Of a stretch of 64,000 nt of DNA, positions 1 to 64,000 are shown one piece after another. The stretch spans positions 413,969-477,968 of the forward strand of contig VMGB01000001.1 in NCBI GenBank assembly GCA_007376295.1, read 5' to 3'. The notes under the pieces were generated by a model. That model searched no databases, had not been told where the DNA came from, and worked only from the letters and a program-made list of their open reading frames with translations. This DNA comes from Parcubacteria group bacterium Gr01-1014_13. Its GTDB lineage: Bacteria > Patescibacteriota > Patescibacteriia > Magasanikbacterales > GWA2-37-8. Within the stretch, counting starts at the first letter, position 1, and every line of letters starts with the position of its first letter. The translations under genes and the position numbers were made by a program.

Positions 1-721
1 TAATGCCAACATAATAAACACCAGCCAAATACTATCGAAATGTCCGTGTACAACCCACTCAAATAAGGCTGCGGGTTGTAAAAACCACAATAACCAAAAA
101 TTACTCTTCTGCGAATTTTCATCTGATAAATCCAAAAACTTGTAAACCAGCCAACCGCATAATGCAAAAAATAGAGCGACTATAAATTTCCACAAAACAA
201 TAAAAGCAATTACATTGTCACGGCTTAAATCGTAAACGGCTCCAAAAACATGCGCCATTATCGGACCATATGGAAACCTATCCATTACTTTAAAAGCCGG
301 TTCCATAAAATGGTTTTCTCTGGGCCAATCCTGGGTAAATACATTCACCGTTCCTTGGCTAATGGATTTGCCTGCCCAAAAATAAAAGACTACATCGCCG
401 GATCCAAATGGCACCACAAGCGTGGCTAGAAAAATAAAAAGTGCAACGATACCCAAAATTTGTTTCTTTGATTTTGGTTTTTCACCCTCTTTAAACATTT
501 TCCAGAGAAAAAATCCCGAAGAAACCAAACAAGCAAGAATTATAAACAATGAGATAATTAAAATTAATTTCGAGACTGTATTTAACTGTGAAGCGCAAAA
601 AAGCCAGCCTTGCCCAAAGTAACACTTTTCCGCTAATACTTTAGGGTACATTGATAGGGAAAATGCGGCCAACATGCCCCACCCTATAAGACCAAGGATT
701 ATCGTCTTTTTAAAATTGGAC
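1..721 (-). CDS. polytopic membrane protein, 3'-part truncated by window edge
   Basis: Reverse-strand ATG at 719-721 translates MSNFKKTIILGLIGWGMLAAF..., hydrophobic throughout, no stop before coordinate 1; lies 10 bp downstream of the rfbH-like gene (same strand, likely same operon). Confidence 0.45.
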
Positions 722-730
722 ATACTTTAC

Positions 731-2032
731 TTAATACTGACTAACGAATTCTTCAAAACAAGTGACCATATACTCCATCATTTCAGTGGTGAGTCCAGGG
801 AAAACCCCGACCCAAAAAGTATTATTCATCACCAAATCGGCATTCTTTAAATCCCCCACCGCTCGATGTTCTATTTTATTTTCTATAAAATATGGCTGCT
901 TCACAATATTGCCGGCAAACAAATAACGTGTGGCAATTTGCTTATCATTCAAAAAATGGACGAGGGTATCGCGATCAAACGGCGCGTCTTCTTTTATTGT
1001 TAACAAAAATCCAAACCAGCTTGGTTCGGCATTATCAAGCCATTTGGGCAAAATAAAATAATCTTCAAATTTCTTTAGGCCTTTGTATAAAATATCAAAG
1101 TTTTCTCGGCGCTTGGCCACAAAACTCTCCAACTTTTCTAGTTGCGCCACTCCCAATGCAGCCTGCATGTCGGTAACCTTTAAATTGTAGCCGGTTTCGG
1201 AATAAATATATTTGTGATCATAACCATATGGCAAATTTCCCAGCTGCCAACCAAACCTCATACCGCAAGTGTTGTCGCAGCCTGGTTTACAATAACAATC
1301 TCTGCCCCAATCACGAAATGAACGAATAATTTTTGCCAAAATAGCATCGTTAGTAAACAACATGCCGCCTTCGCCCAAAGTAATATGATGAGCCGGATAA
1401 AAACTGCAGGTGGCAATATGGCCAAATGTTCCTGTGTGTTTGCCGTTATAAATTGAACCCAAAGCATCGCAGTTATCTTCTATCAACCAAAGATCGTGTT
1501 CTTTGCAAATAGCGGCAATTGCATCCAAATCAAATGGGTTACCCAAAGTGTGTGCTAAAAATATGGCTTTGGTTTTTGGAGTTACCGCCTTTCTAATTTC
1601 TTCGACATTGGCATTGTAGTAACCTAAATCAACATCTACCAAAACCGGTATTAATCTGTTTTGAATAATTGGATTTACGGTGGTAGGAAAACTCGTGGCC
1701 ACAGTGATTACTTCGTCGCCCGGATTTAATCGTTTAGCGCCCAGTTTTGCCGAAGTAAGAGCTGAGATGGCCAACAAGTTTGCTGATGATCCGGAGTTTA
1801 CCAAAATCGCTTGCTTGGCTCCCAACCAATATGCAAGTTTACTTTCAAATTCTTCAGTAAAATGACCTTCTGTCCACCAACCTTCGAGCACTGCTTCTAC
1901 CGCATTGATCATTTCTTTTTCATCAAAAACTTTGCCAGTTATGGGAACTGGCGAATCTCCGGGAATAAATGATTTTGGAGGGAATCTTTTATTGTATTCA
2001 GCCTGAATTTGATCTTTTAGATAATCTTCCAT
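731..2032 (-). CDS. rfbH: CDP-6-deoxy-D-xylo-4-hexulose-3-dehydrase (E1, DegT/DnrJ/EryC1 PLP/PMP-dependent family)
   Basis: 433 aa; DegT-family fold with the E1-specific cysteine cluster CYCKPGCDNTCGMRFGW ([2Fe-2S] site of RfbH/DdhC); co-clustered with rfbF and rfbG homologues. Confidence 0.8.
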   Translation of the reverse strand: MEDYLKDQIQAEYNKRFPPKSFIPGDSPVPITGKVFDEKEMINAVEAVLEGWWTEGHFTEEFESKLAYWLGAKQAILVNSGSSANLLAISALTSAKLGAKRLNPGDEVITVATSFPTTVNPIIQNRLIPVLVDVDLGYYNANVEEIRKAVTPKTKAIFLAHTLGNPFDLDAIAAICKEHDLWLIEDNCDALGSIYNGKHTGTFGHIATCSFYPAHHITLGEGGMLFTNDAILAKIIRSFRDWGRDCYCKPGCDNTCGMRFGWQLGNLPYGYDHKYIYSETGYNLKVTDMQAALGVAQLEKLESFVAKRRENFDILYKGLKKFEDYFILPKWLDNAEPSWFGFLLTIKEDAPFDRDTLVHFLNDKQIATRYLFAGNIVKQPYFIENKIEHRAVGDLKNADLVMNNTFWVGVFPGLTTEMMEYMVTCFEEFVSQY

Positions 2033-2040
2033 AGTGCTTT

Positions 2041-2592
2041 TTACTTTTTAAATACTTTTACCGCAGCTGGGATAACATATTTACGATGATGTGGAATTGT
2101 ATTTTTTGGCAAATGCTTTACATCCCACCAACGTCCTTCAGAATTTGGAACACCCTTGCATTTTATTAAATACACCATTGATAAAAACCAACCGCGCGGA
2201 TCGGGAATAAAAATTGAATCATGACATTTAAAATCACTAGTAATGGTTGTTTTAAACTCTCTTGAACTTAACCGATGAGCCACGTCCTTTGGCTGTTCAT
2301 TCGGACGAAAGACAGCTCCTGGTATATGCCACTGACCGGAGAAAGATTCGTGGACTCCACGTTTTAGCATAAAAACTTCTATGGCCCCGGTTTTTTTATT
2401 TTTCCGCAAACAAACAGCTTCAAAAGCCACACTTACAGACAGTCTGGCAATAGCTTCAAAAAGTCTGCTGCCCAAAGGTTTTTGCCCATTTTGAGATGTA
2501 AAAAAACTCTTATCATGCTGACCTTTTCCTTGCCAGGCATCTTCCACCAAGTCTTCAAATGAGGTAATAATTTCTTCTGAAGTTAATTGCAT
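2041..2592 (-). CDS. Nudix-fold hydrolase-like protein, divergent Nudix box (paralog 1 of 3)
   Basis: 183 aa; GQWHIPGAVFRPNEQPKDVAHRLSSREF aligns to the MutT Nudix box GxWxxPGG..E..7..REUxEE, but with R-L in place of R-E, as in GDP-mannose mannosyl hydrolase (NudD/WcaH). Shares AFEA, QWHxPG and HHRxxIPxA motifs with the two neighbouring paralogs. Own TTGCAT-N17-TAGAAT promoter at ~2600-2640. Confidence 0.5.
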   Translation of the reverse strand: MQLTSEEIITSFEDLVEDAWQGKGQHDKSFFTSQNGQKPLGSRLFEAIARLSVSVAFEAVCLRKNKKTGAIEVFMLKRGVHESFSGQWHIPGAVFRPNEQPKDVAHRLSSREFKTTITSDFKCHDSIFIPDPRGWFLSMVYLIKCKGVPNSEGRWWDVKHLPKNTIPHHRKYVIPAAVKVFKK

Positions 2593-2651
2593 ATCATAGA
2601 TAAATACGGCTTCTATTCTACCAATTAGACCTTAAAAATGCAAGATAAAAA

Positions 2652-2700
2652 AGAAGCCCTGCCACCTTTGTCCTATTGGACTTGGGTGGCAGGGCGTTAC
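2652..2700 (-). terminator. rho-independent terminator (stem gccctgccacc / ggtggcagggc plus T-run on minus strand)
   Basis: 11-bp perfect inverted repeat followed, on the minus strand, by cTTCTTTTTTATC; lies directly 3' of the 2727..3266 gene. Confidence 0.6.
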
Positions 2701-2726
2701 CGAGCTCTTCTGGGGCTGATCCTTTG

Positions 2727-3266
2727 CTAGTAGCGCGGATACTGCCAGTAGACTCGGGCTGCTTTCGGGATGATGATCTCGCGGTGGATATTTACCGTGT
2801 TACTAGGAAGATCGCTGACGGGAAACCACTTGTGACGATCGTCGATGCGTGGATCGCCAGCTAGCTTGACGATAAAGATGTGCGAGTGGACAGTCCCACG
2901 GTCTTCGGAGGTGATCTCTTTGTCGACCAGATCGAACTTTTCAATCCTGGTACCAAATTCCTCCTCCAATCGATTCGCCACGTCACGATCCTGCTCGCCA
3001 TGACGATAGAGTTTTCCAGGCGCATGCCACTGGCCCGGATAGGCAGTGTCATTCATAGCGCGTTGACGCAGAAAAACCTCATTGCCACCTCTGTCCGAAC
3101 GACGGAACACCATTGCCTCGAAGGCTGGCGTGGGCCACAGACGCATGATAGCATCGCACAAGGCGGTGCCAACGGGCTTGGTAGTATCCAATCGGTTCAG
3201 CATCTGAGCTAGAACCCTTTTATAGTCGTCGCTTGAAGGATCTTCCGGAACCACCGTGTTATTCAT
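2727..3266 (-). CDS. Nudix-fold hydrolase-like protein, divergent Nudix box (paralog 2 of 3)
   Basis: 179 aa; GQWHAPGKLYRHGEQDRDVANRLEEEFG is Nudix-like; its own promoter lies at 3324-3352 on the minus strand. Confidence 0.5.
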   Translation of the reverse strand: MNNTVVPEDPSSDDYKRVLAQMLNRLDTTKPVGTALCDAIMRLWPTPAFEAMVFRRSDRGGNEVFLRQRAMNDTAYPGQWHAPGKLYRHGEQDRDVANRLEEEFGTRIEKFDLVDKEITSEDRGTVHSHIFIVKLAGDPRIDDRHKWFPVSDLPSNTVNIHREIIIPKAARVYWQYPRY

Positions 3267-3323
3267 TGCGATTTCTCCTTTGTTTGTTCTCAGACCCTTA
3301 CGGGGGGTCTAAGGAGTAGTTGC

Positions 3324-3352
3324 TTTATATCCTAAATAAACAAAAAAGTCAA
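3324..3352 (-). promoter_or_regulatory. sigma70-type promoter: TTGACT(3347-3352)-N17-TATAAA(3324-3329), minus strand
   Basis: Read on the minus strand: aaCCTTGACTTTTTTgtttatttagga TATAAA; lies ~55 nt upstream of the start at 3266. Confidence 0.45.
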
Positions 3353-3425
3353 GGTTGGCTATTAAAAAAACGCCCTGCAGTCTTGTCCGATTTGGACTAG
3401 ATAAACAGGACGTCAATCTCCTTAA

Positions 3426-4013
3426 TTACTGGAAAGAACGTTTGGGTTGGCCTGATTGATTGCGCTTATGATGAGCTACAGCTGCCAACGGGATGATTGG
3501 ATCGGAGTGGTGCGGCACAATACTCTCTGGCAATTTACTGATGGGATGCCAATCGTGCCGAAGATCAAGCAATGGTTGCCCAACGAGGTCTACTAGAAAA
3601 ACATTTGAATGCACCGTACCCCTCTCTTCGTGATGTACTGGAAATCTACTCACAAAATGGAATGATTTGATTCCAGTATGGAAGAAATCTTCTTCAAGAC
3701 GTTTGGCAACATCTTGATCATGTTCCCCCTGTCGATATATAGAGCTGGGAGCACACCATTCGTTAGGGTGGGCAATGTCGTCTGGTGGGCGCTTGGTCAG
3801 ATAAACTTCGGTATCTTTACCACTACCACGAATATGCAAGGCTTCGAAAGCGACTGCTGGCTTTAGCCTCGTAAGAGCATTGCACAGCTTGGTTCCCTGA
3901 AACTTTCTCGGGTGAATTAGAGAAAGCAGGTCCGCTAACAACTCTTTGAGTTCGTCGCCGTCGAGAGATTTAGCTTTTTCTAAAATATGCCTTACATTTG
4001 CTGATTTTACCAT
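3426..4013 (-). CDS. Nudix-fold hydrolase-like protein, divergent Nudix box (paralog 3 of 3)
   Basis: The ORF track gives 3426..4061 (211 aa). The predicted promoter (-35 at 4088-4093, -10 at 4065-4070) places the TSS near 4058, so the internal Met (MVKSANV..., 4013) is the likelier start, giving ~196 aa. NEWCAPSSIYRQGEHDQDVAKRLEEDF is Nudix-like. Confidence 0.45.
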   Translation of the reverse strand: MVKSANVRHILEKAKSLDGDELKELLADLLSLIHPRKFQGTKLCNALTRLKPAVAFEALHIRGSGKDTEVYLTKRPPDDIAHPNEWCAPSSIYRQGEHDQDVAKRLEEDFFHTGIKSFHFVSRFPVHHEERGTVHSNVFLVDLVGQPLLDLRHDWHPISKLPESIVPHHSDPIIPLAAVAHHKRNQSGQPKRSFQ

Positions 4014-4064
4014 TCTTTTTTTCCTTTGGCACTTCCTATCCACCGTGGATAGAGAAGACATATC

Positions 4065-4093
4065 AAATTATCATTTATTAACAAAAAAGTCAA
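4065..4093 (-). promoter_or_regulatory. sigma70-type promoter TTGACT-N17-TAATTT (minus strand) overlapping the 7-bp inverted repeat gtcaagg-N4-ccttgac
   Basis: Minus strand reads aaaCCTTGACTTTTTTgttaataaatga TAATTT. The palindrome GTCAAGGtttcCCTTGAC (4089-4106) overlaps the -35 box and is a possible operator. On the plus strand, TTGACC(4102-4107)-N16-TACAAT(4124-4129) reads as a possible divergent or antisense promoter. Confidence 0.4.
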
Positions 4094-4121
4094 GGTTTCC
4101 CTTGACCTAATCCGGTTTTAG

Positions 4122-4754
4122 CTACAATATTTTGCGAGTAGAAATATGTTCATGCTCGATCACATTTCCCGCATCATCAAATAATACCCGCCACGCTTCG
4201 CCTTTTTCCAAATACATAACCCTGCCTTTTTCGTTTTTTAACTCCCTAAGCGACGGCAACGACTTGCCTGGATTCAGCAATTGCCACATTGCAAAAGCGG
4301 TCGGATCGCCGTGGCTAACCACAAACACGGTCTTGCCTTGATATTTGGCGAGGATATCCTTTATCGCCGCCACCATCCGAGCCGTAAAACTTGGCGGTCT
4401 TTCAATGCGCAAATTTTGTAAAGCCGGATGTGTATACGGATCTATGATTTCTGCCAACCAAACAAGGGATCTGCCAAACATGTCCGGCGAATCCGGGTCC
4501 TGTAAACGCGGATCAGGCTCAATTGACAAATTCAAGCCGGGATAATTACTCATAATTTCCGCGGAAGATTGCATGGCCCGCAAAAAATCACTGCTGACAA
4601 CCACGTCCGGTACCACCCCACTCTTACGAAAAATACGGCCAAGCACTCGCATTTTTTCTTTTCCAAATTCGCTTAAGGAAATAGTCCCATCGTAAATAAT
4701 TCCTTTCGGATTTTCCAAATCTCCGTGGCGAATTAAAAAGATAGTGGTTTGCAT
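4122..4754 (-). CDS. histidine phosphatase superfamily protein (phosphoglycerate-mutase-like)
   Basis: 210 aa; N-terminal LIRHGD catalytic RHG motif and a C-terminal SHG motif (VVSHGDPT). Confidence 0.6.
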   Translation of the reverse strand: MQTTIFLIRHGDLENPKGIIYDGTISLSEFGKEKMRVLGRIFRKSGVVPDVVVSSDFLRAMQSSAEIMSNYPGLNLSIEPDPRLQDPDSPDMFGRSLVWLAEIIDPYTHPALQNLRIERPPSFTARMVAAIKDILAKYQGKTVFVVSHGDPTAFAMWQLLNPGKSLPSLRELKNEKGRVMYLEKGEAWRVLFDDAGNVIEHEHISTRKIL

Positions 4755-4760
4755 AAAAAC

Positions 4761-4789
4761 TTTATACCGTAAATAAACGAAAAAGTCAA
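4761..4789 (-). promoter_or_regulatory. sigma70-type promoter TTGACT(4784-4789)-N17-TATAAA(4761-4766), minus strand; predicts a leaderless transcript
   Basis: Minus strand reads taaCCTTGACTTTTTcgtttatttacgg TATAAA, and the start codon sits at 4754, ~7 nt after the -10 box. Confidence 0.45.
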
Positions 4790-4797
4790 GGTTAAAC

Positions 4798-5736
4798 CTA
4801 AAAATTCACCCTCTCTCTTTCTATCACCAGTGGCCGTTCGCGTACTTGGGTGTAAATGGCTCCAATATACTCGCCCAAGATACCAATAAAAAACAACTGA
4901 ATGGAAGAAAAGAAAAAGATACCGATACTAAGCGGTGCTAAGCCGGCTTCAAACCGATCCCAAAAAAGCAGTTTGTAAATTAAATAAACTATACCGACTA
5001 TAAAACTGATAACTGACATGCCAAAACCAATAAAACTGGCCAGACGCAAAGGAATTTTGGAATGATTCACAAAACCAAGCATAGCCAAGTCGTAGAGCGA
5101 ATAAAAATTATTGCTGGTCTTACCTCTTTTTCTGGCTGGCTGAAAATAACTTACTTCGGCGCGATTAAAACCAAGTTCGGTAATTAAACCGCGAAAATAT
5201 GGATATGGATCTTTGAGCGTGCGCAAAACCGCAATAAATTTTTGGTCGTATAGACCAAAACCAGTGAAATTTTTTATTTGCTCAACATCCGATATTTTTT
5301 TTATTAAGTTATAATAAACTTTTCGTATAGCGAACATTATAGCATTCTCTTCACTTTTATTTTTTACTCCCACCACAATAGAACTTCCTTCTTCCCACTT
5401 CTGCAAAAATTCTTTAATTGTCGCTGGCGGATCTTGTAAGTCGGAGGCCATCAGCACCACAGCATCGCCATGCGCTTGCTGCAATCCATAGTATGGAGAA
5501 CGGATATGACCAAAATTTTTGATGTTAACGATAATTTTTACATTATAATCTACGGTAGCCAATTTTTTTAATACCGCCACGGTACTGTCTGTGGAAGCAT
5601 TATCAATAAAAATATGTTCATAGCGATATTGAGGCAGATCGGCAAATACGGCTTTAACCTGACTGTACAATTCTTCCACGTTTAATTCTTCGTTGTAGCA
5701 TGGGGTAACCACGCTAATAAGTTTTTTGTCTGACAT
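4798..5736 (-). CDS. family-2 glycosyltransferase with C-terminal TM helices (polyprenol-phosphate sugar transferase, DPM1/ArnC/GtrB-like)
   Basis: 312 aa; N-terminal VVTPCYNEE and DNASTD motifs (GT-A DxD-like); two C-terminal TM helices. Confidence 0.7.
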   Translation of the reverse strand: MSDKKLISVVTPCYNEELNVEELYSQVKAVFADLPQYRYEHIFIDNASTDSTVAVLKKLATVDYNVKIIVNIKNFGHIRSPYYGLQQAHGDAVVLMASDLQDPPATIKEFLQKWEEGSSIVVGVKNKSEENAIMFAIRKVYYNLIKKISDVEQIKNFTGFGLYDQKFIAVLRTLKDPYPYFRGLITELGFNRAEVSYFQPARKRGKTSNNFYSLYDLAMLGFVNHSKIPLRLASFIGFGMSVISFIVGIVYLIYKLLFWDRFEAGLAPLSIGIFFFSSIQLFFIGILGEYIGAIYTQVRERPLVIERERVNF

Positions 5737-5740
5737 ATAA

Positions 5741-6619
5741 TTATTCTTCTAATAAAGTCTGGTGATTTAAATTCGGTAAAGCTGTTTTGTAATAAGATAC
5801 AAGCTGAGCAATGGCAGAATCAATGGTTGTAAAGGTAATGCCAGGAAATGCTTGGTTCATAAGAGTGGAGTCACAAGAATATTCTTTTCCATACCCTTTG
5901 CTAGAGATAAGGACAGGTACTTCATAACCAATAGTCTGAATCACTTTTTCTGCAATAGTTTTTAAATCAATTGCTTCACCACGGCCAATATTAATAAAAG
6001 TTTCTTTTGGCTGGTTGGCAATGCATTTTTCTAAAATATGAATAAAATCATCAATAAAAAGATAATCGAACATCACATTTTGACGCATGGTAATTGGTTG
6101 GCGCAGAAGCGCCCGGCAAATAGCATTGGAAATAAAGCGAATCTCATAATCTTCGTATTTGCCAAAAACTGCGAATAAGCGTAAGTGAGTAATATAATCT
6201 ACTTTGTCTGCGTACTTGGCGCAGACATATTTGTACAAGCCGTATTCATCATTGGGTACGTGTTTATCAAAGTCGGTTTCTTTGACTTTAACGAGCGGCT
6301 GTTGTTTATCATACTCTGCTCCAGAACCAAGGGTAATCATGCGTTTAAAAAAAGGTTTGGCGCGTACCAGATTAAAAAACATCCTTAAATTAACATGGGT
6401 GATACCAAAGACATGTTGTTGTTTACGCGTACCGCCAATATTAGCGGCGTGAATCACAATATCTACCGGATTTTTCTCCAAAAAATTATACACCGCATCG
6501 CTGTCGGTGAGATCTAGTTCGGCATGGGTAGGCGCAATAATCTCGTACTTGCTACTGAGCTGTTCTTTTATATTGCGGCCGATAAATCCATTACCGCCAG
6601 TTAAAAATATTTTCATCAT
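5741..6619 (-). CDS. NAD(P)-dependent epimerase/reductase (extended SDR), candidate nucleotide-sugar 4-reductase
   Basis: 292 aa; N-terminal Rossmann motif GGNGFIGRN and a YxxxK active site (YGLYKYVCAKY); located in the CDP-sugar cluster. Confidence 0.65.
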   Translation of the reverse strand: MMKIFLTGGNGFIGRNIKEQLSSKYEIIAPTHAELDLTDSDAVYNFLEKNPVDIVIHAANIGGTRKQQHVFGITHVNLRMFFNLVRAKPFFKRMITLGSGAEYDKQQPLVKVKETDFDKHVPNDEYGLYKYVCAKYADKVDYITHLRLFAVFGKYEDYEIRFISNAICRALLRQPITMRQNVMFDYLFIDDFIHILEKCIANQPKETFINIGRGEAIDLKTIAEKVIQTIGYEVPVLISSKGYGKEYSCDSTLMNQAFPGITFTTIDSAIAQLVSYYKTALPNLNHQTLLEE

Positions 6620-6620
6620 A

Positions 6621-8426
6621 CTAATTTTTATCTTTAACGATCATATTTTCCGCCAATTCTTCTGGGCTTAAAAACGGAAACATGTTTTCGTATGGATTGG
6701 ACATCATCTTGCCGTCTGGACCTTTTTCAGAAGTAACACGCGGGATAAGAAGCTGCCACTCTGGCGTCATCACATCGCAAATCACCGGACCGTCATGATC
6801 AAGCGCTTCTTTTATTTTTTCATCTACTTCATCTACCGAAGAAATGCGTATACCTTTGATACCGTAGACTTCGGCAATCTTTAACGCATCCGGACACCAC
6901 ACACCAGAATCTGGACTCTCGCCGATCATACGGCCGCCAAAAAAATTACGCTGAGTATGACGCATTAGCAAATAGCCGTTGTTGTTGAAAATAAAAATTT
7001 TCAGTGGCAAATTGTTTATTTTCACTGTGGCCAGTTCCTGTAAATTCATTTGCATGCTGCCGTCACCGGTAATAACGATTGTAGGTTTTCGGCCCGCAGC
7101 AATACACGATCCAATGCCTCCTACCCAATAACCCATTGTAGAAATACCGCCAGTAGTAAGAAAACGCTGATCTTTTTTTATCTTCCATGTTTGAGCAGCT
7201 ACATGAAAACAGGATCCGGTATCAACTAAAATATTTGCGCCCGGCGGAGTCAGTTCGCTTAAGCGGTCGGTAAAATAATATGAATTGACCGGTTTTTCAT
7301 CTTTGTAAGAAGGCAAAACAACCGGATATTTTTTTCTCCAATTCTGACATATTGCCACCCACTGCGGCCTTTCGATTTCCGGCTGACTCTGTGCATATTT
7401 TGCAAGTTCAATCAAAAATTCTTTAGCATCAGCCAAAACAGGTAAAACAATATTTAAATCTGGTTTTTCCAGTTCTTTTTGGTCAATATCGACAACAATC
7501 TTTTCGGAATTACGGCCAAAATCTTTTACGTTGTAGCCGGTAAGCGATACGGTAAGGCGAGAACCAACCGCGATAATCAAATCAGCATTTTGCACAGCAA
7601 AATTAGCACTGCGTTCGCCATAAGTCCCCGGCCGGCCGGCATAAAGCGGGTGATCGCTAGTGATAATATCTAAACCTAAACGTGAAGTTAAAAGAGGAAT
7701 TTTTATTTTTTTTATTACTTCTTCAAAAGCCGGAATGCCGCCAGATAAACGTACGCCTTGTCCGAAAATAAATAACGGTCTTTCTGCCTTGGCAATACGC
7801 TCATAAACAGCTTTTACTTTTTCTGCTAACTCTGGAGATGGCTGAGAAATTTCTACCTCAACTTCTGCCGGTGGGCCATACGCATCAATGACTGACTGCG
7901 GCACTTCTGTGCGCTGCATATCTACCGGCACTTCAATCCACACCGGGCCGGGCCGGCCGGTAGTTACCTGCTTCCAAGCTTCGGCAACATATTCGCCGAT
8001 ACGGGCAGGATCATCTACGGTGACAAAATATTTGGTAATCGGCGCAACCATTTTGCGTATACTTATCCCCTGCACGCCAAATTGGCGAATATCAGTTTTT
8101 TCCGCGTATTGGACAATAGATAAATTTGATTGGCCGGAAATAACAATCATCGGAGAAGAATCTACCCAAGCGCCAACAACGCCATTTAAAGCATTTACCG
8201 CTCCCGGTCCGGCGGTAACCATCGCAATTGCCGGTTTGTTAGCCACTCGGCTGTAGGCCTCGGCAGCCATAGTTGCGCTTTGTTCATGGTGCGGACAGGT
8301 ATAATGAAATTGTTTGTTTTTGGCGACAGCGTCGTTTAAAAACATGGCATGTCCGCCGGTAATAGTAAAAACTTCGCTCACACCGCGCTCACCAAAGTAT
8401 TTGAAAATAAAGTCTGCGATAATCAT
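6621..8426 (-). CDS. thiamine-diphosphate-dependent enzyme of the acetolactate-synthase family (YerE-like candidate C2-branch transferase)
   Basis: 601 aa with three TPP-enzyme domains; TPP-binding motif GDGSMQMNLQELATV...NN; immediately adjacent to the aldolase/dehydrogenase pair and the CDP-sugar genes. Confidence 0.75.
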   Translation of the reverse strand: MIIADFIFKYFGERGVSEVFTITGGHAMFLNDAVAKNKQFHYTCPHHEQSATMAAEAYSRVANKPAIAMVTAGPGAVNALNGVVGAWVDSSPMIVISGQSNLSIVQYAEKTDIRQFGVQGISIRKMVAPITKYFVTVDDPARIGEYVAEAWKQVTTGRPGPVWIEVPVDMQRTEVPQSVIDAYGPPAEVEVEISQPSPELAEKVKAVYERIAKAERPLFIFGQGVRLSGGIPAFEEVIKKIKIPLLTSRLGLDIITSDHPLYAGRPGTYGERSANFAVQNADLIIAVGSRLTVSLTGYNVKDFGRNSEKIVVDIDQKELEKPDLNIVLPVLADAKEFLIELAKYAQSQPEIERPQWVAICQNWRKKYPVVLPSYKDEKPVNSYYFTDRLSELTPPGANILVDTGSCFHVAAQTWKIKKDQRFLTTGGISTMGYWVGGIGSCIAAGRKPTIVITGDGSMQMNLQELATVKINNLPLKIFIFNNNGYLLMRHTQRNFFGGRMIGESPDSGVWCPDALKIAEVYGIKGIRISSVDEVDEKIKEALDHDGPVICDVMTPEWQLLIPRVTSEKGPDGKMMSNPYENMFPFLSPEELAENMIVKDKN

Positions 8427-8427
8427 A

Positions 8428-9438
8428 CTATTGTTTTTTGTGCTTAGCCAACTCCATCGCCACCTCCACTACTATATCTTCTTGTCCGCCCACGACTCGG
8501 CGTTTTCCCAGTTCCATAAAAATTTCCCGCGGATCAACACCAAATCTTTCGGCCGCGCGCTTTACCGGTAAAGTAAACACCGAAAAAACTCCGGCCAAAC
8601 CGCTGGCAATGGTAATAGAATCAATTTCCAATAATTTTTTCATGAACGTTGTCACGATCTGATCGCTTACATCCATTAAAATATTTAAATCAACTGGAAT
8701 TTGATAGCCCATTTTTTTAAGCAGCGCCACTAACACTTCAATCGGGCAATTGCCGGCTCCCGGACCAAATCCGCGAATCGTACCATCAGCAATACGAGCG
8801 CCGACTTCCAGCGCCATCCAAGTATGCGCCACAGCCATGCCCAAATTGTTGTGGGCATGAAAACCGATCGGTACCGGCAGATTTTCTACTAAATATCCAA
8901 TTGTTTCTTTTACCATTGCGGGTGTAGAAGCACCGGCTGAATCCATAATGATAATTCCTTGCGCGCCATAACTTACCATTTTTTTTGCTTCTTCAAGAAG
9001 GCGTTCTTTAGTTGTCATGTGATACATCATGAGCACTCCATAAACTTCTTTTCCCAGTTCGGCTACATACTTTATATATTGCTGAGTAACATCGGCCTCA
9101 GTACAATGCGCGGCCACACAAACCAAATCAACTCCAAGTTTCATGGCTGGAGCCAAATCGTTTGCGATAGTGCCAAAACCAGGCAATAGAAAAATACCCA
9201 AACGAGTTTGTTTTAATTCTTTGCGCGCGACTGCCAATAATTCTAAATCCGGTGTACCCGAAATGCCTACTTGCACAGATGAAGCGCCAATACCATTGCC
9301 ATGGCCAACAATAACCACATATTCACCAGCTTTATCTACGGCACGACAATAGCGCTCCACTTGTTCAGTGGTAAGTTGGTGCGAAATAGCATGTTGGCCA
9401 TCACGCAAAGTAGAATCAAAAATCATTAAATCTTTCAT
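8428..9438 (-). CDS. 4-hydroxy-2-oxovalerate aldolase-like (DmpG/MhpE/BphI family, HMGL-like TIM barrel)
   Basis: 336 aa; DSTLRDGQHAISHQLT, HAHNNLGMAVAHT and GFGPGAGNCPIE motifs match DmpG. Confidence 0.75.
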   Translation of the reverse strand: MKDLMIFDSTLRDGQHAISHQLTTEQVERYCRAVDKAGEYVVIVGHGNGIGASSVQVGISGTPDLELLAVARKELKQTRLGIFLLPGFGTIANDLAPAMKLGVDLVCVAAHCTEADVTQQYIKYVAELGKEVYGVLMMYHMTTKERLLEEAKKMVSYGAQGIIIMDSAGASTPAMVKETIGYLVENLPVPIGFHAHNNLGMAVAHTWMALEVGARIADGTIRGFGPGAGNCPIEVLVALLKKMGYQIPVDLNILMDVSDQIVTTFMKKLLEIDSITIASGLAGVFSVFTLPVKRAAERFGVDPREIFMELGKRRVVGGQEDIVVEVAMELAKHKKQ

Positions 9439-9439
9439 A

Positions 9440-10315
9440 TTATTTGCTCAATATTTTTTTACGAGCATATTCTTCCGCAACCCGAATAGCGGCGCAAGTA
9501 ATAATATCCAAATTGCCAGCATAGGCAGGCAAAAAATCGCCGCGGCCGACAACTTCAATAGTAACAGTAACTTTGCCTTTTTCAGCTGTCGGACCCATAG
9601 CCAAACGATAACCGGGCACATACTGCTGTATAGAAGCAGCCACTTCATTAATTTTCTTAGTTAAAGCTTCAATATTTGGCTCTGGAATTAAAGCATAAAG
9701 AGTATTATGCATTAAAATAGGCGGTTCAGCCGGATTTAAAATTAAAATCGCTTTGGCTTCCGGTACGCCGGAAAAACTTTTTAAGGCATTAGTAGTAGTA
9801 TTAATATATTCTTCAATATTCGCTCTAGTGCCTGACCCAGCTGATTTGGAAGCAACACTACCGACAACTTCGATATATTTTGTTTCCGGATGAACTTCCA
9901 TTATCGCTTTGGCAATTGGAATAAGTGTCTGACCGCCACAGGTAACTAGATTGACGTTTGGCACTTCCAAAGCTTCGGCTAAATTTATAGCCGGTACGCA
10001 CATCATACCGATTCTCGACGGAGTAAGGTCAATAGTAAATTTGCCTAAATTTTTTAAAATAGGCGCATGTTCAGTATGATAAACAGCGCTGGTCGTATCA
10101 AAAACAATTTCACAGTAATCCGGATTATTGATAATAGCCCCCAGAGAATCAAATGAAGTAGGTACGCCCATCGCCTTTGCCCGGGCAATACCTTCGGAGT
10201 CTTTATTTCGGCCGGTAAAAATTCCACATTCCAATACTTCGCTGCGGCCTACTTTATGCAACAAATCACTGCCAATATTTCCGGTACCGATTATGCCTAC
10301 CTTAATTTTTTTCAT
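9440..10315 (-). CDS. acetaldehyde dehydrogenase (acetylating), DmpF/MhpF family
   Basis: 291 aa; KVGIIGTGNIGSDL, VTCGGQTLIP (catalytic Cys), SKSAGSGTRANIEE, NPAEPPILM, YVPGYRL and LPAYAGNLDI motifs align closely with DmpF. Confidence 0.8.
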   Translation of the reverse strand: MKKIKVGIIGTGNIGSDLLHKVGRSEVLECGIFTGRNKDSEGIARAKAMGVPTSFDSLGAIINNPDYCEIVFDTTSAVYHTEHAPILKNLGKFTIDLTPSRIGMMCVPAINLAEALEVPNVNLVTCGGQTLIPIAKAIMEVHPETKYIEVVGSVASKSAGSGTRANIEEYINTTTNALKSFSGVPEAKAILILNPAEPPILMHNTLYALIPEPNIEALTKKINEVAASIQQYVPGYRLAMGPTAEKGKVTVTIEVVGRGDFLPAYAGNLDIITCAAIRVAEEYARKKILSK

Positions 10316-10320
10316 ACTCG

Positions 10321-11286
10321 TTACTTACTTTGCAGCTGGTCTTTGTACCATGAGTAGGTTTCTAAAATTCCTTGATTAAAATCGTATTTAGATTTCCATC
10401 CCAAAATCTTTTCTGCTTTCTCAAAATTTAAACTCTGCTCCGGAATCTCATTTTTCTGATTATTCACTATTTTATACTCAATCTTCGCCCCAATAACCTG
10501 AGAAACTTTGGCAATCAAATCTAAAACAGAAAAATTAAAACCGGAACTAAAATTAAATGCCTCGCCTTTTGCTTTTTCCATCTGTTCAGCCAGAGAAATA
10601 TACCCGTCTACAACATCTTTTACATAAACATAATCACGTTTAAAATTACCATCGCTGCGCAGTTCTAACACTTCATTTTTGATGGCCGCCTTCATCATTC
10701 CTGGAACAATACGGTTGAAATTTAAATCGCCCGGACCAAAAATATTGCCGAAACGAGAAACTGTCACCGGCAGATTATATGTCTTGGCATAAGTGAGTGC
10801 TAAAAGGTCGGTGCAAGATTTGGAAACATCATATGGATGATCACCGCGCAGAGGCTGATCTTCAAGAGCAGTTAGGCAATCTTTACCATAGGCTTTGTCG
10901 CTTGAGGCGACTACAACACCATGGATATATGGTGACATCCTGGCTGCTTCCAAAATATGGACAGTACCCATAATGTTGGTGGCAAGCGTTTCATATGGAT
11001 TTATGAAAGCGGTGGCCACGATTGGCTGGGCCGCAATATGAAAAATATAATTTACTTCGTATTTGGTAATAACATCGGCGATGCGTTCGCGATCTTTTAG
11101 GTCTCCATTTACCACAACTACCTTTTCATCAAAATTATTTTTAAAAAAATACGCTTCCGGATCACGGCTGCGCGAGAGCGCGATAATGCGGCCGGTATCC
11201 ATGGACAAAAGACGTTCAATCAAATGCGAACCTACTAATCCAGTGGCTCCGGTTACCAAAATTGTTTTGCCGCGCAAATTGCTCAT
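10321..11286 (-). CDS. rfbG: CDP-glucose 4,6-dehydratase
   Basis: 321 aa extended SDR; GATGLVGSHL Rossmann motif and YDVSKS active site; adjacent to rfbF. Confidence 0.75.
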   Translation of the reverse strand: MSNLRGKTILVTGATGLVGSHLIERLLSMDTGRIIALSRSRDPEAYFFKNNFDEKVVVVNGDLKDRERIADVITKYEVNYIFHIAAQPIVATAFINPYETLATNIMGTVHILEAARMSPYIHGVVVASSDKAYGKDCLTALEDQPLRGDHPYDVSKSCTDLLALTYAKTYNLPVTVSRFGNIFGPGDLNFNRIVPGMMKAAIKNEVLELRSDGNFKRDYVYVKDVVDGYISLAEQMEKAKGEAFNFSSGFNFSVLDLIAKVSQVIGAKIEYKIVNNQKNEIPEQSLNFEKAEKILGWKSKYDFNQGILETYSWYKDQLQSK

Positions 11287-11300
11287 ACTCTGCCTCTAAA

Positions 11301-12101
11301 TTAATTCTGCCAAATCTTCCAAAAAGGATCTTTGTGCCAATTCTCATTTAGTTCCTCTACTTCTTTGTATGTATCCATACACTTCCATTTTCCTTGGTGA
11401 GTATAGACCGATAACTCCCCTTTTTCTGCCAGCATTGGAAAAAGTGATTCAATCATGGTGCCTTCAGCAATCAAATCTAGCGCTTCCGGCTTAAAAACCA
11501 TGAAGCCGCCATTTATAAAATCATTACCTCTTTCTTCTTCAGCACCACGGGTAACTTTGTGCTGAAAAAAATCAACTGCCTTTTTTGTATCGGGATGAAT
11601 ATTTAAAAATCCAAAACGACTAGCCGGACGCACGGCGGTAATGGTCGCCAGAGTATTTTGTTTTTTATGAAAGTCCACTAATTCTTGGAGGTTTATATCA
11701 GCCACACCATCCCCATAAGTTATCATGACATCTTCACCCGGATTTAGGTGCTTTCGCAATTGACGAATACGTTCGCCGGTCAAACTGTTTAATCCGGTTT
11801 CGGCAAAAGTTATTTTGAAGTCATCACAATCATTGTTGTGAAAGATTAGGTCGTTATTTTTGGTATGCAAAGTAAAATCATTGAGCAAACTGCGCCAATT
11901 CAAAAAGTACTCCTTTATCATGCTGCCTTTGTAACCAAGAGCCAGAACAAAATCATTAAATCCATGATGGGCATATATTTTCATGATGTGCCACAAAATC
12001 GGCTTGCCTCCAACTTCCACAAGCGGCTTTGGTTTAAATTCTGTTTCTTCTTTCATGCGGGTGCCGGTGCCGCCGCACAGAATGATTGTTTTCATAAGCA
12101 T
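11301..12101 (-). CDS. rfbF: glucose-1-phosphate cytidylyltransferase
   Basis: 266 aa; N-terminal ILCGGTGTRMKEETEFKPKPLVEVGGKPILWHIM matches the RfbF/DdhA nucleotidyltransferase signature. Confidence 0.8.
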   Translation of the reverse strand: MLMKTIILCGGTGTRMKEETEFKPKPLVEVGGKPILWHIMKIYAHHGFNDFVLALGYKGSMIKEYFLNWRSLLNDFTLHTKNNDLIFHNNDCDDFKITFAETGLNSLTGERIRQLRKHLNPGEDVMITYGDGVADINLQELVDFHKKQNTLATITAVRPASRFGFLNIHPDTKKAVDFFQHKVTRGAEEERGNDFINGGFMVFKPEALDLIAEGTMIESLFPMLAEKGELSVYTHQGKWKCMDTYKEVEELNENWHKDPFWKIWQN

Positions 12102-12124
12102 TTTATTGTCATCTCAAACCAATT

Positions 12125-14197
12125 CTACTTTATTGTCTGCTTGCCTCCCGAAACTTCTGGTGCCAGAATTTGCTGTATTACACTCTGTTCTTCCGGCTTA
12201 AAAACCACTCCATTTTTTTCAGCTAAATTTAGGACTTCTATCGCCTGAGGCATTTTTCCAAGCAGTCTGTATAAATAAGCTAGACGCCAATAACCCTCGC
12301 TTACTTTCGGATCATCATCAATAGTTTGTTTCAATAATTTTACAGCATCATCAGTTTTCCCAATCTGCAAGTAAAAATTAGCCAAATTGTAAATTATTTG
12401 TTGACGCTTAGGAGAATAACTCAACGCTATTTCCAAATTGTCTCCATATAATTCAATGTAACTTGGATCATTGGTTATAGAATAACCGGCCTGGCCTAAC
12501 TGGCTTAAGGTCAGGTAATTTCTTATATCATACGGATGCAGAATAACATTTGCCTGCATCGCTTCAATCCCTATTTTTAATATTTCCATGCGTTGATCTT
12601 TGTTAAGTTTATTGTTTTCACTGTTTAAAACTTGACCAACGGTACGCGTTATATCACTGCGGATATCATCGATATGAGGTGAATTAAAGGCTAAAGCGGA
12701 TTTCATGGCCTCTATGCCTTGCGCTGGCTGATTAGTTAAGTACTTTAAAGCATCAAGCGTTTTCATATTCGCTCTGGCCGGTTGGATTTCAAAAATAAAT
12801 ATTGATAACAAGACTAATAAGCTTGTGGTGACCATCGCGCCTGAACCGATAGTTTTGTTCAAAGAAATATTCCCGGCTTTGCCATTATTTTTTGTTCCGT
12901 TAACAACCAACTCTTCCCGTTTTAAAGATAAACTGCCAACCATAGCCAACCAGAACATGAAATATAAGTATGAGGTTGGATTTTCAAACACCGTAACATT
13001 CTGCACAAGATGAGCAACTAAAAATGAAATTCCAATCACGGCTATATGCAAATCTAAAATCTGTTTCCTTCTGGCCCATACCAAAGTAAAGATGGCGGCA
13101 AAAAAGATAAGCAGATAACTGGCTAGACCAAATGCTCCCTGCACGGCCAAAGTATTCATTATAATATTGTGGGCGTTATCAAACCATGTTTCACCGTAAC
13201 CAAACTGTAAAGATCGAGATTGATAATTCTTGTTAAAAGCATAAAAGAAATTATTCGGACCCCAACCAAAAACTGGTTTTTCTTTCCAACTCTCTATAGC
13301 CACTTCCCACGCTATCCAACGAGGACTGTTTTTAATACCTTCTAAGGAAGTATTCAAAGTACGGCCAACAGCCGGGATATTTTGCACAAAACTTGTCTGT
13401 CTAAAAGCATAAAGCACAGAAATGACCGCAACCCCGGCCACAGCTACGCCCACCAGAATCTTTCTTGTTTTAGGAAAATCACGCAAAACGATAATATAGC
13501 CAAGTAAAGCCACACCCATACCGGCAACCAAACCAAGTATTGACCCGCGAGTGCCGCTGAAAAACATGCCTAACAAAGCTAAGAAACCCGCCCCTACTTC
13601 TAACCACTTCCAGGTTTTATTTTGTTCTTTAATAAAAAGTAAAAACGAAACAAAAATTAGAAACAGGCCATAACCACCCACATAAATTGAGTTTCCTAAA
13701 GTGCTCGCGACTCTGCTAATGTCCTGATTCAGCAATAAACCAACTTTGAAATGCTGAATAACGCCAATAAACATCGCGACCGAACCAGCTAACAAAAATA
13801 CTTTTAAAGCCTTATTCCAATCTGTCCAATTTTTAAATACTGAACTGCAGATGAAATAATAAGCAACATAATGAAAGATGGTAAATAGTCCCAACATTCT
13901 TTCGTGATTATCCCAAAAACTATGATAAGGATCTACGCCGACAAAAGTAGAGATAGCAAAACTGACCAAAAAGGTGGCTAATGCCAAATTTAACAGAGAA
14001 AATTTTGGCTTAAACTCCTGCCAATTAATAAGCAGTAACAAGATGTAACAACCGATCATTACTGTCACTAGCGACCGAAACAATAAAATTTTGGGTACGA
14101 TAAAAGGAAAAATAAAGGACATGGGCAGAACTAGCAGCGGCACAAAAAAGGTCGCATACATTAAAAACTTGATGGCTTTAACTAGATTTTGCTTCAT
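12125..14197 (-). CDS. polytopic membrane protein with O-antigen-ligase-like (Wzy_C) core fused to C-terminal TPR repeats
   Basis: 690 aa; ~12 TM helices with a periplasmic loop SGTRGSILGL typical of O-antigen ligase/Wzy_C. The C-terminal ~250 aa is soluble and TPR-like (LAYLYRLLGKMPQAIEVL...). Confidence 0.5.
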   Translation of the reverse strand: MKQNLVKAIKFLMYATFFVPLLVLPMSFIFPFIVPKILLFRSLVTVMIGCYILLLLINWQEFKPKFSLLNLALATFLVSFAISTFVGVDPYHSFWDNHERMLGLFTIFHYVAYYFICSSVFKNWTDWNKALKVFLLAGSVAMFIGVIQHFKVGLLLNQDISRVASTLGNSIYVGGYGLFLIFVSFLLFIKEQNKTWKWLEVGAGFLALLGMFFSGTRGSILGLVAGMGVALLGYIIVLRDFPKTRKILVGVAVAGVAVISVLYAFRQTSFVQNIPAVGRTLNTSLEGIKNSPRWIAWEVAIESWKEKPVFGWGPNNFFYAFNKNYQSRSLQFGYGETWFDNAHNIIMNTLAVQGAFGLASYLLIFFAAIFTLVWARRKQILDLHIAVIGISFLVAHLVQNVTVFENPTSYLYFMFWLAMVGSLSLKREELVVNGTKNNGKAGNISLNKTIGSGAMVTTSLLVLLSIFIFEIQPARANMKTLDALKYLTNQPAQGIEAMKSALAFNSPHIDDIRSDITRTVGQVLNSENNKLNKDQRMEILKIGIEAMQANVILHPYDIRNYLTLSQLGQAGYSITNDPSYIELYGDNLEIALSYSPKRQQIIYNLANFYLQIGKTDDAVKLLKQTIDDDPKVSEGYWRLAYLYRLLGKMPQAIEVLNLAEKNGVVFKPEEQSVIQQILAPEVSGGKQTIK

Positions 14198-14284
14198 AAG
14201 ATATTTAAAAAAGGCTTAAAAGGCTCGAAAGGCCTAAAAAGCTTGATTGATTAAAATTACACTAAATATATTAGCTGTTTTTGC

Positions 14285-15388
14285 CTAAAATGTCAAATAT
14301 CTGGACGCATCCAAATCACCCTTTTTTCTGGCTTTCCAGCAGACAATTATGATCACAATTGCCTCAATGGCAATAAAAACCCCTCCGGCGAAGCTTAAAA
14401 CATATATAAACCGCCTAAACCCGGCTAAAAATAACAAAATCGGCACCGAAATAACCAAAAACTCGGCCAAAATTTTGTTCAGTTTATTGTCCCAAACAAG
14501 ATTTTGTTTCAAAGCAATGCCAGAACCGATAAATCCTGTGGTCATGGCTAAAATAGCAAAAATATTCCCTAAAACCAGAACCCCATCTCCAAATCTAGCA
14601 CCCAAACCAATCGTTGCAATTTCGGAAGTTTGCAAGCCGCTCGACCCGACTACAGCCAAAGCAAAAAGTATGTATACCCCCACCGGGATAAGCGAACCAA
14701 TAATTAAAGCTTTCCTAAAATGGCGCTGACTGCGAGGCAAAAGCGCGTGCGCCTCTACTACAGCCGCTGTACCGTTCAAAGCAAAAAGGATCACGCCATA
14801 TGGCAAAAACATTTTAGTTACATCTGTGTAAATCCAATTTGAAAATTTAAAATCTCTGAAAAGATAAAAAGATAACCCGCAGATTATACTAATAACAATA
14901 AAGCTCAAAACTTTTTCCACGCTTTTTATGGTTTGCAGGCCCCGCCAAACAATAATACTGGCAATGCTCCAAAAAATTACGCTCCAGACGACCGGATTGC
15001 CACCAAACAAAGCCGACAGAGATTGCCCTTCACCGATAATGTAGGCGAGCAATGCGCTATAAGAAGCAAGAATAATAATTACATTAAGAAAATATTTAAC
15101 CCACTTGCCCAAATACTTTCCGGCCAAACCGGGAATTTGCAGAGACTCGTTAGTGCGTACCGCTATCTCGCCCAATACCAAATTTAAAAAAAGCATTATC
15201 AAACCAAGCCCCACAATATAAGCAATGCCTATTTTTAGTCCGACCTGCGCCACTACATAGGGAATACCCAAAACACCGGCGCCGATGGTCATGCCGGTAA
15301 TCATAAAAATCGCATCCGCCATTGAAGCGGCCGGTTTATAAACACCTTGATGCAAAATAATTTTTTTCTCTTCAAGCTGGGTTTGCAT
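14285..15388 (-). CDS. amino-acid permease (aromatic/HAAAP-like transporter family)
   Basis: 367 aa, ~11 TM helices; N-terminal motif FMITGMTIGAGVLGIPY. Confidence 0.5.
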   Translation of the reverse strand: MQTQLEEKKIILHQGVYKPAASMADAIFMITGMTIGAGVLGIPYVVAQVGLKIGIAYIVGLGLIMLFLNLVLGEIAVRTNESLQIPGLAGKYLGKWVKYFLNVIIILASYSALLAYIIGEGQSLSALFGGNPVVWSVIFWSIASIIVWRGLQTIKSVEKVLSFIVISIICGLSFYLFRDFKFSNWIYTDVTKMFLPYGVILFALNGTAAVVEAHALLPRSQRHFRKALIIGSLIPVGVYILFALAVVGSSGLQTSEIATIGLGARFGDGVLVLGNIFAILAMTTGFIGSGIALKQNLVWDNKLNKILAEFLVISVPILLFLAGFRRFIYVLSFAGGVFIAIEAIVIIIVCWKARKKGDLDASRYLTF

Positions 15389-15417
15389 GAAGATATTATA
15401 GCATAAAAAAAATTAGA

Positions 15418-15441
15418 GACGAAGTTGCTACTTCGTCTCAT
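15418..15441 (-). terminator. rho-independent terminator hairpin GAGACGAAG-loop-CTTCGTCTC
   Basis: Perfect 9-bp stem; on the minus strand it is followed by TAATTTTTTTT, 3' of the 15457..16158 gene. Confidence 0.6.
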
Positions 15442-15456
15442 TTTGTCTTCTCCTAA

Positions 15457-16158
15457 TTACTCTTCTTTTTCCTTTATTGCGCCCTCTGCCTGTGCCACCG
15501 CTCTTTCTAGGGGCATTAAGCAAACTTGTACACCATCAACAGTGCTAGTAAACGGGAAATACTGAAAATCATCAACCTTTAACTGTAGCACTTCGGGATC
15601 AAATCCCAGACATACAGCATTGGGATATTTATCATGCCTGATGGGACCAATGTAAGTTACCCATGACCTACCTTCAAATACTTCTGCCAGCTTGTCGGCA
15701 ACTTGGTACACCTTTTCTCCAAGCGCTACAGGCCTTCCTTCCATAATATAAAGACGAACTTGTATACCGTCCACTTCTTTACTATCAGGGAAATATTTAA
15801 ACTGCGCAGCTGTTAGTTTAAACGCGTCGGCAAACACCCGGAGCTGCACAATGCAGCCGTACTTTTGATCTGGCATAACACCCATACCCGCAAACCAATC
15901 CTGCCCTTGAAATATTGGAGCAATATTTTTCGCCACTTCTTTTGCCTTTTCAAAAGAAATCAGAGATGGTGGGGGCAAAACTGCATCCACAGCCGACCTA
16001 TTTTTGAGTTCGTCAGATAAGACGGCCTTTTCTGTTTCCGTTTCTGGTTTAATAAGTCCGCCGCCAGATGGCTTCCATTTCGCCAACTTGGCCATAATGA
16101 TTCCCAGCAGAATAAACACTCCGAGACAAGCAATTACGATCCATCCATTTTTGTCCAT
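15457..16158 (-). CDS. membrane-anchored hypothetical protein with internal duplicated domain
   Basis: 233 aa; N-terminal TM helix. Two ~70-aa repeats share (A/V)xQFKYFP(D/F)...VDG(I/V)QV. Preceded by a TTGACC-N17-CATAAT promoter (~16165-16195, minus strand). Confidence 0.5.
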   Translation of the reverse strand: MDKNGWIVIACLGVFILLGIIMAKLAKWKPSGGGLIKPETETEKAVLSDELKNRSAVDAVLPPPSLISFEKAKEVAKNIAPIFQGQDWFAGMGVMPDQKYGCIVQLRVFADAFKLTAAQFKYFPDSKEVDGIQVRLYIMEGRPVALGEKVYQVADKLAEVFEGRSWVTYIGPIRHDKYPNAVCLGFDPEVLQLKVDDFQYFPFTSTVDGVQVCLMPLERAVAQAEGAIKEKEE

Positions 16159-16228
16159 TTTCTTTTTCTCCTTGTTAAACCAGATTATGGCTTAAATTTT
16201 TTAAAAGGTCAAGTTGGTAAAAAATAAG

Positions 16229-16252
16229 AGACGAAGTTATTACTTCGTCTCT
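16229..16252 (-). terminator. rho-independent terminator hairpin GAGACGAAG-loop-CTTCGTCTC (second copy)
   Basis: Same stem sequence as at 15418; on the minus strand it is followed by TTATTTTTT, 3' of the small gene at 16265..16524. Confidence 0.55.
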
Positions 16253-16264
16253 GAACACGTCCCC

Positions 16265-16524
16265 TTACTGACCGCTTGGCTGCTCTGTTGCCTCTGCCTG
16301 CGGCACAGTTTTTTCTGCCGGAGCTTCAACAGCTACATCTACGTTTGCTTCAACAACGCCAGAAACCAACTTGTTTTTGGCTTCATCAACAGCTTTTATC
16401 GTAGCTTCATTGGCCGTTGGCTGGGACTTGTCAGGTGCATTTTTAAGCATATGGCCAGCCCATAAAGGCATGCCTAATCCAAAGACCCCCATAAGTATAA
16501 GAACAACTACTTCCCAGGTCTCCA
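16265..16524 (-). CDS. small membrane protein, hypothetical
   Basis: Likely start METWEVVVLILMGVFGLG... (preceded by GGGGGAAAC RBS) rather than the track's 16567 start; one TM helix followed by an A/E-rich tail. Confidence 0.4.
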
Positions 16525-16622
16525 TGTGTGTTTCCCCCTTAGCCCGACTATACCTTAAATCGGACAAAAAATCAAGGGTTGGACCAAAACAAAAAAGACC
16601 GTAAAATTACGATCTTTTTTTG

Positions 16623-16696
16623 TAGGCGCTTAGGGATTCGAACCCTAGACCTCCTCGGTGTAAACGAGGCGCTCTAACCAACTGAGCTAAACGCCC
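16623..16696 (-). tRNA. tRNA-Val (anticodon TAC)
   Basis: The reverse complement folds as a cloverleaf: GGGCGTT/TA/GCTC-AGTTGGTTA-GAGC/CCTCG-TTTACAC-CGAGG/AGGTC/TAGGG-TTCGAAT-CCCTA/AGCGCCT-A. Confidence 0.8.
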
Positions 16697-16740
16697 GAAA
16701 AAATATTCTTGCCACACAAATAATAAAAAATTATTTGTTG

Positions 16741-16813
16741 TGGGTCGGCTGGGGATCGAACCCAGGACCACTGCCTTAAAAGGGCATTGCTCTACCAGCT
16801 GAGCTACCGACCC
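16741..16813 (-). tRNA. tRNA-Lys (anticodon TTT)
   Basis: The reverse complement reads GGGTCGG TA GCTC AGCTGGTA GAGC A ATGCC CTTTTAA GGCAG TGGTC CTGGG TTCGATC CCCAG CCGACCC A, a canonical cloverleaf. It has a TTGATT-N17-TAGTAT promoter at ~16830-16861 on the minus strand. Confidence 0.8.
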
Positions 16814-16869
16814 AAATTGTTCAATTTAGTAATTTAAATACTATACTAATTTAATAAAAAAATCAAGGG

Positions 16870-17967
16870 CTACCACCGTTCGACCAACTGCTCTATGATA
16901 TCCACCACCTTTTGAGGTTTGGCTGGCGGCAAAATCGTCTGCAATCTTTCTCCTAAATATTTCAAAGTTTCAGGATAAGCAATTAGATCTATCACTGTTC
17001 GAGCCAACTTTAAACCATCAACCGCTCTCTCATTCATAACTACAGCAGCATGATGGTCTGCTAATAGTTTGGCATTATATTCTTGGTGTGTATGTGAGAT
17101 TGGCAATAGAATTGCCGGCTTTCCTATAGCTGCTAATTCGGTAAGAGTGCCGAATCCGGCTCTAGCTATCACCAAATCAGAAACAGCATAGGCATCCTTC
17201 ATATCTTCTTTTAAAAATTGATAGACATGATAGTTGGGAAATACCTTGGCCGCATTCTCTTGCAATTCGCGCGGCCGTTCTTTACCAACTAAATGAATCA
17301 CATGATATTCACGCGGCCACACCGACAAGGCTTCAATGATTAATTTGTTTATAACAGCCGAACCAGTACCTCCGCCCATTGCCAAGATAACTGGCGCGCC
17401 CTCGGGAATATTAAATTTTTTTCGTGAATCGCTTGCGTTTGCCACCGATAAATTACGCACCGGATTGCCGATCCATTCAGTTTTACTTTCCGGAAAATAT
17501 CTCTCCGTTTCCCGCAAAGCCGTAGTAATTTTTTTGGCCGTATGCGACATTAATTTATTGGCCAATCCGGCCTGAAAATCCTGTTGATGCACCCAAGTCG
17601 GAATTCCGAGCGCAAATGCGGCAAAGTGTAATGGCACGCTCACAAACCCTCCGGCTGAAATGAGCAGACTGGGTTTTTCATGCCATAACAAAAACAAAGA
17701 CTGAAAAAAACCAAAAATTATTTTAAAAAAATCAAAGAAATTACTCAAAGAAATATACCGGCGGAATTTCCCGGAAGTTATATGGAAAAAAGAGATTCCA
17801 TACTGCTCTACCAGCTCTTTCTCTGGGCCATTTTTTGTGCCTATCCAAACAAACTCAACTTGAGAATTATGTTTTTTATAAATTTCGGCTATAGCGAGTA
17901 GCGGCGCCACTGGCCCCAATGTTCCGCCGCCGGAAAATAGTATTTTCATAACTATAATTTTCGCCAA
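16870..17967 (-). CDS. murG: undecaprenyldiphospho-muramoylpentapeptide beta-N-acetylglucosaminyltransferase
   Basis: 365 aa GT28 enzyme; N-terminal FSGGGTLGPVAP loop and the C-terminal GT-B fold; typical MurG length. Confidence 0.75.
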   Translation of the reverse strand: MAKIIVMKILFSGGGTLGPVAPLLAIAEIYKKHNSQVEFVWIGTKNGPEKELVEQYGISFFHITSGKFRRYISLSNFFDFFKIIFGFFQSLFLLWHEKPSLLISAGGFVSVPLHFAAFALGIPTWVHQQDFQAGLANKLMSHTAKKITTALRETERYFPESKTEWIGNPVRNLSVANASDSRKKFNIPEGAPVILAMGGGTGSAVINKLIIEALSVWPREYHVIHLVGKERPRELQENAAKVFPNYHVYQFLKEDMKDAYAVSDLVIARAGFGTLTELAAIGKPAILLPISHTHQEYNAKLLADHHAAVVMNERAVDGLKLARTVIDLIAYPETLKYLGERLQTILPPAKPQKVVDIIEQLVERW

Positions 17968-19073
17968 AAAATTTCAAATTTACTTACAATCGCTTCCAAT
18001 TCTGCTTTTGCCTCTGGCAAACCAATCCTGTTTTCTGGATCTGGTTCTATCATTTTTTTGGATAAATCTTCAAGTTTTTTAGCGGCTTTTGAATCTGAGA
18101 TTTCAAAAGCTGGATTATCTTCGTATAGTTTTAAAATCTCTTGTAGGCAAACCCCAAACTGGTAAACCATCTCCCCGGCTTTTATCACACCCTCTTCATT
18201 TAATAAGTCCTTAAGCGGCGGCCTATACCCTTTGGAATATAACCTGTCTCCTTTTTGCGTACCTTCTTTTACTAACCCTTCCAAATCAAAAAGCACGCCT
18301 TTAGCAGATTTTTCTTCCATAACTAGACCAAGATTGTCTAACTTGATATCCTGCAAAACCAGGCCGTTTTCTGCCAAATATACTCCCCCAACCAAACAAT
18401 CTTTTAAAATCTTTAAGCTGATCAAAAAATCCTTCCTACTTCTATCAGAAAAACCTAGAAACTCTTTTAAACTATGCATTTTTAGTTTTTCATAAATGGT
18501 TCGCTGGTTAGTCGGATCATAATCTTTTATACTGACAACGTTGGGGTGTGGAGGTAATTTATTTAACACAGCAAAAGCTTCCGGCATTTCACGAGCATGC
18601 TCTTCCCCTAAATGTCCTTGATTTTTATATATTTTTTCTCTGCCGCTATCTGTATCAATCAACTGATTAATAATATTTTCGCGGCCAGAACTTGGACTTG
18701 CTTTTACTTTTTTAATATTTTTGATAACAAGGTAAATTTTTTCATCAATTTTTCCTTTCAACTGCTCAATCAATGCTTGTCGCACTCTCTTGATTACACC
18801 TTCAGCTTCGTCAAAATCTAAATTACCCTTAAATATTTCTTTTTTCACTTCCGCTTCGTTTAATATTTTAGTATCACTTAACGCATCAATAACAAAAGCT
18901 TTTTTTTCACTGCTATTTTTTAATAACTTAAGCTCGTCGATTATATAATCGGCATACTTTTTAACGTCAGCCTGACTAATCACATCGCTACTTACCATCT
19001 TCTTCTCAAGATCATGATCAGGCATGTCTTTAATACTTCCCATGTCTGGAGAAAATGTTTCTATGCGGTGCAT
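17952..19073 (-). CDS. hypothetical protein with degenerate protein-kinase-like C-terminal domain
   Basis: 373 aa; LVLQDIKLDNLGL resembles the kinase catalytic loop (HRDxKxxN) and VLFDLEGL resembles the DFG region; the N-terminal half is a charged coiled coil. The assignment is weak. Confidence 0.3.
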   Translation of the reverse strand: MHRIETFSPDMGSIKDMPDHDLEKKMVSSDVISQADVKKYADYIIDELKLLKNSSEKKAFVIDALSDTKILNEAEVKKEIFKGNLDFDEAEGVIKRVRQALIEQLKGKIDEKIYLVIKNIKKVKASPSSGRENIINQLIDTDSGREKIYKNQGHLGEEHAREMPEAFAVLNKLPPHPNVVSIKDYDPTNQRTIYEKLKMHSLKEFLGFSDRSRKDFLISLKILKDCLVGGVYLAENGLVLQDIKLDNLGLVMEEKSAKGVLFDLEGLVKEGTQKGDRLYSKGYRPPLKDLLNEEGVIKAGEMVYQFGVCLQEILKLYEDNPAFEISDSKAAKKLEDLSKKMIEPDPENRIGLPEAKAELEAIVSKFEIFWRKL

Positions 19074-19080
19074 AACAATT

Positions 19081-20370
19081 TTAATAATCTTTCAACTTTC
19101 CAATAATACCCATACGTTGAATTTTTTCCAAAGCTTTGGCTTCGATTTGGCGAATACGTTCGCGGGTAACATCAAATTCTTGCCCTACTTCTTCCAAGGT
19201 ATGAGTAACACCATCAGTAAGACCAAATCTCATTTCCAAAATTTTCTGTTCGCGCGGAGAAAGGTCTTTGATAGCTTCTTTTACATAATCACGCAAAATC
19301 TGGAGTCCTGCCACTCTATCTGGCGGCATGTTTTTTACATCTTCCACAAAATCTTGCAACGAAGAATCATCGTCATCATCGCCGACTGACATTTCGAGCG
19401 ATACAGTGTCTTGAGAAATTTTTATAATATGATTTACCTTGGCAACATCTTCACCCATTTCGGCAGCCAACTCTTCTGGCGTAGGATCTCGTCCCAAATC
19501 TTGGAGCAATCTTCTTTGTACTTGTTGGAAACGATTAATAGTTTCCACCATGTGAACTGGAATACGAATAGTACGGGATTGGTCAGCCAAAGCGCGGGTG
19601 ATGGCTTGGCGTATCCACCAGGTGGCATAAGTAGAAAATTTAAAACCACGGCGATAATCAAACTTTTTTACCGCTCTAAACAAACCGATGTTGCCCTCTT
19701 GAATTAAATCCAACAACGAAAGTGATTTGCCCACGAATTTTTTGGCTATAGATACCACCAATCTTAAATTAGCTTCGATCAATCTTCTATCCGCTTCTTT
19801 ATCTCCTCGTTCTTTGCGTTTAGCCAAAGAAATTTCTTCTTCGGCTTTTAGAAGCGGGATTCTGCCGATTTCTCGAAGGTACATCTGAATAGGATCAGAA
19901 GAAATCTGTCCTAAGTCAAATGGGATATCCATATCTGGTTGTTTACCTTGAAAACCCTTTAATGTTTGGGAATGTTCCTCCCTTCGGCCAAGCAAATTAC
20001 CGGCTGTTTCCACAATAGAAACGCCGTTTTTATCTAATAAATCCATAAATCCCTCGTAAAGATCCAGACAACGCTCTGGCCGAGGGAAAACACCTTCAAC
20101 TTCAATTTGAGTAATAAATCCGCGGTTGCGGCCTTTGGCTATTAGGGCCCAGATATCTTTGAGGCTTGGTTCCGGAACTACTTCTTCTGCGGGAAATTTT
20201 TTAACTTTCTTATATTTTTTGTTTGGTTTAAAAGATTTTTTTCCTGAAAATTGTTTTTTAATTTTTTTAACACGTTTTTTCTTGACGATTTTATCCCTTT
20301 TTTGCTTACGCGTATGTTTAACGCGCAATGGCTTAGGATGCTTTTTAGTTGTCCCTCTTTTTTTTACCAT
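19081..20370 (-). CDS. rpoD: RNA polymerase sigma factor RpoD (sigma-70) with lysine-rich N-terminal extension
   Basis: 429 aa; regions 1.2 through 4 are recognisable ([13 protein letters not shown], 4.2 HTH ...[23 protein letters not shown]); classic position next to dnaG. Confidence 0.9.
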
Positions 20371-20401
20371 AAGGGATTAATTAACAACGAATAAATTTAT
20401 T

Positions 20402-22171
20402 TTAATCTAATTCCATTATCTGCTTTAAAATTTGCTGTAGCAATTCTGTATTTTTGTTTTTTTCCGCTTCTTTTAGCGCGCTAGTTAATTCCGCGCGTTT
20501 ATCATTCTGCCATTGCGACTTTATACGCGCCACCAAAATATCTATTTCTTTTTTTGCTTTTGCCAAATCAAAGTCGCTATACTCTTTGTCTGCTTTTAGG
20601 ACTAAAATATCAATGGAGTTTTGCTGCTCCTTTTCAAGCGCCTCTTTTTGGTCTATAGAACCATTGTACTGCCTTTTTAATGATTCGTAAAGGCTTGCCA
20701 TCGAAGCTGGGGGGAAGAACGCCTGACTTGAACTCATATCATATTCCCCGAACAATTTGGGGAATTTTATAAATAAAGCAAAAATATTCTCGGCCAATAA
20801 GCGTGATTGGCTCTGTTGACCCCAGTTTTCATCCTTAGCTTTCTCTTGGGGAACGTTCTCTGCCTTGCCTTCATAATGCTTTGGTTTGGCCGAAGCAAGC
20901 CGGCGCATTTCGGCTGTTAAAGTAGCGTGATCAACACTTAATTCATCAGCCAATTTTTTTAACCAATGATCCCGCTCTACCGCATAAGGCAGACGGATTA
21001 TTTCCGCAAGCAGGGTATCAGCAATTTTTTGCTTTTGTTTTGGATCATGCTTATCCGCTCCCAGTAGCACGCTGGCAAAATACCATTCCATCACTTCTTT
21101 GGCATTTTCTACGGCTTTAAACCAAACTGCTGAATTCTTTTTCAAACATTCATCGGCGTCTTTACCAGCACCGGCCGGAATTTGAATAATTTTTATATTC
21201 ATCCCCTGCTCCAGCGCCAAATCTATACCGCGCTTAGCCGCATTTTGACCGGCCGCATCAGCGTCAAAAGCAATGGCGATATTATTGGAATATCTTTTTA
21301 ATAATTTTATCTGTTCAAATGTTAGGGCTGTACCCGAAGATGCCACGACATTTTTCATACCGGCCTGATGACAAGCAATCACATCCATCTGCCCTTCTAC
21401 CAACACCGTAAAATCTTTATTTTTAATTTCCGTTTTAGCTTTGTTTAATCCGTATAAAATCCGCGACTTATCAAACACCAAAGTTTGCGGGGTGTTTATA
21501 TATTTACCGCCAGACTTTTCTGTTTCAACCAGTACCCGGCCGGTAAAACCAACATTATTGCCATGCGCATCCCAAATCGGAAACATAATACGCCCGCGAA
21601 AACGATCGTAGACTCCTCCACCATCTTTTTTTATCGTCAACCCAGAAGCCAGTAGATCATCTACATTGTTTCCTTTTTTTAATAAATACTGAGTGAGTAG
21701 ATCCCACTGTTCGGGAATAAAACCAACTTTCCATTCTTCAATTGTTTCTGGTTTTAACTGCCGGCGTGATAAATAATCTCTGGCGCCACCGCTAGCAGGC
21801 ATCTCCAACAGAAACTGATGAAAAAAATATGCGGCTTTGGCATTTATTTCTAAAATTCTATTTTTCTGACTTTTGTTTATGTCGCTGACAAACGTATCTA
21901 ATTTTACTCCGGCTCTGTCTGCCAAAATTTTTAACGCCTCGGAAAATTCTAAACCTTCCATTTCCTGTAAAAAAGAAAAAACATCTCCGCCTTTACTGCA
22001 ACCAAAACAATGCCAGAATTGCTTTTCTGGATGAACCATAAATGAAGGAGATTTTTCATTATGGAATGGACAGTTGGCTTTCCAGTTAGCACCAGCTTTT
22101 TTCAGCGGAATATATTCGCCGATTATCTGCACAATATCCAATCTGTCTTTGATGGCTTGAGTGTCGGTCAT
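20402..22171 (-). CDS. dnaG: DNA primase
   Basis: 589 aa; N-terminal zinc ribbon CPFHNEKSPSFMV...CFGC and a TOPRIM domain (EGQMDVIA, DADAAG). Confidence 0.9.
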   Translation of the reverse strand: MTDTQAIKDRLDIVQIIGEYIPLKKAGANWKANCPFHNEKSPSFMVHPEKQFWHCFGCSKGGDVFSFLQEMEGLEFSEALKILADRAGVKLDTFVSDINKSQKNRILEINAKAAYFFHQFLLEMPASGGARDYLSRRQLKPETIEEWKVGFIPEQWDLLTQYLLKKGNNVDDLLASGLTIKKDGGGVYDRFRGRIMFPIWDAHGNNVGFTGRVLVETEKSGGKYINTPQTLVFDKSRILYGLNKAKTEIKNKDFTVLVEGQMDVIACHQAGMKNVVASSGTALTFEQIKLLKRYSNNIAIAFDADAAGQNAAKRGIDLALEQGMNIKIIQIPAGAGKDADECLKKNSAVWFKAVENAKEVMEWYFASVLLGADKHDPKQKQKIADTLLAEIIRLPYAVERDHWLKKLADELSVDHATLTAEMRRLASAKPKHYEGKAENVPQEKAKDENWGQQSQSRLLAENIFALFIKFPKLFGEYDMSSSQAFFPPASMASLYESLKRQYNGSIDQKEALEKEQQNSIDILVLKADKEYSDFDLAKAKKEIDILVARIKSQWQNDKRAELTSALKEAEKNKNTELLQQILKQIMELD

Positions 22172-22271
22172 ATGTCGTTACTTTATCACAGTAGAAGCAA
22201 AACCAGCAAGCTACTAAGCATTGACAAAATGACTAAAAAAACATAAAATTCTCCTCAAAAGGAGAAAACAA

Positions 22272-22580
22272 ATGTTTACATTGAATTTGGATCTTGATAA
22301 AGTTAGGGAGTTCTACGAACCACACCCTGGTCATAACGAGAATGAGAAGATGAACTTTACCTTTCCAGCCGAAGTTAAGCAAGTGGCTGATGAACTGGCT
22401 GGTTGTAAGATGTCGGTTCGACAAGCCGTTTTAGCCTTCGAGGCTGCTATCATCAAAGGAAAGGTTAGAGGCCGCATATCTTTCGATAAAGATGAAGGAG
22501 AAAAATATATTACCTTAGAAGTTTTTTGCGCTGGCCGTTTCGATGTTAGTCATAAATTCAAGGTAATCAAGTGGCGCTAA
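22272..22580 (+). CDS. hypothetical protein
   Basis: 102 aa ORF preceded by aaaaGGAGaaaacaaATG (a good RBS); no recognisable motif. Confidence 0.4.
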   Translation: MFTLNLDLDKVREFYEPHPGHNENEKMNFTFPAEVKQVADELAGCKMSVRQAVLAFEAAIIKGKVRGRISFDKDEGEKYITLEVFCAGRFDVSHKFKVIKWR

Positions 22581-22628
22581 CTTGTATTTGACAACCTGAT
22601 TGATGACCGATATAGTTTAAGTATGCTC

Positions 22629-22759
22629 GGAGCTGTAGTTTAATGGCAAAACTCTAGACAAGCCGACGCTCGTTCGCTCGGAATTCTCCGGGCGTATGGC
22701 TGGTGTACCACATCGTCGGGACTAGCTAGAACGCTCTGTTCAAACCGGAGCCAGCTCCA
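22629..22759 (+). tRNA. tRNA-like gene with ~55-nt insertion between D-arm and T-arm (intron-containing tRNA, or pseudo/tRNA-like element)
   Basis: Acceptor stem GGAGCUG pairs with CAGCUCC, followed by discriminator A; U8-A9 is canonical. The D-arm GUUU-AAUGGCA-AAAC includes G18G19 and the T-arm is CUCUG-UUCAAAC-CGGAG. However, ~80 nt lie between the D-arm and T-arm where ~25 nt are expected, and the 3' end GCCAGCUCCA resembles a tRNA-Ala or tmRNA acceptor. Confidence 0.4.
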
Positions 22760-22793
22760 CTTTTTCTTCCTTAAGTTCTTTAAAATATTTTAT

Positions 22794-22867
22794 TGGGCGG
22801 TAGCTCAACCTAGAAAGAGTGCCTCGCTAACACCGAGGAAGTAGAGGTTCAATTCCTTTCCGCTCAA
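22794..22867 (+). tRNA. tRNA-like, anticodon AAC (Val) with atypical D-loop
   Basis: Cloverleaf reads TGGGCGG TA GCTC AACCTAGAAA GAGT G CCTCG CTAACAC CGAGG AAGT AGAGG TTCAATT CCTTT CCGCTCA A. It has a T1-A72 pair, a D-loop lacking G18G19 and an A34 anticodon; all three are unusual for bacteria. Confidence 0.35.
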
Positions 22868-22915
22868 CCCCACTTAGCCGGCGTGTTTCATTAAAGAAAC
22901 CACCGGCTTTTTTAT

Positions 22916-24388
22916 TTATTTTTTCTCCCAATCCTGCACATCTTTTAAGTATTTGTCTTTTATTTCATCAAAGTATTTCTTAGCCGCTTCGTATTCATTA
23001 GGAATTATCCCGTCCAAAATCGCTTCTTCTATCGCCTCTTTTATCTTTCCCACAGTTGGACCCGGTTTCAATTTTGCCAGTTCCATAATCTCATCACCTC
23101 GTAATGGCGATTGAAACGCGCGTAATTTGTCTCTTTCCAAAACTTCGGCAATCTTTTTTTCCAGATTGTCGTAATTTTTTAATCTTTTTTCTTTTTTGGC
23201 TGGATTGCCGGTGGTAATATCACTGCGGCCCAAAATTAAAAGGTCGTTTAATTCATCACCCAGACTGACAACCAATCGCCGTACGGCCGAATCGCTGATG
23301 CCTTCATCCATTAGGCTGATAGGTTGCATATGCCAACGAACGAGTTTAGCTAAATAGTCGGTATCGCTTTTGGAAAAACGCAAACGACGGCTAATTTGAT
23401 AAACCATTTTTTTACCTACATGTTCATGCTGATGAAATGTCCAACCGACTTTTGGTATGAATTTCTTGGTATTAGGTTTACCAATATCATGAAAAAGACC
23501 AGCCAAACGAAGTAGTGTTTTGTCCGAAAACTCCGAAACGTTATCTACCACCTTAAATGTATGCGCCAGATTATCTTTGTGCTGATGACCATAAACATCC
23601 TCTACACCTTCCAATTTAGCTACTTCCGGCAATACAAAATCAAGTATGTGTGTCTGCCACATTAAAGTAAGACCAATGGATGGTTTGGGACAAGACATTA
23701 ATTTAAAAAGTTCTTCCTGAATTCTTTCAGCGGAAACAATTTTTAAACGCTCGCGGTTTTTGTGAATTGATTCCAAAGTTTTGGGATCAATAGAAAAATC
23801 CAACTGACTAGCAAAACGCACTGCTCGCATCATGCGCAACGGATCATCACTAAAAGTCTGGTCCGGATCCAGAGGCGTACGCAAAGTTTTGCTGGCCAAA
23901 TCTTTTCTGCCTTTAAATGGATCGATTAAATTCTTTTTTAATTTAGCTTCAGTTAATTTTTTACCATCTGCAAAAACAGCCGCGGGGACAGCCATACAAT
24001 TAACGGTAAAATCACGCCGTGCCAAATCTTCTTCGAGCGTCGTATGTTCTACTACCGGTTTACGAGAGTTAGGTTTGTATTTTTCTGTGCGCGCACCGGC
24101 AAATTCAAACATCAATTGATCATCTTCGGTTCCTAATATATACCGGGCGGTATCAAAATCCGGAAATTCGATTAAACTACCTGCCTTATCTACCGACTCG
24201 TCAAATTTTTTGGCAAATTCCAAACCACTGCCAACGACTACAAAATCAATATCTTTCTTTTGTTCCCGGCCCAACAAAAAATCACGCACAAAACCACCCA
24301 CGACATATATCGGTGTCTTGGAATCTTCGGAAACAGAATTAATTTTCTTTAGCACATCTAGCAATTGCATACTTTTTTCTCTCTTCAC
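22916..24388 (-). CDS. cca: CCA tRNA nucleotidyltransferase / poly(A) polymerase family protein with HD domain
   Basis: 490 aa; N-terminal class-II nucleotidyltransferase head (VVGGFVRDFLLG...DIDFVV) and a C-terminal HD motif (FHDIGK). Confidence 0.8.
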   Translation of the reverse strand: MKREKSMQLLDVLKKINSVSEDSKTPIYVVGGFVRDFLLGREQKKDIDFVVVGSGLEFAKKFDESVDKAGSLIEFPDFDTARYILGTEDDQLMFEFAGARTEKYKPNSRKPVVEHTTLEEDLARRDFTVNCMAVPAAVFADGKKLTEAKLKKNLIDPFKGRKDLASKTLRTPLDPDQTFSDDPLRMMRAVRFASQLDFSIDPKTLESIHKNRERLKIVSAERIQEELFKLMSCPKPSIGLTLMWQTHILDFVLPEVAKLEGVEDVYGHQHKDNLAHTFKVVDNVSEFSDKTLLRLAGLFHDIGKPNTKKFIPKVGWTFHQHEHVGKKMVYQISRRLRFSKSDTDYLAKLVRWHMQPISLMDEGISDSAVRRLVVSLGDELNDLLILGRSDITTGNPAKKEKRLKNYDNLEKKIAEVLERDKLRAFQSPLRGDEIMELAKLKPGPTVGKIKEAIEEAILDGIIPNEYEAAKKYFDEIKDKYLKDVQDWEKK

Positions 24389-24408
24389 TCCCTAGACCTT
24401 GCTTACTA

Positions 24409-25443
24409 TTATATTTTTTTGTTCATCCCCACTCTATTAGCCGCTACTTCTTCGGTAATTAAGCCCTCTTTTAATAATTTTTTAACAGAATTTTCCATGG
24501 TAGACATGCCTTCCTTTACTCCAGTTTGAATAGTTGATTTTATCTGGCCAATTTCGTTGTTTCTTACCAAGTTTGCGACAGCCGGCGTGTTAATCAAAAT
24601 TTCGCGCGCTGGCACTCGGCCACCATCTTTGGATGGTATTAACTGCTGAGCAACCACGCCGCGGAGCACGGATGATAATTGGATAAGGATTTGCTTTTGT
24701 TTTGAACCTTCAAATACATCCACAATACGTTCTACGGCCTCAGCTGCGCTAGGAGTGTGCAAAGTGGAAAATACCAAGTGGCCGGTTTCGGCCGCAGTAA
24801 GCACGGTGGCTATAGTCTCCGGGTCGCGCATTTCTCCCACCAAGATAACATTAGGGTCTTGGCGCAAAACGTGTTTTAGAGCGTTAGCAAAGGATTTTGT
24901 GTCTACCCCAATTTCACGCTGTTCAATTAAGCTTTTTTTATCTTCATATGCAAACTCTATCGGATCCTCTATGGTAATAATATGCGCTTTTCTGGTTTTA
25001 TTTATTTCTTCGATCATAGAGGCGATGGTCGTAGTCTTACCGCAACCAGTGGGCCCAGTAACTAAGACTAAACCATCTAACAAATTGGTCATCTCTAGTA
25101 GTGCTGGTTCAAAACGCAAATCTTCCGGAGTAGGAATTTCGGTAGGAATAACGCGGGCGCTTAAACCAATATTTTCCGACTGCTGATGTAAATTTACGCG
25201 AAAACGAGTGTCATCCAGTTGAAAACCAAAATCCAATTCTTTTTCTTCGGCGTATTTAGCTTGCTGTTCTTTGGTCAGCAACTCATTAATTCCAGCCTCT
25301 AAATCTTTATTACTCAAAGGTTTTTCATCCAATTCCTTTAATTCACCTTCTATTCGGAGCATTGGCAATTCACCGCCAACCAAATGCAGATCCGAAGCTT
25401 CTTGTTTGATTGCGTCTTTAAAATATGATTTTAGCTCGAGCAT
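24409..25443 (-). CDS. pilT: type IV pilus retraction ATPase (PilT/PilU family)
   Basis: 344 aa; Walker A GPTGCGKTTT, Walker B/Asp box VILVGEMRD, and the His box FSTLHT. Confidence 0.8.
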   Translation of the reverse strand: MLELKSYFKDAIKQEASDLHLVGGELPMLRIEGELKELDEKPLSNKDLEAGINELLTKEQQAKYAEEKELDFGFQLDDTRFRVNLHQQSENIGLSARVIPTEIPTPEDLRFEPALLEMTNLLDGLVLVTGPTGCGKTTTIASMIEEINKTRKAHIITIEDPIEFAYEDKKSLIEQREIGVDTKSFANALKHVLRQDPNVILVGEMRDPETIATVLTAAETGHLVFSTLHTPSAAEAVERIVDVFEGSKQKQILIQLSSVLRGVVAQQLIPSKDGGRVPAREILINTPAVANLVRNNEIGQIKSTIQTGVKEGMSTMENSVKKLLKEGLITEEVAANRVGMNKKI

Positions 25444-25540
25444 ACGATAATATAAATGATTAATGTTTAAATTGTATCACAGGCCCTTACTCTTGAAAAG
25501 CCCATTATGCCGTGCTAATCTACGGTAGAAGGAGATCGTC

Positions 25541-25747
25541 ATGACGGAAAAAAGTAACGATCCAAAAACAAGCAACGATCATAATCGTACTCCCAATCTC
25601 ATTTGGAGTTATGGGGGCGGCATGATCAGCGGAGGGCTGTTGGGTCTGTTTGGCGGTGTAAGTATTGGCGCCGCTATCGGCGCCAGCATTGCTTTTATTC
25701 TTGTATGGCTAACTCACCCACCCAAGGATAAACCCGATGCCAAATAA
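25541..25747 (+). CDS. small membrane protein, hypothetical
   Basis: 68 aa; Gly-rich TM segment GGGMISGGLLGLFGGVSIGAAIGASIAFILVWL; RBS GGAGAtcgtcATG. Confidence 0.4.
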   Translation: MTEKSNDPKTSNDHNRTPNLIWSYGGGMISGGLLGLFGGVSIGAAIGASIAFILVWLTHPPKDKPDAK

Positions 25748-26027
25748 CCATTGTGATGCGTGGTGGGACTTGATTTTTGACAATAACAATCGCGGCAAGA
25801 TTTACGACCAATTTAACCGCGAACGAGCGGAGTTAATCGAGCATTTGGAGCATTGCGATATTTGCAAAAATGTAATTGGACAGATAGAGCCACTGTCAAC
25901 GTTCATGGATATTGACGAGCTGGCATCTTTAACTCCTGAGGAGTTCGCCATCCTGATACGAGAACTCTACAGCAATGCTCGAGGACTGGTGTTCGAGGAT
26001 GACGCTGTCAATATGGATCATGATTAG
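25737..26027 (+). CDS. small zinc-finger protein with ZAS-like C-x31-H-x3-C-x2-C motif (paralog A)
   Basis: 96 aa; Cys6 ... HLEHCDICKN. The start overlaps the preceding small gene by 11 nt. Confidence 0.45.
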   Translation: MPNNHCDAWWDLIFDNNNRGKIYDQFNRERAELIEHLEHCDICKNVIGQIEPLSTFMDIDELASLTPEEFAILIRELYSNARGLVFEDDAVNMDHD

Positions 26028-26052
26028 ACACCGACTTTAAAGGAGTAGCGCC

Positions 26053-26304
26053 ATGACAAAAACACCTTGCGAGTTGTGGTTTGACTTATTCTGCGGCGAT
26101 TCACGATACACCAGCAAATTGTTCAATGACTTCTTGACCTACAGGTCTACGCTTACCAGACACCTTAAGCGTTGTGAAAAATGTAGGAACATATTCATAC
26201 AATTTAACGTAAGGGCCAGCATTATCCCAAATAGTAATATGAATGACCAAGAATTTTCCAAAGCCATTCGAGAGATTTGGAAGTTTGCTCGGAAGAAAAA
26301 ATAA
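26053..26304 (+). CDS. small zinc-finger protein with ZAS-like C-x31-H-x3-C-x2-C motif (paralog B)
   Basis: 83 aa; Cys6 ... HLKRCEKCRN. Shares CxxWxDL...F...L..HL..C..C.N with paralog A; RBS AAGGAGtagcgccATG. Confidence 0.45.
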   Translation: MTKTPCELWFDLFCGDSRYTSKLFNDFLTYRSTLTRHLKRCEKCRNIFIQFNVRASIIPNSNMNDQEFSKAIREIWKFARKKK

Positions 26305-26358
26305 CGCTCATTTTTTACTCAGGAGAGAAAGCTTACCCTTTCTCTCTTCTACATTAAT

Positions 26359-26793
26359 ATGCTACTTACAACAAACTCACAATCAGAAACCGAGCGATTC
26401 GGAAAAAAACTTTCCGCCAAACTACGTGGTGGAGATATTTTGTTGTTATCAGGAGATTTAGGCGCAGGTAAAACTTCTCTCGTAAAAGGCTTGGCTAAAA
26501 GTTTAGGGATTAAGCATGAAATCACCAGCCCCACCTTCACTCTGATGAATACATACAAAGTCCAAGGTTCAAAGTCCAAAGTCAAAAATCTGGTCCATAT
26601 TGATACCTACCGACTTAAAGACGAAAAAGAATTGCTGGAAATTGGTGTGGAAGATTATTTAGGAAAACCGGATACGATTTGCGTAATAGAATGGCCGGAG
26701 AAAATTTCTGGCTTGTTAAAAAACAAAAAAACAACTTCAATTTCTTTTGAGCACGGTAATAAACCTGAGGAAAGAAAAATTTTAATCTCTTAA
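26359..26793 (+). CDS. tsaE: tRNA threonylcarbamoyladenosine biosynthesis ATPase TsaE (YjeE)
   Basis: 144 aa; P-loop GDLGAGKTSL, SPTFTLMNTY and the H(I/V)DxYRL motif. Confidence 0.8.
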   Translation: MLLTTNSQSETERFGKKLSAKLRGGDILLLSGDLGAGKTSLVKGLAKSLGIKHEITSPTFTLMNTYKVQGSKSKVKNLVHIDTYRLKDEKELLEIGVEDYLGKPDTICVIEWPEKISGLLKNKKTTSISFEHGNKPEERKILIS

Positions 26794-27272
26794 TTTATCA
26801 AAGCGCGTAGCTTTGGATATCTGGAAAAAATAGGTAAATTTACGAGCCATTTCTCTACACCCCAGATGTGCCCGGCGCGGCAAGTGGCCAACAACAGAAG
26901 GCCGGATATATAAATTATATGTTGGTTTACCAAATAACTATTGGTACCGACCATAGGAAAATTTAAAAGAGGAAGGTAAAGCAAAAACATCAACAACATT
27001 CCCAGATAGGAGCTAATCCGCACGAATAAACCGAGCAATAGAGATACTCCCAGCAATGTCATCCCCCACTTCACCATAAAATCTACGACCGGCAAAACCT
27101 GAGGATTTGAAAACCACTGGAATAAATAAACGAAACTTTTTGCTTCCCCAATATATTTGGCAGAAGAAAATGTTGTGTCCAAAATATGGCTGATGCCGGC
27201 ATAAAGATACATCCAACCCATTGTGATACGCAATATAAACAAAGAAACTCTTTGTGGTTTTGACATTGACAT
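26790..27272 (-). CDS. DoxX-family membrane protein
   Basis: 160 aa, 4 TM helices; N-terminal LRIxMGWMYLYAG resembles the DoxX signature. Confidence 0.4.
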   Translation of the reverse strand: MSMSKPQRVSLFILRITMGWMYLYAGISHILDTTFSSAKYIGEAKSFVYLFQWFSNPQVLPVVDFMVKWGMTLLGVSLLLGLFVRISSYLGMLLMFLLYLPLLNFPMVGTNSYLVNQHIIYISGLLLLATCRAGHIWGVEKWLVNLPIFSRYPKLRALIN

Positions 27273-27376
27273 ACTTTTTAAATTTAAAATTAAACCTATT
27301 TAATTATAGCATTTTTTCTCTTTTAAAAAAAGAGCGGTTTTGTGACTTGCTCAGGTCGTATTAACTAATTCACTAC

Positions 27377-27769
27377 TTACTTTTTCTTGCATTCTACTTC
27401 AAATCGCTCTTGTAACAATTTAAAGCGTCGAGATGTATTTTTGTCGGCTAGCAGAACAGACACTCCGATTTGTTTTATTTCCAACTCACCTGGATATTCT
27501 TTACCGAATTGAGAACGGGTAAAATCTATTACCTGTCCGTCCGGAAAAATATTCCAAAGATGAACCTTCATTTTAGCGAATTTTGTCCCTTTTAGATTTA
27601 CTCCGTAAATCTTCCCGCCAAATAAACTCTGCGCCAACAGGCTGATTATGGAACTATGCCCCCAAAACGGATTTTCCTTTGTCCAGCCTTTGGGATCAAA
27701 GCTTGTATCTTTGCCGCAAATTTGCGGCGAAATTTTCCTAAACTTTTTGACTGTCATTGGGACAATCAT
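27377..27769 (-). CDS. hypothetical protein
   Basis: 130 aa ORF with no recognisable motif. Confidence 0.35.
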   Translation of the reverse strand: MIVPMTVKKFRKISPQICGKDTSFDPKGWTKENPFWGHSSIISLLAQSLFGGKIYGVNLKGTKFAKMKVHLWNIFPDGQVIDFTRSQFGKEYPGELEIKQIGVSVLLADKNTSRRFKLLQERFEVECKKK

Positions 27770-27840
27770 GATTTTCCTCCTTTATGAGAATGCCCTCGAA
27801 TCAAGTTGTCTCAATTCAAGGGCAATACGAACATTTTTTG

Positions 27841-28392
27841 CTACATCCAGAGCCATGTAGTAATTACCACCGAAATGTTGTACAAGCTGTGCGCGGCCAC
27901 ACTGGAAAAGTATGATCCAAACCGGCTCGGACCATTACGGAACCAAAGCCGAGCAAGGAACAAACCGCCAACACCCTGCAACAAAACAGAAAAGTAACCA
28001 TACCCGTGCGCCAAACCAAAAGCAATAAACGACCAACCGAGAACCACAAACAGGAATTCCGGTCTTAGCGTCCCCTCTTTATCCGAGAGAGCCCGACAAG
28101 GACCGCGGAAAATGATTTCCTCCAAGAAAGGCGCGCCAAAAATAATGATTAGCACCTGCATCACCACAAATGGCGAAGTAAGCGCCTGTCCCAGCGAAAG
28201 GCTGTGCGATTGAAGCCAATAGTTTAGGGTAGCTCCCATCACTGGCATACTAGTGCCAAAATCAACAGAGGCCAACCCAATAGCCTTGAAAAAACTAACA
28301 ACAGCTAACATGCCAAACCACATAAGGAAAACCGTAAAGCCAATTTCTCCAATTTTAGCTCCAAGAGTCTTATGTTCTGCAGATCGAAACAT
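27841..28392 (-). CDS. CPBP-family intramembrane metalloprotease (CAAX protease-like)
   Basis: 183 aa, 5 TM helices; conserved EEIIFRG and FGLAH motifs; locally elevated GC. Confidence 0.6.
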   Translation of the reverse strand: MFRSAEHKTLGAKIGEIGFTVFLMWFGMLAVVSFFKAIGLASVDFGTSMPVMGATLNYWLQSHSLSLGQALTSPFVVMQVLIIIFGAPFLEEIIFRGPCRALSDKEGTLRPEFLFVVLGWSFIAFGLAHGYGYFSVLLQGVGGLFLARLWFRNGPSRFGSYFSSVAAHSLYNISVVITTWLWM

Positions 28393-28558
28393 TATGTACC
28401 TCTTTCTGCATGATCAGAACATGCAGATTGTATTGTAACTTAAAAAGACCAAGATTCTATCTTGTCCCCTGTGGATAACTATATTCGAAATGAGTGAGTG
28501 AAATAATTTGCTTGCAAATTTATTTCCGAGCGAATGAGAATATATGCGGCGAAGCCCC

Positions 28559-29134
28559 CTATATACTGTAAGTAAACAAACTGAGGATACCAAAAACAAT
28601 GGCCAGATAAAAAGTACCTTTTGAGATCGGAAGCAAGTGCTCTATATTAAAAATAATTGATAATAAAAGAATCAATACTCCTAGCACTTGTAAAATCATT
28701 TTAATCTTCCCCCACCAATTTGCCTGCGGATGCTCCTCGCCACGCTTATACTTTAGTAATGCCGCGACAATTATAATAAATTCCAAAACTATAACCACCC
28801 AAGCTGTATAAACATCGACATACTTTAAAACTAATATATAGGCTACCGTACAAATAAGAATTTTATCAGCCAAAGGATCAAGCATTTTGCCAAGATTAGT
28901 AACTTGATTCCTGGTTCTGGCCATGGCGCCATCTAGAGCGTCAGTAAAAGAAGTGGCCAAAAATAAAAACCCTCCCCACAAGTAACTATCCCGCCAAAAA
29001 AACCAAATAACAAGCGGCGTTAAAAATATACGGCCTACAGAAACATGGTTTGGTTTTATCCACCTTGGAAACAATGGCAAAAAAACTTTAGCCAATAATT
29101 TATCCATCCAACTAATTTTTATTTCTTCTGACAT
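28559..29134 (-). CDS. pgsA: CDP-alcohol phosphatidyltransferase (CDP-diacylglycerol--glycerol-3-phosphate 3-phosphatidyltransferase-like)
   Basis: 191 aa; signature DALDGAMAR...G..LDPLADK (D-x2-DG-x2-AR...G-x3-D-x3-D). Confidence 0.75.
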   Translation of the reverse strand: MSEEIKISWMDKLLAKVFLPLFPRWIKPNHVSVGRIFLTPLVIWFFWRDSYLWGGFLFLATSFTDALDGAMARTRNQVTNLGKMLDPLADKILICTVAYILVLKYVDVYTAWVVIVLEFIIIVAALLKYKRGEEHPQANWWGKIKMILQVLGVLILLLSIIFNIEHLLPISKGTFYLAIVFGILSLFTYSI

Positions 29135-29233
29135 ATACCCTAAACTTACTAGAGGTGAAGCAAATGAAATTTTAATTTCATTTGTGAGGTTCGACGTAAT
29201 TTCAAGCTTCGCTTATATTTTACTCTATTCTGC

Positions 29234-29887
29234 TTAACTACGCAAAGAAAATGTGGCGAGATTGTTTACAGGTTTTCTTTTAAAATACCAAAATACCAAT
29301 ACACTAAGAATAGCCGCGAAAAAGCACCAGACCGAAAAAAATGTTTCATTAAAGAAATAACCAGCGATAACAAAAGCAACAAACAAAGTGATGCCAAATA
29401 TATTTATTATTTTATGTTTTGAAACAATAGCGCTTCCGCACGTTACAACTACATAGAAAGCCACTATCCAAAGCGGGTATAAATGAGGCGAAAGATAGGC
29501 AATGCTATTGTTAACAATTTGTGATGTTACCGGATCAGCAAGAATAAAATAAAGCAAATACATTCCCACCGCCAAACCAACTACAAAAAACAAATATAAG
29601 ATCTTTTTTCGCAGACGATCTGTCTCTAATAATAAAATAGAAAAGGGAATAAAAATCGGCCACAATACATGAGAAAATATCGAATAAGCGTAAGTCATTG
29701 CCGTGTTAAGTAAAGGCGAACCAAAAGAAAGCCATATTACCCCTTCGATAATTTGTTGAATTCCAAACAAAAGCGGGATTGCGGCAAAAGGAATCTCCGC
29801 CTTTCCTTTTGCCTTTGTTATGGTTGCCACTCCAACTGCCGATAACGCGGAGCCAGCTACAAAACTGGCTGTGGCCGAAAAACACAT
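29234..29887 (-). CDS. hypothetical polytopic membrane protein
   Basis: 217 aa with ~7 predicted TM helices and no recognisable motif. Confidence 0.4.
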   Translation of the reverse strand: MCFSATASFVAGSALSAVGVATITKAKGKAEIPFAAIPLLFGIQQIIEGVIWLSFGSPLLNTAMTYAYSIFSHVLWPIFIPFSILLLETDRLRKKILYLFFVVGLAVGMYLLYFILADPVTSQIVNNSIAYLSPHLYPLWIVAFYVVVTCGSAIVSKHKIINIFGITLFVAFVIAGYFFNETFFSVWCFFAAILSVLVFWYFKRKPVNNLATFSLRS

Positions 29888-29924
29888 AATTACTTTTTAA
29901 CTGTGATTCAACCCGTTTTAATGC

Positions 29925-30185
29925 TTAGTTTTGCTTCAAGCTGGCATTGTGCATCCAAGCGATATACGCTCCGCCCAAACCTGACCAAGCTGCTACCGAA
30001 ATAGCACCCAACAGCCAGCTACCAAAATTCATTCCTGAAAATCCGAGAAGTAATTGAAATAAATTCAAGTGCAGTTCGGCCGCTTTACTGGTAAGGAATA
30101 TTCCATAAACCATACAGATCGTATACGCGATTTCTCCGCCAAGTACGCAAAGTTTGGCATATTTACCAAGAGATACTTTTCCCAT
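29925..30185 (-). CDS. hypothetical small membrane protein
   Basis: 86 aa with 2-3 TM helices. Confidence 0.35.
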   Translation of the reverse strand: MGKVSLGKYAKLCVLGGEIAYTICMVYGIFLTSKAAELHLNLFQLLLGFSGMNFGSWLLGAISVAAWSGLGGAYIAWMHNASLKQN

Positions 30186-30321
30186 ATTTTTAAATACTTA
30201 AAAAAAATAGACTATTTACACTGTCCTATCTTTTAGCTTGTTAGCATGTTTACCTCCTTTCCTTTATAGCCGCTCTCTAATCTATATAGCATACCACTAT
30301 TCCGCATTTATATAAAATATG

Positions 30322-32559
30322 TCAGATAATATTTTTGCGCTTAAGCAAAAGGGAGTTAGCAACCACCGAAATGGAGCTGGTGGCCATGGCCACCGAAGCA
30401 AAAATCGGACTAAGCAGAAGTTGGAAGAATGGATACAGCACGCCCATGGCTACCGGAATAAGAATGATATTATAGGCAAATGCCCAAAACAGATTCATTT
30501 TAATCGTGCGCATAGTTTTTTTGGAAAGCACAACTGCGGCGGCCACCGAACGCAAATCTTTGTTAATCAAGGTTATATCGGCCGCTTCTATGGCCACATC
30601 AGTCCCGCTGCCCATAGCAATACCCACATCAGCTGCAGCCAGAGCCGGAGCGTCATTGATACCATCACCCACCATAGCGACCACCTTGCCTTCAGCCTGA
30701 ATTTTTTTCACTTCCGCTTCTTTTTGATCGGGTAGCACTTCGGCCAATACCCGCGTAATACCCAACTTTGCGCCAATAGCGGCGGCTGTGCGCTGATTAT
30801 CTCCAGTAATCATAACCACTTCAATCCCTAATGCTTTGAGAGCAGCCAGCCCATCTTTGGCAGTATCTTTAATAATATCAGCCACAGCAATCAGACCGGA
30901 CAATGCTCCATTAGCGGCTAACATCATTACAGTTTTACCGTCATTTTCTAATTTAATAATTTGATTATTCTGCTCATCTGTAATCGTAACTTTTTCCCGT
31001 TCCATCAACCGACGGTTGCCAAAAAAAATTTTCACACCATCAACATTGCCCTCAACGCCATGGCCGGGGATAGCCTGGAAACTTTCAGCCTTGCTAATAG
31101 CGATTTTTTCTTCTTCCGCCTTCTTAACAATCGCTTCGGCCAGTGAATGTTCTGATCCTTTTTCAATAGATGCGGCCAGACGCAACAGCTCTTCGCTCTT
31201 TAGATGATTTACCGAAATAATATCTGTTACTTCGGGCTTGCCAACTGTAAGTGTGCCGGTTTTATCAAAAACAATCGTATTAATTTTGTGGGCTGTTTCC
31301 AAACTTTCGGCGTCTTTAATCAAAATGCCGTGTTCCGCGCCTTTGCCGGTTCCGACCATAATGGCCGTGGGCGTAGCCAAACCCATGGCGCATGGACAAG
31401 CGATGATAAGCACCGCCACGGTATTTAAAATAGCAAACAAAAGCGCTCTGTCGGCCGGACCAAAATTGTACCAAACCACAAACGTGGCCACAGCCAGCAT
31501 AATAACAATTGGCACAAAATATGAAGAAATGAGATCAGCGATGCGCTGAATAGGCGCTTTGCTGCCCTGCGCTTCTTGCACGAGTTTGATAATCTGAGCC
31601 AGCATGGTCTCCTGACCAACTTTTGTCGCTTTAAATATAAAACTACCAGTCTTATTCATTGTCGCCCCTACAACAACATCGTCTTTGGTTTTATCGGCAG
31701 GCATACTTTCTCCTGTGACCATTGATTCATCTATGCTTGATTCACCCTCGACAATAATGCCATCTACGGGAATTTTTTCACCAGGACGGACACGAATGTG
31801 ATCGCCAATTTCTACTTCATTGATTGGCAAATCGATTTCTTTGCCATCACGCACCACGCGCGCGGTTTTAGCTTGTAGACCAATTAATTTTTTAATAGCT
31901 TCCGACGTACCAGCTTTGGCTTTAGCTTCAAAATAACGGCCAAGTAAAATTAGGCCGATAATAATCGTACTTACATCAAAATACGGCATCGGTTCAATAC
32001 CAGCCCTTTCCACCACAGAAGGCATAATAGTTACAAATGCCGAATAACCAAACGCTACAGTCGTGCCCATTGCCACCAGTGTATCCATGTTGGCGCTGCG
32101 ATGTTTGAGCGCCGAAAGAGTGGCGCGATAAAACCCAAACCCAGCCCAGAACTGTACCGGCGCGGCCAAAAATAACTGAACCCAAAAATTTTGTAAAAAC
32201 ATTGGCGCGGATTTCATCAGACCGGGAAAACTTCCCCAAAGTATCAGACCGCCCAATACCAGACTAACAATGACTTTAACGCGCAAATCCTTAAGTTCTT
32301 TCTGCTTTTCTTTTTGCTCTCCATCTTCTGATTTCAACTCCTCGCCGATCATCGCTTGATAACCGACATTGGATACAGCTGACTCTAAATGTTTATCCGT
32401 GACTTTTTGCGGATCATACGAAACAGTGGCTTTCTCGGTTGCCAGATTCACATTTGCCTGGCTGACGCCATCTATTTGTTTCAGCGCCCTTTCCAGCATA
32501 GTAACGCACGAGGCGCAATGCATGCCTTTAATGGAAAACGTTTTTTTAGATTCAGACAT
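30322..32559 (-). CDS. copA: copper-translocating P1B-type ATPase
   Basis: 745 aa; N-terminal HMA domain [13 protein letters not shown] motif ([13 protein letters not shown]), phosphorylation site DKTGTLT, and GDGINDAP. Confidence 0.9.
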
Positions 32560-32568
32560 ATTATTTTA

Positions 32569-32928
32569 TTATTTAACAATCAACTTTCCATGAAACATAT
32601 TCATGCCGCAGACAAATTCATATTCCCCCGCTTTTTCCGGCTTTATTTCCACAGAAACAGTTTGATTTAACGGCAAAAATTTACGGATTTTAAATTCCGG
32701 CACGACTACTTCTTCCAAACAACTCGACGGGTCTTTGCGGGTAAACCGCAATGTAGTAGTTTTGCCTTTGGCAATAACGATTGTGTTTGGCGAATAGCCG
32801 CCTTCAACTGTTATATCCACCAAATCACCGGCAGTAACCGTTTTTTCTTTTTTCATCAAAAAGAACCAATAAATAAAACCCATCACACCGATACCGATAA
32901 TTGTGACAATAATATTGTCTAGTTGCAT
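32569..32928 (-). CDS. membrane-anchored cupredoxin-like domain protein
   Basis: 119 aa; N-terminal TM helix and the C-terminal motif YEFVCGMNMFHGKLIVK (Cys/Met/His copper-site-like). Confidence 0.5.
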   Translation of the reverse strand: MQLDNIIVTIIGIGVMGFIYWFFLMKKEKTVTAGDLVDITVEGGYSPNTIVIAKGKTTTLRFTRKDPSSCLEEVVVPEFKIRKFLPLNQTVSVEIKPEKAGEYEFVCGMNMFHGKLIVK

Positions 32929-32952
32929 AAAATAAATAAATAAATTAACTAA

Positions 32953-34272
32953 CTAATCTGTTACGATAAATTTGCCGCGGTACATACCCATAGAACAAGA
33001 AAAAGGAATTTCGCCAACTTGGGTGGGTGTAAAAGTAATAATATTTTCTCCAGCGCGGAGTGATTTGCTTATGCCATACTTTGGCACCACCAAATACGCG
33101 GTGCAATGCAAAGAGGTCTCAGAAGTAATTATCCATTTCACTGGCTGTCCTTTTTTAATAGTAAATATATTTGGTGAATACCCTGTACGCCCTTGCATCA
33201 TCCGCACTTCTTGGGCATTTTGTTCTACAACTGCGACGGCTTTGGTGTCGGCGCGACGGCCAAACAACCGACTACCATTAGCAATGTTTGCCCAGCCCAA
33301 AAGAATTACTGTCAATCCGGCGGTCATAAAAAATATCCGGGCCTTACGGCCTTTGAATATAGAAGTCAAACCACCAATACCCAGCAATCCAGGTGCGGTG
33401 CCAATCGCAAATAGCCCCATAATTACGGTGCCTTGCCAAAAACTGCCTGTAGATACCGCATACAGTTGCATAGCTTGGGTAAAACCGCAGGGCAAGAAAA
33501 ATGTTAACGCTCCTACTACTATCGCGCCTTTATGACTATATTCTTTTACTTCTTTTTTTAAACCAAAAAATCTGGCAATGCCAGACGGCAAAGTAATGCT
33601 TTTGTCGCGCAGAGCGGGAAAAATTTCTATAAGTTTTAAACCAAAAAATACCATTACAAAACCAATTAGTACAGTGAGAAATCCAAGTAAATTATTTGAT
33701 GGTTTGAAAGCCTGGCCGATAAGACCAATAAGACCGCCCAAAAAAGCAAAGCCCAAAATGCGGCCAATATTAAAATATATATGTGGACGAAATTTTTGCA
33801 GCGACGTAGCTTCCGGGTGCTGTTCGGCATGACGCGCCGACAGACTAAGCACCAAACCACCGATTAATGCCATACAAGTGGATACCCCGGCCACCAATCC
33901 CACCAAAAACGCCACAGCTACACCGGAATTTGGGGCATTGATACCCAGATCAAACATGTTGAACCATCTGGTGAGTAAATAAACTACAAAAAAAATACCA
34001 GCCGCCAGAGCCAGATCTTTGTAGTCCGCAGGATTGCGGGAAATCCAAGGTAATTTTTCTTTTTGCCCAACTTCGTAGCCGGCTGCTTGCACGGCTTTGG
34101 CTATATCCGAATCATTTATCTGGGCTGTACTCGAAAACTCAATTATAGCCAATGCTTTTTTCTGATTAGCATAGACGCTAAATACACCGGGGATTTTTTT
34201 TAATTCTTCTCCGATAAGTATTTCACATGCAGTACAATGCATGCCGCGGATAGGAATTATTTTTTTGTTCAT
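32953..34272 (-). CDS. HMA-domain / polytopic permease / cupredoxin-like three-domain membrane protein
   Basis: 439 aa; N-terminal GMHCTACE HMA metal-binding motif, ~8 TM helices, and the C-terminal motif IPFSCSMGMYRGKFIVTD paralogous to the upstream cupredoxin-like gene. Confidence 0.55.
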   Translation of the reverse strand: MNKKIIPIRGMHCTACEILIGEELKKIPGVFSVYANQKKALAIIEFSSTAQINDSDIAKAVQAAGYEVGQKEKLPWISRNPADYKDLALAAGIFFVVYLLTRWFNMFDLGINAPNSGVAVAFLVGLVAGVSTCMALIGGLVLSLSARHAEQHPEATSLQKFRPHIYFNIGRILGFAFLGGLIGLIGQAFKPSNNLLGFLTVLIGFVMVFFGLKLIEIFPALRDKSITLPSGIARFFGLKKEVKEYSHKGAIVVGALTFFLPCGFTQAMQLYAVSTGSFWQGTVIMGLFAIGTAPGLLGIGGLTSIFKGRKARIFFMTAGLTVILLGWANIANGSRLFGRRADTKAVAVVEQNAQEVRMMQGRTGYSPNIFTIKKGQPVKWIITSETSLHCTAYLVVPKYGISKSLRAGENIITFTPTQVGEIPFSCSMGMYRGKFIVTD

Positions 34273-34279
34273 ACAAAAA

Positions 34280-34573
34280 TCAATTATCTTTTTTGGATAA
34301 TTTATACACCTTCATTACTTCACCAACAGCTTTGGCATGTTGGCCTGATTTTATTTGATTTACTACACAAGTAGACAAATGACTTTCGAGTAATGCGTCT
34401 TCAAAACTGGAAACAGCTTTTTTTACGGCGCTGGCTTGGGTAATAACATCCACGCAATAAGTGCCATTTTCGAGCATCGCCTGTAAACCGCGAATCTGCC
34501 CTTCAATTATTTTTAGGCGTTTGAGAAGTTTGTTTTTTAACGGAGATTTTGACATACATTTTATTTGTACCAA
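34280..34573 (-). CDS. csoR: CsoR/RcnR-family metal-sensing transcriptional repressor
   Basis: ~91-97 aa (likely start MSKSPLKNK); conserved LKRLKIIEGQIRGLQAML...YCVDVITQ...A..HL..C motif with a Cu(I)-ligand C-H-C arrangement. Confidence 0.75.
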   Translation of the reverse strand: MVQIKCMSKSPLKNKLLKRLKIIEGQIRGLQAMLENGTYCVDVITQASAVKKAVSSFEDALLESHLSTCVVNQIKSGQHAKAVGEVMKVYKLSKKDN

Positions 34574-35172
34574 TTCTTATACCAATCTTGCATTTCCTTT
34601 ATTTCTTTTAACTGTGATTGAATAATATCGTCTGCGAGAGACGACATCTCTGGTCTATTAGTGCCAGACTTCAACATTTGCGCCATCATTATAGCCAATT
34701 GATGATGCGGGATCATAGCTTCAATAAATGCTTTATCAAAATCAGCTGAGGCTTCTAGTATTTTTATATCTTCTTGTCCTCCCATATGCATTCCTCCTTG
34801 AGACATCATGCCCCCCATCATTACATAGGCTTTATCCGAGACATCCTTTCCGAACCAGTCTTTATACCAAATTCTCATATCTTTAATTTCTTTGGACTGC
34901 GCTTCTATAATCGCATTCGCTAGCGTTTTAATTTCCTGACGTTGTGATTTTTGGATAGCAAGATTTGCCATAGCAATTGCCCCATCATGATGCGGTATCA
35001 TCTGCTCAATAAAATGGCGGTCGATTGAACCCATACCCGCTGGCCATTGGCCTGGCGCTAAGCCAGTCCTCCAAGGCATCATTGAACCGAACCACAACAT
35101 CGGACTTAATAATAAGGTAATGATTACCCCGACTAATATCCCCCCAATTCCAAATAAAATTTTATTGTTCAT
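34561..35172 (-). CDS. DUF305-family protein (copper-resistance associated), signal-anchored
   Basis: 203 aa; duplicated MIPHHxxAIxMA motifs (MIPHHDGAIAMA, MIPHHQLAIMMA) and an N-terminal TM helix. Confidence 0.7.
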   Translation of the reverse strand: MNNKILFGIGGILVGVIITLLLSPMLWFGSMMPWRTGLAPGQWPAGMGSIDRHFIEQMIPHHDGAIAMANLAIQKSQRQEIKTLANAIIEAQSKEIKDMRIWYKDWFGKDVSDKAYVMMGGMMSQGGMHMGGQEDIKILEASADFDKAFIEAMIPHHQLAIMMAQMLKSGTNRPEMSSLADDIIQSQLKEIKEMQDWYKNWYK

Positions 35173-35205
35173 ATTTTTTAAATTATTTTTTATGGAATAA
35201 TTTAT

Positions 35206-35234
35206 ATTATACCCCCATGGGGTATTGGTGGCAA
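35206..35234 (-). promoter_or_regulatory. promoter TTGCCA-N17-TATAAT with CsoR-type operator palindrome (TACCCCCATGGGGTA, 35210-35224) in the spacer
   Basis: Minus strand reads cTTGCCAccaataccccatggggg TATAAT ataaat. The 10-bp perfect palindrome CCCCATGGGG is flanked by TA/TA and sits immediately upstream of the DUF305-csoR-HMA-cupredoxin-copA operon. Confidence 0.5.
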
Positions 35235-35284
35235 GAGCGGGTTATGCACAGATAAAATAAAAAAGACCCTTAACAGATCCCAGC

Positions 35285-35372
35285 TGGCGGAGAGGGAGGG
35301 AGTCGAACCCTCGATACATTTCTGTATACACGCTTTCCAAGCGTGCGCACTAGGCCACTATGCGACCTCTCC
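35285..35372 (-). tRNA. tRNA-Ser (anticodon GGA), CCA encoded
   Basis: The reverse complement reads GGAGAGG TC GCAT AGTGGCCTAGT GCGC A CGCTT GGAAAGC GTG + long variable arm TATACAGAAATGTATC + GAGGG TTCGACT CCCTC CCTCTCC G CCA. Confidence 0.8.
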
Positions 35373-36149
35373 GTTTGTTCGCTTCATCTTACTCAAAACC
35401 AACACCGAAGTCAACCCAACCAACACTGCCAACATCCCCCACTGTGCCGGCGTTAGAGCTGAATAACGCACATCGCCCCCCGGAAAGTCCGGTGTAGCGC
35501 GCAAAAAATCCAAGAAAAATCTGGCAACTGCATAACTCGCCACCGAATATCCAGCCACCAATCCAAAACGGATTTTAATTAATTTTTTAAATAAAAGATA
35601 AAAAGTAATAAAAAGAATAAAGCCTAAAATAGATTCCATTAAACCAAGATCAAACCTGGCTCCATCAGGAAATTTTACCCCTAAAATAAAATGCGTGAGG
35701 GTACCTGGATGATCATGAATTAAAAAACAGCCGATTCGCCCTATTCCCCAACCCAACCAAAAACCCAAAGCGCCGATATCAAAATAAGGCAATAATTCTT
35801 TGAATGTAAAGTGTCTTTTTTTAGCAAACAACCACAAACTTAAGCCCGCGCCGACAAACCCGCCCAGTGATGATGCGCCGCCATGCCAAAGTTTGATTGT
35901 TTCCATTGGATTGGCAACAAAATAAGCTGGATTATAAAATACAACATAAAAAACACGCGCCATTATAAACGCGCCGACAAGAGCCCATATCCCCATATCT
36001 AAAATCACTTCGCCGGAAAGTAGATATTTTTTAGAAAGAAAATAAGCAAAAGTTATGCCCGCGATAATTCCCAAAGCTACCAAAAGACCCCAAACGTGAA
36101 TAACGACAGGGCCAAGATGGATAAAATCGAATTGAAAAAAAGGAATCAT
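35358..36149 (-). CDS. lgt: phosphatidylglycerol--prolipoprotein diacylglyceryl transferase
   Basis: 263 aa; Lgt signature G(R/W)GIGRIGCFLIHDHPG and the membrane topology. The stop codon TAG lies inside the first 15 nt of tRNA-Ser on the same strand. Confidence 0.8.
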   Translation of the reverse strand: MIPFFQFDFIHLGPVVIHVWGLLVALGIIAGITFAYFLSKKYLLSGEVILDMGIWALVGAFIMARVFYVVFYNPAYFVANPMETIKLWHGGASSLGGFVGAGLSLWLFAKKRHFTFKELLPYFDIGALGFWLGWGIGRIGCFLIHDHPGTLTHFILGVKFPDGARFDLGLMESILGFILFITFYLLFKKLIKIRFGLVAGYSVASYAVARFFLDFLRATPDFPGGDVRYSALTPAQWGMLAVLVGLTSVLVLSKMKRTNGEVA

Positions 36150-37546
36150 TTTTTTAAATAAGGCAAAATATCTTTCGGATCATTAATAACCTTCAAAAAA
36201 TCTTCGTCTATTTGACTAATAGTTTTAAATTCGTAGCTCATACTATGAATTATATCGAGCAACGGCTTCCAGAATTCCCGACCATAAAGTATGGTTGGTA
36301 TTGGTTCAATTTTTTTCGTTTCCTGCAAGGTAAGCATTTCAAACAATTGATGCAAAGTGCCAAACCCGCCCGGGAAATAAATGAAGGCTTTCGCCGGTGA
36401 AGTAATGATTAACTTGCGCACGAATGGAAAAAAGAAACCAAGGGATTTGGTAATATAATTATTTACCCTCTCCCCTTTTTCAACACGCATATTTATTCCT
36501 ACACTCACTCCGCCTTTTTCAAAAGCGCCTTTGTTGGCCGCTTCCATGATTCCTGGGCCGCCGCCGGTAACTATGGTAAATTGATTTTCCGCCAACAATT
36601 GCCCGACTTCATATGCGGCGTTGTAATAAGACGTGCCGGGCAGCAAACTTTTTGTTCCTAAAACCGTAACGCTGTTGGAAATTTTTGTCAAAAATTCAAA
36701 ACCATCTACCAGCTCGGCCATTATTCTAAATATGCTCCAATCCAACCCGCCTTCACAATACAAATCAGTTGATCCTGGCTCACAAACATGCGGTCTGTCC
36801 GAAGTGTCTTTTATAAATTCAAACGCTTCTTTCGCGGTTTCCACAACCTGCCATCTATTTATTTCTTCTTCATCAACTGAATGAACGTCTCGCGCGGATT
36901 TGGCTTTTAAAAAACTAACGATTGGCCCCCAAAACTCTTTGCCTACCAAAATCACCGGAACTTTTGGTATGTGGCCATTTTCCATGTTGTCTACGACTTC
37001 AAAAAATTCATCCAGAGTACCAAAACCACCGGGGAAAAATACAAAAGCGTTGGCCGGAGAAGTAAGCATTACTTTGCGGCTGAAAAAATAATAAAAAGCG
37101 GTTGATTTATTTACATAAGGATTAACACGTTGTTCCCTGGGAAGCTGAATATTTAACCCGACTGAAACTCCACCGCCTTCAAACGCGCCCTTGTTGGCCG
37201 CTTCCATAATTCCCGGGCCGCCGCCGGTAATCGTAGCAAAACCATTTTTACCTAATAAATATCCCAAATCTTCCGCTATTTTATAATATTTATTATTGCT
37301 TGGAATTCGCGCCGAACCCAAAATAGTAACTTCTTTTTTTAAATCAGCTAAAAATTGATAACCTTCCACGAACTCGGTAATAATCCTAAAAATTCTCCAA
37401 CTGTCGCGATAATTTACCACTGCGCCGGCGCTGGCGGCAATCGCTGGTGATGCTTCCGTGTCTGTTGCAGGTTTGATTATATCTTCTACCTTAACCGGAT
37501 CTGCTTTTGGCAGGGTGGAATTTTTTAAATTTGAAGCTTTAGGCAT
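36146..37546 (-). CDS. tandem-duplicated LOG-family (TIGR00730, lysine-decarboxylase-like) Rossmann protein
   Basis: 466 aa containing two complete LOG modules: TGGGPGIMEAANKGAFEGGG...FFPGGFGTLDEFFE and TGGGPGIMEAANKGAFEKGG...YFPGGFGTLHQLFE. Confidence 0.7.
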   Translation of the reverse strand: MPKASNLKNSTLPKADPVKVEDIIKPATDTEASPAIAASAGAVVNYRDSWRIFRIITEFVEGYQFLADLKKEVTILGSARIPSNNKYYKIAEDLGYLLGKNGFATITGGGPGIMEAANKGAFEGGGVSVGLNIQLPREQRVNPYVNKSTAFYYFFSRKVMLTSPANAFVFFPGGFGTLDEFFEVVDNMENGHIPKVPVILVGKEFWGPIVSFLKAKSARDVHSVDEEEINRWQVVETAKEAFEFIKDTSDRPHVCEPGSTDLYCEGGLDWSIFRIMAELVDGFEFLTKISNSVTVLGTKSLLPGTSYYNAAYEVGQLLAENQFTIVTGGGPGIMEAANKGAFEKGGVSVGINMRVEKGERVNNYITKSLGFFFPFVRKLIITSPAKAFIYFPGGFGTLHQLFEMLTLQETKKIEPIPTILYGREFWKPLLDIIHSMSYEFKTISQIDEDFLKVINDPKDILPYLKK

Positions 37547-37549
37547 ATT

Positions 37550-38977
37550 TTAAGAATATAATTTATCACCTATTTTTAAAACTGCTTCTTCTCCCAATCT
37601 TGGTCCGATAATTTGCACGCCAACCGGTAAACCGGCGGCGGTTTTTCCGCAATTAACAGACAAAGCAGGCATACCGGCAATAGAAGCCGGGCTAACCATT
37701 ACATCGGCCATATACAAAGCCAATGGATTATCTTTCTTTTCGTCAATGCCAAAAGCGGGAAATGGCGAGGTTGGAGTAATTAGCGCGTCAACTTTTTTAA
37801 AAACATTTTCAAAATCTTTTTTTATTAAAGTACGGACTGTCTGCGCTTTTTTGTAATATGCATCATAATATCCGGCCGACAAAGCATACGTACCGATTAA
37901 AATTCGGCGCTTCACTTCTTCTGGAAAACCTGTTGCGCGTGAACTAGCATACAAATCATACAGGTCTTTGCCTTTTTGCCTGACTCCGTATCTTATACCA
38001 TCCATTCTGCCCAAATTTGAGCTGTCTTCGCTAGGCACTATGATGTAATAAACGGCAATGGCATATTTGGTGTGCGGCAAACTTACTTCTTCGATTTTAC
38101 AACCCAATTTTTTTAATTTAGCAATTTGTTGTTCGGTAATTTTTCTTACTTCCTCGTCTAAGCCTTCTAGTTCAAAATATTCTTTCGGAATTCCAATGCG
38201 CATGCCTTTTATTTTTCCCTCAACCTCTTCGCTATAGCTAGGAACCGGATCATTTACTGTAGTAGCATCAAGTCGATCATTGCCTGCAATTTGTTCCATA
38301 ACCAAAGCGGAGTCGTAGACAGTTTTTGTTATTGGCCCAACTGTATCTAAAGAAGAACCCATCGGCATGATACCATAGCGCGAATTACGTCCGTAGCTGG
38401 GACGAAAACCGGTGACTCCACAAAAACTAGCTGGCTGACGAATTGAACCGCCCGTATCTTCGGCAATAGCATAGATACACATATTGTCCGCTACTGCGGC
38501 AGCCGAACCTCCGGATGATCCGCCCGCGACCTTTGATAAATCGTGTGGATTGCGTACCGGACCATACATGCTATTTTCGTTACTAGCGCCATGACCAAAA
38601 GCATCGCAATTGTTTTTACCTAGTAATACACCACCTTGACTACGAATTTTGCCGATTACAGTTGCATCAAATGGTGGAATATAATTATCCAAAATTTTTG
38701 CCGAAGCGGTAGAACGTACCTCAGCTGTACAGATAGCGTCTTTTACAGCAAATGGAATCCCAGTAAGCGGCCCGGCCTTTCCTTGATGTATTAATCCATC
38801 AGCAATTTTTGCTTCTTCTAACGCTGATTCTTCACAAACAGTAATAAAGGCATTTATTTCTTTATTTCTAGCTTTAATCCTATCTAAACAAGCCTGCGTC
38901 AACTCCACAGAGGTAAATTTTTTCTTTTTTAATCCTTCACCAGCTTCTTTGATTGTGAGTTCGTTTAAATTCTTCAT
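37550..38977 (-). CDS. gatA: Glu-tRNA(Gln)/Asp-tRNA(Asn) amidotransferase subunit A
   Basis: 475 aa; amidase signature GGSSGGSAAAVA and catalytic Ser-cisSer-Lys context; gatC lies immediately upstream with a 4-nt overlap. Confidence 0.85.
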   Translation of the reverse strand: MKNLNELTIKEAGEGLKKKKFTSVELTQACLDRIKARNKEINAFITVCEESALEEAKIADGLIHQGKAGPLTGIPFAVKDAICTAEVRSTASAKILDNYIPPFDATVIGKIRSQGGVLLGKNNCDAFGHGASNENSMYGPVRNPHDLSKVAGGSSGGSAAAVADNMCIYAIAEDTGGSIRQPASFCGVTGFRPSYGRNSRYGIMPMGSSLDTVGPITKTVYDSALVMEQIAGNDRLDATTVNDPVPSYSEEVEGKIKGMRIGIPKEYFELEGLDEEVRKITEQQIAKLKKLGCKIEEVSLPHTKYAIAVYYIIVPSEDSSNLGRMDGIRYGVRQKGKDLYDLYASSRATGFPEEVKRRILIGTYALSAGYYDAYYKKAQTVRTLIKKDFENVFKKVDALITPTSPFPAFGIDEKKDNPLALYMADVMVSPASIAGMPALSVNCGKTAAGLPVGVQIIGPRLGEEAVLKIGDKLYS

Positions 38978-39276
38978 AAATCAGCTTGATTTTCAAATAC
39001 TCCCGGCACTACCAATTCGTTATTTTCCATTTGCGGCATCTGAGCTAACAACTCCTTGATTATTTTGCAATCGCGAGATTCGTCTGCCCGTACCACATCT
39101 TCTAAACCGGTAACTTGCGAGGTTTGTTCGACACCACTAGTGTCTACTTCATTTAAAATTTTCATATAATCCAAAACAACCGAAATGGTTTCGGCATAGC
39201 GTTTTTCTTCATCTGGGGCCAACTTAATTCTGGCCAGTTGAGCAATCTTTTTTAGCTCCTCGATAGATATGGACAT
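38974..39276 (-). CDS. gatC: Glu-tRNA(Gln)/Asp-tRNA(Asn) amidotransferase subunit C
   Basis: 100 aa; N-terminal LARIKLAPDEEKRYAE typical of GatC; overlaps the gatA start. Promoter TTGCCA(39305-39310)-N16-TAGAAT(39283-39288) predicts a near-leaderless mRNA. Confidence 0.7.
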   Translation of the reverse strand: MSISIEELKKIAQLARIKLAPDEEKRYAETISVVLDYMKILNEVDTSGVEQTSQVTGLEDVVRADESRDCKIIKELLAQMPQMENNELVVPGVFENQADL

Positions 39277-39311
39277 AGTGATATTCTACTAAAAAACCAG
39301 AGTGTTGGCAA

Positions 39312-39612
39312 ATAAAAAAGCGTGCAAGGTTACCAGCGCCCATTGCACGCAGGAGATTTGTCAGATAGAGCTTAAATATCGAGTATCAAGTACCTCGCAA
39401 TACTGCGAGGGAGTAGTAATGTAAAGCACTCTATCCTACCCCTTTTGCTTTTGAGGCGGGGTCGTATCCATCAATGTGGAATACGCCAGATTGAATCAGT
39501 CAATGTTACCATTGACCACGGTTTTAATCCCGAGCAGGTTTGCTGGCTTGCTGCACCTACTACCCAACCACATTTGAGCTGCTATAGAGGCAGCTTTTGC
39601 CCACCTAAGCAC
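39312..39612 (-). ncRNA. candidate ~300-nt structured non-coding RNA (identity unknown)
   Basis: The region is GC-richer than its flanks and has no credible ORF. On the minus strand it is bounded by a TTGACA(39636-39641)-N17-TAGTGT promoter-like box on the upstream side. On the downstream side it ends at a strong hairpin GCGTGCAA-N15-TTGCACGC (39319-39349) plus TTTTTTATTT. The assignment to the minus strand is tentative. Confidence 0.35.
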
Positions 39613-39649
39613 CACACTACAATACAAAATTTACCCTGTCAATACAAAA

Positions 39650-39674
39650 ACAGCCTTTGGTAAGGCTGTTTTTG
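39650..39674 (-). terminator. rho-independent terminator (stem CAGCCTT-loop-AAGGCTG plus T-run)
   Basis: Minus strand reads aaaaaCAGCCTTaccaAAGGCTGtttttgtatt, placed 3' of the 39692..40177 gene. Confidence 0.6.
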
Positions 39675-39691
39675 AGATAAAATTTGGTATT

Positions 39692-40177
39692 TTATTTCTG
39701 TACCGTAATTGTTGCAGCTCCGCCCCCATCGCAGGTTATATAATGAGTACCGAGTGTAGATGGCGCAGTAGCAATTGCGAAACCATAGGCTTTTATATTG
39801 AAGGATTGTCCGCCGGTAATAGCAATCTTGTGGGCTCTTGGATCTCTGTTATCTAACATGAACTTGGTACCTTTTTTCAAGGTAAGAGTACCAGGAGAAC
39901 CATGACAGCTAACAAATTGAAAGTAATAGCCGGTATTCTTGTAAATTTTTATAGCGTCTAAGTACGATTTGGTGGCTGGCAAAGATACATTTGTGGCAGC
40001 AGCAGGTTTTTTTGAAGTTGCGGCTCCAGATTCAGGCAGAGTGTTTGTGCTTGAATCTGTACTTGCTGGAAAAGACGGGTAATTCAATTTTAAATTAACA
40101 TAAACAGAATACGCGATTACTCCTAATAAAATAACCCCTCCTATTATATATAAAAATTTTCTTGGAATTTTATGCAT
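39692..40177 (-). CDS. signal-anchored secreted hypothetical protein
   Basis: 161 aa; N-terminal TM/signal segment, Ser/Thr/Ala-rich linker and a C-terminal beta-rich domain. Confidence 0.45.
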   Translation of the reverse strand: MHKIPRKFLYIIGGVILLGVIAYSVYVNLKLNYPSFPASTDSSTNTLPESGAATSKKPAAATNVSLPATKSYLDAIKIYKNTGYYFQFVSCHGSPGTLTLKKGTKFMLDNRDPRAHKIAITGGQSFNIKAYGFAIATAPSTLGTHYITCDGGGAATITVQK

Positions 40178-40188
40178 ACTAATTAAAT

Positions 40189-40530
40189 TTAAATTATCTT
40201 TCCTTCTCGACCTTTTAATTGTGATAAAACTTCTTCATTTTCCTCAGCTTCTTCTACTTCGGCATCTCTTCGCGCCCAAGCTGCTTCTTGCATACCCCGT
40301 AATAAATCATGATGTTTTAATTCGTTTTTCTCTTTTGTTCTATTTAGGTATATCCCGATACTTTTTTTCTTGTACTCGCCCCAAGCACCGTGATTATCGC
40401 CCAAAAAAATAGTTGCCGCTTTACCAAAAGAAGCATCCACCGTAAGCGGATTAGGCATACGCAAGTATTCTTCGGCTTTTTTTATTATTTTTTCTATTAA
40501 TTTCTGATCTAAACCCTGCTGTTTCATAGC
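40189..40530 (-). CDS. hypothetical charged protein (start probably at internal Met)
   Basis: The track ORF 40189..40665 overlaps the upstream gene by 74 nt in another frame; the internal start MKQQGLDQK... avoids that overlap. The C-terminus is acidic (EVEEAEENEE). Confidence 0.35.
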   Translation of the reverse strand, partial: AMKQQGLDQKLIEKIIKKAEEYLRMPNPLTVDASFGKAATIFLGDNHGAWGEYKKKSIGIYLNRTKEKNELKHHDLLRGMQEAAWARRDAEVEEAEENEEVLSQLKGREGKII

Positions 40531-40591
40531 ACTATAAATGATAGCACAAAAAGAGCGTTTTTTCAAATACTCATTTGGTATAAAGTAAAAA

Positions 40592-42109
40592 TCAGGCAAG
40601 CCCAGGGAAGAAGTCTTTTTTAATCTGTTGTTTTGGCACACCAATTTTTCGTAAGATTTGTTCAAAAGCCACTACCATATTGTTGGAACCGGACAAGTAA
40701 AAAGTTCTTTCTTTAAAATCCGGGACTGTGCGCATAATCATTTTGTCATCTACCATACCCCGTTCACCTTGCCAATCAGCTGGATAAGGAGTGCTGGAAA
40801 TAGTGTAAATTGTTTTTATTCCCAATTCCCGCTCACCCTGATCAAAAAGGTCTCGGTAAGCAATATCAGCTGGGGTGTAATTTGAGTATAGTAAAATTAT
40901 ATTTCTCTTTTCTTTCGTGTCCAACAAATACTTTACCATGCTTCTAAAAGGGGTGATACCGATACCACCGGCTATAAAAACAAGTTTTTTATTTTTATCT
41001 TTTGGCAAAACAAAGTCTCCGGCCAATTGAGAAGCCACGATTTTGTCGCCATGGTTTAGAGTAAGTATTGATTTTTTAAAACTGCTTGAGTGAGGATAAA
41101 ATTTTATCCCCGTTCTAATTTCCGGCTCAGTTGGAGATGAGGCGATAGTAAAATATCGTCTCATACCTCTGGTATCTTGATGATCGTGTTCCAAAGTCCA
41201 TTCCAAATACTGCCCGGGTTTAAATACTAATTTTTTGTCTGATTGAAAAACAAAATCATACACATCTGGCGCTATCATCAATTTTTCTTTTAATTCTAAA
41301 ATAAGTTTATACTTTGGACTAATGATATAAGAAAAAATGTTACCTGCCAGCAGAGCTAATTCCGGAGTGGAATAAACATAACCAATATGAATAAAAGGAG
41401 CGAACAAAACTCCGGTTAGGGCACCATAAAGTATCCGCAACTTTTTGGTGGGAGGTGTAGTCATCGGTTCGGTGAGCATAACACAGGCGAAGAAAATAAG
41501 CGGAGAAGAAAATAATATTTCTTTTGAAATCATTAATAAATTGCTTTGTTTTAAGAAAAAGTATCCCAAAATAGTGGCCGCAGAAAAAATAATAAAACTT
41601 AAAACTAAATCAAATCTTCTTAATTTCCGCACCATGAGCAAACCGCCAACAAAAACAAAAGGCAACATATACAGATTACCCACCCACCAATTGGCTGACT
41701 GTCCCGAAATTATAGCCGTCAACGCTACAGCGACTGCTGTCGGATTAAAAATGTGCTTCTTGTTTATCGCGATAATATACTTAGAAGCCATGGCCAAAAA
41801 AGCTGCGAAACCCAAAAATACCAAGCCGTTAACCGATCGAACCGGCGCAATAATGAGTGTTAAGATAAGACCCGTGGTGTACACCGATTCAATATTACTT
41901 GGAGCGCCAAAAACACGCGCAAAAATTGCGTTTACAACCAAACAAACACATACGATAAATATCCCGGAAACTGCCAAAGCGATTGGCGTGTACGGCAACA
42001 ATCTAAAAAAACTCAAAAACAAAGCGGCCAGCCAAAGAGCCAGCACATAATAAAGTACCAATCGATACATTGTTATTCGGTTGAGGAAATTGTCTATAAA
42101 TTTAATCAT
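40592..42109 (-). CDS. polytopic membrane domain fused to FNR-like FAD/NAD(P)-binding oxidoreductase domain
   Basis: 505 aa; ~8 TM helices N-terminally. The C-terminal FNR module has RRYFTIASSP (RxYS FAD motif) and GGIGITPFRSM (NAD motif). The N-terminal domain is paralogous to that of 43856..46240 (shared HxFNP(T/A) and ML(T/I)EP(M/L)T motifs). Confidence 0.6.
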   Translation of the reverse strand: MIKFIDNFLNRITMYRLVLYYVLALWLAALFLSFFRLLPYTPIALAVSGIFIVCVCLVVNAIFARVFGAPSNIESVYTTGLILTLIIAPVRSVNGLVFLGFAAFLAMASKYIIAINKKHIFNPTAVAVALTAIISGQSANWWVGNLYMLPFVFVGGLLMVRKLRRFDLVLSFIIFSAATILGYFFLKQSNLLMISKEILFSSPLIFFACVMLTEPMTTPPTKKLRILYGALTGVLFAPFIHIGYVYSTPELALLAGNIFSYIISPKYKLILELKEKLMIAPDVYDFVFQSDKKLVFKPGQYLEWTLEHDHQDTRGMRRYFTIASSPTEPEIRTGIKFYPHSSSFKKSILTLNHGDKIVASQLAGDFVLPKDKNKKLVFIAGGIGITPFRSMVKYLLDTKEKRNIILLYSNYTPADIAYRDLFDQGERELGIKTIYTISSTPYPADWQGERGMVDDKMIMRTVPDFKERTFYLSGSNNMVVAFEQILRKIGVPKQQIKKDFFPGLA

Positions 42110-42116
42110 ATATAAG

Positions 42117-42863
42117 CTATTTTACGACATATTTATCAAACCCGCTAGTCATCGTGGCAATACCATCCTTATCAATCATATATCCTTCAAAACCTGCTAG
42201 TCTCTCTATAAAATCTATTCCTTTTTTTCCCATAGCAAAGGCGGTAGTGGCGAACCTGTCTGCCTCATAGATATTTGGACCAATTACGGATAAACTGACA
42301 ATTTCAGTAATTAATTCTTTGGTCTGATGGGGATTGTAAATATGCTGACCTCGGATATAGGTACCTGACGTGGCTACTCCAACATCTGTGAGAGAAATAA
42401 CTTTAATTATTTCTTCGGCATTAAAAGGATTGCGTATCCCCACTCGCCAATTTTTACCTTGACTGTTTTGACCGTGCATCTCGATATCTCCTCCAGCTTC
42501 TACATAAAAATTTTTAAAACCTTGTTCTTGCAAAAGTTTGGCGGCATTATTTATTGCCCAACCTTTTACCAAGCCGGAAGGATCGTATTTTCCATCTTTG
42601 GATTTAATATCAAAGTATCCGTTTGTTATTTTCTTAGTTTCTTCACACAGCCGCCAGACTTCTAACATGTCTTGGCTATAATCTTTTTCTTTTATTTCGC
42701 CACGATTAATTTGACTTATATCGCTTTCGTCTTTATAGGTACTAAACTTTTTGTCTACATAATCAAAGTAAGAAAAAACTTTATCAAAAATATCTTCGGT
42801 AGCAAACGAATCACAAATTTCTACGGTAATTGGCATGCCCATCAGCTGTCGTGTTTGTTTCAT
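42117..42863 (-). CDS. apbE: FAD:protein FMN transferase (ApbE family)
   Basis: 248 aa; the ApbE core (MGMPITVEI, GWAINNAAKLL and ATSGTY motifs) is recognisable. The protein is short for the family and may be N-terminally trimmed, since the adjacent gene ends 1 nt upstream. Confidence 0.65.
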   Translation of the reverse strand: MKQTRQLMGMPITVEICDSFATEDIFDKVFSYFDYVDKKFSTYKDESDISQINRGEIKEKDYSQDMLEVWRLCEETKKITNGYFDIKSKDGKYDPSGLVKGWAINNAAKLLQEQGFKNFYVEAGGDIEMHGQNSQGKNWRVGIRNPFNAEEIIKVISLTDVGVATSGTYIRGQHIYNPHQTKELITEIVSLSVIGPNIYEADRFATTAFAMGKKGIDFIERLAGFEGYMIDKDGIATMTSGFDKYVVK

Positions 42864-42864
42864 G

Positions 42865-43389
42865 CTATGATTTAGCTTTGACCAAAGCGGAGGCCAATGA
42901 CTCTATAAAACCTTCGCTTGTTTGAGTAGCACCAGACACCATATCAATCTTGGCGCTTTGAGCGATGATCGCTTCAGTTCTTAGCCGAGGAAGAGATTCA
43001 TTGCTGATATTAATAGAAGTAGGTCGGTCATTAGGAAACTCCAAAAACTTTACATCTGTAAGTTTGCCGCTACTAATAACTGCAGATACCCGCACATTGC
43101 CAAAAATAGTGACTACGCTTGGTCCTAAATATTCTCCATTTTTGTATTGCCCCTTCTCTTCTTTTGGAGGTTGCGGAGTAGGTTTAACTGGTGGTGGGGT
43201 TTGGGCAGGCTTCTTTGAGATGACAGGAACAGGTGTCTCAGTGGTAGTTGGTATGCTGACTAAAGTCGTTGAGGAAACATCGAGCTTAAGGCCTAAATCC
43301 TGATTAGCACCTCCTAAACGCTGATAAACTGCATAAGCAACTACAGCCAAAACTACAAAAGAAGAAAAAATGATTTTCTTAAGTTTCAT
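42865..43389 (-). CDS. secreted FMN-binding domain protein (flavinylation target)
   Basis: 174 aa; signal/TM anchor, Pro/Thr-rich linker, and an FMN_bind motif DMVSGATQTSEGF carrying the (S/T)GAT threonine flavinylation site. Confidence 0.65.
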   Translation of the reverse strand: MKLKKIIFSSFVVLAVVAYAVYQRLGGANQDLGLKLDVSSTTLVSIPTTTETPVPVISKKPAQTPPPVKPTPQPPKEEKGQYKNGEYLGPSVVTIFGNVRVSAVISSGKLTDVKFLEFPNDRPTSINISNESLPRLRTEAIIAQSAKIDMVSGATQTSEGFIESLASALVKAKS

Positions 43390-43485
43390 AGAAGATCCGC
43401 TAAGATTAGATGAACTAGTATAATATATACTAAACTATACTATGAAATATATGAATTATCAAGGAGGCTTAACACAAAAACAAAA

Positions 43486-43512
43486 ACCCTCCGGTAAAGG
43501 AGGGCTTTTTAT
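43486..43512. terminator. bidirectional rho-independent terminator (CCCTCC-ggtaaa-GGAGGG flanked by A- and T-runs)
   Basis: Plus strand reads aaaaaCCCTCCggtaaaGGAGGGcttttt, located 3' of cspA. Confidence 0.6.
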
Positions 43513-43520
43513 TGAACTGG

Positions 43521-43721
43521 TTAGGCGCGAACAACGTTTGCAGCGCGAGGACCTTTTTCTGACTCTTCAACATCAAATGACACTGTGTCACCTTGTTTTA
43601 ATTCAGAAAATTGCATACCGCTCAAAGCAGTGGCGTGAAAGAAAATATCTTTTGAGCCATCTTCTGGAGTGATAAAACCAAAATTCTTTTCTGTAACTAG
43701 GGTTTTGATAGTACCTGTCAT
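43521..43721 (-). CDS. cspA: cold-shock protein (CspA family)
   Basis: 66 aa; RNP1 KGFGFI and RNP2 VFFHF-like motifs: GTIKTLVTEKNFGFITPEDGSKDIFFH. Confidence 0.9.
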   Translation of the reverse strand: MTGTIKTLVTEKNFGFITPEDGSKDIFFHATALSGMQFSELKQGDTVSFDVEESEKGPRAANVVRA

Positions 43722-43855
43722 AGTAAAAAATTAAATTGTGAATAAATTAATCGCCGGCAAAATTCGACTATTTTTCCACCTGGGAGATTTTTAATGAAAT
43801 TAGTATATCACAAAACAGCTCTTTTGTCAATACTTTATCCCTCTTTTGCCTAATT

Positions 43856-46240
43856 TTAGGCAAGTTTAACCGTGTCGTTATCTGTGCTAATTTCTACTGG
43901 ATCCAAGCCGCGTTTGGCTGGGCCATTTTTAAGAGAACCGTCAAATTCAAAACGTGAGCCGTGGCAAGGGCAGTCCCAGGTATTTTCGCCGTCATTCCAT
44001 TCAATTTGGCACCCAAGATGCGGACAGACAGTCGAAAAAGCTTTGACTTTGCCCTCTTTTTTAACTACGGCAAGCTTCTTGCCACCCACATCCAAAACCA
44101 TGCCTTTATTGTCAGCAAGACCGCTGATGTCCCCTGCTCCAGATGCAGATTGGGAGCCGGCTTCAACTGGCCAAACTAATGGACGATCGCAGGCAAAAAA
44201 CGCATGGTGGGGATTATTTTTTTGTTGTACCAAATCAGCGGCAATATTACCAGCAAAAAATCCTTGAGCTGTGCCATTGCCTGCCCAGCCAGTTAAAAAG
44301 ATGGCATTTTTGCCATATGCTGGATGAGGACCGATAAGAGGCAGGGTGTCTGGAGTATAGAAAAGCGAGCCTTGCCAGCTATTGATAACCTTTAGCGGTG
44401 TTTTCGAACCCACAAGGCTTCTAAACCATTTTTCCAATTCAACATGCGGATTTGTGTCCGGTTTTGGGGTATTGGTCTTCCAGTCCTCACCGCCTAAAAT
44501 AAATTCATCCTCGCCAACAGCCCGGAAATAATGATATGGATCCTGGTCATCCCAAAAAAATCCTTCAGCAAAAGTTGGTTTTTTATCAAACTTAATATCT
44601 ATAACATAACTCACTGCGCTACGAAGCAACTCTGCCACTTTAGGGAAAAATTTTACGGGCGGTAAACCAGTGGCCATGATAAGCCATTTTGCTTTTACAC
44701 TACCTGATTTAGTTTTGACGACCACTTGATCACTGAGAGCAATATCAACTACTTCACTATCTTCAAAAAATATAGCTCCATTTTTTGTAGATCGCTCTGC
44801 CAAAGAAATTAAAAATTGCCGCATATGGAACATGACCTCGGAAGCTTTTTTACGATAAGCAGCTACTACCGGAACACCGATGGCAGCACTCGCCTCTTCC
44901 TTTAACAAATACTCCATACTAGAATCCTTGGCTTGAAATTTTTGAAAGGTCTCAGCAAAATGTTTGAGTGATTTCTTATCTTTCTGAAGCGTAAAACAGG
45001 CAGTGTCAACTTCTTGCCACTCGCAATCTATTTTCTCCTCAATAATTGTTTTTTTAAACAGAGCGATAGCGGCATCACTACTTTCCCAGGCTGCCAAAGT
45101 TGGATCTAATGAATCAAGAAAGCGAGTGCCGCAAGCTGTAGTAAAACCAGAATCGCCACTGGCAATAGTAACGGATTCAAGCAGCGCAGTGCTAATACCA
45201 TTTTTTGATAAAAAATACGCAGCTGAAATTCCGGCCATACCGCCGCCAACTATTACTACATCAACTTGTTTATCACCTTGCAAAGCAGGATAACGCGGCT
45301 TGTCCGGAACAGATCTAAACCAATAAGAAGCTTCTCCGGCAATAGTTGGATTTTTAGCCCCACAATCACAATTGGCACAGGTCGAAACTTTTTTTCGATT
45401 AGGCAAAAATAACAGACTGGCCACAAGATTGCCGGCCAAAAGTCCGAAGACGAGCGGGTCTAAAGTGACTAGATTAAATTTACGAGCCAGATAGGTAACC
45501 AGGACTATGGCAAAGCCAACAAATGCTCCGTAAAATATTTCTTGACGTCTTGTACGAAAAGTTGAAGTGAGCGGTTCAATAAGCATTACTGTCGAGAAGT
45601 AAAGAATTACACTGCTCACTATTTGAACAAAGAGTACGTCCGGCAATCGTTCTGGCGTTACTCCATTAATCAAAGATAATATGCCAAGAAAAAAAGCATA
45701 CGATAACAAAAATGGAACGGTGACATGCCAGCGATTCTGCCGCCAAAGAATAATAACAGCAGCCACTGCGCTAAACACAAATAGCCACATGCCAATATCT
45801 AATTTTTGCAAACCACCTATTGTCGGAACTACTTCGCCAGTTACTGCCCACCAAGAAACAGAGGGAGTAAAAAAACTCATTACCGCCAAAGCAAAAGAGG
45901 CGGGATTGAAGACGTGGCGATTTTTCCTAAAATGCAAAAGTTGTTTAGAAGCAACAGCTAACAGTGGAAGAGCAATGAGAATTATAAGAGGAGGTTTTGG
46001 GAGAGCGCCGATAGTGAGTATAAAGCCAGATATCCAAGATGATACGGGAAGATACCAAACTCTGTCGCGTGCATATGTCCATAAAAGATCAAAAGAAGCA
46101 TAAAGGAGTACAATTAGTACTCCATCTGCAAACATCATGATATCTTTAAAATAGAGAGACGCAAATAATGTGAGTAGGCCCAAATAGCCCACCATGAAAT
46201 ATTTAATATTTAACGACTTCTTCAGACGGGCCAAAATCAT
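43856..46240 (-). CDS. three-module membrane oxidoreductase: polytopic membrane domain + FAD-dependent oxidoreductase (DAO-like) + C-terminal Rieske [2Fe-2S] domain
   Basis: 794 aa; the N-terminal ~300 aa is membrane-embedded and paralogous to 40592..42109. The middle has VVIVGGGMAGISAAYFLSKNG (FAD Rossmann). The C-terminus has CPHLGCQ...CPCHGSRF (Rieske CxH...CxxH). Confidence 0.6.
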   Translation of the reverse strand: MILARLKKSLNIKYFMVGYLGLLTLFASLYFKDIMMFADGVLIVLLYASFDLLWTYARDRVWYLPVSSWISGFILTIGALPKPPLIILIALPLLAVASKQLLHFRKNRHVFNPASFALAVMSFFTPSVSWWAVTGEVVPTIGGLQKLDIGMWLFVFSAVAAVIILWRQNRWHVTVPFLLSYAFFLGILSLINGVTPERLPDVLFVQIVSSVILYFSTVMLIEPLTSTFRTRRQEIFYGAFVGFAIVLVTYLARKFNLVTLDPLVFGLLAGNLVASLLFLPNRKKVSTCANCDCGAKNPTIAGEASYWFRSVPDKPRYPALQGDKQVDVVIVGGGMAGISAAYFLSKNGISTALLESVTIASGDSGFTTACGTRFLDSLDPTLAAWESSDAAIALFKKTIIEEKIDCEWQEVDTACFTLQKDKKSLKHFAETFQKFQAKDSSMEYLLKEEASAAIGVPVVAAYRKKASEVMFHMRQFLISLAERSTKNGAIFFEDSEVVDIALSDQVVVKTKSGSVKAKWLIMATGLPPVKFFPKVAELLRSAVSYVIDIKFDKKPTFAEGFFWDDQDPYHYFRAVGEDEFILGGEDWKTNTPKPDTNPHVELEKWFRSLVGSKTPLKVINSWQGSLFYTPDTLPLIGPHPAYGKNAIFLTGWAGNGTAQGFFAGNIAADLVQQKNNPHHAFFACDRPLVWPVEAGSQSASGAGDISGLADNKGMVLDVGGKKLAVVKKEGKVKAFSTVCPHLGCQIEWNDGENTWDCPCHGSRFEFDGSLKNGPAKRGLDPVEISTDNDTVKLA

Positions 46241-46257
46241 AATTCCTTAGAGGTGAT

Positions 46258-47415
46258 TTATTCAGTTACAACTACACTGCCTTGCATGGAACCATGATAT
46301 TCACAGAGGTAAGAAAAAGTTCCAACAGAAGTAAATGTGTGGCTATAGGTTGCACCTGGCGCCATGTTTCCACTATTAAATGAGCCGTCAGCTGCTGTTA
46401 CTGTGTGAGGAGAGCTATCGTTATTTGTCCAGGTAACAGTGCCGCCTTTGGAAACCGATACGCTAACTGGTTGAAAAGCAAAACCGGCAATTTTTGCAGA
46501 GACTTGAAGAACTTTGACTTTTTCTTCTATTTTTTCTTCCTCCTCAACTTTTACCTTAGCAGGCTCTTCTATTTTTACTTTAGCTTTTTCTTCTTTTACT
46601 TTTTTAACTTTAAGAGTTGTGGTTGGGGTGGCAGGTTTAGGGGGTTTGGCTGCGGCCAAAGCAGCCCTCAGGTCTTTAGTAGCTTTTTCTACAGCTTTTT
46701 TAAAATCAGCTCGTGCTTTGGTCAAAGCCGCCTTGCGGGCTGCGGTTAAAGTTTTTAGGTTCGCAGTAAGTTTTTCTACTGCCTTGCGATCAGTGGCAAA
46801 CTTTTCACGAGCTGCTTTTACAGACGCTTGAAAAGTAGCACGAGCAGTTGTTGGAGCAATTCCACCAGCACAATCGGCCTTAGCTTTTGCTTCGGCGTTT
46901 TTTAAGGCTGTTTGAAAAGCGGTCGCGGCAGATTGCATGCCGACTTTACGAGCTGCAATAGCGGCATCTACACCACTACGAAAAGAAGTGCGGGTAGAAT
47001 CAAAGGCGGCTTTGCGCGCACTAACTGCGGCAGTCATAGCTGCTTGAAACGCATCAAGAGCTTTTTTTTGAGCATCGTTTTTGGCTTTACTCTGCATTTT
47101 AGCAAAGCTGTCGGCAAGTTTTTTGTCTGCGTCAGCTTTTTGTTGAGTTAATTTTTCATCACGATCAGAACGAGTTTTTTCTAATTTAGCAGCTCTGGTA
47201 CCGGCCAGTTCGTCTAATTTTTTAGCCTTATCGCCCATTTCTCTATCTAGTTTTGTAGAAGAATTTTCCAAACGAGTACAAAAATTTTCCGCTGGTTTTT
47301 TTGGCGTAGAAGTTCTGGTAGATGTTGTTTCAGCTAAAACCGGCAATGCCACTGTATTAGCAAGCATTGCTACAGACATGGCAAAACCAATTACTTTTTT
47401 AGAAATCTGTTGCAT
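46258..47415 (-). CDS. secreted Ala/Lys-rich repeat protein with C-terminal cupredoxin (plastocyanin/azurin-like) domain
   Basis: 385 aa; signal peptide, ~250 aa of low-complexity A/K/T coiled-coil-like repeats, and a C-terminal HTVT...FSYLCEYHGSMQGSVVV (His, Cys, His, Met type-1 copper ligands). Confidence 0.55.
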   Translation of the reverse strand: MQQISKKVIGFAMSVAMLANTVALPVLAETTSTRTSTPKKPAENFCTRLENSSTKLDREMGDKAKKLDELAGTRAAKLEKTRSDRDEKLTQQKADADKKLADSFAKMQSKAKNDAQKKALDAFQAAMTAAVSARKAAFDSTRTSFRSGVDAAIAARKVGMQSAATAFQTALKNAEAKAKADCAGGIAPTTARATFQASVKAAREKFATDRKAVEKLTANLKTLTAARKAALTKARADFKKAVEKATKDLRAALAAAKPPKPATPTTTLKVKKVKEEKAKVKIEEPAKVKVEEEEKIEEKVKVLQVSAKIAGFAFQPVSVSVSKGGTVTWTNNDSSPHTVTAADGSFNSGNMAPGATYSHTFTSVGTFSYLCEYHGSMQGSVVVTE

Positions 47416-47710
47416 AAGTATTATTTAAATTATTTAAAGCTGCGTTATCTGAAGTTACCATGGCACTATCCTTTTCTTCTTCAGCCTCGGCAGGCGGCTC
47501 GGTATTGGCAATTTTCACTGCAGCATTAATATCAGCATCTGTGAGCGGTGGGGAATTTAAATCATACCATTTTCCTCCGAGAACCTGGTTTTGTTCGGCA
47601 GTTTCTGCGGCTGGAGCTGGAACTGTAGTAGGATTTTTAAACTTAGCCACTGCTCCGACCACGATAGCAAGGGCGACAACAGGCAAAACTATTTTCCAAG
47701 TTGAAGACAT
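47399..47710 (-). CDS. small secreted/membrane hypothetical protein
   Basis: 103 aa; N-terminal TM/signal segment followed by an acidic tail. Confidence 0.35.
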   Translation of the reverse strand: MSSTWKIVLPVVALAIVVGAVAKFKNPTTVPAPAAETAEQNQVLGGKWYDLNSPPLTDADINAAVKIANTEPPAEAEEEKDSAMVTSDNAALNNLNNTYATDF

Positions 47711-48074
47711 AAAATTTTATTAATTAAACTATTTGATAATATTATATAACTAAAGCTGTATATCAGTAAATATTTTTATCAACAAGCATGCAGTACACGT
47801 ATGTATTACGGCCGATTGTGCCGCATACTATCTAGCGCCCAAGTGTACTCTATGACCAAAACAGGTATCCACTGCGCTTCTTTATGAATAATAAACATGG
47901 CAGTGCCGAAAACTAGTGCCGCGGTATTGATAATAAAAAAAGCAATATCAAAACCTTGCTCATGTCGAGAGACTTCTTCATTATTGGTTATATACAAAAA
48001 CCATTTGCGTAAACTCATACATTAACTATACCATCAAACGGTTTTATGCGCAAAATATGTTTTGCCAATTTTGG

Positions 48075-49427
48075 TTAGTGCAAAATAAAGACGCTGGCGA
48101 TGGAAAAATAAATTGTAATTCCGGTAACATCTACAAAGGTGGCCACAAACGGACTGCTGGCATATGCCGGATCAATACCTAATTTTTTGAAAATAATCGG
48201 AAGCATTGAACCAACGAGCGTTCCCCAAAGACAAATGCTGGCGACGGACAAACCAATAACCAACCCAATAGGCAGACGCTCAGCTGGCCCAAGAATATGT
48301 TGCGGAGTTAAATAAGCGCGTAAAAAACCGATAAGGCCCAGCGCCACACCAAGCGCTATGCCCATAAAAAGTTCGTGGCGAAAAACCCGCCACCAATCCC
48401 GGGCGGTGATATGCCCTAGGGCCATCGCGCGGGTGATAATTGTGGCCGCTTGGGACCCGCTGTTTCCGCCAGTCGATATAGCTAGCGGCACAAATAATGC
48501 CAACGCGGTGACAGCAGCGATAGATGATTCAAATCTAGACAAGGCGGTGAAAGTAAAAAGTTCCGCCACAAAAAGAATAGAAAGCCAACCCACTCTTTTT
48601 TTCCAAATGGTAAAAAATTTACTCTCCAAATAACTGGCATCGATTCGACCTACCGCGCCCATGCGGTAGAGATCTTCGCTGGCCTCTACTCGCGCGATGC
48701 GCAATATATCGTTCATATGAATAATGCCGAGAATTTTTTGATTTTCATCAATAACAGAAATGATATCGCTGTTTTCCTTACCCATCAGTTCAAGCACCTC
48801 TTCTCTATCAGCAGAATGCAAAATTGTCGGCACTTCTCGCGACACCCGCGCGACTTCAATATTATTTGGAGAAGTAACGAGCGTGCGGGCTGGCGCCCAA
48901 CGCACACCTTCTTTAGCCTGAAAAATCACTGTTGGCACTCGCTTGTGTTCCTTCGTATACTTTTGAACTGTATCAATAACGTCGTTAATTTTAGTTTCGG
49001 GCGGCAATTCAAGAAAATTTAAGTCCATCAAACCGCCTGCGGTTTCCGGGCCAAATTTTAACAACTTTTCAATGCGTAGGCGTTTGTCTTGATGAACATG
49101 TTGCAAAATATCATTATGACGCACGCTTGGCAGCTGCTGTAAAATATCCGTCGCATTGTCTTCATCTAAAAAATAAAAAAATCTAGCAAGAGCTAAATCT
49201 GATAATTGAGAAAAAATAAGTTCGCGAGCAGTATCTGAAAAAAACATGGCTGCGGTGGCCTGCTTCTCCGGAGGCAGCATCGCAAAAATTTCCAACTCTC
49301 TGCCGGAAAATTCACTGATAGCATTCGCAATTGTACGGGCATCTTCCTGCTCCAAAATTTGTTGCAATTCTGGGCGGTTATTTTCCCGCAAAAGGATTTC
49401 GATGCGTTGAACAAGCGCTTGATCCAT
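48075..49427 (-). CDS. mgtE: magnesium transporter MgtE
   Basis: 450 aa; MgtE_N, tandem CBS and a C-terminal 5-TM MgtE channel domain (PxxVxxSPFVATFVDVTG...). An extended -10 promoter TGGTATAAT lies at ~49485-49496 on the minus strand. Confidence 0.8.
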   Translation of the reverse strand: MDQALVQRIEILLRENNRPELQQILEQEDARTIANAISEFSGRELEIFAMLPPEKQATAAMFFSDTARELIFSQLSDLALARFFYFLDEDNATDILQQLPSVRHNDILQHVHQDKRLRIEKLLKFGPETAGGLMDLNFLELPPETKINDVIDTVQKYTKEHKRVPTVIFQAKEGVRWAPARTLVTSPNNIEVARVSREVPTILHSADREEVLELMGKENSDIISVIDENQKILGIIHMNDILRIARVEASEDLYRMGAVGRIDASYLESKFFTIWKKRVGWLSILFVAELFTFTALSRFESSIAAVTALALFVPLAISTGGNSGSQAATIITRAMALGHITARDWWRVFRHELFMGIALGVALGLIGFLRAYLTPQHILGPAERLPIGLVIGLSVASICLWGTLVGSMLPIIFKKLGIDPAYASSPFVATFVDVTGITIYFSIASVFILH

Positions 49428-49562
49428 ATAAAAATTTTGGCAGATTTCCTAGCGCTCTGTAGATTACGTCTTTACCGAACTAGCTAAATTATACCAGGAG
49501 ATTAAATTAAGTCCAGCCAAGATTGATAAAGTAACATTTACAGCGCGGCTATAGAGGAAAAA

Positions 49563-52538
49563 TTAGATTTGGCTTTTAGTTGAAATTTGATATTTCTTCT
49601 TTCGTTTTTCAAACGCCCTTTCACCGCCCTCAAGTATATTACATACCTGTTCGATAATGCCGTCCTCAAATTGTTCTACCGGCACGTTAGGAATATGTTT
49701 TGCTTGATCTTCAAGAGAGCCTGAACTGTATTCAAGACGCGGGATGCGCTTGCCGTTGTAATTAGCAACAATAATCTGTTCGGCGTCTGTATTTACCACA
49801 AGATTTGGATTATGCGTAACCATGATAATTTGCCTATACTGCTTTCTGTCACGGAAATAATTAATCAAATCTTTGTAAACAGAAAGGTTGTCCAGATTTT
49901 CTTCTGGTTGGTCAATAATTAACGGCCTGTAGTCGCCCTTATCAATCTCTAAAAAGAGCATGAGCAGAATAATACCTTTTTGACCAGGTGATAGAACGTA
50001 CAAATCCGTATCATCAAATTGAAGGGATGAAACAATTTCAAAATTAGTTGGGTCGAAAAGCCAATTATAGAAATCTTCGATACTATAATTCTCTCTTAGC
50101 TGCTCTTCGATTGAAATATTCTCCCCTTCAAACACCGTAAAACTGCGTAATATTTTAGCAAGCTCAGTTTCAAGTACCGTGTTGCTAAAATTATTACGAG
50201 CACATTCATCCCACATAACAGTGAGCGCTGTTTTAAGACTGCTGGTCTCCCTAAAATTTCCTTTACGTGTACGATCAATAATATCTAGGCCGCTCTTGCA
50301 ATGAGGATCCAGCCGGTAATTTATCTGGGCTTCAAAGACAAGTTTTTTATCCGTGTCTGTACCAGCCAAAAGTGATTCTTGGAGTGGTTTATACAACACT
50401 TCCATCTGCACTTTTTCTTCACGCAACAAACCAAAATACGAGCAATAAAAAACCATTCTTTCCTTTTCCAGTCGTTCCTTATCAGGTGCTGATTCGGTTT
50501 TTATTTTAGCCAATTCATTTTGCAATGCCTTAATTGATCCATCAAGCGCAAGCGCAGTTTTCTTTTGTTGTTGATATTTGATTTTGGTTGTCTCGAATGC
50601 TCTGGTTTCTTTTTGTTTTTCTTCAATTCCTCTGTTCAGTGCTTGAAGATTATCAAACACCAGATCCGTAACGGCTACGGCCAGCAAAGCCGCCACATCA
50701 GCCTTCGCACCGTCTTTTAATGTTTGAAGTTTGGCGGCAATTTCATTTTTATTCTGATCAAGTACGGTTTTAATACCGGCTTCGTCCATGCTCACGTCAA
50801 AAATTGAAGTTTCGGAAATTCCGAGGACCGACAAAAGCGCGCCGATTTCTTCACGGTACTCTTTGACCTGGGTCTTGAACACTTTAACTTTTGTTTCAAC
50901 CTGTCCAATTTTATTTAATCGTGATTGAAGTTCAATTATTTTAGTTTCAAATTTTTTCTTTAATTCAGAGAGAGCCACCAATTCTTCTTGGCCTATTTTA
51001 TCTTCGGCAGGAAGCTCTGGCAAACTGTTATTTAAACGATCAAATTCTCTTTTCTTTTCATCAAGCATTTTTTCTTTTTCCGGCAACCCCGCAAGTACAG
51101 CAGACAGGTTGCTTAGTTTTTGGTTAATGTCGCGAATCTTTTTTATCACCTGTTCCTTTTCATACTGAAAACCGCTCAACACTCGCACTCTCAACTCATC
51201 AAAATCAGATGCACCCATGCGCTCTGTTTCATCCAGAGCTTGAAAAATAACATTTTCTATTTGCTTTTGTAATTTCTCGCTATTTTTGTGTGAGCAAAGA
51301 TCTTCAACAACACCTTGTGGCAAATATCGAACAAGGCCTTGATCCTCTGAAAATTCCCCAACTTTAAATTCGGTGGTGGCGCCGTCGGCCCAAACAATCG
51401 ATATTTTTGTACCTTTGATCGGGTTTTTATGCTTGATAGCTTTCTTCAAGAAAGCACCATCAGTTTCGTCCTCACTACCGGCGCCATAAGCAATCGCTTC
51501 TGCCAAAGCAGATTTTCCAGAGCCGCGACCTCCGATTAGAGTAGCTAAATCACGATTTAATTCAAGCTCAAAGTTTTCCGGAAACCATCCATTAGAAGAA
51601 GGGATAGAAATTCGTGAGATGACTTTGTGGTCAGGTTTATAATTAGGTGGTGTGGCGCCAATAAATACACGAGCTTCTGGCTCATTTAAAACTTGCTTCA
51701 AGCCAGCAAAAGAAGGATCCGCTTTTATCCAAAGCATGGTCTGGCCCACACGATCTATCTCATGAGCATCTGACGAGTGAAGGACTAAGCTATTTAATTT
51801 GTTAGCACTGAGGTCTTTACGATTTTCTTCAATCTTTGCTGGATTGTCTAAATTTGTTAGAGAAAAATTTGCAGAATTGATGAGCGTACGTTTTTCAGCG
51901 GCCGACTGATCCCATCTGGACTGGTCCCATTCCGAATATCCAATTGCCGTAACAAACCGACCCTTAAAACAATTTTTCTCTAGTAATTTCTCAATGTCTG
52001 CGCGTTTATATGTAATATTGTCAAAACCAACCTCGAGATCTGGCTTGCTTTGGATGGTATTACCGGCTGGAGCGGCCGCCTTTATTTGCTTCCCGAGTTC
52101 TTCAAGCGACCGTACCGTTGGTGTTTGTTGCCAAACCGTACCATCCTGAATTTTATAGCCTGTGGACAAACAATTAAGAAGTTGGTCGCGGATATCTTGG
52201 ACTGTAACTGACTCATCAAATATTACATGAAAATTGTGACGTTTGGTGTTATGTGCCGTACCACTAAAAGTGTCCAAACGAAATTCAATGTTTGGAATAA
52301 TTAACTCTATATTAGGTATCTCATTTTTCCGTGTTAGTAAATATTCGTAACCATCACAAAATAAGTAATCAGTTACAGCTATTGCTTTGATCTCTGGTGG
52401 TAATGAAGCAAGCTTCTCAACAAAGCTATTCCATACCGCTTCTGTAGGACCACCGTAACTCTGGATAATTGATTTTGGCGTATGAACGTGCAGGTCCCAT
52501 TTCCTCCACTCTGAGCCGCGCGGATAAAGATGTGTCAT
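49563..52538 (-). CDS. PHP-domain phosphoesterase fused to Rad50/SbcC/SMC-like ABC ATPase with long coiled-coil insert (candidate defence or DNA-processing nuclease-ATPase)
   Basis: 991 aa. The N-terminus has WDLHVHTPKS plus the downstream LHSSDAHEIDRVG (PHP HxH...H...DxH metal site). Walker A GGRGSGKSALAEAI lies at ~aa 335. A ~450-aa heptad-rich region follows. The C-terminus has Walker B/D-loop PLIIDQPEENLDN and H-loop MVTHNPN. Confidence 0.65.
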   Translation of the reverse strand: MTHLYPRGSEWRKWDLHVHTPKSIIQSYGGPTEAVWNSFVEKLASLPPEIKAIAVTDYLFCDGYEYLLTRKNEIPNIELIIPNIEFRLDTFSGTAHNTKRHNFHVIFDESVTVQDIRDQLLNCLSTGYKIQDGTVWQQTPTVRSLEELGKQIKAAAPAGNTIQSKPDLEVGFDNITYKRADIEKLLEKNCFKGRFVTAIGYSEWDQSRWDQSAAEKRTLINSANFSLTNLDNPAKIEENRKDLSANKLNSLVLHSSDAHEIDRVGQTMLWIKADPSFAGLKQVLNEPEARVFIGATPPNYKPDHKVISRISIPSSNGWFPENFELELNRDLATLIGGRGSGKSALAEAIAYGAGSEDETDGAFLKKAIKHKNPIKGTKISIVWADGATTEFKVGEFSEDQGLVRYLPQGVVEDLCSHKNSEKLQKQIENVIFQALDETERMGASDFDELRVRVLSGFQYEKEQVIKKIRDINQKLSNLSAVLAGLPEKEKMLDEKKREFDRLNNSLPELPAEDKIGQEELVALSELKKKFETKIIELQSRLNKIGQVETKVKVFKTQVKEYREEIGALLSVLGISETSIFDVSMDEAGIKTVLDQNKNEIAAKLQTLKDGAKADVAALLAVAVTDLVFDNLQALNRGIEEKQKETRAFETTKIKYQQQKKTALALDGSIKALQNELAKIKTESAPDKERLEKERMVFYCSYFGLLREEKVQMEVLYKPLQESLLAGTDTDKKLVFEAQINYRLDPHCKSGLDIIDRTRKGNFRETSSLKTALTVMWDECARNNFSNTVLETELAKILRSFTVFEGENISIEEQLRENYSIEDFYNWLFDPTNFEIVSSLQFDDTDLYVLSPGQKGIILLMLFLEIDKGDYRPLIIDQPEENLDNLSVYKDLINYFRDRKQYRQIIMVTHNPNLVVNTDAEQIIVANYNGKRIPRLEYSSGSLEDQAKHIPNVPVEQFEDGIIEQVCNILEGGERAFEKRKKKYQISTKSQI

Positions 52539-52639
52539 AGATATATAAATTTACGCGTATAGCGTAGCTTAATCGGAATAAAATGACAAGCGATAATCTT
52601 GATTTACAAATCTCTCTATAGTACAATGTATATACAATT

Positions 52640-52795
52640 TATATAACGACCTAAACCCTGCGCAAGCAGGGCATGGTCAAAAAACCAACCAAGGTAGTAA
52701 GCTCTCCGTCCAGAGCACCTTGGTTGGTCGTGGGTCGAAAGATCCGCGGGTGGCGCAAGCCATCGCTGGCGGGGAGCTTTTTGTTTTTAAAATTA
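52640..52795. other. GC-rich structured element (candidate sRNA or cis-regulatory RNA) in the intergenic region between the PHP-ATPase gene and the plus-strand operon
   Basis: The background is AT-rich, but this stretch has a hairpin CCCTGCGCAAGCAGGG (52654-52669), a long stem AACCAACCAAGGT...ACCTTGGTTGG (52685-52735), and the GC-rich CCGCGGGTGGCGCAAGCCATCGCTGGCGGGGAGC before a T-run ending 5 nt before the ATG at 52800. Confidence 0.3.
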
Positions 52796-52799
52796 AATT

Positions 52800-53294
52800 A
52801 TGAACGATCATCTAATTAACGGCTTTGAACACAATTTGATTAAGGGCAAGATAGCCGAAACTATTTTTGAATTAATGTTCCAAGAATCTAAAAAGTTTTC
52901 TGTATTTCACTTTGGCTATGAGTACACCGCCGAATACCTAGCACAATATAATTTAGCATTACCAAAGGAGGTGCTTAGCAATATCCGCCACTCACCTGAT
53001 TTTATTATCGTCACAGAAAATAAAAAGGGTGCTTATTTAGTTGAGGTTAAATACAGAACGCACATTGATAACCAAGAAATGATAGATACAGCTAGACGAC
53101 TTAAGGAACGATGGAACCCATCATATATTTTTGTTATATCTAACGACGGCTTTTATTTTACTCCGGCTAATACCATTATTAACAAAGGTAAGATGGAAAA
53201 ATTAGACAGAAAATGGATCAATAGCGGGCTTCAAACCAAATACTTTAAACTGGTAGAAGATTATCTCTGCCACCACAAGGACAAAAATCTATAA
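52800..53294 (+). CDS. small PD-(D/E)xK nuclease-fold protein (restriction-endonuclease-like), hypothetical
   Basis: 164 aa; motif order E(...IAETIFE)...PDFIIV...AYLVEVKYR fits the D-x(n)-(D/E)xK catalytic core. Confidence 0.4.
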   Translation: MNDHLINGFEHNLIKGKIAETIFELMFQESKKFSVFHFGYEYTAEYLAQYNLALPKEVLSNIRHSPDFIIVTENKKGAYLVEVKYRTHIDNQEMIDTARRLKERWNPSYIFVISNDGFYFTPANTIINKGKMEKLDRKWINSGLQTKYFKLVEDYLCHHKDKNL

Positions 53295-53309
53295 CCAACC
53301 TTCATACCA

Positions 53310-54362
53310 TTGACTCCTTACCTATTTTACCCATATAGTAGTGGCTCTATGGACAAAATAGATCTCAAAAAATATTACATTGAGGAGCATATATTTGAGA
53401 GTTTTTCAGAAAACTCTAGTTTTTTAATTAGCCTTGCCATCTCTCTTTTAAGCGACCGGCTTACAGACCTAGCTTCTTCGGGTTATAAGAAAGGAGAAAA
53501 ATATATACATGATTATAGAAAAGAATTCATACCTGACATGGTTTTTGGAGAACCCTCGCCCACTGATTATCATTTTATAATAATTTTAGATAGAAAATTA
53601 CCTTTAAAAATTAAAGATAACGGAAAAACAAAACTTGCTTTAATGCGGTTACTGAATAACCCTGATTTTATATTAGATATAAATTGGGATCACAGTCGTC
53701 TGGTACGTTTAAAACAAGCTGCAAACGAACCCAAAACAAAAAAACAGATTGATTGGATTCTTAATGAGTTTGTTTATTGTGACGATATCCCCCAATTGCA
53801 AAAAGATGTACAAAAACATTTAAAACGCAACGAGTTGCCAATGATAGATTATATTTTAGAAATAATGGTAATCCAACCAATGATCCAGGAATTATCTAAA
53901 AAATATAAAATACCTACAGAACAAAAACACTTTTTAGAAAGCATTATAGAATACGGAATTGATCATGTCATACAAAATGTATCAAATATAAAAACCGGCT
54001 CATTATCCTATCTTGATTTTTACGGTGGAGTCGTATATTTGCTTAAACCCCACGACGAACGAATCGCTCCACAAATAAAATCGGTTTGGGCCAGCGAAAC
54101 AAACGGGCAACATCTCAAACGCACCGAATCCATTGTTAAATACTTTCAAAAAAAATATCTTCCAATAACCCCATCAACGCCAGCGAATGACACAGATTTA
54201 GATAAGCATTTTTTATTATTTAAACTTGATCGAAATTCAAAATTTAACGATGAAAAAAAGGCGCGGATTATTTTTAATATTCCTGACAATAAACCCTGTG
54301 GAAAAGCTCAGACCAACAAAATTGCCTCAATGAGGCGTAATTTGAAACCCTACTTAAAATAA
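53310..54362 (+). CDS. hypothetical protein
   Basis: 350 aa, AT-rich codon usage, no recognisable motif; same operon as the flanking genes. Confidence 0.4.
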   Translation: MTPYLFYPYSSGSMDKIDLKKYYIEEHIFESFSENSSFLISLAISLLSDRLTDLASSGYKKGEKYIHDYRKEFIPDMVFGEPSPTDYHFIIILDRKLPLKIKDNGKTKLALMRLLNNPDFILDINWDHSRLVRLKQAANEPKTKKQIDWILNEFVYCDDIPQLQKDVQKHLKRNELPMIDYILEIMVIQPMIQELSKKYKIPTEQKHFLESIIEYGIDHVIQNVSNIKTGSLSYLDFYGGVVYLLKPHDERIAPQIKSVWASETNGQHLKRTESIVKYFQKKYLPITPSTPANDTDLDKHFLLFKLDRNSKFNDEKKARIIFNIPDNKPCGKAQTNKIASMRRNLKPYLK

Positions 54363-54467
54363 ATGATATAAAGTAATTTTTTGTATCATACTTTTGGCTT
54401 TACAGAGCCATTTTTTTATTTAAAACTGCATATGTAGCTACACAGTTTAATTATTAACTTAAATTTT

Positions 54468-54824
54468 ATGCCCAACGACAAGTTGGAGAATTACGGCCTT
54501 AACATTAAAGATATCGAGGTCAAAACAAAAATCATTGAGAACCAGTCTCTCAAAGCAATTATCGGTTTAAATTTCGGCCCTTTTACAGTAAAGGGATTCA
54601 GAATTAGTAAATCAAAATACGTACCGGATAGCGGGGAAAAAACTAAAAATGGAGAATTATGGATCGTCCCTCCATCGTACAAGGACAGTGGCGGCAGATA
54701 CCACCCGACCTTCTTCATACCACATAAAGAGCTCTGGCAAGAACTCAAAGATCATATCATGACAGAATATGAAAAAGCGGTGGATGCACACTACAGAAAA
54801 CGACTTAATATGCCCGAATTCTAA
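54468..54824 (+). CDS. SpoVG-like nucleic-acid-binding protein
   Basis: 118 aa; aligns with SpoVG (I.D(I/V)..k....lkAi....f.v.g.r...........ELW(I/F)V(P/A)PS...(D/S)G....P.F...(K/R)....I...I..EY) by recollection of B. subtilis SpoVG. Confidence 0.4.
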   Translation: MPNDKLENYGLNIKDIEVKTKIIENQSLKAIIGLNFGPFTVKGFRISKSKYVPDSGEKTKNGELWIVPPSYKDSGGRYHPTFFIPHKELWQELKDHIMTEYEKAVDAHYRKRLNMPEF

Positions 54825-54829
54825 AACTT

Positions 54830-54960
54830 ATAGCTCTACATAGTTAATTATATATAGTTAACAATATATAATAACTTAATTTAATTAATAATATTACATT
54901 ATAGTTGTTCTATTAAGTAAAAGTTGACTATATGGGGCTCTATTATTCTATTCGGTTCAA
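54830..54960. repeat. extremely AT-rich region with inverted repeats (TAGTTAAttatatataGTTAACA) upstream of the recombinase gene; candidate recombination (att-like) site
   Basis: ~90% A+T over 130 bp; a 7-bp inverted repeat is centred at ~54856; the position is analogous to attP placement next to serine integrase genes. Confidence 0.3.
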
Positions 54961-55243
54961 CCATTATCCTCGCCCTGTGGCGGCATCTGTGATGCCGTCC
55001 ATGGGCGGATATAATATTGCACTTAACTTTACTATTACATTATTTGGTTCGTTTCTATGTTGGAAAACAATAAAGGACAATCTGTTTTTTCCAATGAGGT
55101 GATCGTAAACTTCACTGTCTTTTATAATAGTCTCCTCACGGTTAGAAATAGATTGCTTAGGGAAGGATACAGCATAGAGAATGGTAAAATTTTTAAGCCC
55201 GCTGGAAATTTTGATAAGATATGTTATACTCCTGATAAGTATG

Positions 55244-56950
55244 ACCAAAACCAACCAAGGTAATACCTACCTAATCTACGCTCGTAAGAGTACGGATGAT
55301 TCTGAAAATCAAAAAAATTCTATAGACTACCAAGTGGGTGAATGTTTGAGATACTCAAAAACTAATAATCTTGTAATATCTGATTACTCCTTTGAAGGAT
55401 TAAGTAACAACGGTGTAATTAAAGAAAAACATACCGCATATAAAACTTCCGATATCTCCATCAATAAAGATGGTTCTTTTGTGTACCACATTGAACGCCC
55501 AAAATTTAAACAGCTCGTAGACAGTCTAATGAAAAAAGAATTTAAAGGTGTTATCTGTTTGTGTTGGGATCGTATAAGCCGTAATGACCAAGACGGTATT
55601 ATAATTAAAAACCTAATCAAAAATGGCATTGACGTTCGATTTGTCCAAACAAAATATGAAAAGACTAGCTCCGGAGCTTTACACATGGATATAGATGGCA
55701 TGTTCGCGGCACACTACTCTAGAGTAATAAGCGAGAAAGTAAAAGCTGCTTATTCAAAACTTCAAAGCGAGGGAAAATGTACTTACATAGCTCCGATTGG
55801 TTATTTAGATAAGGGTTCAGATAACAAGCCACTGGATTTAGACAGGGCACATATTGTAAAACAAATATTTGAAATGTACTCCGAGGGTGGTTGGAGTTTA
55901 AATCAATTGGCGAAATGGGCAAACCAACAAGGACTAACAACTAAGCCTTCTCGTAGTAAAAGAACTTCTCAAGAAGTAATGTCTGGCGAAGAAAACAATA
56001 AACCAAAGGTCGGTCGTCCTCTCAATGACAAAAGTGTTGAGCTTATTCTTAAAAATCCATTCTACATAGGCAAACTTAAAATTGGCGGCCAAATTATTGA
56101 CGGTATTCATCAGCCCTTAATCAATGTCGGTTTATTTAACAAGGTACAAGAAGTTTTGAAAAGCCGAAATGTAAAGGTCTATTACGTAGATAAAGAATTT
56201 TACACTTTTAGAGGACTGATAACTTGCGATTGTGGCAGATCTTATTCCCCGTACAGAAAGAAAGGTATTGTGTATTATCGTTGTCGTTGTAAAACTGACT
56301 GCACCAGTACCGATACAAACCTCAATGAAAGCGAAATTAATAGGGTTATAAACGATTTGATGGGTCAGATACACTTCAACGACCAAGAGCTCGCCGAAAT
56401 TGAATCTAGGGCAAAATTTGGGCTTCAAGAAGTATCAGATCGTAGAAACACAGAGATGGAAACGTTGAACAAACAAAGACAACGTCTTTTTGATGATTTG
56501 GACTATCTGCAAAACAATAAAATCACACTACTTCGGACAAATGTTTATTCCATGGAGAAAATTAACGACGAAATAAACAGTCTTGAAAGGAGATTAGACG
56601 AAATTGAGGAAAAAATGAAGGCTTACAAAGAAGCGGCCATCGATATGCTGAAGTATGTGCTATCTTTTTCCGAACTTGTAAAAGAGGCTAAGCTATACTA
56701 CGAACACGCACTTGATACTGAAAAAAGGGATATTACCTTATCTGTGTTTTCCGAACTGACTTTCCACAATGGAAGCTTATCTAAATTTAAAGCAAAAGAA
56801 GGCTTTGAAGCCCTCTTTAAAAGACACGACACGATATCTGGCTCCCGGGGTCGGATTCGAACCGACGACCAATTGGTTAACAGCCAACTGCGCTACCGCT
56901 GCGCTACCCGGGAATTTACGACACTAGTATATTTAAAATTTTCGCTTTAG
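55244..56950 (+). CDS. large serine recombinase (resolvase/invertase N-terminal catalytic domain + recombinase domain + zinc ribbon + coiled coil)
   Basis: Catalytic motif YLIYARKSTDDSENQ (Ser nucleophile); zinc ribbon CDCGRSYSPYRKKGIVYYRCRC; C-terminal coiled coil. The track ORF begins at 55181; Met at 55244 is the likelier start. The last ~38 codons are antisense to tRNA-Asn, so the true C-terminus is uncertain. Confidence 0.7.
   Translation, partial: TKTNQGNTYLIYARKSTDDSENQKNSIDYQVGECLRYSKTNNLVISDYSFEGLSNNGVIKEKHTAYKTSDISINKDGSFVYHIERPKFKQLVDSLMKKEFKGVICLCWDRISRNDQDGIIIKNLIKNGIDVRFVQTKYEKTSSGALHMDIDGMFAAHYSRVISEKVKAAYSKLQSEGKCTYIAPIGYLDKGSDNKPLDLDRAHIVKQIFEMYSEGGWSLNQLAKWANQQGLTTKPSRSKRTSQEVMSGEENNKPKVGRPLNDKSVELILKNPFYIGKLKIGGQIIDGIHQPLINVGLFNKVQEVLKSRNVKVYYVDKEFYTFRGLITCDCGRSYSPYRKKGIVYYRCRCKTDCTSTDTNLNESEINRVINDLMGQIHFNDQELAEIESRAKFGLQEVSDRRNTEMETLNKQRQRLFDDLDYLQNNKITLLRTNVYSMEKINDEINSLERRLDEIEEKMKAYKEAAIDMLKYVLSFSELVKEAKLYYEHALDTEKRDITLSVFSELTFHNGSLSKFKAKEGFEALFKRHDTISGSRGRIRTDDQLVNSQLRYRCATREFTTLVYLKFSL
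56838..56912 (-). tRNA. tRNA-Asn (anticodon GTT), CCA encoded
   Basis: The reverse complement reads TCCCGGG TA GCGC AGCGGTA GCGC A GTTGG CTGTTAA CCAAT TGGTC GTCGG TTCGAAT CCGAC CCCGGGA G CCA. Confidence 0.8.
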
Positions 56951-57010
56951 TCAAGATACTAACCTCAATTAAAATCCCCTGTATCCTCAAATGAGAACAC
57001 AAGGGATAAG

Positions 57011-58549
57011 CTATTTACACCGTTCTACATTCCAAATGTTGGCCTTTTCGCATTCGCGCTTCGATTTTAGCGCCTGCTGTCGGGCTTTTTCTCTGTTTAT
57101 TTCCAAATACAGCATGGCTACGCGTTGTAGAGCATCTTTGTCCAGCTTGTAGCGCCTAGCTATGAATCTTGCAACTTCCGCTTTTCTAGCTTGCAGAGCC
57201 GAATCAAAAGCCAGCCGAATACCCCAATTTTTAAAATCAGCGCGCGTATCGCTGTGGGCAATGTCTGCGGCCAGGTCAAAAGCCCCGCGGCGAAGAGCGT
57301 GCAGAAAGGCCCGTTCATTCCAGGCAATTATGTACGTATCGCTAAGACCATCTTTGTGTTGGACCAAGAAAGAGGTGACGGACCATTCTTCGTTGGCATC
57401 CAAAATTTTATTCAAGATACCATCACGATAGTCTTGAACTCTTTCTCCGCCCCACGGCTCAATGTTTAACACCTCGGCATAGTCTTGAGCTGCCAAACCC
57501 TCGGTTACCAATTTATCAAAATGATTTTTTCCCAAAGAAAGTTTTTCAATCGCGCGGCGAGCTAACACAAACTCCTGCGCTTTCAGGCTTAAATTAAAAA
57601 ACCATTCAGCCTTTGACTGAGGAATAAATACCGGGTCAACTTGCCCCAAAGTACCGCCAAGACACTTGGGATTCAAAAAGATCGCCTCTACCGTTTTATC
57701 TGACAACTTCTGTTTTATTGCCACTATCGCCGCCATGCCGCATTCATACTGCGTCACGGCTAGAGAGATAAAATTTTCATAATCCGCGGGAGTTTTCTTG
57801 AAACCGTCTTTCTCCAGAATTGCTTTGGCAAATGAAAACTTTTTGTCATTTAGGCCAATAGCAAATAAATCCGCATACTGCCCTGTCGTAAGCGGACACA
57901 TGTCCGCAATTTTTCCCATTGGCTCATACTCGTCGACAAAGACGGCCTTCCAGTAGGAATGATACTCACGCAATTCAGGACGTATCTGTTTGAAATTTTC
58001 AACCCAGCCATTTATCAATTTGCTTTGCAACTCTTTTGTGCCGGGCCTTTTGCAAGCCAAGCGCGCCACTTGGACATAATCAGCGCTGGTTGAAGCTACG
58101 GCACAGTTAATGGCTTTGTCCGCGTAAACTGCTCCCAGACTAAAATGATAAACCACATCGGCGGCGGTTTCGCAAAAATCATTTTTGGTTAAAAAAGCAA
58201 AAACTTCTTGAGCGAATGCCTCTTCGGTAGCGCGGTCGAGCTTGAACACTTTTGAAATGTCTTTGGCCTCGCCCACGCCCACCTCTCTGGTTAGGATCAC
58301 TTTTTGCCACATAGTCGCAGTGACGGCAGCAATGACTACGCGGCGATCCACTTTCTTTTTATCGGCAATCGCCTTGGCCTTGGCATAATGGTCGACTTTA
58401 GAGTCGGCAGCAAGTTCTCGATCTTCGAAAGTGAGTTCTTTGTAGAACTCCTGATAATTGGCTTCAGCTTCGGCAGCCGTTAAGACACGCCTTTGCGGCG
58501 AAAGAGATGCGCAAGAACACCATAACATCACGAACATTGCATGACGCAT
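57011..58549 (-). CDS. secreted hypothetical protein, high-GC gene
   Basis: 512 aa; N-terminal signal peptide (MFVMLWCSCASLS); no recognisable motif; GC content is visibly higher than the rest of the window. Confidence 0.45.
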   Translation of the reverse strand: MRHAMFVMLWCSCASLSPQRRVLTAAEAEANYQEFYKELTFEDRELAADSKVDHYAKAKAIADKKKVDRRVVIAAVTATMWQKVILTREVGVGEAKDISKVFKLDRATEEAFAQEVFAFLTKNDFCETAADVVYHFSLGAVYADKAINCAVASTSADYVQVARLACKRPGTKELQSKLINGWVENFKQIRPELREYHSYWKAVFVDEYEPMGKIADMCPLTTGQYADLFAIGLNDKKFSFAKAILEKDGFKKTPADYENFISLAVTQYECGMAAIVAIKQKLSDKTVEAIFLNPKCLGGTLGQVDPVFIPQSKAEWFFNLSLKAQEFVLARRAIEKLSLGKNHFDKLVTEGLAAQDYAEVLNIEPWGGERVQDYRDGILNKILDANEEWSVTSFLVQHKDGLSDTYIIAWNERAFLHALRRGAFDLAADIAHSDTRADFKNWGIRLAFDSALQARKAEVARFIARRYKLDKDALQRVAMLYLEINREKARQQALKSKRECEKANIWNVERCK

Positions 58550-58622
58550 GATTACCTCCGGCTCTTGATTGTAAAAGAGCTATTTTTACAGTATCATCGA
58601 GGTTAATTATCGTCAATCAGCT

Positions 58623-60797
58623 CTAGGCGGTTTCTCTACCCAATATACTATCGAGTTCATTACTGATAGATGCATAATCAAACTCATAACCTAAGACATC
58701 ATAACTCTCCTCTTTGCTTTCATTAGCAATTTTGAATTTACCGATTTTAAAGACCCCATCTTTTTCCACTACTACCACATTCGATTTTACCTTGCCATTT
58801 TCTACAACAAACAGACCGCGCAAAGGTCCTATTTGCTGTTTTACTGTCTCCTCCCCTTGTTTTTTTAATAAAAGATTTAGTTTTCTTTCCGCCTTTTCTA
58901 TATCTTTGGCAATAGCTACTCCGGCTTCAGCTCGTTTTAACGCTTGTAAATGAGACTCAACTAATTCCTGCTGATCGCTTTCTAGGGAGACGCTTTTTTC
59001 GGATTTTGCCACCACGGTTTTAATAACGCGAGTATTGGTTTTTTCTTTTAAGGCGAACAAAAAATCATCCAATTTTTCTTCACTCATGTTGCTGGTATCT
59101 ATAGCTAGAGCCAACTCATCGCCACCGACTTCGCCGGTAATTAAACCGTCTTTAAAACCAAATTTTTTACAAACTTGCGCCACTTTTTTTCTAAAATCCC
59201 GTAATTTTTCCGTAGTCAAATCCCCGGCAGACAATGCCAGTTCATTAAATTTATCCATTTTTTTCTTACCACTAACCTTGTCTACATCCTGTAAAATATT
59301 TTCGTATTCCAAAAGCTGATCTACTCCCAAATCCAAAACATCCAAACTTACATAGGCGCATTCTGACATAGCCACAGCTCTTTTGTTAAACTCGCTTTTT
59401 GAAGTATAGGCGCGGTCTTTTTCTTCGGAACGCAACATATCGGCCGCCAACTCTACTTCCCGATTCTCGAGGACTTCTCCTTTTTTAATCTTCTCAGATA
59501 AACTACGTGCTATGTTAATGTTGTCTTCGACTTGAGAAATCTCTTTCAGCGTAAACGGCTTTACCGTGTCTAAAATATTCAACTTTTTGACATAAAACGC
59601 GATATCCGCCAAATTATTTTTGTCTTCGGTTTTAAATTCGCCTTTGCGCACATCTCTGAGCACGTCTGGATTAAGGAAAAACTTTTCTCCTTTCTTGATA
59701 AAAATTTCAAATTCATTTCCTTCATTATCTGTTATCTTATTACCGTGCTCGCTAATTATTTTTTCTCGTAATTCTTTTATATTTCCCAGCTCAGCCTCAA
59801 TACTTTCTTCATTGTACTCCGCGCCATAATTATCCGGATTCTGCCTAGCCATCCTGCTTGTCTGCTGTGAATGATTTAGGCTTTCCAACTTGTCTTCCAT
59901 TTTGTCTCCGCCAACTTCCGATAGGCCGTAATTCATTTTAAACCCGCCCTTACCATTAGTTTTCTCGGATTTACCCTGCAAATCATTTTTAAATTCCTCT
60001 AAAATTTTAATTTTATCTTTATCTGTTACTTCTTCAACCATCAAGTCGTCAACTATTTTTTCTATAAATACGGTCATTTCTTTATCTATGGCCAAAGACA
60101 CCTCTTCTAATTTACCGGTATCAATACTGGAATCTTTGGAAATTTTTACTACTTCGATTTTATAATCGCTTTGTAGGATAGACGCATTTGTGTCTATTTT
60201 TTTTATCTCTCTTTCAATGACCCGGCGTTTCTCCGCAATTATTTTATTGGTAACTTGCGGACCGAGAATAACATCATTTAAATTTTTAATTGATAAAAAA
60301 TCAGCGCCCGGCACCAAAAAACTTAAAACTTTATCCCCTTTTTTTAATCCGGTAAATATTTTTCCCCAATTTTGGCGTTCCAAAACACCGGCCAATTGCT
60401 GGCGATTGAACTCTTGGCCTGTTTCCATTTTTTCTACTTCTTGGGCCAACTCAACATCTCTTTCGGCGCGACCGACAGTGTCAGGACTAATTTCTGTTTC
60501 TTTATCAACTTCTCCCTTATATAATCTTTCGATGGCTGCTTTAAACCGCTCCAAATCTTTGATATTTTCCGGATTCTTTTTCAACTCCTCGACAATTATA
60601 TTGTTTATTTCTTCTAACGCAGATTTAAAATCAAGTCCGCTCAGGTCTAACTTGCCTAATATTTCCTGCATATAGGCCGGGGTTTCACTTAATTTTATTA
60701 GGTTTTCAAAACTTGGCCCGGCCTGAGCTTCGGCTTGCTTCTCTTGAGATTTTTGATTTTCTGCAGGCTCCTGGCTGATTTCTTGATCGGTGTTCAC
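58623..60797 (-). CDS. large acidic hypothetical protein with C-terminal degenerate GGDEF-like (palm) nucleotide-cyclase domain
   Basis: 724 aa; residues ~490-600 contain AYVSLDVLDLGVDQL (DxD metal site of GGDEF/palm domains) and ITGEVGGDELALAID (GG(D/E)EF-like). The N-terminal 480 aa is coiled-coil and E/K-rich. Confidence 0.4.
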   Translation of the reverse strand: MNTDQEISQEPAENQKSQEKQAEAQAGPSFENLIKLSETPAYMQEILGKLDLSGLDFKSALEEINNIIVEELKKNPENIKDLERFKAAIERLYKGEVDKETEISPDTVGRAERDVELAQEVEKMETGQEFNRQQLAGVLERQNWGKIFTGLKKGDKVLSFLVPGADFLSIKNLNDVILGPQVTNKIIAEKRRVIEREIKKIDTNASILQSDYKIEVVKISKDSSIDTGKLEEVSLAIDKEMTVFIEKIVDDLMVEEVTDKDKIKILEEFKNDLQGKSEKTNGKGGFKMNYGLSEVGGDKMEDKLESLNHSQQTSRMARQNPDNYGAEYNEESIEAELGNIKELREKIISEHGNKITDNEGNEFEIFIKKGEKFFLNPDVLRDVRKGEFKTEDKNNLADIAFYVKKLNILDTVKPFTLKEISQVEDNINIARSLSEKIKKGEVLENREVELAADMLRSEEKDRAYTSKSEFNKRAVAMSECAYVSLDVLDLGVDQLLEYENILQDVDKVSGKKKMDKFNELALSAGDLTTEKLRDFRKKVAQVCKKFGFKDGLITGEVGGDELALAIDTSNMSEEKLDDFLFALKEKTNTRVIKTVVAKSEKSVSLESDQQELVESHLQALKRAEAGVAIAKDIEKAERKLNLLLKKQGEETVKQQIGPLRGLFVVENGKVKSNVVVVEKDGVFKIGKFKIANESKEESYDVLGYEFDYASISNELDSILGRETA

Positions 60798-60807
60798 ATT
60801 ATTATAT

Positions 60808-61134
60808 TTAAACTGAATTTATCTTAGATAAAATAATTTCCATCTTTTTATGATCTTCGTCGTTTAATTTTTGTTTATACAAACTTATTATTTCTTCATC
60901 TGATTTTTTTCTGGCGCGGATAATTTTATTATAAAAATCGTGATCTTCTTTAATTTTTTTATCCAAAATTTTTCCTTGCCATTTATTAACTTCAGATAAA
61001 ATTATTTTTAATTTTTTTAATCCGGCAGCGTCTAAATTTTCTGCTTTCGCCAAAATCTCTTCCTTAAATTTTATTTCAAAAACAAGGATATTTTCCAGTA
61101 AATTGTTAATTTCTTTTAAATCATCAACTGACAT
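60808..61134 (-). CDS. small coiled-coil hypothetical protein
   Basis: 108 aa, K/E-rich; lies 10 nt downstream of the GGDEF-like gene on the same strand. Confidence 0.35.
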   Translation of the reverse strand: MSVDDLKEINNLLENILVFEIKFKEEILAKAENLDAAGLKKLKIILSEVNKWQGKILDKKIKEDHDFYNKIIRARKKSDEEIISLYKQKLNDEDHKKMEIILSKINSV

Positions 61135-61137
61135 ATT

Positions 61138-62466
61138 TTACATTAACTGGTAACTCTTGGTTGGGTTTTTTATATGATTAAAGACTACTTCTTTAATATT
61201 AGATACGCCGAATTGCCGGCCATCTAAAAATCCTGACATGGCCGCTTCGGCTAACCAGCCGCTGTCCAGCCAATCAAATAGCCATTCATGGGTATATTTC
61301 GGATTATTTTGAGAAATACCAGCACCAATGGTTTTTAACCAAGTACGGTTATAAACTTCTTGGGCGCCCAGCGATGGGGCGGTGATAAGCGGAACACCTA
61401 AAGCTGTGTAGAAAACCAATTCACTGGGTTTAGTCCAAAGCACATCGGTGGTTCGCAAAGCTTCATTGAACTGGCGGAAATAGTCTTCTTTTTCCAGGGC
61501 AAAAATAATTTTAATGTTTTTGCCTAATAAATTTTTTAGACCGCACTCTTTAATTTTTTCTTGAAAATATAAATAAACATCATTGCGCGAACCGGCCACT
61601 AAATTTAAATGCAGATCTCCTTGCAAAAGACGTTTTTTTAGACCGACCAAAATATCATGGGCCATTGTTTTTTGGGCGCCAGCTCCACCGACGGCAAAGG
61701 TAATAGTAAGTGGGTGGGTTCCGTGTGTTTTATTGCTATCTGTTTTCAAAAACCGAGCTACAGTGTCGGCATACTTTTGTCTATATCTTTTCAGAGGATC
61801 AAGATTGTGAATTCTGCCCAATAAATCAGCTTTCAAAACATGCAGATCAGAACTACCCAAATTTTCTTCTGGCAAAGGAAACCCTGTGAGAAAAATATTT
61901 TTTTCTTTTACGCCATAAAGCTTTAATCTGTCCACTACCCGCCGGCAAGGCGCCAAATATTTTATCCGGCTTTTTTGAGGATTAATCGGGACCCAAGTGC
62001 GGCTAATATCGGCATCGCACAAAACCAGATAAATATCGTTTTTAAATTTATGCTCTTCGGCCATAAAAGCCGTAACAAAAAAGGTAGTGATAAGGGGGAT
62101 GTCTTTCGTATTGAGATACTTTATCAAATCTTCTCCCCAACCTTTTTTCATGAACGAATACATTTGCTTGAGTTGCAAATTTGGAGCTGACAAATCCCGG
62201 CGCGGATAAAAATCTTTTATGCTCTGTAATTTGTCGTACAGATTAAACAAAAATTGGCCAATCAAAGGAACGCTAATAAGCCGGGAAACAAACCCATAAA
62301 AAACTTCTGAATCATGCCAAATTCGATAATCTTTTTGAGGAATACCTTGATAGTTATTAGCGCTAATTACTTTACCTGTAGGAGAAAGATGACGCAAAGG
62401 ATAAGCTGCGCGCTGGTGGCCATATCCCATATCCACGGCCACTATCCAAGCTTGTTTCTCGGTCAT
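61138..62466 (-). CDS. GT28/MGDG-synthase-like glycosyltransferase (UgtP/MurG-related)
   Basis: 442 aa; N-terminal VDMGYGHQRAAYPL (the G-loop of MGDG synthase/UgtP) and a C-terminal GT-B motif GVPLITAPSLGAQEVYNRTWL. Confidence 0.5.
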   Translation of the reverse strand: MTEKQAWIVAVDMGYGHQRAAYPLRHLSPTGKVISANNYQGIPQKDYRIWHDSEVFYGFVSRLISVPLIGQFLFNLYDKLQSIKDFYPRRDLSAPNLQLKQMYSFMKKGWGEDLIKYLNTKDIPLITTFFVTAFMAEEHKFKNDIYLVLCDADISRTWVPINPQKSRIKYLAPCRRVVDRLKLYGVKEKNIFLTGFPLPEENLGSSDLHVLKADLLGRIHNLDPLKRYRQKYADTVARFLKTDSNKTHGTHPLTITFAVGGAGAQKTMAHDILVGLKKRLLQGDLHLNLVAGSRNDVYLYFQEKIKECGLKNLLGKNIKIIFALEKEDYFRQFNEALRTTDVLWTKPSELVFYTALGVPLITAPSLGAQEVYNRTWLKTIGAGISQNNPKYTHEWLFDWLDSGWLAEAAMSGFLDGRQFGVSNIKEVVFNHIKNPTKSYQLM

Positions 62467-62481
62467 AATTTATTAACCCCC

Positions 62482-63192
62482 TTAAAATTTAGATCTTTTG
62501 TTGTTTGCCCAAATAAAACCCATGGTCTTATCAAAATGAGACGGAAACACTTGTACGCCAAAACCGTTGGCTCTTAATTTTTCTTCCAATTCTTCTTTGC
62601 TTTTTTCTCTACTTATATGATACTCCAAAATTACATAATTTACCATCGCAAAATCATCAGCAGACATGCCATTAAACAGTTCGTATTCCCCTCCTTCAAT
62701 ATCCATTTTTAATAAAGAAATCTTTTTAAGCTTATTCTGCTTGCAAAAATCGGCAAAAGAAAAAGTTTGAACAGTAATTGTTTTTTCTGTCCTATCTTCA
62801 TCCCTGAAACTTGGTCCGGCCAAGTAATGATTGTGGCTATCTGCGGATAAAATTAATTGCCTTTCTTCAGTTTGTGAAGCTATTGCGCCGGAAACAACTT
62901 TTATTCCTAAAATTTTATTTTCAGCCAAATGCTGCTTGAATAAATTTAAATTATCCGGTTCCGGCTCAATAGCATAGATTTTTACTTTTTTATTCAACGA
63001 CCGGCAGTACATGCTGAAAAATCCGGCATGCGCGCCTACGTCTATTATAGGGTGCTTAGCATTTTTGATAACATCGTCGGCCGACCGATATTCTTTTAAT
63101 TTAAAAATTTCGTTATATACGCTCTGATCCGCCTCGTCGCGCAGATAAACATGCCAATCGTACCCGTTTAATTTTAAATTTATCTTCTGCAT
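62482..63192 (-). CDS. FkbM-family SAM-dependent methyltransferase
   Basis: 236 aa; IIDVGAHAGFFS (SAM-binding Gly loop) and the MDIEGGEYEL motif characteristic of FkbM. Confidence 0.7.
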   Translation of the reverse strand: MQKINLKLNGYDWHVYLRDEADQSVYNEIFKLKEYRSADDVIKNAKHPIIDVGAHAGFFSMYCRSLNKKVKIYAIEPEPDNLNLFKQHLAENKILGIKVVSGAIASQTEERQLILSADSHNHYLAGPSFRDEDRTEKTITVQTFSFADFCKQNKLKKISLLKMDIEGGEYELFNGMSADDFAMVNYVILEYHISREKSKEELEEKLRANGFGVQVFPSHFDKTMGFIWANNKRSKF

Positions 63193-63237
63193 ACCCCAGT
63201 ATTTTAGCTTAAAAAACGAGAATATACAACAAAAATA

Positions 63238-63266
63238 TTGACAAAAGATAAAAACTGTACTATCCT
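63238..63266 (+). promoter_or_regulatory. sigma70-type promoter TTGACA(63238-63243)-N17-TATCCT(63261-63266) driving a small structured RNA
   Basis: Perfect -35 hexamer, 17-bp spacer and a TATCCT -10; no plus-strand ORF follows. Confidence 0.4.
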
Positions 63267-63273
63267 TAATTCT

Positions 63274-63424
63274 GCCCTTCGGAAGAATAATCTGCGTGTC
63301 AATCTCGTAGTGAGAAGTCCTTTGTTTACTGCGGTTTCACCCCACCGCACCCGTGACGGAGCAACAAAGACGACCACTCCTGCAGATATAGGCGCCAACT
63401 ATTTTCCCGAAGGGCGCTTTTTTT
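63274..63424 (+). ncRNA. ~150-nt rod-like structured RNA with own promoter and terminator; possible signal-recognition-particle RNA (ffs) or other small RNA
   Basis: The 5' GCCCUUCGGAAG pairs with the 3' UUCCCGAAGGGC, which is followed by UUUUUUU. Nested stems are AUCUGC/GCAGAU and CUUUGUU/AACAAAG. The apical region CCCGUGACGGAGCAAC loosely resembles the SRP RNA helix-8 motif (GNRA loop + AGCA). Confidence 0.35.
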
Positions 63425-63436
63425 ACAAAAAAATTA

Positions 63437-63466
63437 GATCGGGCCGCAGTTGTGGCCCGATCTTTT
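63437..63466. terminator. bidirectional terminator GATCGGGCCGCAgttgTGGCCCGATC flanked by A- and T-runs
   Basis: Perfect 11-bp stem with a T-run on both strands; sits 3' of both the small RNA (plus strand) and the ClpP-like gene (minus strand). Confidence 0.6.
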
Positions 63467-63476
63467 ATTTTACAAC

Positions 63477-63998
63477 TCAGACAATTTCGTCAATGAGACC
63501 AAATTTGAGCGCTTCTTCAGCAAGCAAATCATGATCTTCTTTGCAAAGAGCAATTATCTCTCCTCGCGACTTCTTTGTCCTTTTCTCTAATATAGAAAAC
63601 AGGTTTGCCTGAGTTTCTCGCATCTCTGCCATGATCTTTTCCCATTCTTTAGCATCATCAATTTGACTGATCCTCACGTCAAAAATATTGTCATGAATCA
63701 AAACCAATGAACCTCGCATGCATTCTCGCCGATCGCATGCTTGAAGAATAGTGACGGCCGCTGAACGAGCGGCGCCGATAACAGTGCCGGTCTTTTCGCC
63801 GGGATAAAGGCGTAAAAGATCATATATAGCGAAACTTGCTCTTGTATTACCGCCATTGCTGGTAATCTTGATTGAGATTGGCGGATTGTCTTTCGTAGCC
63901 AACCTCATTATGCACTCCCGTACATAAATAAACATATCTTCATTGACTTCTCCTTGTAAGTCAATGATATTTTTTTCTAAAAGTTCCAGCTTCAGCAT
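63477..63998 (-). CDS. ClpP-family serine peptidase-like protein (S14)
   Basis: 173 aa; ITSNGGNTRASFAIYDLLRL...GAARSAA...LIHD parallels ClpP INSPGG...GxAASMG...MIHQP (Ser/His catalytic residues present). Shorter than canonical ClpP and not followed by clpX in this window. Confidence 0.55.
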   Translation of the reverse strand: MLKLELLEKNIIDLQGEVNEDMFIYVRECIMRLATKDNPPISIKITSNGGNTRASFAIYDLLRLYPGEKTGTVIGAARSAAVTILQACDRRECMRGSLVLIHDNIFDVRISQIDDAKEWEKIMAEMRETQANLFSILEKRTKKSRGEIIALCKEDHDLLAEEALKFGLIDEIV

Positions 63999-64000
63999 TT

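Follow-up and report, generated by a model that had tools for sequence, protein, structure and literature searches.

The locus described here probably encodes an erwiniose-type pathway for an acyl-branched deoxysugar in a Magasanikbacteria-like bacterium, as judged from homology and gene context. The window, meaning the whole 64-kb stretch of DNA that was analysed, is Magasanikbacteria-like, and the locus is a cell-surface sugar operon of an uncultured, ultra-small Patescibacteria (CPR) bacterium (Table 1). Since the C4-branch route was published in 2022 for erwiniose in Pectobacterium, the locus most likely represents a further example of a known pathway and not a new one. Steitz et al. (Angew. 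Chem. 2022) described the erwiniose cluster of Pectobacterium atrosepticum SCRI1043, comprising the ThDP carboligase ErwE, the reductase ErwF, the aldolase ErwI and the acetaldehyde dehydrogenase ErwJ; purified ErwE joined 4-hydroxy-2-oxopentanoate to a ketone, preferring the R enantiomer and refusing pyruvate (PMC9306805). As our comparison was made through gene set and published description, not through the ErwE/F/I/J sequences, orthology to the characterised Erw proteins is indirect.

An earlier, sequence-only reading had proposed a branched-chain sugar pathway in which the ThDP enzyme is supplied by an aldolase/dehydrogenase pair, and this central idea holds. Of the options it offered, a C4 branch is the best supported and is already published, and its view that no part in making nucleotide sugars had been described for such a pair no longer stands, given ErwE/ErwF/ErwI/ErwJ (PMC9306805).

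Organisation of the locus

All of the genes previously named were present where they had been placed, and every locus gene lies on the minus strand, with spacing mostly of 1–23 nt. Gaps of 1 nt separate the ThDP from the aldolase gene, the aldolase from the dehydrogenase gene and the SDR from the ThDP gene. The ~2.7 kb between the core block and rfbH contain the phosphatase gene, the three NUDIX-like genes and a single hairpin resembling a terminator. This hairpin, whose 9-bp stem runs into TTTTGTT, falls in the 60-nt interval downstream of the phosphatase gene and may mark the end of a first transcription unit; the terminator consensus scan returned 31 sites versus 17.9 ± 3.9 in shuffles. A possible start of the unit is the promoter-like site just upstream of the Wzy_C/TPR gene, a pattern match to a consensus that may not be the host's.

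Table 1 Features of the locus, listed from the promoter-like site in the direction of transcription.
Feature	Position	Strand	Basis
Promoter-like site TTGACA-17-TAATAT	14268..14296	-	Consensus scan
Wzy_C/TPR membrane protein, 690 aa	12125..14197	-	Pfam
RfbF-like glucose-1-phosphate cytidylyltransferase (probable)	11301..12101	-	TIGR02623
RfbG-like NDP-hexose 4,6-dehydratase (probably CDP-glucose 4,6-dehydratase)	10321..11286	-	TIGR02622
ErwJ/DmpF/BphJ-like acylating acetaldehyde dehydrogenase	9440..10315	-	TIGR03215
ErwI/DmpG/BphI-like class II pyruvate aldolase, DmpG_comm domain	8428..9438	-	TIGR03217
YerE/ErwE-like ThDP-dependent carboligase, 601 aa, three domains	6621..8426	-	HMM and PDB match
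YerF/ErwF-like SDR, presumed side-chain ketoreductase	5741..6619	-	Pfam Epimerase/RmlD_sub_bind
GtrB/ArnC-type GT2, probable polyprenyl-phosphate glycosyltransferase	4798..5736	-	PDB match
Histidine-phosphatase-superfamily protein	4122..4754	-	Pfam His_Phos_1
Terminator-like hairpin	4087..4108	-	Consensus scan
Three tandem NUDIX-like paralogues (3426-4061, 2727-3266, 2041-2592)	2041..4061	-	Pfam, alignment
RfbH/DdhC/AscC (E1)	731..2032	-	NF011936
Polytopic membrane protein gene, 5' part, 241 codons	1..723	-	Translation

A DmpFG-type pair with altered stereo-determining residues

The dehydrogenase scored 373 bits against TIGR03215 (cut-off 282), matched 7z3s (294 bits) and DmpF (1nvm_B, 237 bits) in the PDB, and retains Cys126, the catalytic residue, along with a GxGxxG motif at its N terminus. 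The aldolase scored 374 bits against TIGR03217 (cut-off 286) and has an intact DmpG_comm domain. This places it, as had been claimed, with DmpG and not with LeuA or CimA; 'close homologue' was an overstatement, however, as the aldolase is only 41% identical to DmpG. The residues for catalysis and metal binding are conserved (Arg12, Asp13, His16, His194 and His196), and Leu85 lies at the site of BphI Leu89, which limits aldehyde length, fitting acetaldehyde as the substrate.

Phe83 and Phe285 occupy the sites of BphI Leu87 and Tyr290. Phe was found at the first of these positions in 115/120 of the nearest homologues and at the second in 119/120, whereas all solved catabolic aldolases (4/4) have the Leu/Tyr pair. 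In BphI, Y290F abolishes stereocontrol and the double variants L87N/Y290F and L87W/Y290F turn 4R-specific (PMC3962088). With the two Phe residues in place of the pair that enforces 4S in the catabolic enzymes, the aldolase probably forms the 4R enantiomer, by analogy with mutagenesis of BphI, a 41%-identical enzyme. This Phe/Phe arrangement, resembling engineered 4R-specific BphI variants, extends what has been published.

The ThDP enzyme and the source of its donor

The ThDP enzyme scored under every acetolactate-synthase cut-off (AHAS equivalog, 352 vs 538), is only 30–32% identical to true IlvB proteins, and found its top PDB match in JanthE (8rph; 387 bits, 35.5% identity, full length) ahead of the PpYerE-type 5ahk (246 bits) and AHAS structures (≤228 bits). 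An ordinary IlvB is ruled out on these grounds, in line with the earlier assignment. A GDG ThDP motif is present at residue 454. The SDR encoded next to it has nucleotide-sugar 4-ketoreductases as distant relatives.

The block RfbF-RfbG-DmpF-DmpG-ThDP-SDR (+RfbH, +GT2) is kept in L001, L002, L006–L009, L013 and L014, distinct loci being counted once (L001 includes L005; L002 includes L003 and L004). These belong to Patescibacteria, Desulfotomaculaceae and Omnitrophota. The block occurs in at least three phyla and always sits within nucleotide-sugar clusters. The ThDP gene always adjoins the aldolase and SDR genes in the related loci examined, the SDR gene lying directly after it in L001, L002, L006–L008, L010, L013 and L014 and 1.7 kb downstream in L009. 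ThDP enzymes share 55–95% identity within DmpFG-only clusters and 35–42% with clusters carrying a different aldolase set, which suggests that donor and aldolase genes vary together; three metagenomic loci (L014, L015 and L017) hold both aldolase types.

That a catabolic DmpFG-like module (meta-cleavage or fermentative) and a biosynthetic acetolactate synthase merely came to lie side by side is hardly credible, even though both DmpF and DmpG equivalog cut-offs are passed and public annotations name the ThDP enzyme 'acetolactate synthase'. Neither meta-cleavage genes nor ilvN, ilvC or ilvD occur in the window, the scores and identities given above argue against an acetolactate synthase, and the Leu/Tyr pair seen in catabolic enzymes is missing from the aldolase. 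The genes are spaced by 1 nt, and chance juxtaposition is effectively refuted by the synteny across phyla.

The donor itself is not fixed by sequence alone: JanthE takes pyruvate as well as 4-hydroxy-2-oxovalerate, so donor choice is not readable from family membership. With JanthE the nearest solved relative and YerE the founding member of the family, the ThDP enzyme might instead use pyruvate (or acetaldehyde) and install an acetyl branch as in yersiniose, the aldolase and dehydrogenase supplying or balancing acetaldehyde and pyruvate, or extending the side chain after branching. We consider this improbable. Pyruvate needs no dedicated supply, the aldolase–ThDP adjacency is conserved across phyla, and ThDP identity drops where the aldolase set differs. 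ErwE, whose cluster is the only characterised one with this gene set, takes 4-hydroxy-2-oxopentanoate and rejected pyruvate, on which basis Steitz et al. tested and excluded the order in which the aldolase acts after branching (PMC9306805). The YerE-type C2 transfer from pyruvate that headed the sequence-only reading is therefore probably not what the ThDP enzyme does.

CDP-sugar genes and the missing E3

For the RfbF-like NTP_transferase, TIGR02623 was by far the top NCBIfam match (281 bits, cut-off 300), and the gene is kept in all related loci. The RfbG-like SDR dehydratase (Pfam GDP_Man_Dehyd/Epimerase) had TIGR02622 as its top match at 194 bits, below the cut-off of 278, versus 159 for dTDP-glucose dehydratase. 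RfbH scored 691 bits against NF011936 (cut-off 423) and 556 bits against the Yersinia pseudotuberculosis E1 structure 3bcx; its His215 aligns with E1 His220, and the pattern Cys188-X57-Cys246-X1-Cys248-X7-Cys256 is present. Its assignment as E1, the PMP- and [2Fe-2S]-dependent CDP-4-keto-6-deoxyglucose 3-dehydrase, is thus strongly supported by these sequence features.

No protein with E3 architecture (Fer2, FAD_binding_6 and NAD_binding_1) is encoded in the whole 64 kb, which bears out and extends the earlier remark that E3 is missing from the cluster, and 3-deoxygenation is accordingly only a predicted step. An E3 gene is also absent from four annotated related loci, and SpnQ, an E1 relative, works with general ferredoxin or flavodoxin reductases (PMC8987622), so its absence is not distinctive. 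The lack of E3 in both the window and these four relatives adds to the published erwiniose picture.

A C4 branch could alternatively be placed on CDP-4-keto-6-deoxyglucose with the 3-OH kept, RfbH being inactive or separately regulated without E3 and the product a 6,8-dideoxy branched octose. The absent E3 would fit, as would the position of rfbH, 2.7 kb past the GT2 gene and beyond the hairpin. In L002 (Magasanikbacteria) the core block occurs but no RfbH is encoded within 10 kb, so the ThDP enzyme may also accept a 6-deoxy-4-keto sugar. However, RfbH is intact, very close to a functional E1 and equipped with every cofactor motif; all close relatives, as well as L013 and L014, retain it at this place, and E1-type enzymes can, as SpnQ shows, use housekeeping reductases. 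We regard retention of the 3-OH as unlikely.

Glycosyltransferase, membrane proteins and accessory genes

The GT2 matched GtrB (5ekp, sll0501) best in the PDB, at 156 bits over its full length (ArnC 91–95, DPMS 55), scored 185 bits against NCBIfam PgfS, below the cut-off, and ends in a C-terminal transmembrane hairpin. It is 63–65% identical to its counterparts in the Desulfotomaculaceae and Omnitrophota clusters. This conserved GtrB-like enzyme suggests delivery via a polyprenyl-phosphate carrier, which adds to the published picture; we know of no described precedent for a GtrB-type enzyme using a CDP-sugar.

The polytopic Wzy_C/TPR protein combines a domain like those of O-antigen ligases/polymerases with TPR repeats at its C terminus; its gene precedes the RfbF-like gene by 23 nt and occupies the same place in L001, L006, L008 and L009 (44–74% identity). 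At the other end, the membrane protein gene that begins 7 nt past rfbH and extends beyond the window has homologues directly after rfbH in L001, L006, L007 and L009 (34–58% identity). In L001 the homologue carries the annotation PF26314 MptA_B_family, but those of L006 and L009 have no Pfam match; the protein is a candidate GT-C-type transferase. The NUDIX-like trio, with a shortened Nudix box and a significant Pfam NUDIX match in the middle copy only, is a lineage-specific accessory, 1–2 copies lying between GT2 and RfbH in L001, L006, L007 and L009. Among the relatives, only L009 has the phosphatase gene.

Proposed pathway

The RfbF-like and RfbG-like enzymes would form CDP-4-keto-6-deoxyglucose, from which RfbH would remove the 3-OH to give CDP-4-keto-3,6-dideoxyglucose, its electrons presumably coming from a general ferredoxin or flavodoxin reductase, no E3 gene being present. 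The DmpF-like enzyme would convert acetyl-CoA to acetaldehyde and hand it to the DmpG-like aldolase, which would join it with pyruvate to 4-hydroxy-2-oxopentanoate, probably 4R. The ThDP enzyme would decarboxylate this acid and attach the resulting C4 acyl-anion equivalent at the keto sugar's C4, and the adjoining SDR would reduce the new side-chain ketone. The predicted product, a CDP-3,6,8-trideoxy-4-C-(1-hydroxyethyl)octose, would correspond to erwiniose or one of its stereoisomers. Most speculatively, the GT2 would put the sugar on polyprenyl phosphate and the polytopic membrane transferase would decorate a surface glycoconjugate outside the membrane.

Comparison with known systems

By gene set and description, the locus shares with the erwiniose cluster the four-gene logic beside CDP-4-keto-3,6-dideoxyglucose genes, as well as the predicted 4-hydroxy-2-oxopentanoate donor and C4 branch. 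The genes run J-I-E-F here but, by accession order, E-F-J-I there, and the window lacks E3 and embeds a GtrB-type polyprenyl-phosphate GT gene as well as lineage-specific NUDIX-like and phosphatase genes. The host there is Gram-negative with O-antigen, whereas here it belongs to the Patescibacteria, which reportedly lack LPS. In both loci the aldolase and dehydrogenase are about equally distant from BphI/DmpG (41% here; ErwI is 43% identical to BphI, PMC9306805).

The yersiniose A pathway of Yersinia pseudotuberculosis (YerE/YerF) likewise has RfbF/G/H upstream and a same-family ThDP carboligase acting on CDP-4-keto-3,6-dideoxyhexose before SDR reduction, but YerE builds a C2 branch from pyruvate, and no aldolase/dehydrogenase pair accompanies it. 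The caryophyllose, gastriose and R. palustris C6-branched sugar clusters (MMAR_2331/2332, MygE/MygI) also combine an aldolase-made hydroxy-keto acid with a YerE-like ThDP enzyme and a reductase; their aldolases are, where stated, of another family and take longer aldehydes, while the window has the DmpFG type only. MMAR_2331 resembles the aldolase/citrate lyase family, and the R. palustris aldolase is 58% identical to it (PMC9306805).

JanthE and PpYerE are the best solved YerE-like relatives, and the JanthE alignment includes the C-terminal extension. JanthE differs in its CDG ThDP motif (canonical GDG here) and its donor promiscuity, at an identity of little more than a third. With catabolic DmpFG, BphIJ and HsaFG the pair shares fold, catalytic residues, communication domain, catalytic Cys and passage of both equivalog HMMs. 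Unlike them, it lies in a glycan locus and not in a meta-cleavage operon, presumably runs in the synthetic direction, and carries Phe/Phe in place of the stereo-determining Leu87/Tyr290, as do the engineered 4R-selective BphI variants.

Organisation of the cluster

The minus strand carries a head-to-tail array at positions 1-14197, made up of 13 complete genes and a truncated one. Between Wzy_C and GT2, neighbouring genes are separated by 1-23 nt, and the dehydrogenase, aldolase, ThDP and SDR genes are joined by three gaps of exactly 1 nt. The observation made in the sequence-only reading is therefore confirmed. A promoter-like site was located 5' of the Wzy_C gene and a terminator-like hairpin 3' of the phosphatase gene (consensus matches only). 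If both sites are real, rfbH and the NUDIX-like genes would form a second transcription unit.

Genes of the cluster, listed in order of transcription
Product	Position	Strand	Remarks
Wzy_C/TPR membrane protein	12125-14197	-	first in transcription order
RfbF-like cytidylyltransferase	11301-12101	-	best match CDP-glucose enzyme, below cut-off
RfbG-like 4,6-dehydratase	10321-11286	-	best match CDP-glucose enzyme, below cut-off
DmpF-like acylating acetaldehyde dehydrogenase	9440-10315	-	NCBIfam equivalog
DmpG-like aldolase	8428-9438	-	NCBIfam equivalog; DmpG communication domain
ThDP enzyme, 601 aa	6621-8426	-	best PDB match JanthE
SDR	5741-6619	-	1 nt from ThDP gene
GT2	4798-5736	-	best solved relatives GtrB, ArnC
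Histidine-phosphatase-family protein	4122-4754	-	
Three paralogous NUDIX-like proteins	3426-4061, 2727-3266, 2041-2592	-	
RfbH	731-2032	-	NCBIfam equivalog
Polytopic membrane protein	723-1	-	start only, leaves window

Correspondence with the erwiniose pathway

Erwiniose is 3,6,8-trideoxy-4-C-(1-hydroxyethyl)octose. Starting from yerE/yerF, Steitz et al. 2022 identified four neighbouring genes in Pectobacterium atrosepticum SCRI1043 that adjoin CDP-4-keto-3,6-dideoxyglucose genes and encode ErwE (ThDP enzyme, WP_011093010), ErwF (reductase, WP_011093011), ErwI (BphI-like aldolase, 43% identical to BphI, WP_011093013) and ErwJ (BphJ-like acetaldehyde dehydrogenase, WP_011093012) (PMC9306805). 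Purified ErwE joined 4-hydroxy-2-oxopentanoate to a ketone sugar analogue, preferring the R enantiomer and rejecting pyruvate (PMC9306805). In the route deduced there, ErwJ converts acetyl-CoA to acetaldehyde, ErwI combines this with pyruvate to give 4-hydroxy-2-oxopentanoate, ErwE transfers the carbon chain of the keto acid to the keto sugar, releasing CO2, and ErwF reduces the side chain to yield erwiniose (PMC9306805).

These genes all have counterparts in the window, and the locus is most likely a CPR member of this published erwiniose-type pathway for acyl-branched sugars. The sequence-only reading was right in substance, and the mechanism is not new: a C4 branch, which it had raised as an outside option, is the published erwiniose mechanism (PMC9306805). 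Its claim that no role in nucleotide-sugar synthesis had been described for the aldolase-dehydrogenase pair is outdated, as that role has been published for ErwI/ErwJ (PMC9306805). YerE-like enzymes are a recognised subclass according to a 2025 review, which cites an in-silico survey of >200 of them (PMC12247030). Among the papers covered by a full-text search, none linked the aldolase name with CPR taxa.

Identity of the ThDP enzyme

The ThDP enzyme scored 352 bits against the AHAS model TIGR00118 (NCBIfam cut-off 538) and fell far under the cut-offs of the remaining NCBIfam AHAS models; the IlvB reading was rejected on these scores. Among solved structures, the YerE-like enzyme JanthE (8rph) ranked first with a full-length match of 387 bits, followed by the PpYerE-type enzyme 5ahk (246) and AHAS (<=228). 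True IlvB was only 30-32% identical in a tblastn search against plasmids, run as a negative control, which returned nothing closer. None of ilvN, ilvC and ilvD occurred among the genes of the 64-kb window.

The SDR gene adjoined the YerE-like ThDP gene in eight related loci and was separated from it by 1.7 kb in a ninth (L009). There, an archaeal-type PEP carboxylase gene (PEPcase_2; L009:11805-13310) lies on the opposite strand between the two genes in an otherwise collinear cluster. In another related locus, L001, the ThDP enzyme (L001:10001-11791) is 89% identical to that of the window (6621-8426), whereas identity drops to 52-77% for the cluster genes on either side. Recombination inside the cluster, or an exceptionally strong constraint acting on the ThDP enzyme, is hinted at by this difference.

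The window ThDP enzyme is predicted to take (R)-4-hydroxy-2-oxopentanoate, with indirect support from its adjacency to the aldolase and from the Phe/Phe signature of the latter (see below). That it instead uses pyruvate, which ErwE refuses, and installs a C2 branch, we consider quite unlikely.

Aldolase and dehydrogenase

Both proteins exceeded their NCBIfam equivalog cut-offs, the aldolase as a 4-hydroxy-2-oxovalerate aldolase (374, cut-off 286) and the dehydrogenase as an acetylating acetaldehyde dehydrogenase (373, cut-off 282). The catalytic Arg/Asp/His, the metal-binding His and the communication domain of DmpG were all kept in the aldolase, which is 41% identical to DmpG, and the HMM scores led us to reject LeuA/CimA. 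Since the ThDP enzyme is not IlvB-like and the aldolase passes the DmpG equivalog, neither of the amino-acid biosynthetic identities that the sequence-only reading had set against its own proposal, an ordinary IlvB and a LeuA/CimA, holds.

The window aldolase aligned Phe83 and Phe285 with Leu87 and Tyr290 of BphI. Leu/Tyr occupied these positions in all four solved catabolic aldolases (4/4), and among the 120 closest homologues of the window aldolase Phe was found at the first position in 115 and at the second in 119. BphI is strictly 4S; Y290F destroys its stereocontrol, and in the double variants L87N/Y290F and L87W/Y290F cleavage is restricted to the 4R enantiomer (PMC3962088). Because these double variants turn 4R-specific and ErwE prefers the R enantiomer, the Phe/Phe pair is a plausible natural counterpart of the engineered stereo-inversion, extrapolated from a 41%-identical enzyme. 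In BphI, Leu89 restricts aldehyde length (PMC3962088). Its equivalent here is Leu85, which would fit acetaldehyde and a C4 branch. A catabolic DmpG/BphI identity was set aside, as the Leu87/Tyr290 pair is missing and the context is a glycan locus, not a meta-cleavage operon.

Across the wider aldolase superfamily (50%-representative library), Leu/Tyr, His/Phe, Phe/Phe and Phe/His pairs were all present, the His/Phe class also being seen in another ThDP-containing sugar cluster. Given this heterogeneity, the Phe/Phe signature marks a clade and does not give a clean two-way split. Phe/His was found at these positions in 83 of the 150 best representatives (P0276, one such library aldolase, and similar proteins). 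Those inspected are ~650-700 aa long with Tyr at the position of DmpG His21, and apparently form a large, distinct fused family.

Nucleotide-sugar enzymes and 3-deoxygenation

The RfbF-like protein scored slightly under its cut-off (281 bits, cut-off 300) and the RfbG-like protein clearly under (194 bits, cut-off 278); from these matches both are probable CDP-glucose pathway enzymes. RfbH passed equivalog NF011936 (691 bits, cut-off 423) and aligned end to end with the Yersinia pseudotuberculosis E1 (3bcx, 556 bits). The hallmarks reported for E1, a His for the aminotransferase Schiff-base Lys and a four-Cys [2Fe-2S] motif (PMC8987622), were represented by His215 (E1 His220) and the pattern C-X57-C-X1-C-X7-C.

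As the sequence-only reading had observed for the cluster, no E3 reductase was present, either in a scan of all sizeable ORFs in the 64-kb window or in four related loci whose annotation was precomputed. This is no obstacle to the pathway, because the E1 relative SpnQ works with general ferredoxin or flavodoxin reductases (PMC8987622). The window encodes a single FNR-like module, joined to an RnfD-like membrane domain in one protein (40592-42109) 28 kb away, next to ApbE and FMN_bind genes. It was rejected as a dedicated E3, as it matches flavohaemoprotein and Nqr-type reductases and not E3.

For the window, 3-deoxygenation is a predicted step. One Magasanikbacteria locus (L002) keeps the core block without RfbH, so the ThDP enzyme family may also act on the 6-deoxy-4-keto sugar; in the window we consider such an acceptor unlikely.

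Conservation and distribution

Scanning genome contigs with the window ThDP protein returned eight relatives; each came from an uncultured MAG, and Pectobacterium was not represented. The exact ThDP protein itself was absent from the contig index. The whole order Wzy_C/TPR-RfbF-RfbG-DmpF-DmpG-ThDP-SDR-GT2-NUDIX-like-RfbH-membrane protein was found in four close relatives (L001, L006, L007 and L009), part of the cluster being lost at contig ends in L007 and L008. The core block was also present in contigs from Desulfotomaculaceae, from Omnitrophota and from a less closely related Magasanikbacteria member (ThDP 61% identical). As the arrangement recurs in close relatives and the core block in distant contigs, this degree of conservation excludes that a catabolic module came to lie here by chance. 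Identity of the GT2 to its Desulfotomaculaceae and Omnitrophota counterparts is 63-65%, so it travels with the cassette.

The housekeeping sigma factor (RpoD) encoded in the window shares 81-90% identity with proteins from Parcubacteria, Patescibacteria and Magasanikbacteria, and synteny between the L006 contig and the window extends past the cluster. On this basis the source is a Magasanikbacteria-like CPR bacterium. Records of several loci collinear with the window (L001/L005, L006, L007, L008 and L010) are labelled 'uncultured Gammaproteobacteria' or 'Candidatus Udaeobacter'; given this synteny and the Patescibacteria-like RpoD, these labels are probably wrong.

Variation on the cluster was also apparent. 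In L002 (6161-20053), the RfbF-RfbG-DmpF-DmpG-ThDP-SDR block has no RfbH within 10 kb and is followed by methyltransferases (one with Methyltransf_13/14 matches) and three radical-SAM/SPASM genes, which suggests a differently tailored branched sugar. Three loci from Omnitrophota, Margulisiibacteriota and another metagenome (L014:11060-13617, L015:2090-4621 and L017:1249-3800) carry an extra HpcH/HpaI-family aldolase adjoining the ThDP gene, placed between the ThDP and DmpG-like genes in L014 and L017. ThDP identity to the window is 35-42% in these variants vs 55-95% in clusters with DmpFG only, and the variants may make longer or different branches.

Glycosyltransferase, membrane proteins and NUDIX-like genes

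The GT2 matched GtrB (sll0501, 5ekp) over its full length (156 bits) and ArnC with 91-95 bits. It scored under the NCBIfam cut-offs for PgfS and ArnC, and hydrophobic C-terminal segments were visible in its sequence. A polytopic membrane protein follows rfbH, and in relatives also a Wzx-like flippase. Because the GT2 resembles GtrB/ArnC and these membrane proteins follow rfbH, delivery of the sugar via a polyprenyl-phosphate carrier to an extracytoplasmic acceptor is suggested; no other part of the model is as weak.

The interval separating GT2 from rfbH (2041-4754) holds the histidine-phosphatase gene and the NUDIX-like trio (183, 179 and 211 aa), whose Nudix box (R-L-E-E-E-F-G) is one residue shorter than canonical. 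One or two copies occupy the same position in L001, L006, L007 and L009, and none occurs in the Desulfotomaculaceae or Omnitrophota clusters. They may serve CDP-sugar hydrolysis or by-product clearance. The 2,3-dehydratase EvaA is a Nudix-fold enzyme (PMC8987622); an EvaA-type role was set aside, as the proteins are single-domain, ~180-210 aa and lineage-specific.

Other features of the window

The FNR-like FAD/NAD module belongs to a 505-aa fusion with an RnfD/NqrB-like membrane domain. After the neighbouring ApbE flavin transferase and FMN_bind genes come a 794-aa DAO + Rieske fusion and then a cupredoxin protein; such a redox module (40592-47415) is unusual in a CPR genome. At 52648-56950, where GC drops to 0.35-0.36, a LOOT RNA (Rfam RF03000, 97.9 bits) lies directly 5' of a TnsA-like endonuclease gene, accompanied by a 350-aa ORF and a serine recombinase gene with its 3' end overlapping a tRNA gene (56842-56913). 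This region looks like an integrated mobile element.

Discussion

Small genomes and a reported lack of LPS characterise Magasanikbacteria-like CPR bacteria. Our joint reading, held tentatively and judged a little short of probable, is that such a bacterium would spend >13 kb of its small genome on an erwiniose-like C4-branched octose. The DmpG-type aldolase, with Phe/Phe for Leu/Tyr, would be naturally 4R-specific, and E1 would operate without a dedicated E3. The GtrB-like GT2 and a polytopic transferase would place the sugar, delivered on polyprenyl phosphate, on a surface protein or cell-wall polymer, and the cassette, including the GT2, would have spread horizontally among Patescibacteria, Firmicutes and Omnitrophota.

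Annotations of these genes in CPR bacteria and MAGs read 'acetolactate synthase', '4-hydroxy-2-oxovalerate aldolase' and 'acetaldehyde dehydrogenase'. Such labels could mislead towards amino-acid synthesis, aromatic catabolism or fermentation, and a surface-sugar pathway is the better reading. The pathway suggests that an exotic branched deoxysugar is displayed on ultra-small, probably host-attached bacteria, where it may matter in host recognition or phage evasion. The clade is also a source of natural candidate 4R-selective pyruvate aldolases and of ErwE-like carboligases, the latter being wanted as tertiary-alcohol biocatalysts (PMC12247030).

The established picture of acyl-branched sugar synthesis is unchanged by this locus. 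Of the set for CDP-4-keto-3,6-dideoxyglucose, E1 is clearly present, the RfbF-like and RfbG-like proteins have the expected best matches at scores under their cut-offs, and E3 is absent from the window. Compared by gene set and description, the locus resembles the erwiniose cluster in its YerE-like ThDP enzyme and SDR and its DmpG/BphI and DmpF/BphJ pair, and the two aldolases lie at similar distances from their catabolic relatives (41% to DmpG here, 43% to BphI for ErwI).

Follow-up and report, generated by a model that had tools for sequence, protein, structure and literature searches.

The interval between dnaG and cca in Parcubacteria group bacterium Gr01-1014_13 (contig VMGB01000001.1; we call the 64,000-nucleotide stretch analysed here the window) holds two sequences that resemble tRNA genes, one of which is interrupted where an anticodon arm would be expected. 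This raises the question of whether that gene is a tRNA carrying an intron, the remains of a tRNA, or an RNA with another role. A previous reading of the letters alone (the sequence-only reading) had left these choices side by side. The interval spans 745 bp between dnaG (20402-22171) and the gene for the CCA-adding enzyme, cca (22916-24388), both on the minus strand, which carries nearly all large ORFs of the window; beyond the source organism, the closest relatives of this CCA-adding enzyme are found in Magasanikbacteria-like Candidate Phyla Radiation genomes. Both tRNA-like elements lie on the plus strand, in the order promoter-like site (TTGACA-17-TAAAAT, 22221-22249), small ORF encoding a 102-aa orphan protein (22272-22580), a second, sigma-70-type promoter-like site (TTGACA-17-TATAGT, 22588-22616), element 1 (22629-22759), an A/U-rich spacer of 34 nt, element 2 (22794-22867) and an intrinsic terminator (22876-22914). 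The second promoter-like site ends 12 nt upstream of element 1, and the terminator is made of a hairpin (22876-22908) and a following U run (-16.9 kcal/mol, z = -5.75). The small ORF and element 1 share the same orientation, and no terminator was found between them in the window.

Element 1 is 131 nt long and begins and ends as a tRNA does. Seven perfect pairs form its acceptor stem (GGAGCUG at 22629-22635 with CAGCUCC at 22752-22758), the discriminator is A at 22759, U8-A9 is present, and a D arm with a 4-bp stem and G18G19 follows (GUUU-AAUGGCA-AAAC, 22638-22652). The T arm (GCUCUG-UUCAAAC-CGGAGC, 22733-22751) has a 6-bp stem because of an extra invariant G-C pair, which makes the acceptor/T helix 13 bp rather than 12. 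D and T arms are separated by 80 nt (positions 25-104 of the element), a distance that encloses CCGACG...CGUCGG. In the position of the anticodon stem we find a helix, S1 (CUAGAC, 22654-22659, with 22724-22729), with strands that lie about 66 nt apart and with 4-5 of 6 pairs formed in the window copy; the variable region is just 3-4 nt. S1 leads to an internal loop with an invariant AAG (22660-22662) opposite GACU (22720-22723, of which ACU is invariant), then to a second helix, S2 (CCGACG at 22663-22668 with CGUCGG at 22714-22719), and to two distal hairpins, H1 (GCUCGGA-AUUC-UCCGGGC, 22676-22693) and H2 (UGGU/ACCA, 22701-22711), the latter including an invariant UACCAC (22706-22711). The minimum free energy fold matches this layout (-53 kcal/mol, z = -3.96, with none of 200 shuffles equally stable), and G+C content is 55%, against about 40% for the genome. 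Set against a canonical tRNA, element 1 has the 7-bp acceptor stem with discriminator, the G18G19 D arm and a T arm with a UUCRANY loop; what it lacks is an anticodon stem of 5 bp capped by a 7-nt loop in which position 33 is U and position 37 a purine. The acceptor stem, U8-A9, D arm, T arm, gap of about 80 nt and insert stems that the sequence-only reading had described are all found at the positions it gave.

Detection programs pass over this gene. ARAGORN does not call element 1 in its default mode, and its intron (-i) and tmRNA (-m) modes return no call in any of the four variants described below; Rfam gives no match to element 1 either at gathering threshold or at E<=10, including the tRNA, tmRNA and Intron_gpI families, and the copies at orthologous loci are unmatched at E<=0.01. 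Standard tRNA finders, that is, miss genes like element 1 entirely. Two outcomes had been named in advance as counting against element 1, namely predictors finding no fold and relatives carrying an ordinary uninterrupted tRNA at this place: predictors do fail, but relatives carry the same interrupted architecture. Readings of element 1 as a hammerhead, twister, riboswitch or K-turn were dropped by eye or for want of an Rfam match, and searches of the literature on Candidate Phyla Radiation bacteria or Patescibacteria brought up no relevant account of tRNA introns or of tRNA-like RNAs.

Orthologous loci were fetched with cca and the small ORF as handles. Nine independent assemblies made from different samples, the window among them, carry element 1 at the orthologous locus, and four distinct variants can be told apart. 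The window variant and the variant shared by loci L001 and L030 (134 nt; L001 6043-6176, minus strand) both have A3-U70 and A73; the variant shared by L006, L023, L024 and L029 (136 nt; L006 2699-2834, plus strand) has G3·U70 and A73; and that of L027 (135 nt; 3264-3398, minus strand) has A3-U70, G7·U66 and G73. Because nine independent assemblies carry element 1, its insert is not an assembly artefact. Non-coding flanks of element 1 cannot be aligned between genomes and the surrounding gene order varies. The window reads small ORF, promoter, element 1, tRNA-Val(AAC); L006 reads small ORF, promoter, element 1, tRNA-Val(GAC), terminator and a second paralog of the ORF; L001 reads promoter, element 1, small ORF, promoter and two more irregular tRNA-like genes; and L027 reads promoter, small ORF, element 1 and terminator, an order in which the small ORF and element 1 would share one transcript. 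Promoter-like sites stand directly 5' of element 1 in three variants, those of L006 and L001 being TTGACA-17-TATGGT and TTGACA-17-TATGAT.

Conservation of element 1 is unevenly spread. Overall identity between variants is 61-79%, and four-fold degenerate sites of cca are just 52-60% identical among the four genomes. Across the four-way alignment, invariant positions number 39 of 55 for the tRNA frame, 19 of 31 for the core made of S1, internal loop and S2, and 17 of 45 for the distal part. Nucleotides of the tRNA elbow and core (U8, A14, G18G19, A21, G53-C61, U54, U55, C56 and A58) are all kept in the four variants.

To the same alignment we applied a seven-helix model (acceptor, D stem, S1, S2, H1, H2 and T stem). 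Standard pairs occupy 92.5% of cells, a share that drops to 30-44% if the partner strand is slid along by 1-3 columns; seven pairs have changed on both sides, compared with none or one in the slid controls, and none of 500 shuffles matched this count. Such double changes fall in the T stem (C-G to U-A and U-A to C-G; 96% paired), in S2 (C-G to U-A and G-C to A-U; 92% paired), in two pairs of H1 (96% paired) and in one pair of S1 (79% paired). The acceptor helix is paired in every cell, with G·U at its third position in one variant and A-U in the other three. H2 is less constant: its UGGU partner strand is lost in L027 while UACCAC remains invariant. With just four sequences, from which the structure was itself partly derived, this covariation is suggestive and not statistically secure. 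The recurrence in relatives of four distinct variants with compensatory changes nevertheless places element 1 beyond chance.

These data bear on the proposal that element 1 is a dead tRNA gene, the scar of an insertion in a recombination hot spot, which looks conserved through close kinship. The setting lends itself to such a history, since the hypervariable gap between cca and dnaG is a hot spot where several tRNA genes are irregular or mismatched. In L007 the gap holds a tRNA-Cys(GCA) whose anticodon stem has 6 bp, in L008/L009 an extra tRNA-Lys(UUU), and in L025/L026 a tRNA with a 6-bp stem and an 8-nt loop (CUUCACCG) as well as a tRNA-Lys(UUU); in L002 it holds an unrelated 189-aa gene and in L033 the small ORF alone. 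The two extra genes of L001 score 46-49 bits with the Rfam tRNA model, and stretches of 18 and 24 nt replace the core of their anticodon arms. Close relatives (L002, L007, L008, L025 and L033) have other content at the site and no element 1. The insert ends are inverted (CCGACG/CGUCGG), and the imperfect S1 of the window copy would also suit a decaying gene. Against this, neutral sites have diverged by 40-48% and the tRNA frame is nearly invariant, the seven double changes are compensatory, the nucleotides of tertiary interactions are all retained, promoter-like sites persist across lineages (directly upstream in three variants), and neither the window nor any of the loci has more than one copy of the insert. 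We consider a dead gene unlikely. Pseudogene, integration scar and artefact, all of which the sequence-only reading had allowed, fit poorly with an insert that four diverged lineages and nine assemblies all retain and that is conserved above neutral expectation.

Searches for further copies indicate how narrowly element 1 is distributed. A covariance model built on the four-variant alignment (R1) matches solely these four copies, at 123-149 bits (148.5 bits for the window copy), and finds no second copy in the window. It scores ordinary tRNAs at 22-27 bits and aligns them end to end, which confirms the tRNA frame of element 1. Among contigs of the genome collection, a D-arm/T-arm pattern gave 12 matches, none of which fits the nhmmer profile of element 1; a scan of metagenome contigs returned two identical copies of element 1 and two chance matches; the 3' pattern had no match in viral contigs, and BLAST of phage genomes had none. 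A shorter 5' pattern matched about 25 ordinary tRNA-Gly(UCC) genes sharing the D arm and 'CAAGCUGA'; homology to tRNA-Gly(UCC) was considered, and the likeness was judged to be generic D-arm similarity instead. The family is extremely rare, with four distinct sequences in one narrow clade of groundwater Parcubacteria, and this rarity limits its importance. Judged by sequence comparison, element 1 is a putatively novel and very narrowly distributed variant on the theme of tRNA-like RNAs, with real evidence of selection.

Could the insert be an intron? Element 1 would then be a Val-like precursor tRNA, and an insert of about 60-65 nt at position 33/34 would be a short bacterial tRNA intron of a new type, which some unknown enzyme would remove. 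Deletion of the S2 domain in silico yields an ARAGORN call of tRNA-Val(GAC) in all four variants; the 3' strand of the internal loop contains an invariant 'AC' reminiscent of A35-C36, and G/A-A-C adjoins the 3' strand of S1. Three of the four variants have A73, the neighbouring gene is a tRNA-Val, and other tRNAs of the hot spot carry extra anticodon-arm nucleotides (the 8-nt loop of L025 and the 18 and 24 nt of the L001 genes). We made about 800 deletions per variant in silico and checked the products with ARAGORN. These excisions gave non-canonical calls (Val, Ala, Glu and similar) with A33 rather than U33 and U37 rather than a purine, and no excision gave both U33 and a purine at 37. Moreover, an insert of about 65-75 nt is far too short for a group I intron (usually >200 nt), and the group I core (P3-P9) is absent. 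Since the AAG and RACU segments face each other between S1 and S2, element 1 contains no bulge-helix-bulge, which has two 3-nt bulges on opposite strands with a 4-bp helix between them. The 6-bp T stem, the negative ARAGORN -i result and the tRNA-Val(UAC) already present in the window also speak against a precursor, and compensatory changes in the distal hairpins, together with the invariant UACCAC, would be unexpected in a discarded spacer. No splicing endonuclease or ligase was seen among the ORFs scanned in the 64-kb window. An intron-containing tRNA, which had been among the first suggestions for this gene, now seems quite improbable.

In several genes of the hot spot, the 3' side of the loop still has an NAC triplet; this gave rise to the idea of a Val-derived series, which we treat as a lead only. 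Element 1 would on this idea be the extreme member of a Candidate Phyla Radiation class of tRNA-Val-derived genes that keep the ValRS determinants A35, C36 and A73 and carry insertions of 1 to about 65 nt 5' of the anticodon loop. Such genes would either hold a new protein-dependent tRNA intron or encode chargeable tRNA mimics, which outside decoding would supply or tie up valine or tRNA-binding factors. We regard this broader proposal as doubtful.

The 3' end of element 1 had also been taken to hint at tRNA-Ala or tmRNA, which would make it a miniature tmRNA-like or alanine-accepting RNA. Its architecture does recall tmRNA, in that a tRNA-like domain holds a large insert where the anticodon arm should be. 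The L006-type variant comes closest, with GGGGCUG/CAGCUCC-A and G3·U70, an acceptor stem that matches that of E. coli tmRNA and tRNA-Ala. This G3·U70 is confined to one variant, the other three (window, L001 and L027) having A3-U70. No reading frame for a tag, no resume codon and no stop codon is conserved across the four variants, in which indels break the frame; ARAGORN -m and the tmRNA families of Rfam are negative, the D stem is normal and there are no pseudoknots. We find this reading hardly credible, and the hint from the 3' end did not hold up.

Gene order suggests a further possibility, in which element 1 acts in cis as a tRNA-like module for processing or stabilising the small-ORF transcript, a 'punctuation' mark for RNase P with no function in trans. 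Element 1 is always part of the small-ORF transcription unit or co-oriented with it without an intervening terminator, whether in the 5' UTR of the ORF (L001), in its 3' UTR (L027) or downstream of it (window and L006). For such a purpose an ordinary tRNA or a hairpin would suffice, which leaves the conserved internal loop, S2, H1 and UACCAC unexplained; element 1 has its own promoter in three variants, and the small ORF is found without any tRNA in L033. A module acting only in cis therefore strikes us as very unlikely. The 102-aa protein itself belongs to an orphan family that occupies the same hot spot in relatives; a word search recovers 14 members of this family and a profile search 230 cluster representatives. 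Pfam, PHROG and PADLOC gave no match for the protein, and neither PDB nor BFVD returned a similar fold for its AF2 model (pLDDT 81). Its distant homologs include some apparent fusions, which are uninformative. Because the small protein also occurs without any tRNA, there is no obligate link between protein and RNA, and no toxin-antitoxin genes were recognised beside element 1.

The reading that we favour, with moderate confidence, takes element 1 as a functional non-coding RNA that derives from tRNA, is restricted to its lineage and does not serve as a decoding tRNA. Of the earlier suggestions, it is that of a tRNA-like structure with another role which the conserved insert and the compensatory changes support. 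As predicted from sequence, its sigma-70 promoter would drive joint transcription with element 2 up to the intrinsic terminator. The parts that it appears to have retained from tRNA (acceptor stem, U8, A14, A21, the G18G19 D arm and a T loop UUCAAnn with G53-C61) should allow the RNA to adopt an L shape, and maturation would probably be tRNA-like, with RNase P acting at the 5' end and CCA added at the 3' end. Addition of CCA is expected because it is not encoded, the variants reading CUU, CCG, CCU or UCA after position 73. In place of the anticodon loop there would be S1, then the conserved internal loop (5' AAG / 3' RACU), then S2, which is predicted to open into a junction of two hairpins, one of them bearing the invariant UACCAC; codon reading would be impossible for such an RNA. 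It would most likely act as a stable mimic of tRNA, or as a scaffold: its tRNA body would confer processing, stability and docking onto tRNA-binding factors, and the irregular arm of about 15 bp with its two hairpins would supply a specific binding surface. If element 1 is such a processed and functional mimic, it would represent a new architecture beside tmRNA, YrlA and tRNA-Other, in which a tRNA body with a 7/6 helix carries a branched arm for an anticodon, and it would add a new tRNA-like RNA to a Candidate Phyla Radiation lineage, where RNA biology is largely unexplored. The small gap beside the gene for the CCA-adding enzyme is also a hot spot in which the anticodon arms of spare tRNA genes diversify.

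We compared this proposed RNA with systems that combine tRNA features with other structures. Like tmRNA (ssrA, including its reduced jakobid mitochondrial form), element 1 joins an acceptor/T domain to a large structured insert that replaces the anticodon arm, and in one variant its acceptor sequence is almost identical to that of tmRNA and tRNA-Ala; unlike tmRNA, it has a full D stem, no tag frame or pseudoknots, a length of 131-136 nt and, in three of four variants, no G3·U70. With intron-containing tRNAs (bacterial group I; archaeal and eukaryal bulge-helix-bulge) it shares a complete frame interrupted in the anticodon arm, whereas its insert is too short, has neither a group I core nor a bulge-helix-bulge, appears to be under structural selection itself and, when removed, restores no canonical 7-nt loop. 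Among described phenomena, the nearest comes from soil bacteria, which have irregular tRNA polycistrons and allo-tRNA-like genes whose products are in some cases charged yet unused in translation (Mukai et al. 2017, PMC5389517; reviewed in PMC7609411). These genes, and tRNA-Other of B. cereus, are likewise non-canonical, possibly non-translational, of unknown role and set in variable neighbourhoods. They have an anticodon stem-loop of normal size, their departures being in extra loops or in the acceptor/T geometry (8/4, 9/3), whereas element 1 has 7/6 geometry and a branched arm of about 75 nt; it also differs from tRNA-Sec and allo-tRNAs in having no long variable arm and no anticodon loop.

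Bacterial Y RNA (YrlA) is a non-coding RNA that mimics the D/T elbow of tRNA and joins it to a protein-binding stem (PMC4201824). Elbow mimicry together with a stem is thus common to YrlA and element 1, which differs in having free acceptor ends and no Rfam match. The topology of YrlA is reversed: its acceptor-like stem is closed, and both ends of the molecule are located in the stem that substitutes for the anticodon arm. In viral tRNA-like structures that accept valine, the acceptor stem is pseudoknotted and the anticodon loop is a true one of 7 nt. Element 1 differs in its normal acceptor stem and in having 'AC' within the internal loop, and its likeness to these structures (PMC7749636) consists of a possible A35-C36-like display and A73 on a tRNA-shaped molecule that is not a tRNA.

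Downstream of the spacer, element 2 gave a simpler result. ARAGORN calls it tRNA-Val(AAC), with the anticodon at 22829-22831, and Rfam scores it as tRNA at 55.5 bits against a threshold of 29, bearing out the cloverleaf, AAC anticodon, U1-A72 pair and missing G18G19 noted at the outset. Its anticodon loop is CUAACAC and its discriminator A, so that A35, C36 and A73 are all present, and its D loop, without G18G19, is AACCUAGAAA. Only one variant of an ortholog was found, recovered on four contigs of the L006 type: a tRNA-Val(GAC) of 60.1 bits in Rfam, 86% identical to element 2 and so well above neutral, which likewise has U1-A72 and no G18G19 (D loop AAGCUAAA). Because this ortholog carries GAC, the AAC of element 2 is a private G34-to-A transition. 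The canonical tRNA-Val(UAC) that had been reported at 16.6 kb was recovered by ARAGORN and Rfam at 16622-16696, which makes element 2 a spare, divergent paralog. By its sequence it is a genuine but divergent tRNA-Val that is apparently redundant, and the proposal of an unusual isoacceptor stands, with A34 private to it and GAC in the sole ortholog variant. Apart from tRNA-Arg(ACG), tRNAs with A34 are rare in bacteria; TadA is specific for tRNA-Arg(ACG). Element 2 shares AAC, A35, C36 and A73 with such A34 tRNAs, and differs from them as a single-lineage change in a spare paralog without G18G19. Among valine codons GUU is the commonest (34%) and GUC the rarest (13%), so the change of G34 to A may be tolerated.

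The hexamer UACCAC at window positions 22706-22711 (+), within the branched insert that replaces the anticodon loop of the tRNA-like element 1, is invariant in all four variants of this RNA (the window and the relatives' loci L001, L006 and L027). L027 keeps UACCAC even though it lacks UGGU, with which the hexamer would pair. The ACCA contained in this hexamer is also the sequence of a tRNA 3' end.

The exact D arm of element 1, UAGUUUAAUGGYAAAAC, is common to many phage tRNA-Gly(UCC) genes (viral loci L037, L064, L079 and approximately 20 others), as is 'CAAGCUGA', made up of loop positions 36-38 and the anticodon stem's 3' strand, with nearly equal spacing of 'CAAGCUGA' in the phage genes and element 1. 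We judged this likeness to be generic, but it may bear on where element 1 came from.

Further irregular tRNA genes were found in the cca/dnaG gap of relatives. Two lie in L001 (5481-5565 and 5609-5689, both on the minus strand), with the core of the anticodon arm replaced by stretches of 24 and 18 nt, and a third in L025 (4321-4396, -) has a 6-bp anticodon stem, a loop of 8 nt, CUUCACCG, and a mismatch at A3·C70. A tRNA-Cys(GCA) gene in the same gap of L007 (5542-5616, -) likewise has a 6-bp anticodon stem, and the T arm GGUCGCAGGUUYAAAUCCUG is common to L001 5609-5689 and the L025 and L007 genes. In the related locus L008, a tRNA 73 nt long (1941-2013, -) has UCA as its anticodon, carries C33 and shows mismatches in the acceptor; it was called 'tRNA-SeC' by ARAGORN and scored 46.7 bits with the Rfam tRNA model. 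It occupies the site of tRNA-Pro(CGG) in L002, L005, L010 and L025; the matching stretch of the window gave no tRNA call with ARAGORN.

The cca/dnaG gap is also occupied by an orphan family of proteins of ~95-105 aa with a C-terminal ending ..IIKFR/IKWR, encoded at window 22272-22580 (+), L001 5739-6014 (-), L027 3437-3751 (-), L025 4472-4759 (-), L033 5001-5306 and, twice, L006 (2349-2648 and 3046-3336). At times two paralogs share the gap, and at times the family is present without any tRNA. A profile search revealed 230 cluster representatives. In the AF2 model (pLDDT 81) the arrangement is beta-alpha-beta-alpha-beta3, for which neither a fold nor a domain match was found.

Elsewhere in the window, a LOOT RNA (RF03000; 52648-52764, +; Rfam, 97.9 bits) is followed directly 3' by a TnsA-like-N ORF (52800-53294), an ORF of unknown kind and a serine recombinase (55181-56950) abutting tRNA-Asn(GUU) (56839-56913, -). 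The region 52648-56950, where G+C falls to 0.35-0.36, appears to be an element that has integrated at tRNA-Asn and carries the LOOT RNA.

Follow-up and report, generated by a model that had tools for sequence, protein, structure and literature searches.

The locus examined here raises the question of what a single large gene, which joins a phosphoesterase-like N-terminus to a Rad50-like ATPase, does in the genome of a member of the Parcubacteria (Candidate Phyla Radiation, CPR): whether its product repairs DNA, serves a mobile element or defends the cell, and whether it does so alone. The gene is found within a 64,000 nt stretch of DNA (the window), at the position given in a preliminary description made from the sequence, and is on the minus strand. 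An exact-sequence look-up identified its product as GenBank TSC85095.1, annotated as a 'DNA repair ATPase'. The protein is a member of the TrlF family, matching NCBIfam model NF045780 (TrlF_fam_ATP) with 567.6 bits against a cutoff of 350 (E 8e-170), and the alignment of aa 7-984 covers the full profile (positions 1-944 of 944). TrlF is already a named family, and is the sister of the known anti-phage protein Ppl, so the gene represents neither a new system nor a new kind. The gene and the features of its N-terminal domain are as follows.

49563..52538, minus strand: TrlF-family gene, 991 aa, ATG start (ORF list and translation)
51639..52538, minus strand: PHP (polymerase and histidinol phosphatase) domain, aa 1-300
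52476-52499, minus strand: candidate PHP metal ligands D15, H17 and H19
52275-52295, minus strand: motif of E85, a candidate PHP metal ligand together with D57
52218-52235, minus strand: candidate PHP metal ligand H104
51759-51782, minus strand: candidate PHP metal ligands D257 and H259

The N-terminus has a PHP fold with the conserved HxH, E, H and DxH residues, and the motifs can be read as H17-V-H19-T (HVHT), H104 and D257-A-H259. The metal centre is probably formed by H17, H19, E85, H104, D257 and H259. In 28 homologs of 47–85% identity, the PHP and ATPase motif residues are invariant or nearly so; among TrlFs and Ppl there is no variation at H17, H19, E85, H104 or D257, and H259 is substituted in at least one plasmid TrlF. 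The PHP assignment is made from fold and motifs only. Of the Pfam families suggested in the preliminary description, SMC_N scored above its cutoff but PF02811 gave no match, the PHP domain being too divergent for that model, and searches of PDB sequences with the N-terminus, by single sequence and by profile, returned only coiled-coil noise. The known PHPs used for comparison were EndoQ, RNase AM/YciV, TM0559, PsfC and the PHP domains of Pol III alpha, PolC and PolX. Identity to these is only 12–19%, a relationship that sequence profiles do not detect, and relative to them the ligand set appears reduced or altered, with D57 replacing a histidine. Unlike the stand-alone nucleases and phosphoesterases, the TrlF domain is fused to an ATPase.

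The remainder of the protein is an ABC/SMC-type head, split by a helical coiled-coil insertion.

51219..51638, minus strand: N-terminal lobe of the ABC head, aa 301-440 (motifs, invariant columns, PDB profile matches)
51510-51533, minus strand: Walker A, GGRGSGKS, aa 336-343
aa 405-412 (within the N-terminal ABC lobe), minus strand: Q-loop region, YLPQGVVE
50346..51218, minus strand: antiparallel coiled-coil arm and helical apex, aa 441-731 (model secondary structure, Foldseek, cysteine positions)
49566..50345, minus strand: C-terminal lobe of the ABC head and tail, aa 732-991
49974-49994, minus strand: ABC signature, LSPGQKG, aa 849-855
49890-49922, minus strand: Walker B/D-loop, LIIDQPEENLD, aa 873-883
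49803-49823, minus strand: H-loop, VTHN, aa 907-910
49611-49631, minus strand: conserved C-terminal tail, EGGERAF

This architecture is indicated by the Pfam SMC_N match (42.5 bits against a cutoff of 40, over aa 320-919), the motif positions, and the helices of a full-length predicted model (pLDDT 83.5), which in Foldseek searches matched the heads and coiled coils of SMC, Rad50, JetC, MukB and LmuB (E 1.6e-10 to 1e-5). In PDB profile searches, the N-terminal lobe matched Walker A regions of Rad50 and SMC proteins, and the C-terminal lobe matched Rad50 (5f3w, the top match) and AriA (8v46). The preliminary description had proposed an N-terminal PHP domain and a Rad50/SMC-like ATPase split by a coiled coil, and this holds in the model; neither of the outcomes it named as counting against it, an N-terminus without a PHP fold or a generic AAA+ ATPase without a coiled coil, was found. 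All of the motifs it listed are present in the true protein numbering, Walker A having been placed at aa ~335. Its length of ~450 aa for the coiled coil needs correction, as about 505 aa separate Walker A from the signature, of which about 290 aa form the actual coiled coil, built of two long helical stretches (about aa 446-572 and 650-724) and a 77-aa helical apex (aa 572-648). There is no cysteine between aa 416 and 698, a stretch that includes the apex, and the protein therefore lacks a zinc hook, the presence of which had been left for checking. In Walker B, Q877 lies at the position usually taken by the catalytic glutamate.

The resemblance to Rad50/SbcC and SMC proteins extends to the division of the ABC head by a long antiparallel coiled coil and to the order of Walker A, Q-loop, signature, Walker B, D-loop and H-loop. 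The differences are that TrlF has no zinc hook or hinge domain, a much shorter coiled coil and a glutamine at the catalytic-glutamate position, and that its gene is neither syntenic nor part of a core genome. NCBIfam Rad50 model PRK03918 scored 12.9 bits against a cutoff of 700. No Mre11/SbcD partner gene lies beside the TrlF gene, the adjacent genes being those for MgtE and a TnsA-like ORF, and there is no separate partner, since the nuclease, of a different fold (PHP), is part of the same polypeptide. The earlier image of an SbcCD complex collapsed into one polypeptide is thus apt as an analogy, but not as a statement of relationship. A housekeeping enzyme of double-strand-break repair, analogous to SbcCD/Mre11-Rad50 and with PHP replacing the Mre11 nuclease, would fit the GenBank name, the Rad50-like head and coiled coil with its Rad50 top match, the Mre11-Rad50 complexes among the Foldseek matches, the proofreading and repair roles of PHP domains in PolX, Pol III and EndoQ, and a gene GC content like that of the rest of the genome. 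The missing zinc hook and the very low Rad50 score speak against such an enzyme, as does the distribution of the gene, described below.

Similarities to defence proteins are also evident. Among the best PDB structural matches of the ATPase and coiled coil are JetC of Wadjet (E 5e-10) and LmuB of Lamassu (E 2e-7), and genes of these systems, like those for TrlF, occur in defence islands. In Lamassu and Wadjet, however, the nuclease and the kleisin-like protein are separate members of a multi-subunit assembly, whereas TrlF is one polypeptide with a fused PHP domain and no conserved partner. The C-terminal ABC lobe also resembles defence ATPases of the OLD-family / AAA_15-AAA_21 group, namely those of Gabija (GajA), PARIS (AriA) and Septu (PtuA), and the DQPE form of Walker B is common to TrlF and AriA (profile match to PDB 8v46; 39 bits with the PADLOC AriA model). 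GajA, AriA and PtuA differ in having the nuclease (TOPRIM or HNH) C-terminal or on a separate protein, and no long coiled coil; matches to GajA were limited to the Walker A and ABC C-lobe regions (18–25 bits), and no TOPRIM domain was detected in the TrlF protein by Pfam. A domain order inverse to that of the OLD family, as proposed earlier, is consistent with the N-terminal PHP and the lack of TOPRIM.

The closest parallel is with Ppl, which gave the top PADLOC match, the others being to the PARIS, Gabija and Septu ATPases. In both proteins an N-terminal PHP nuclease is followed by an ABC-type NTPase in one polypeptide, and both modules are homologous to those of E. coli Ppl (WP_015059139.1). 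They are colinear at both ends, BLASTP aligning aa 8-349 (PHP to Walker A; E 2e-10) and aa 845-982 (signature to C-terminus; E 2e-16, hhalign probability 99.6%, the best-conserved block in common). Common to the two are the HxHTP, E, H and SDAH motifs, Walker A (G-RGSGKS), the DQPE-DLD Walker B/D-loop and the C-terminal EGGE-AF tail, and both occur as single genes on plasmids and in defence islands. The TrlF protein differs in being 100 aa longer, with a middle region that does not align, and in sharing only 23–32% identity with Ppl. It also falls below the cutoff of the Ppl family model NF042955 (117.2 bits against 1000, best stretch aa 843-981), and matches PADLOC model PDLC02208 in part (88.9 bits). 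The preliminary description had pointed to single-gene PHP and ATPase defence proteins, possibly named Ppl, and this was right and relevant; the protein itself belongs to the sister family TrlF. Since it fails the Ppl models, any transfer of mechanism depends on the 23–32% identity.

Ppl is reported to be encoded by a single gene and to act as a 3'-5' ssDNA exonuclease that NTP depletion and 3'-OH ends switch on (review PMC12904381). Its anti-phage activity has been demonstrated and a mechanism reported, the primary paper being Xu et al., Mol Cell 2026, as cited in PMC13434339. By analogy, the TrlF ATPase heads, and possibly the PHP site as well, would bind NTPs and hold the enzyme off; infection would deplete nucleotides and yield free 3'-OH DNA ends, switching the enzyme on, and the PHP domain would then degrade DNA exonucleolytically so that phage replication stops. 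The invariant DQPE Walker B, with glutamine in place of the catalytic glutamate, suggests a slow, sensor-like nucleotide site rather than a motor, and the coiled coil, like its counterparts in SMC-like defence complexes, is likely to serve in dimerisation and in clamping DNA. We consider it probable that the protein is a stand-alone, Ppl-like nuclease directed against phages or other mobile DNA, and that its gene was horizontally acquired as defence cargo.

Relatives of the gene occur in at least 590 species genomes and form about 1,782 clusters at 50% identity (E <= 1e-30). Relatives of 65–85% identity are spread over different phyla, and many copies are carried on conjugative plasmids; the enterobacterial plasmid TrlFs are about 880 aa long and ~30% identical to the window protein in conserved blocks. 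In phage records, matches of any kind are few (7 of 50,697), and only one extends over most of the length. A TrlF-like gene was seen in a Microcystis phage record. Neither the 80 species loci compared nor the four closest homologs, which lie in four unrelated contexts, point to a conserved core-genome position: the neighbours differ, and the adjacency to MgtE is not repeated in any of them. Recurrent neighbours include type I, II and III restriction-modification (R-M) systems, ResIII, Mrr, AbiEii, HipA, Fic and KAP NTPase, and integrases and serine recombinases also recur. In one locus (L005), a TrlF copy of 74% identity lies in an island with an R.HinP1I/Dcm R-M pair, a reverse transcriptase, Fic, a PD-(D/E)XK nuclease, a CI-like repressor, a serine recombinase and a tRNA. 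A core position had been named in advance as the sign of housekeeping repair, and the defence reading stands on this count. The lack of synteny already largely refutes a repair role, which, with the patchy distribution, abundant plasmid copies and defence-island neighbourhoods added, becomes very improbable.

Whether the protein acts alone is a separate matter. The only experimental paper found on the locus that named TrlF concerns trlR-trlF-trlG of Photorhabdus laumondii, a temperature-restriction locus that causes growth arrest at 36 C; suppressor mutations all fell in trlG and none in trlF, and the role of TrlF was left open (PMC7554251). The Photorhabdus protein is the namesake of NF045780, and the window protein belongs to the same family by this curated NCBI model. 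In Photorhabdus, trlF shares its operon with genes for a small regulator and for TrlG (AlbA_2 plus HATPase_c_4), whereas the window has neither TrlR nor TrlG, the TrlF gene having as its neighbours MgtE, a LOOT RNA and the TnsA-like ORF. TrlF could be part of a multi-gene system, either as a sensor or nuclease acting with a TrlG-type effector (AlbA_2/HATPase_c_4, annotated as 'RNA-binding domain-containing protein') or as an R-M accessory, and the window copy would then be an orphan of reduced or different activity. The Photorhabdus operon, with growth arrest mapping to trlG, favours such a system. On an IncC Klebsiella plasmid, TrlF overlaps a downstream 'RNA-binding domain-containing protein' gene, both inside a type I R-M operon, and a Pseudomonas plasmid has the same pairing. 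ResIII-type restriction/helicase proteins make up 7 of 42 same-strand upstream neighbours, and in L005 a gap of 2 nt separates TrlF from the PD-(D/E)XK nuclease gene behind it. Against this, no conserved partner gene was found in the 80 species loci, by clustering of all ORFs and batch Pfam searches of same-strand neighbours: the most frequent neighbour cluster occurs in no more than 9 of the 80, none is consistently adjacent, and AlbA_2 and HATPase_c_4 are absent from the frequent neighbour families. The window gene is flanked by MgtE, with its own promoter-like site, and by a divergent LOOT RNA, and Ppl works as a single gene (PMC12904381). A multi-gene arrangement is therefore considered unlikely. 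Scans for promoters and terminators around the TrlF gene were not enriched over shuffles and give a weak hint only. The features on the other side of the gene are listed below.

52648..52764, plus strand: LOOT RNA (Rfam RF03000; cmscan 97.9 bits against a gathering threshold of 46.4, model 1-121 of 121)
52800-53294, plus strand: TnsA-like/NERD-like endonuclease ORF, 164 aa (Pfam Tn7_TnsA-like_N, 26.9 bits against 26.5)
53310-54362, plus strand: ORF of 350 aa without a family match
54468-54824, plus strand: SpoVG-like ORF, 118 aa (SpoVG, 25.4 bits, below cutoff)
55241..56950, plus strand: large serine recombinase (Pfam Resolvase 63.3, Recombinase 58.9 and Zn_ribbon_recom 20.1 bits)
56839..56913, minus strand: tRNA-Asn (GTT) (ARAGORN; Rfam tRNA, 71.5 bits)

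The LOOT RNA and the TrlF gene are divergent, with 110 nt between the RNA and the start codon of the gene; the RNA marks the edge of the recombinase-bearing segment. The three ORFs that follow it (52800..54824) have a GC content of 0.32–0.35 and no PADLOC or PHROG matches. The recombinase probably starts at the ATG at 55241 (the mechanical ORF begins at 55181), and its 3' end overlaps the tRNA-Asn gene on the opposite strand, which is likely to be the integration target of the segment. The TrlF gene lies beside this small segment, which is probably integrative and inserted at tRNA-Asn. The preliminary description placed the gene next to the recombinase and tRNA, and both are present, but 2.7 kb away; it also saw a compositionally mixed island, and the low-GC stretch is real but confined to 53–56 kb, the TrlF gene (0.38–0.41) being at the window average and not atypical for the genome. 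The borders of an island enclosing TrlF could not be defined, as the repeat search gave no left border and, apart from a repeat of the LOOT hairpin arm, no convincing att-marking direct repeats around the recombinase segment or TrlF. Other data for the same organism comprised one short Logan contig ending just after LOOT, so that there is no island-free allele for comparison.

Wadjet and Lamassu act on foreign DNA topology. TrlF might, in the same manner, exclude rival elements or plasmids on behalf of a mobile element, or process DNA ends during the excision, replication or packaging of that element. In CPR loci, TrlF is repeatedly found near large serine recombinases (the window, L003, L005, L246 and L247), and 4 of 10 close-TrlF loci have a LOOT RNA, of a family of phage and prophage RNAs, within 10 kb (none in the other 6). 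The conjugative plasmid copies, the Microcystis phage record and the fold, which is like that of JetC and LmuB, SMC-like components of systems against plasmids and phages, are further points in favour of this reading. Conversely, TrlF is found within 6 kb in only 1 of 59 LOOT-bearing loci, which indicates occasional cargo rather than a core element gene, the phage matches are scarce, and neighbours are mostly host-type defence genes. Service to an element is judged improbable, and the most likely function is that of a phage-defence nuclease, encoded by one gene and borne on mobile DNA, the defence activity being one that we infer for the TrlF family; no report of phage protection by any TrlF-family protein was found in the literature.

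LOOT was considered as a TrlF-specific partner (guide or regulator) and rejected, as it is transcribed away from TrlF, as just the one LOOT locus in 59 has TrlF within 6 kb, and as LOOT is missing from six of the ten close-TrlF loci. The 5' arm of the LOOT hairpin is found again in codons 3-8 of the recombinase gene (55247-55265), as a 19-mer with 0 chance matches in 100 shuffles. The general LOOT pattern is a hairpin-arm copy just upstream of the ATG of the next ORF, and a nearby element gene, here that of the serine recombinase, has a translation-initiation region to which the 3' arm of the variable hairpin is complementary. The repeat at the recombinase start did not recur in L005. Being complementary to this start, LOOT could control the excision or integration of the element bordering the defence gene. 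Taken together, it is conceivable, and we propose it tentatively, that TrlF is a distinct PHP-SMC branch of defence nucleases, borne in CPR bacteria as cargo on or beside integrative, prophage-like elements with a serine recombinase and LOOT, and that LOOT is an antisense-type regulator rather than an orphan sRNA.

The gene provides a clean, full-length example of TrlF in the Candidate Phyla Radiation, a group with poorly charted defence systems and one for which we know of no experimental phage system. The architecture and catalytic residues common to TrlF and Ppl support the re-annotation of several thousand TrlFs as candidate Ppl-like defence nucleases, which would take in many on clinical IncC/IncF-type plasmids, and make the family an obvious target for defence-system screens. 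The LOOT by-product is perhaps of more basic interest than the TrlF gene. As a neighbouring gene carries a copy of the hairpin arm at its start, the function of this orphan RNA family is directly testable, and an antisense-type regulatory role, if true, would be the first function for an Rfam family without one.

The TrlF gene is a single ORF that starts with ATG, and exactly the same protein is found in the MAG Gr01-1014_13 as TSC85095.1, where its sole annotation is 'DNA repair ATPase'. The preliminary description had read it as a fusion of a PHP domain with a Rad50-like ATPase and as a candidate defence gene, and all of the PHP and ATPase motifs it listed were located in the ORF:

49563-52538, (-) strand: TrlF gene, one ORF of 991 aa
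H17-V-H19-T, H104 and D257-A-H259 of the protein: PHP motifs
aa 336-343: Walker A, GGRGSGKS
aa 405-412: Q-loop region
aa 849-855: ABC signature, LSPGQKG
aa 873-883 (window 49890-49922): Walker B/D-loop, LIIDQPEENLD
aa 907-910: H-loop, VTHN

The PHP and ATPase motif residues are invariant or near-invariant in alignments of TrlF homologs of 47-85% identity (numbering in the homolog alignment and in the full-length model omits the start codon, and is one less than that of the protein). The full-length model (pLDDT 83.5) displays an ABC head, the two lobes of which are linked via two arms of long helices (about aa 446-572 and aa 650-724) and a helical apex of 77 aa, and its top PDB matches are to the heads, with coiled coils, of SMC, Rad50, JetC, MukB and LmuB (E = 1.6e-10 to about 1e-5). 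Together with a Pfam SMC_N match that is above threshold across aa 320-919, this bears out an ABC ATPase divided by a coiled coil, but the coiled coil, at about 290 aa, is shorter than the ~450 aa first estimated. Its apex contains no cysteine, and so the zinc hook that had been raised as a possibility is absent. PF02811 was not matched at the N-terminus in Pfam, where PHP_C alone appeared (E = 0.13), and profile searches of the N-terminus against PDB sequences returned only coiled-coil noise. NCBIfam NF045780 ('TrlF family AAA-like ATPase') matches the protein over its full length with 567.6 bits, against a cutoff of 350, while the scores of the two related models, Spaf_1101 (168 bits, cutoff 475) and Ppl (117 bits, cutoff 1000), fall far under their cutoffs. 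There is hardly any doubt that this protein is a TrlF-family PHP-SMC fusion.

Ppl was the top match in PADLOC, but with partial coverage only. The preliminary description had rightly pointed to a single-gene PHP and ATPase defence protein, possibly of that name: the window protein is colinear at both ends with an annotated Ppl (E. coli WP_015059139.1, plasmid pMS6192B). From the start of the PHP domain to Walker A, aa 8-349 of TrlF align with 3-303 of Ppl (E = 2e-10), and from the signature to the C-terminus, aa 845-982 align with 770-888 (E = 2e-16; hhalign probability 99.6%). When the window protein is aligned with Ppl, the TrlF of an IncC plasmid and three distant TrlFs, H17, H19, E85, H104 and D257 do not vary. 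On these alignments and invariant residues, TrlF and Ppl are judged to be sister families with a common architecture and catalytic core. The Walker B of Ppl, LLLDQPEDDLD, carries the same DQPE as the window protein, and AriA of the PARIS system also has a DQPE Walker B.

Ppl is an anti-phage system of one gene, with PHP and ATPase domains (PMC11482910), and according to a 2026 review it degrades ssDNA as a 3'-5' exonuclease once two conditions hold: NTP inhibition must be lifted by phage nucleotide depletion, and 3'-OH ends, which are produced by phage homing endonucleases, must be present (PMC12904381). The primary paper on Ppl (Xu et al., Mol Cell 2026) is cited in PMC13434339. No anti-phage experiment on any TrlF protein was found in the literature.

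Relatives of TrlF are numerous, with 2,992 proteins at E ≤ 1e-5 among the candidates scored, 1,782 representatives at E ≤ 1e-30 in a library of 50%-identity clusters, and at least 590 species genomes carrying one. Those of 65-85% identity come from Parcubacteria, Saccharibacteria, Woesebacteria, Omnitrophota, WOR-3, Ignavibacteria, Zixibacteria and Rhizobiales, a span that points to horizontal transfer, and many plasmids, mostly conjugative, carry a RefSeq-annotated 'TrlF family AAA-like ATPase'. Of the four homologs on long contigs that are closest to the window protein (79-82% identity), one follows a type I R-M operon, one has a DGR and a tyrosine integrase next to it, one is 3 kb away from a serine recombinase, and one abuts a different serine recombinase; these four settings are unrelated. 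Across 80 species loci the adjoining genes vary in size and orientation, and no gene cluster is present in more than nine. Given these unrelated settings and the lack of conserved neighbours, TrlF does not hold a syntenic core position, which would have spoken for housekeeping repair. That TrlF is a housekeeping break repair enzyme is contradicted by this lack of synteny, by its patchy distribution and plasmid copies, by the missing zinc hook, and by a score of 12.9 bits with the Rad50 model, against 700.

The recurrent neighbours are type I HsdM/S/R, type III Mod, ResIII, BsuBI/PstI and Mrr endonucleases and MmeI/Eco57I, together with AbiEii, HipA, Fic, KAP NTPase and UvrD helicases, and with tyrosine integrases and large serine recombinases. 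A TrlF copy of 74% identity, from a Saccharibacteria chromosome (L005), lies within an island that reads, in order, Dam methylase, LOOT RNA, reverse transcriptase, Fic, RadC, a Dcm/R.HinP1I pair, Ymh, TrlF, PD-(D/E)XK nuclease, CI/LexA-like repressor, serine recombinase and tRNA. At two further TrlF loci, a DGR-like pair (RVT_1 and bAvd) is found 2 kb from the TrlF gene (L245, 3816-5200), and a gene with a Pfam match to Tad4, a family that takes its name from an anti-Thoeris protein, 5 kb from another (L246, 14692-15042), in a prophage-like region with a serine recombinase and a LOOT-like RNA.

The name TrlF derives from Photorhabdus laumondii, in which the temperature-restriction locus trlR-trlF-trlG arrests growth at 36 C; the suppressor mutations all fell in trlG and none in trlF, so that study assigns no role to TrlF (PMC7554251). 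This operon, and plasmids where TrlF and an 'RNA-binding domain-containing protein' gene overlap within a type I R-M operon, lend support to a multi-gene system in which TrlF would act with TrlG or R-M genes, but the case is weakened by the absence of a conserved partner gene in TrlF loci. On one such plasmid, the Klebsiella IncC plasmid NZ_CP079626.1 (L083, 1-10351), the order is HsdR, TrlF, RNA-binding protein, HsdS, AAA ATPase and HsdM, and the overlapping gene is probably TrlG-like. The insertion of TrlF within this operon suggests that some TrlF clades cooperate with R-M systems.

In the window, TrlF is followed on the same strand by an MgtE gene, and the 136-nt gap between them holds a separate promoter-like site; MgtE adjoins TrlF in none of the four closest homologs. 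On the other side lies a divergent LOOT RNA with its own promoter-like site:

52599-52627: promoter-like site TTGATT-17-TACAAT, about 20 nt upstream of LOOT
52648-52764, (+) strand: LOOT RNA (RF03000), full-length, 97.9 bits (gathering score 46.4); separated from the start codon of TrlF by 110 nt

Beyond LOOT, and likewise divergent from TrlF, are a TnsA-like/NERD-like ORF, a 350-aa ORF with no family match, a SpoVG-like ORF and a large serine recombinase, the 3' end of which overlaps a tRNA-Asn on the opposite strand. The mixed composition first ascribed to this island holds for part of it: GC falls to 0.32-0.35 over 53-56 kb only, while the TrlF gene (0.38-0.41) is at the window average. The only other contig with the exact TrlF (L081, from Logan, same organism) ends 16 nt after LOOT; its position 1 corresponds to window ~52780, the start of the low-GC TnsA-like/recombinase segment, and this end would fit a strain-variable junction there, or a repeat. 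A repeat search of the window found no att-type repeats to fix the segment borders. TrlF thus adjoins a small integrative segment, and may or may not be part of it.

Recombinase 3' ends run antisense across tRNA genes both in the window (56839-56950, tRNA-Asn) and in the Saccharibacteria island (18152-18335), and another recombinase, in L166, has a similar tRNA-like peptide at its end. This suggests that tRNA genes are where these CPR elements integrate, in an orientation in which the recombinase gene runs on into the tRNA. Elsewhere in the window, at 22793-22870 on the (+) strand, is a 78-nt tRNA-Val (ARAGORN; Rfam tRNA 55.5 bits) with anticodon AAC, which is unusual in bacteria.

We know of no function assigned to the LOOT family, and the main text of its discovery paper does not discuss it. 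A covariance model built on the window and Saccharibacteria copies confirmed 57 further LOOT RNAs, eight of them in IMG/VR viral contigs, among loci that a loose pattern had picked out of viral and metagenome collections. The genes seen most often up to 6 kb from LOOT, in 59 loci (L084-L203), are large serine recombinases (17 loci, four directly adjacent), a DNA methylase (13), terminase small and large subunits (nine each; phrog_38, 250 bits) and reverse transcriptases (5). These neighbours and the viral-contig copies mark LOOT RNAs as phage or prophage RNAs. The Saccharibacteria island carries a second, divergent LOOT-like element (5400-5490, (-) strand), then a terminator, adjoining the reverse-transcriptase gene (4341-5390). 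The repeated occurrence of TrlF near serine recombinases and LOOT RNAs suggests that it could serve the mobile element itself, but it is rare among LOOT loci and nearly absent from phage records. The sole near-full-length match among those records is a TrlF-like protein of the 22 kb Microcystis phage Mwe-JY31 (PP438423.1, 16105-18786), annotated as hypothetical, with 30% identity over 66% of the query.

An A-run and the 5' arm of the variable long hairpin of LOOT recur downstream of the RNA. Copies 14 nt or longer, with no more than one mismatch, are present in 7 of 53 loci, and in none with each of three controls (upstream flank, reversed arm, and arms against other loci). With at least 12 nt there are 11 loci, and in ten of them the copy starts 34-47 nt 3' of the RNA, beyond a terminator-like hairpin, and stops 0-7 nt short of the ATG of the next ORF, often for a small membrane protein. 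Loci with a copy include L127, L131, L134, L137, L173, L174 and L192, and since the sequence varies from locus to locus, the copy covaries with the hairpin. The arm in the window (52681-52699) and its copy (55247-55265) agree at 18 of 19 nt, with no chance match in 100 shuffles, and the copy corresponds to codons 3-8 of the serine recombinase, not to sequence ahead of the next ORF. Because the 5' arm is copied at a translation-initiation region, that region is complementary to the 3' arm of LOOT. This suggests a possible regulatory RNA that would act either in cis, by alternative pairing, or in trans, by antisense repression, a lead and not a demonstration.

Since TrlF and Ppl have architecture and catalytic residues in common, a Ppl-like mode of action is the most likely, and we lean towards the window protein being a defence nuclease that works broadly like Ppl. 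Nucleotide bound at the ABC head, and perhaps at the PHP site too, would keep the enzyme off; nucleotide depletion together with exposed 3'-OH DNA ends would set free a metal-dependent exonuclease, which would then destroy phage DNA in replication. The TrlF Walker B, DQPE, is invariant in the family and has Gln where canonical ABC ATPases have the catalytic Glu, and the change of Glu to Gln at this site traps the ATP-bound state in other ABC ATPases. Judged by sequence, DQPE fits a sensor role, and TrlF may be a slow, nucleotide-sensing ATPase. By analogy with SMC-like defence ATPases, its coiled coil probably serves dimerisation and DNA clamping.

The observation in the preliminary description is confirmed, and its interpretation was essentially right. 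The window protein is a further member of the named family TrlF, sister to the characterised Ppl, and ordinary in kind. It is of use for annotation and as a candidate defence gene, and of modest interest, and the arm copy of LOOT is the less expected result of the locus.
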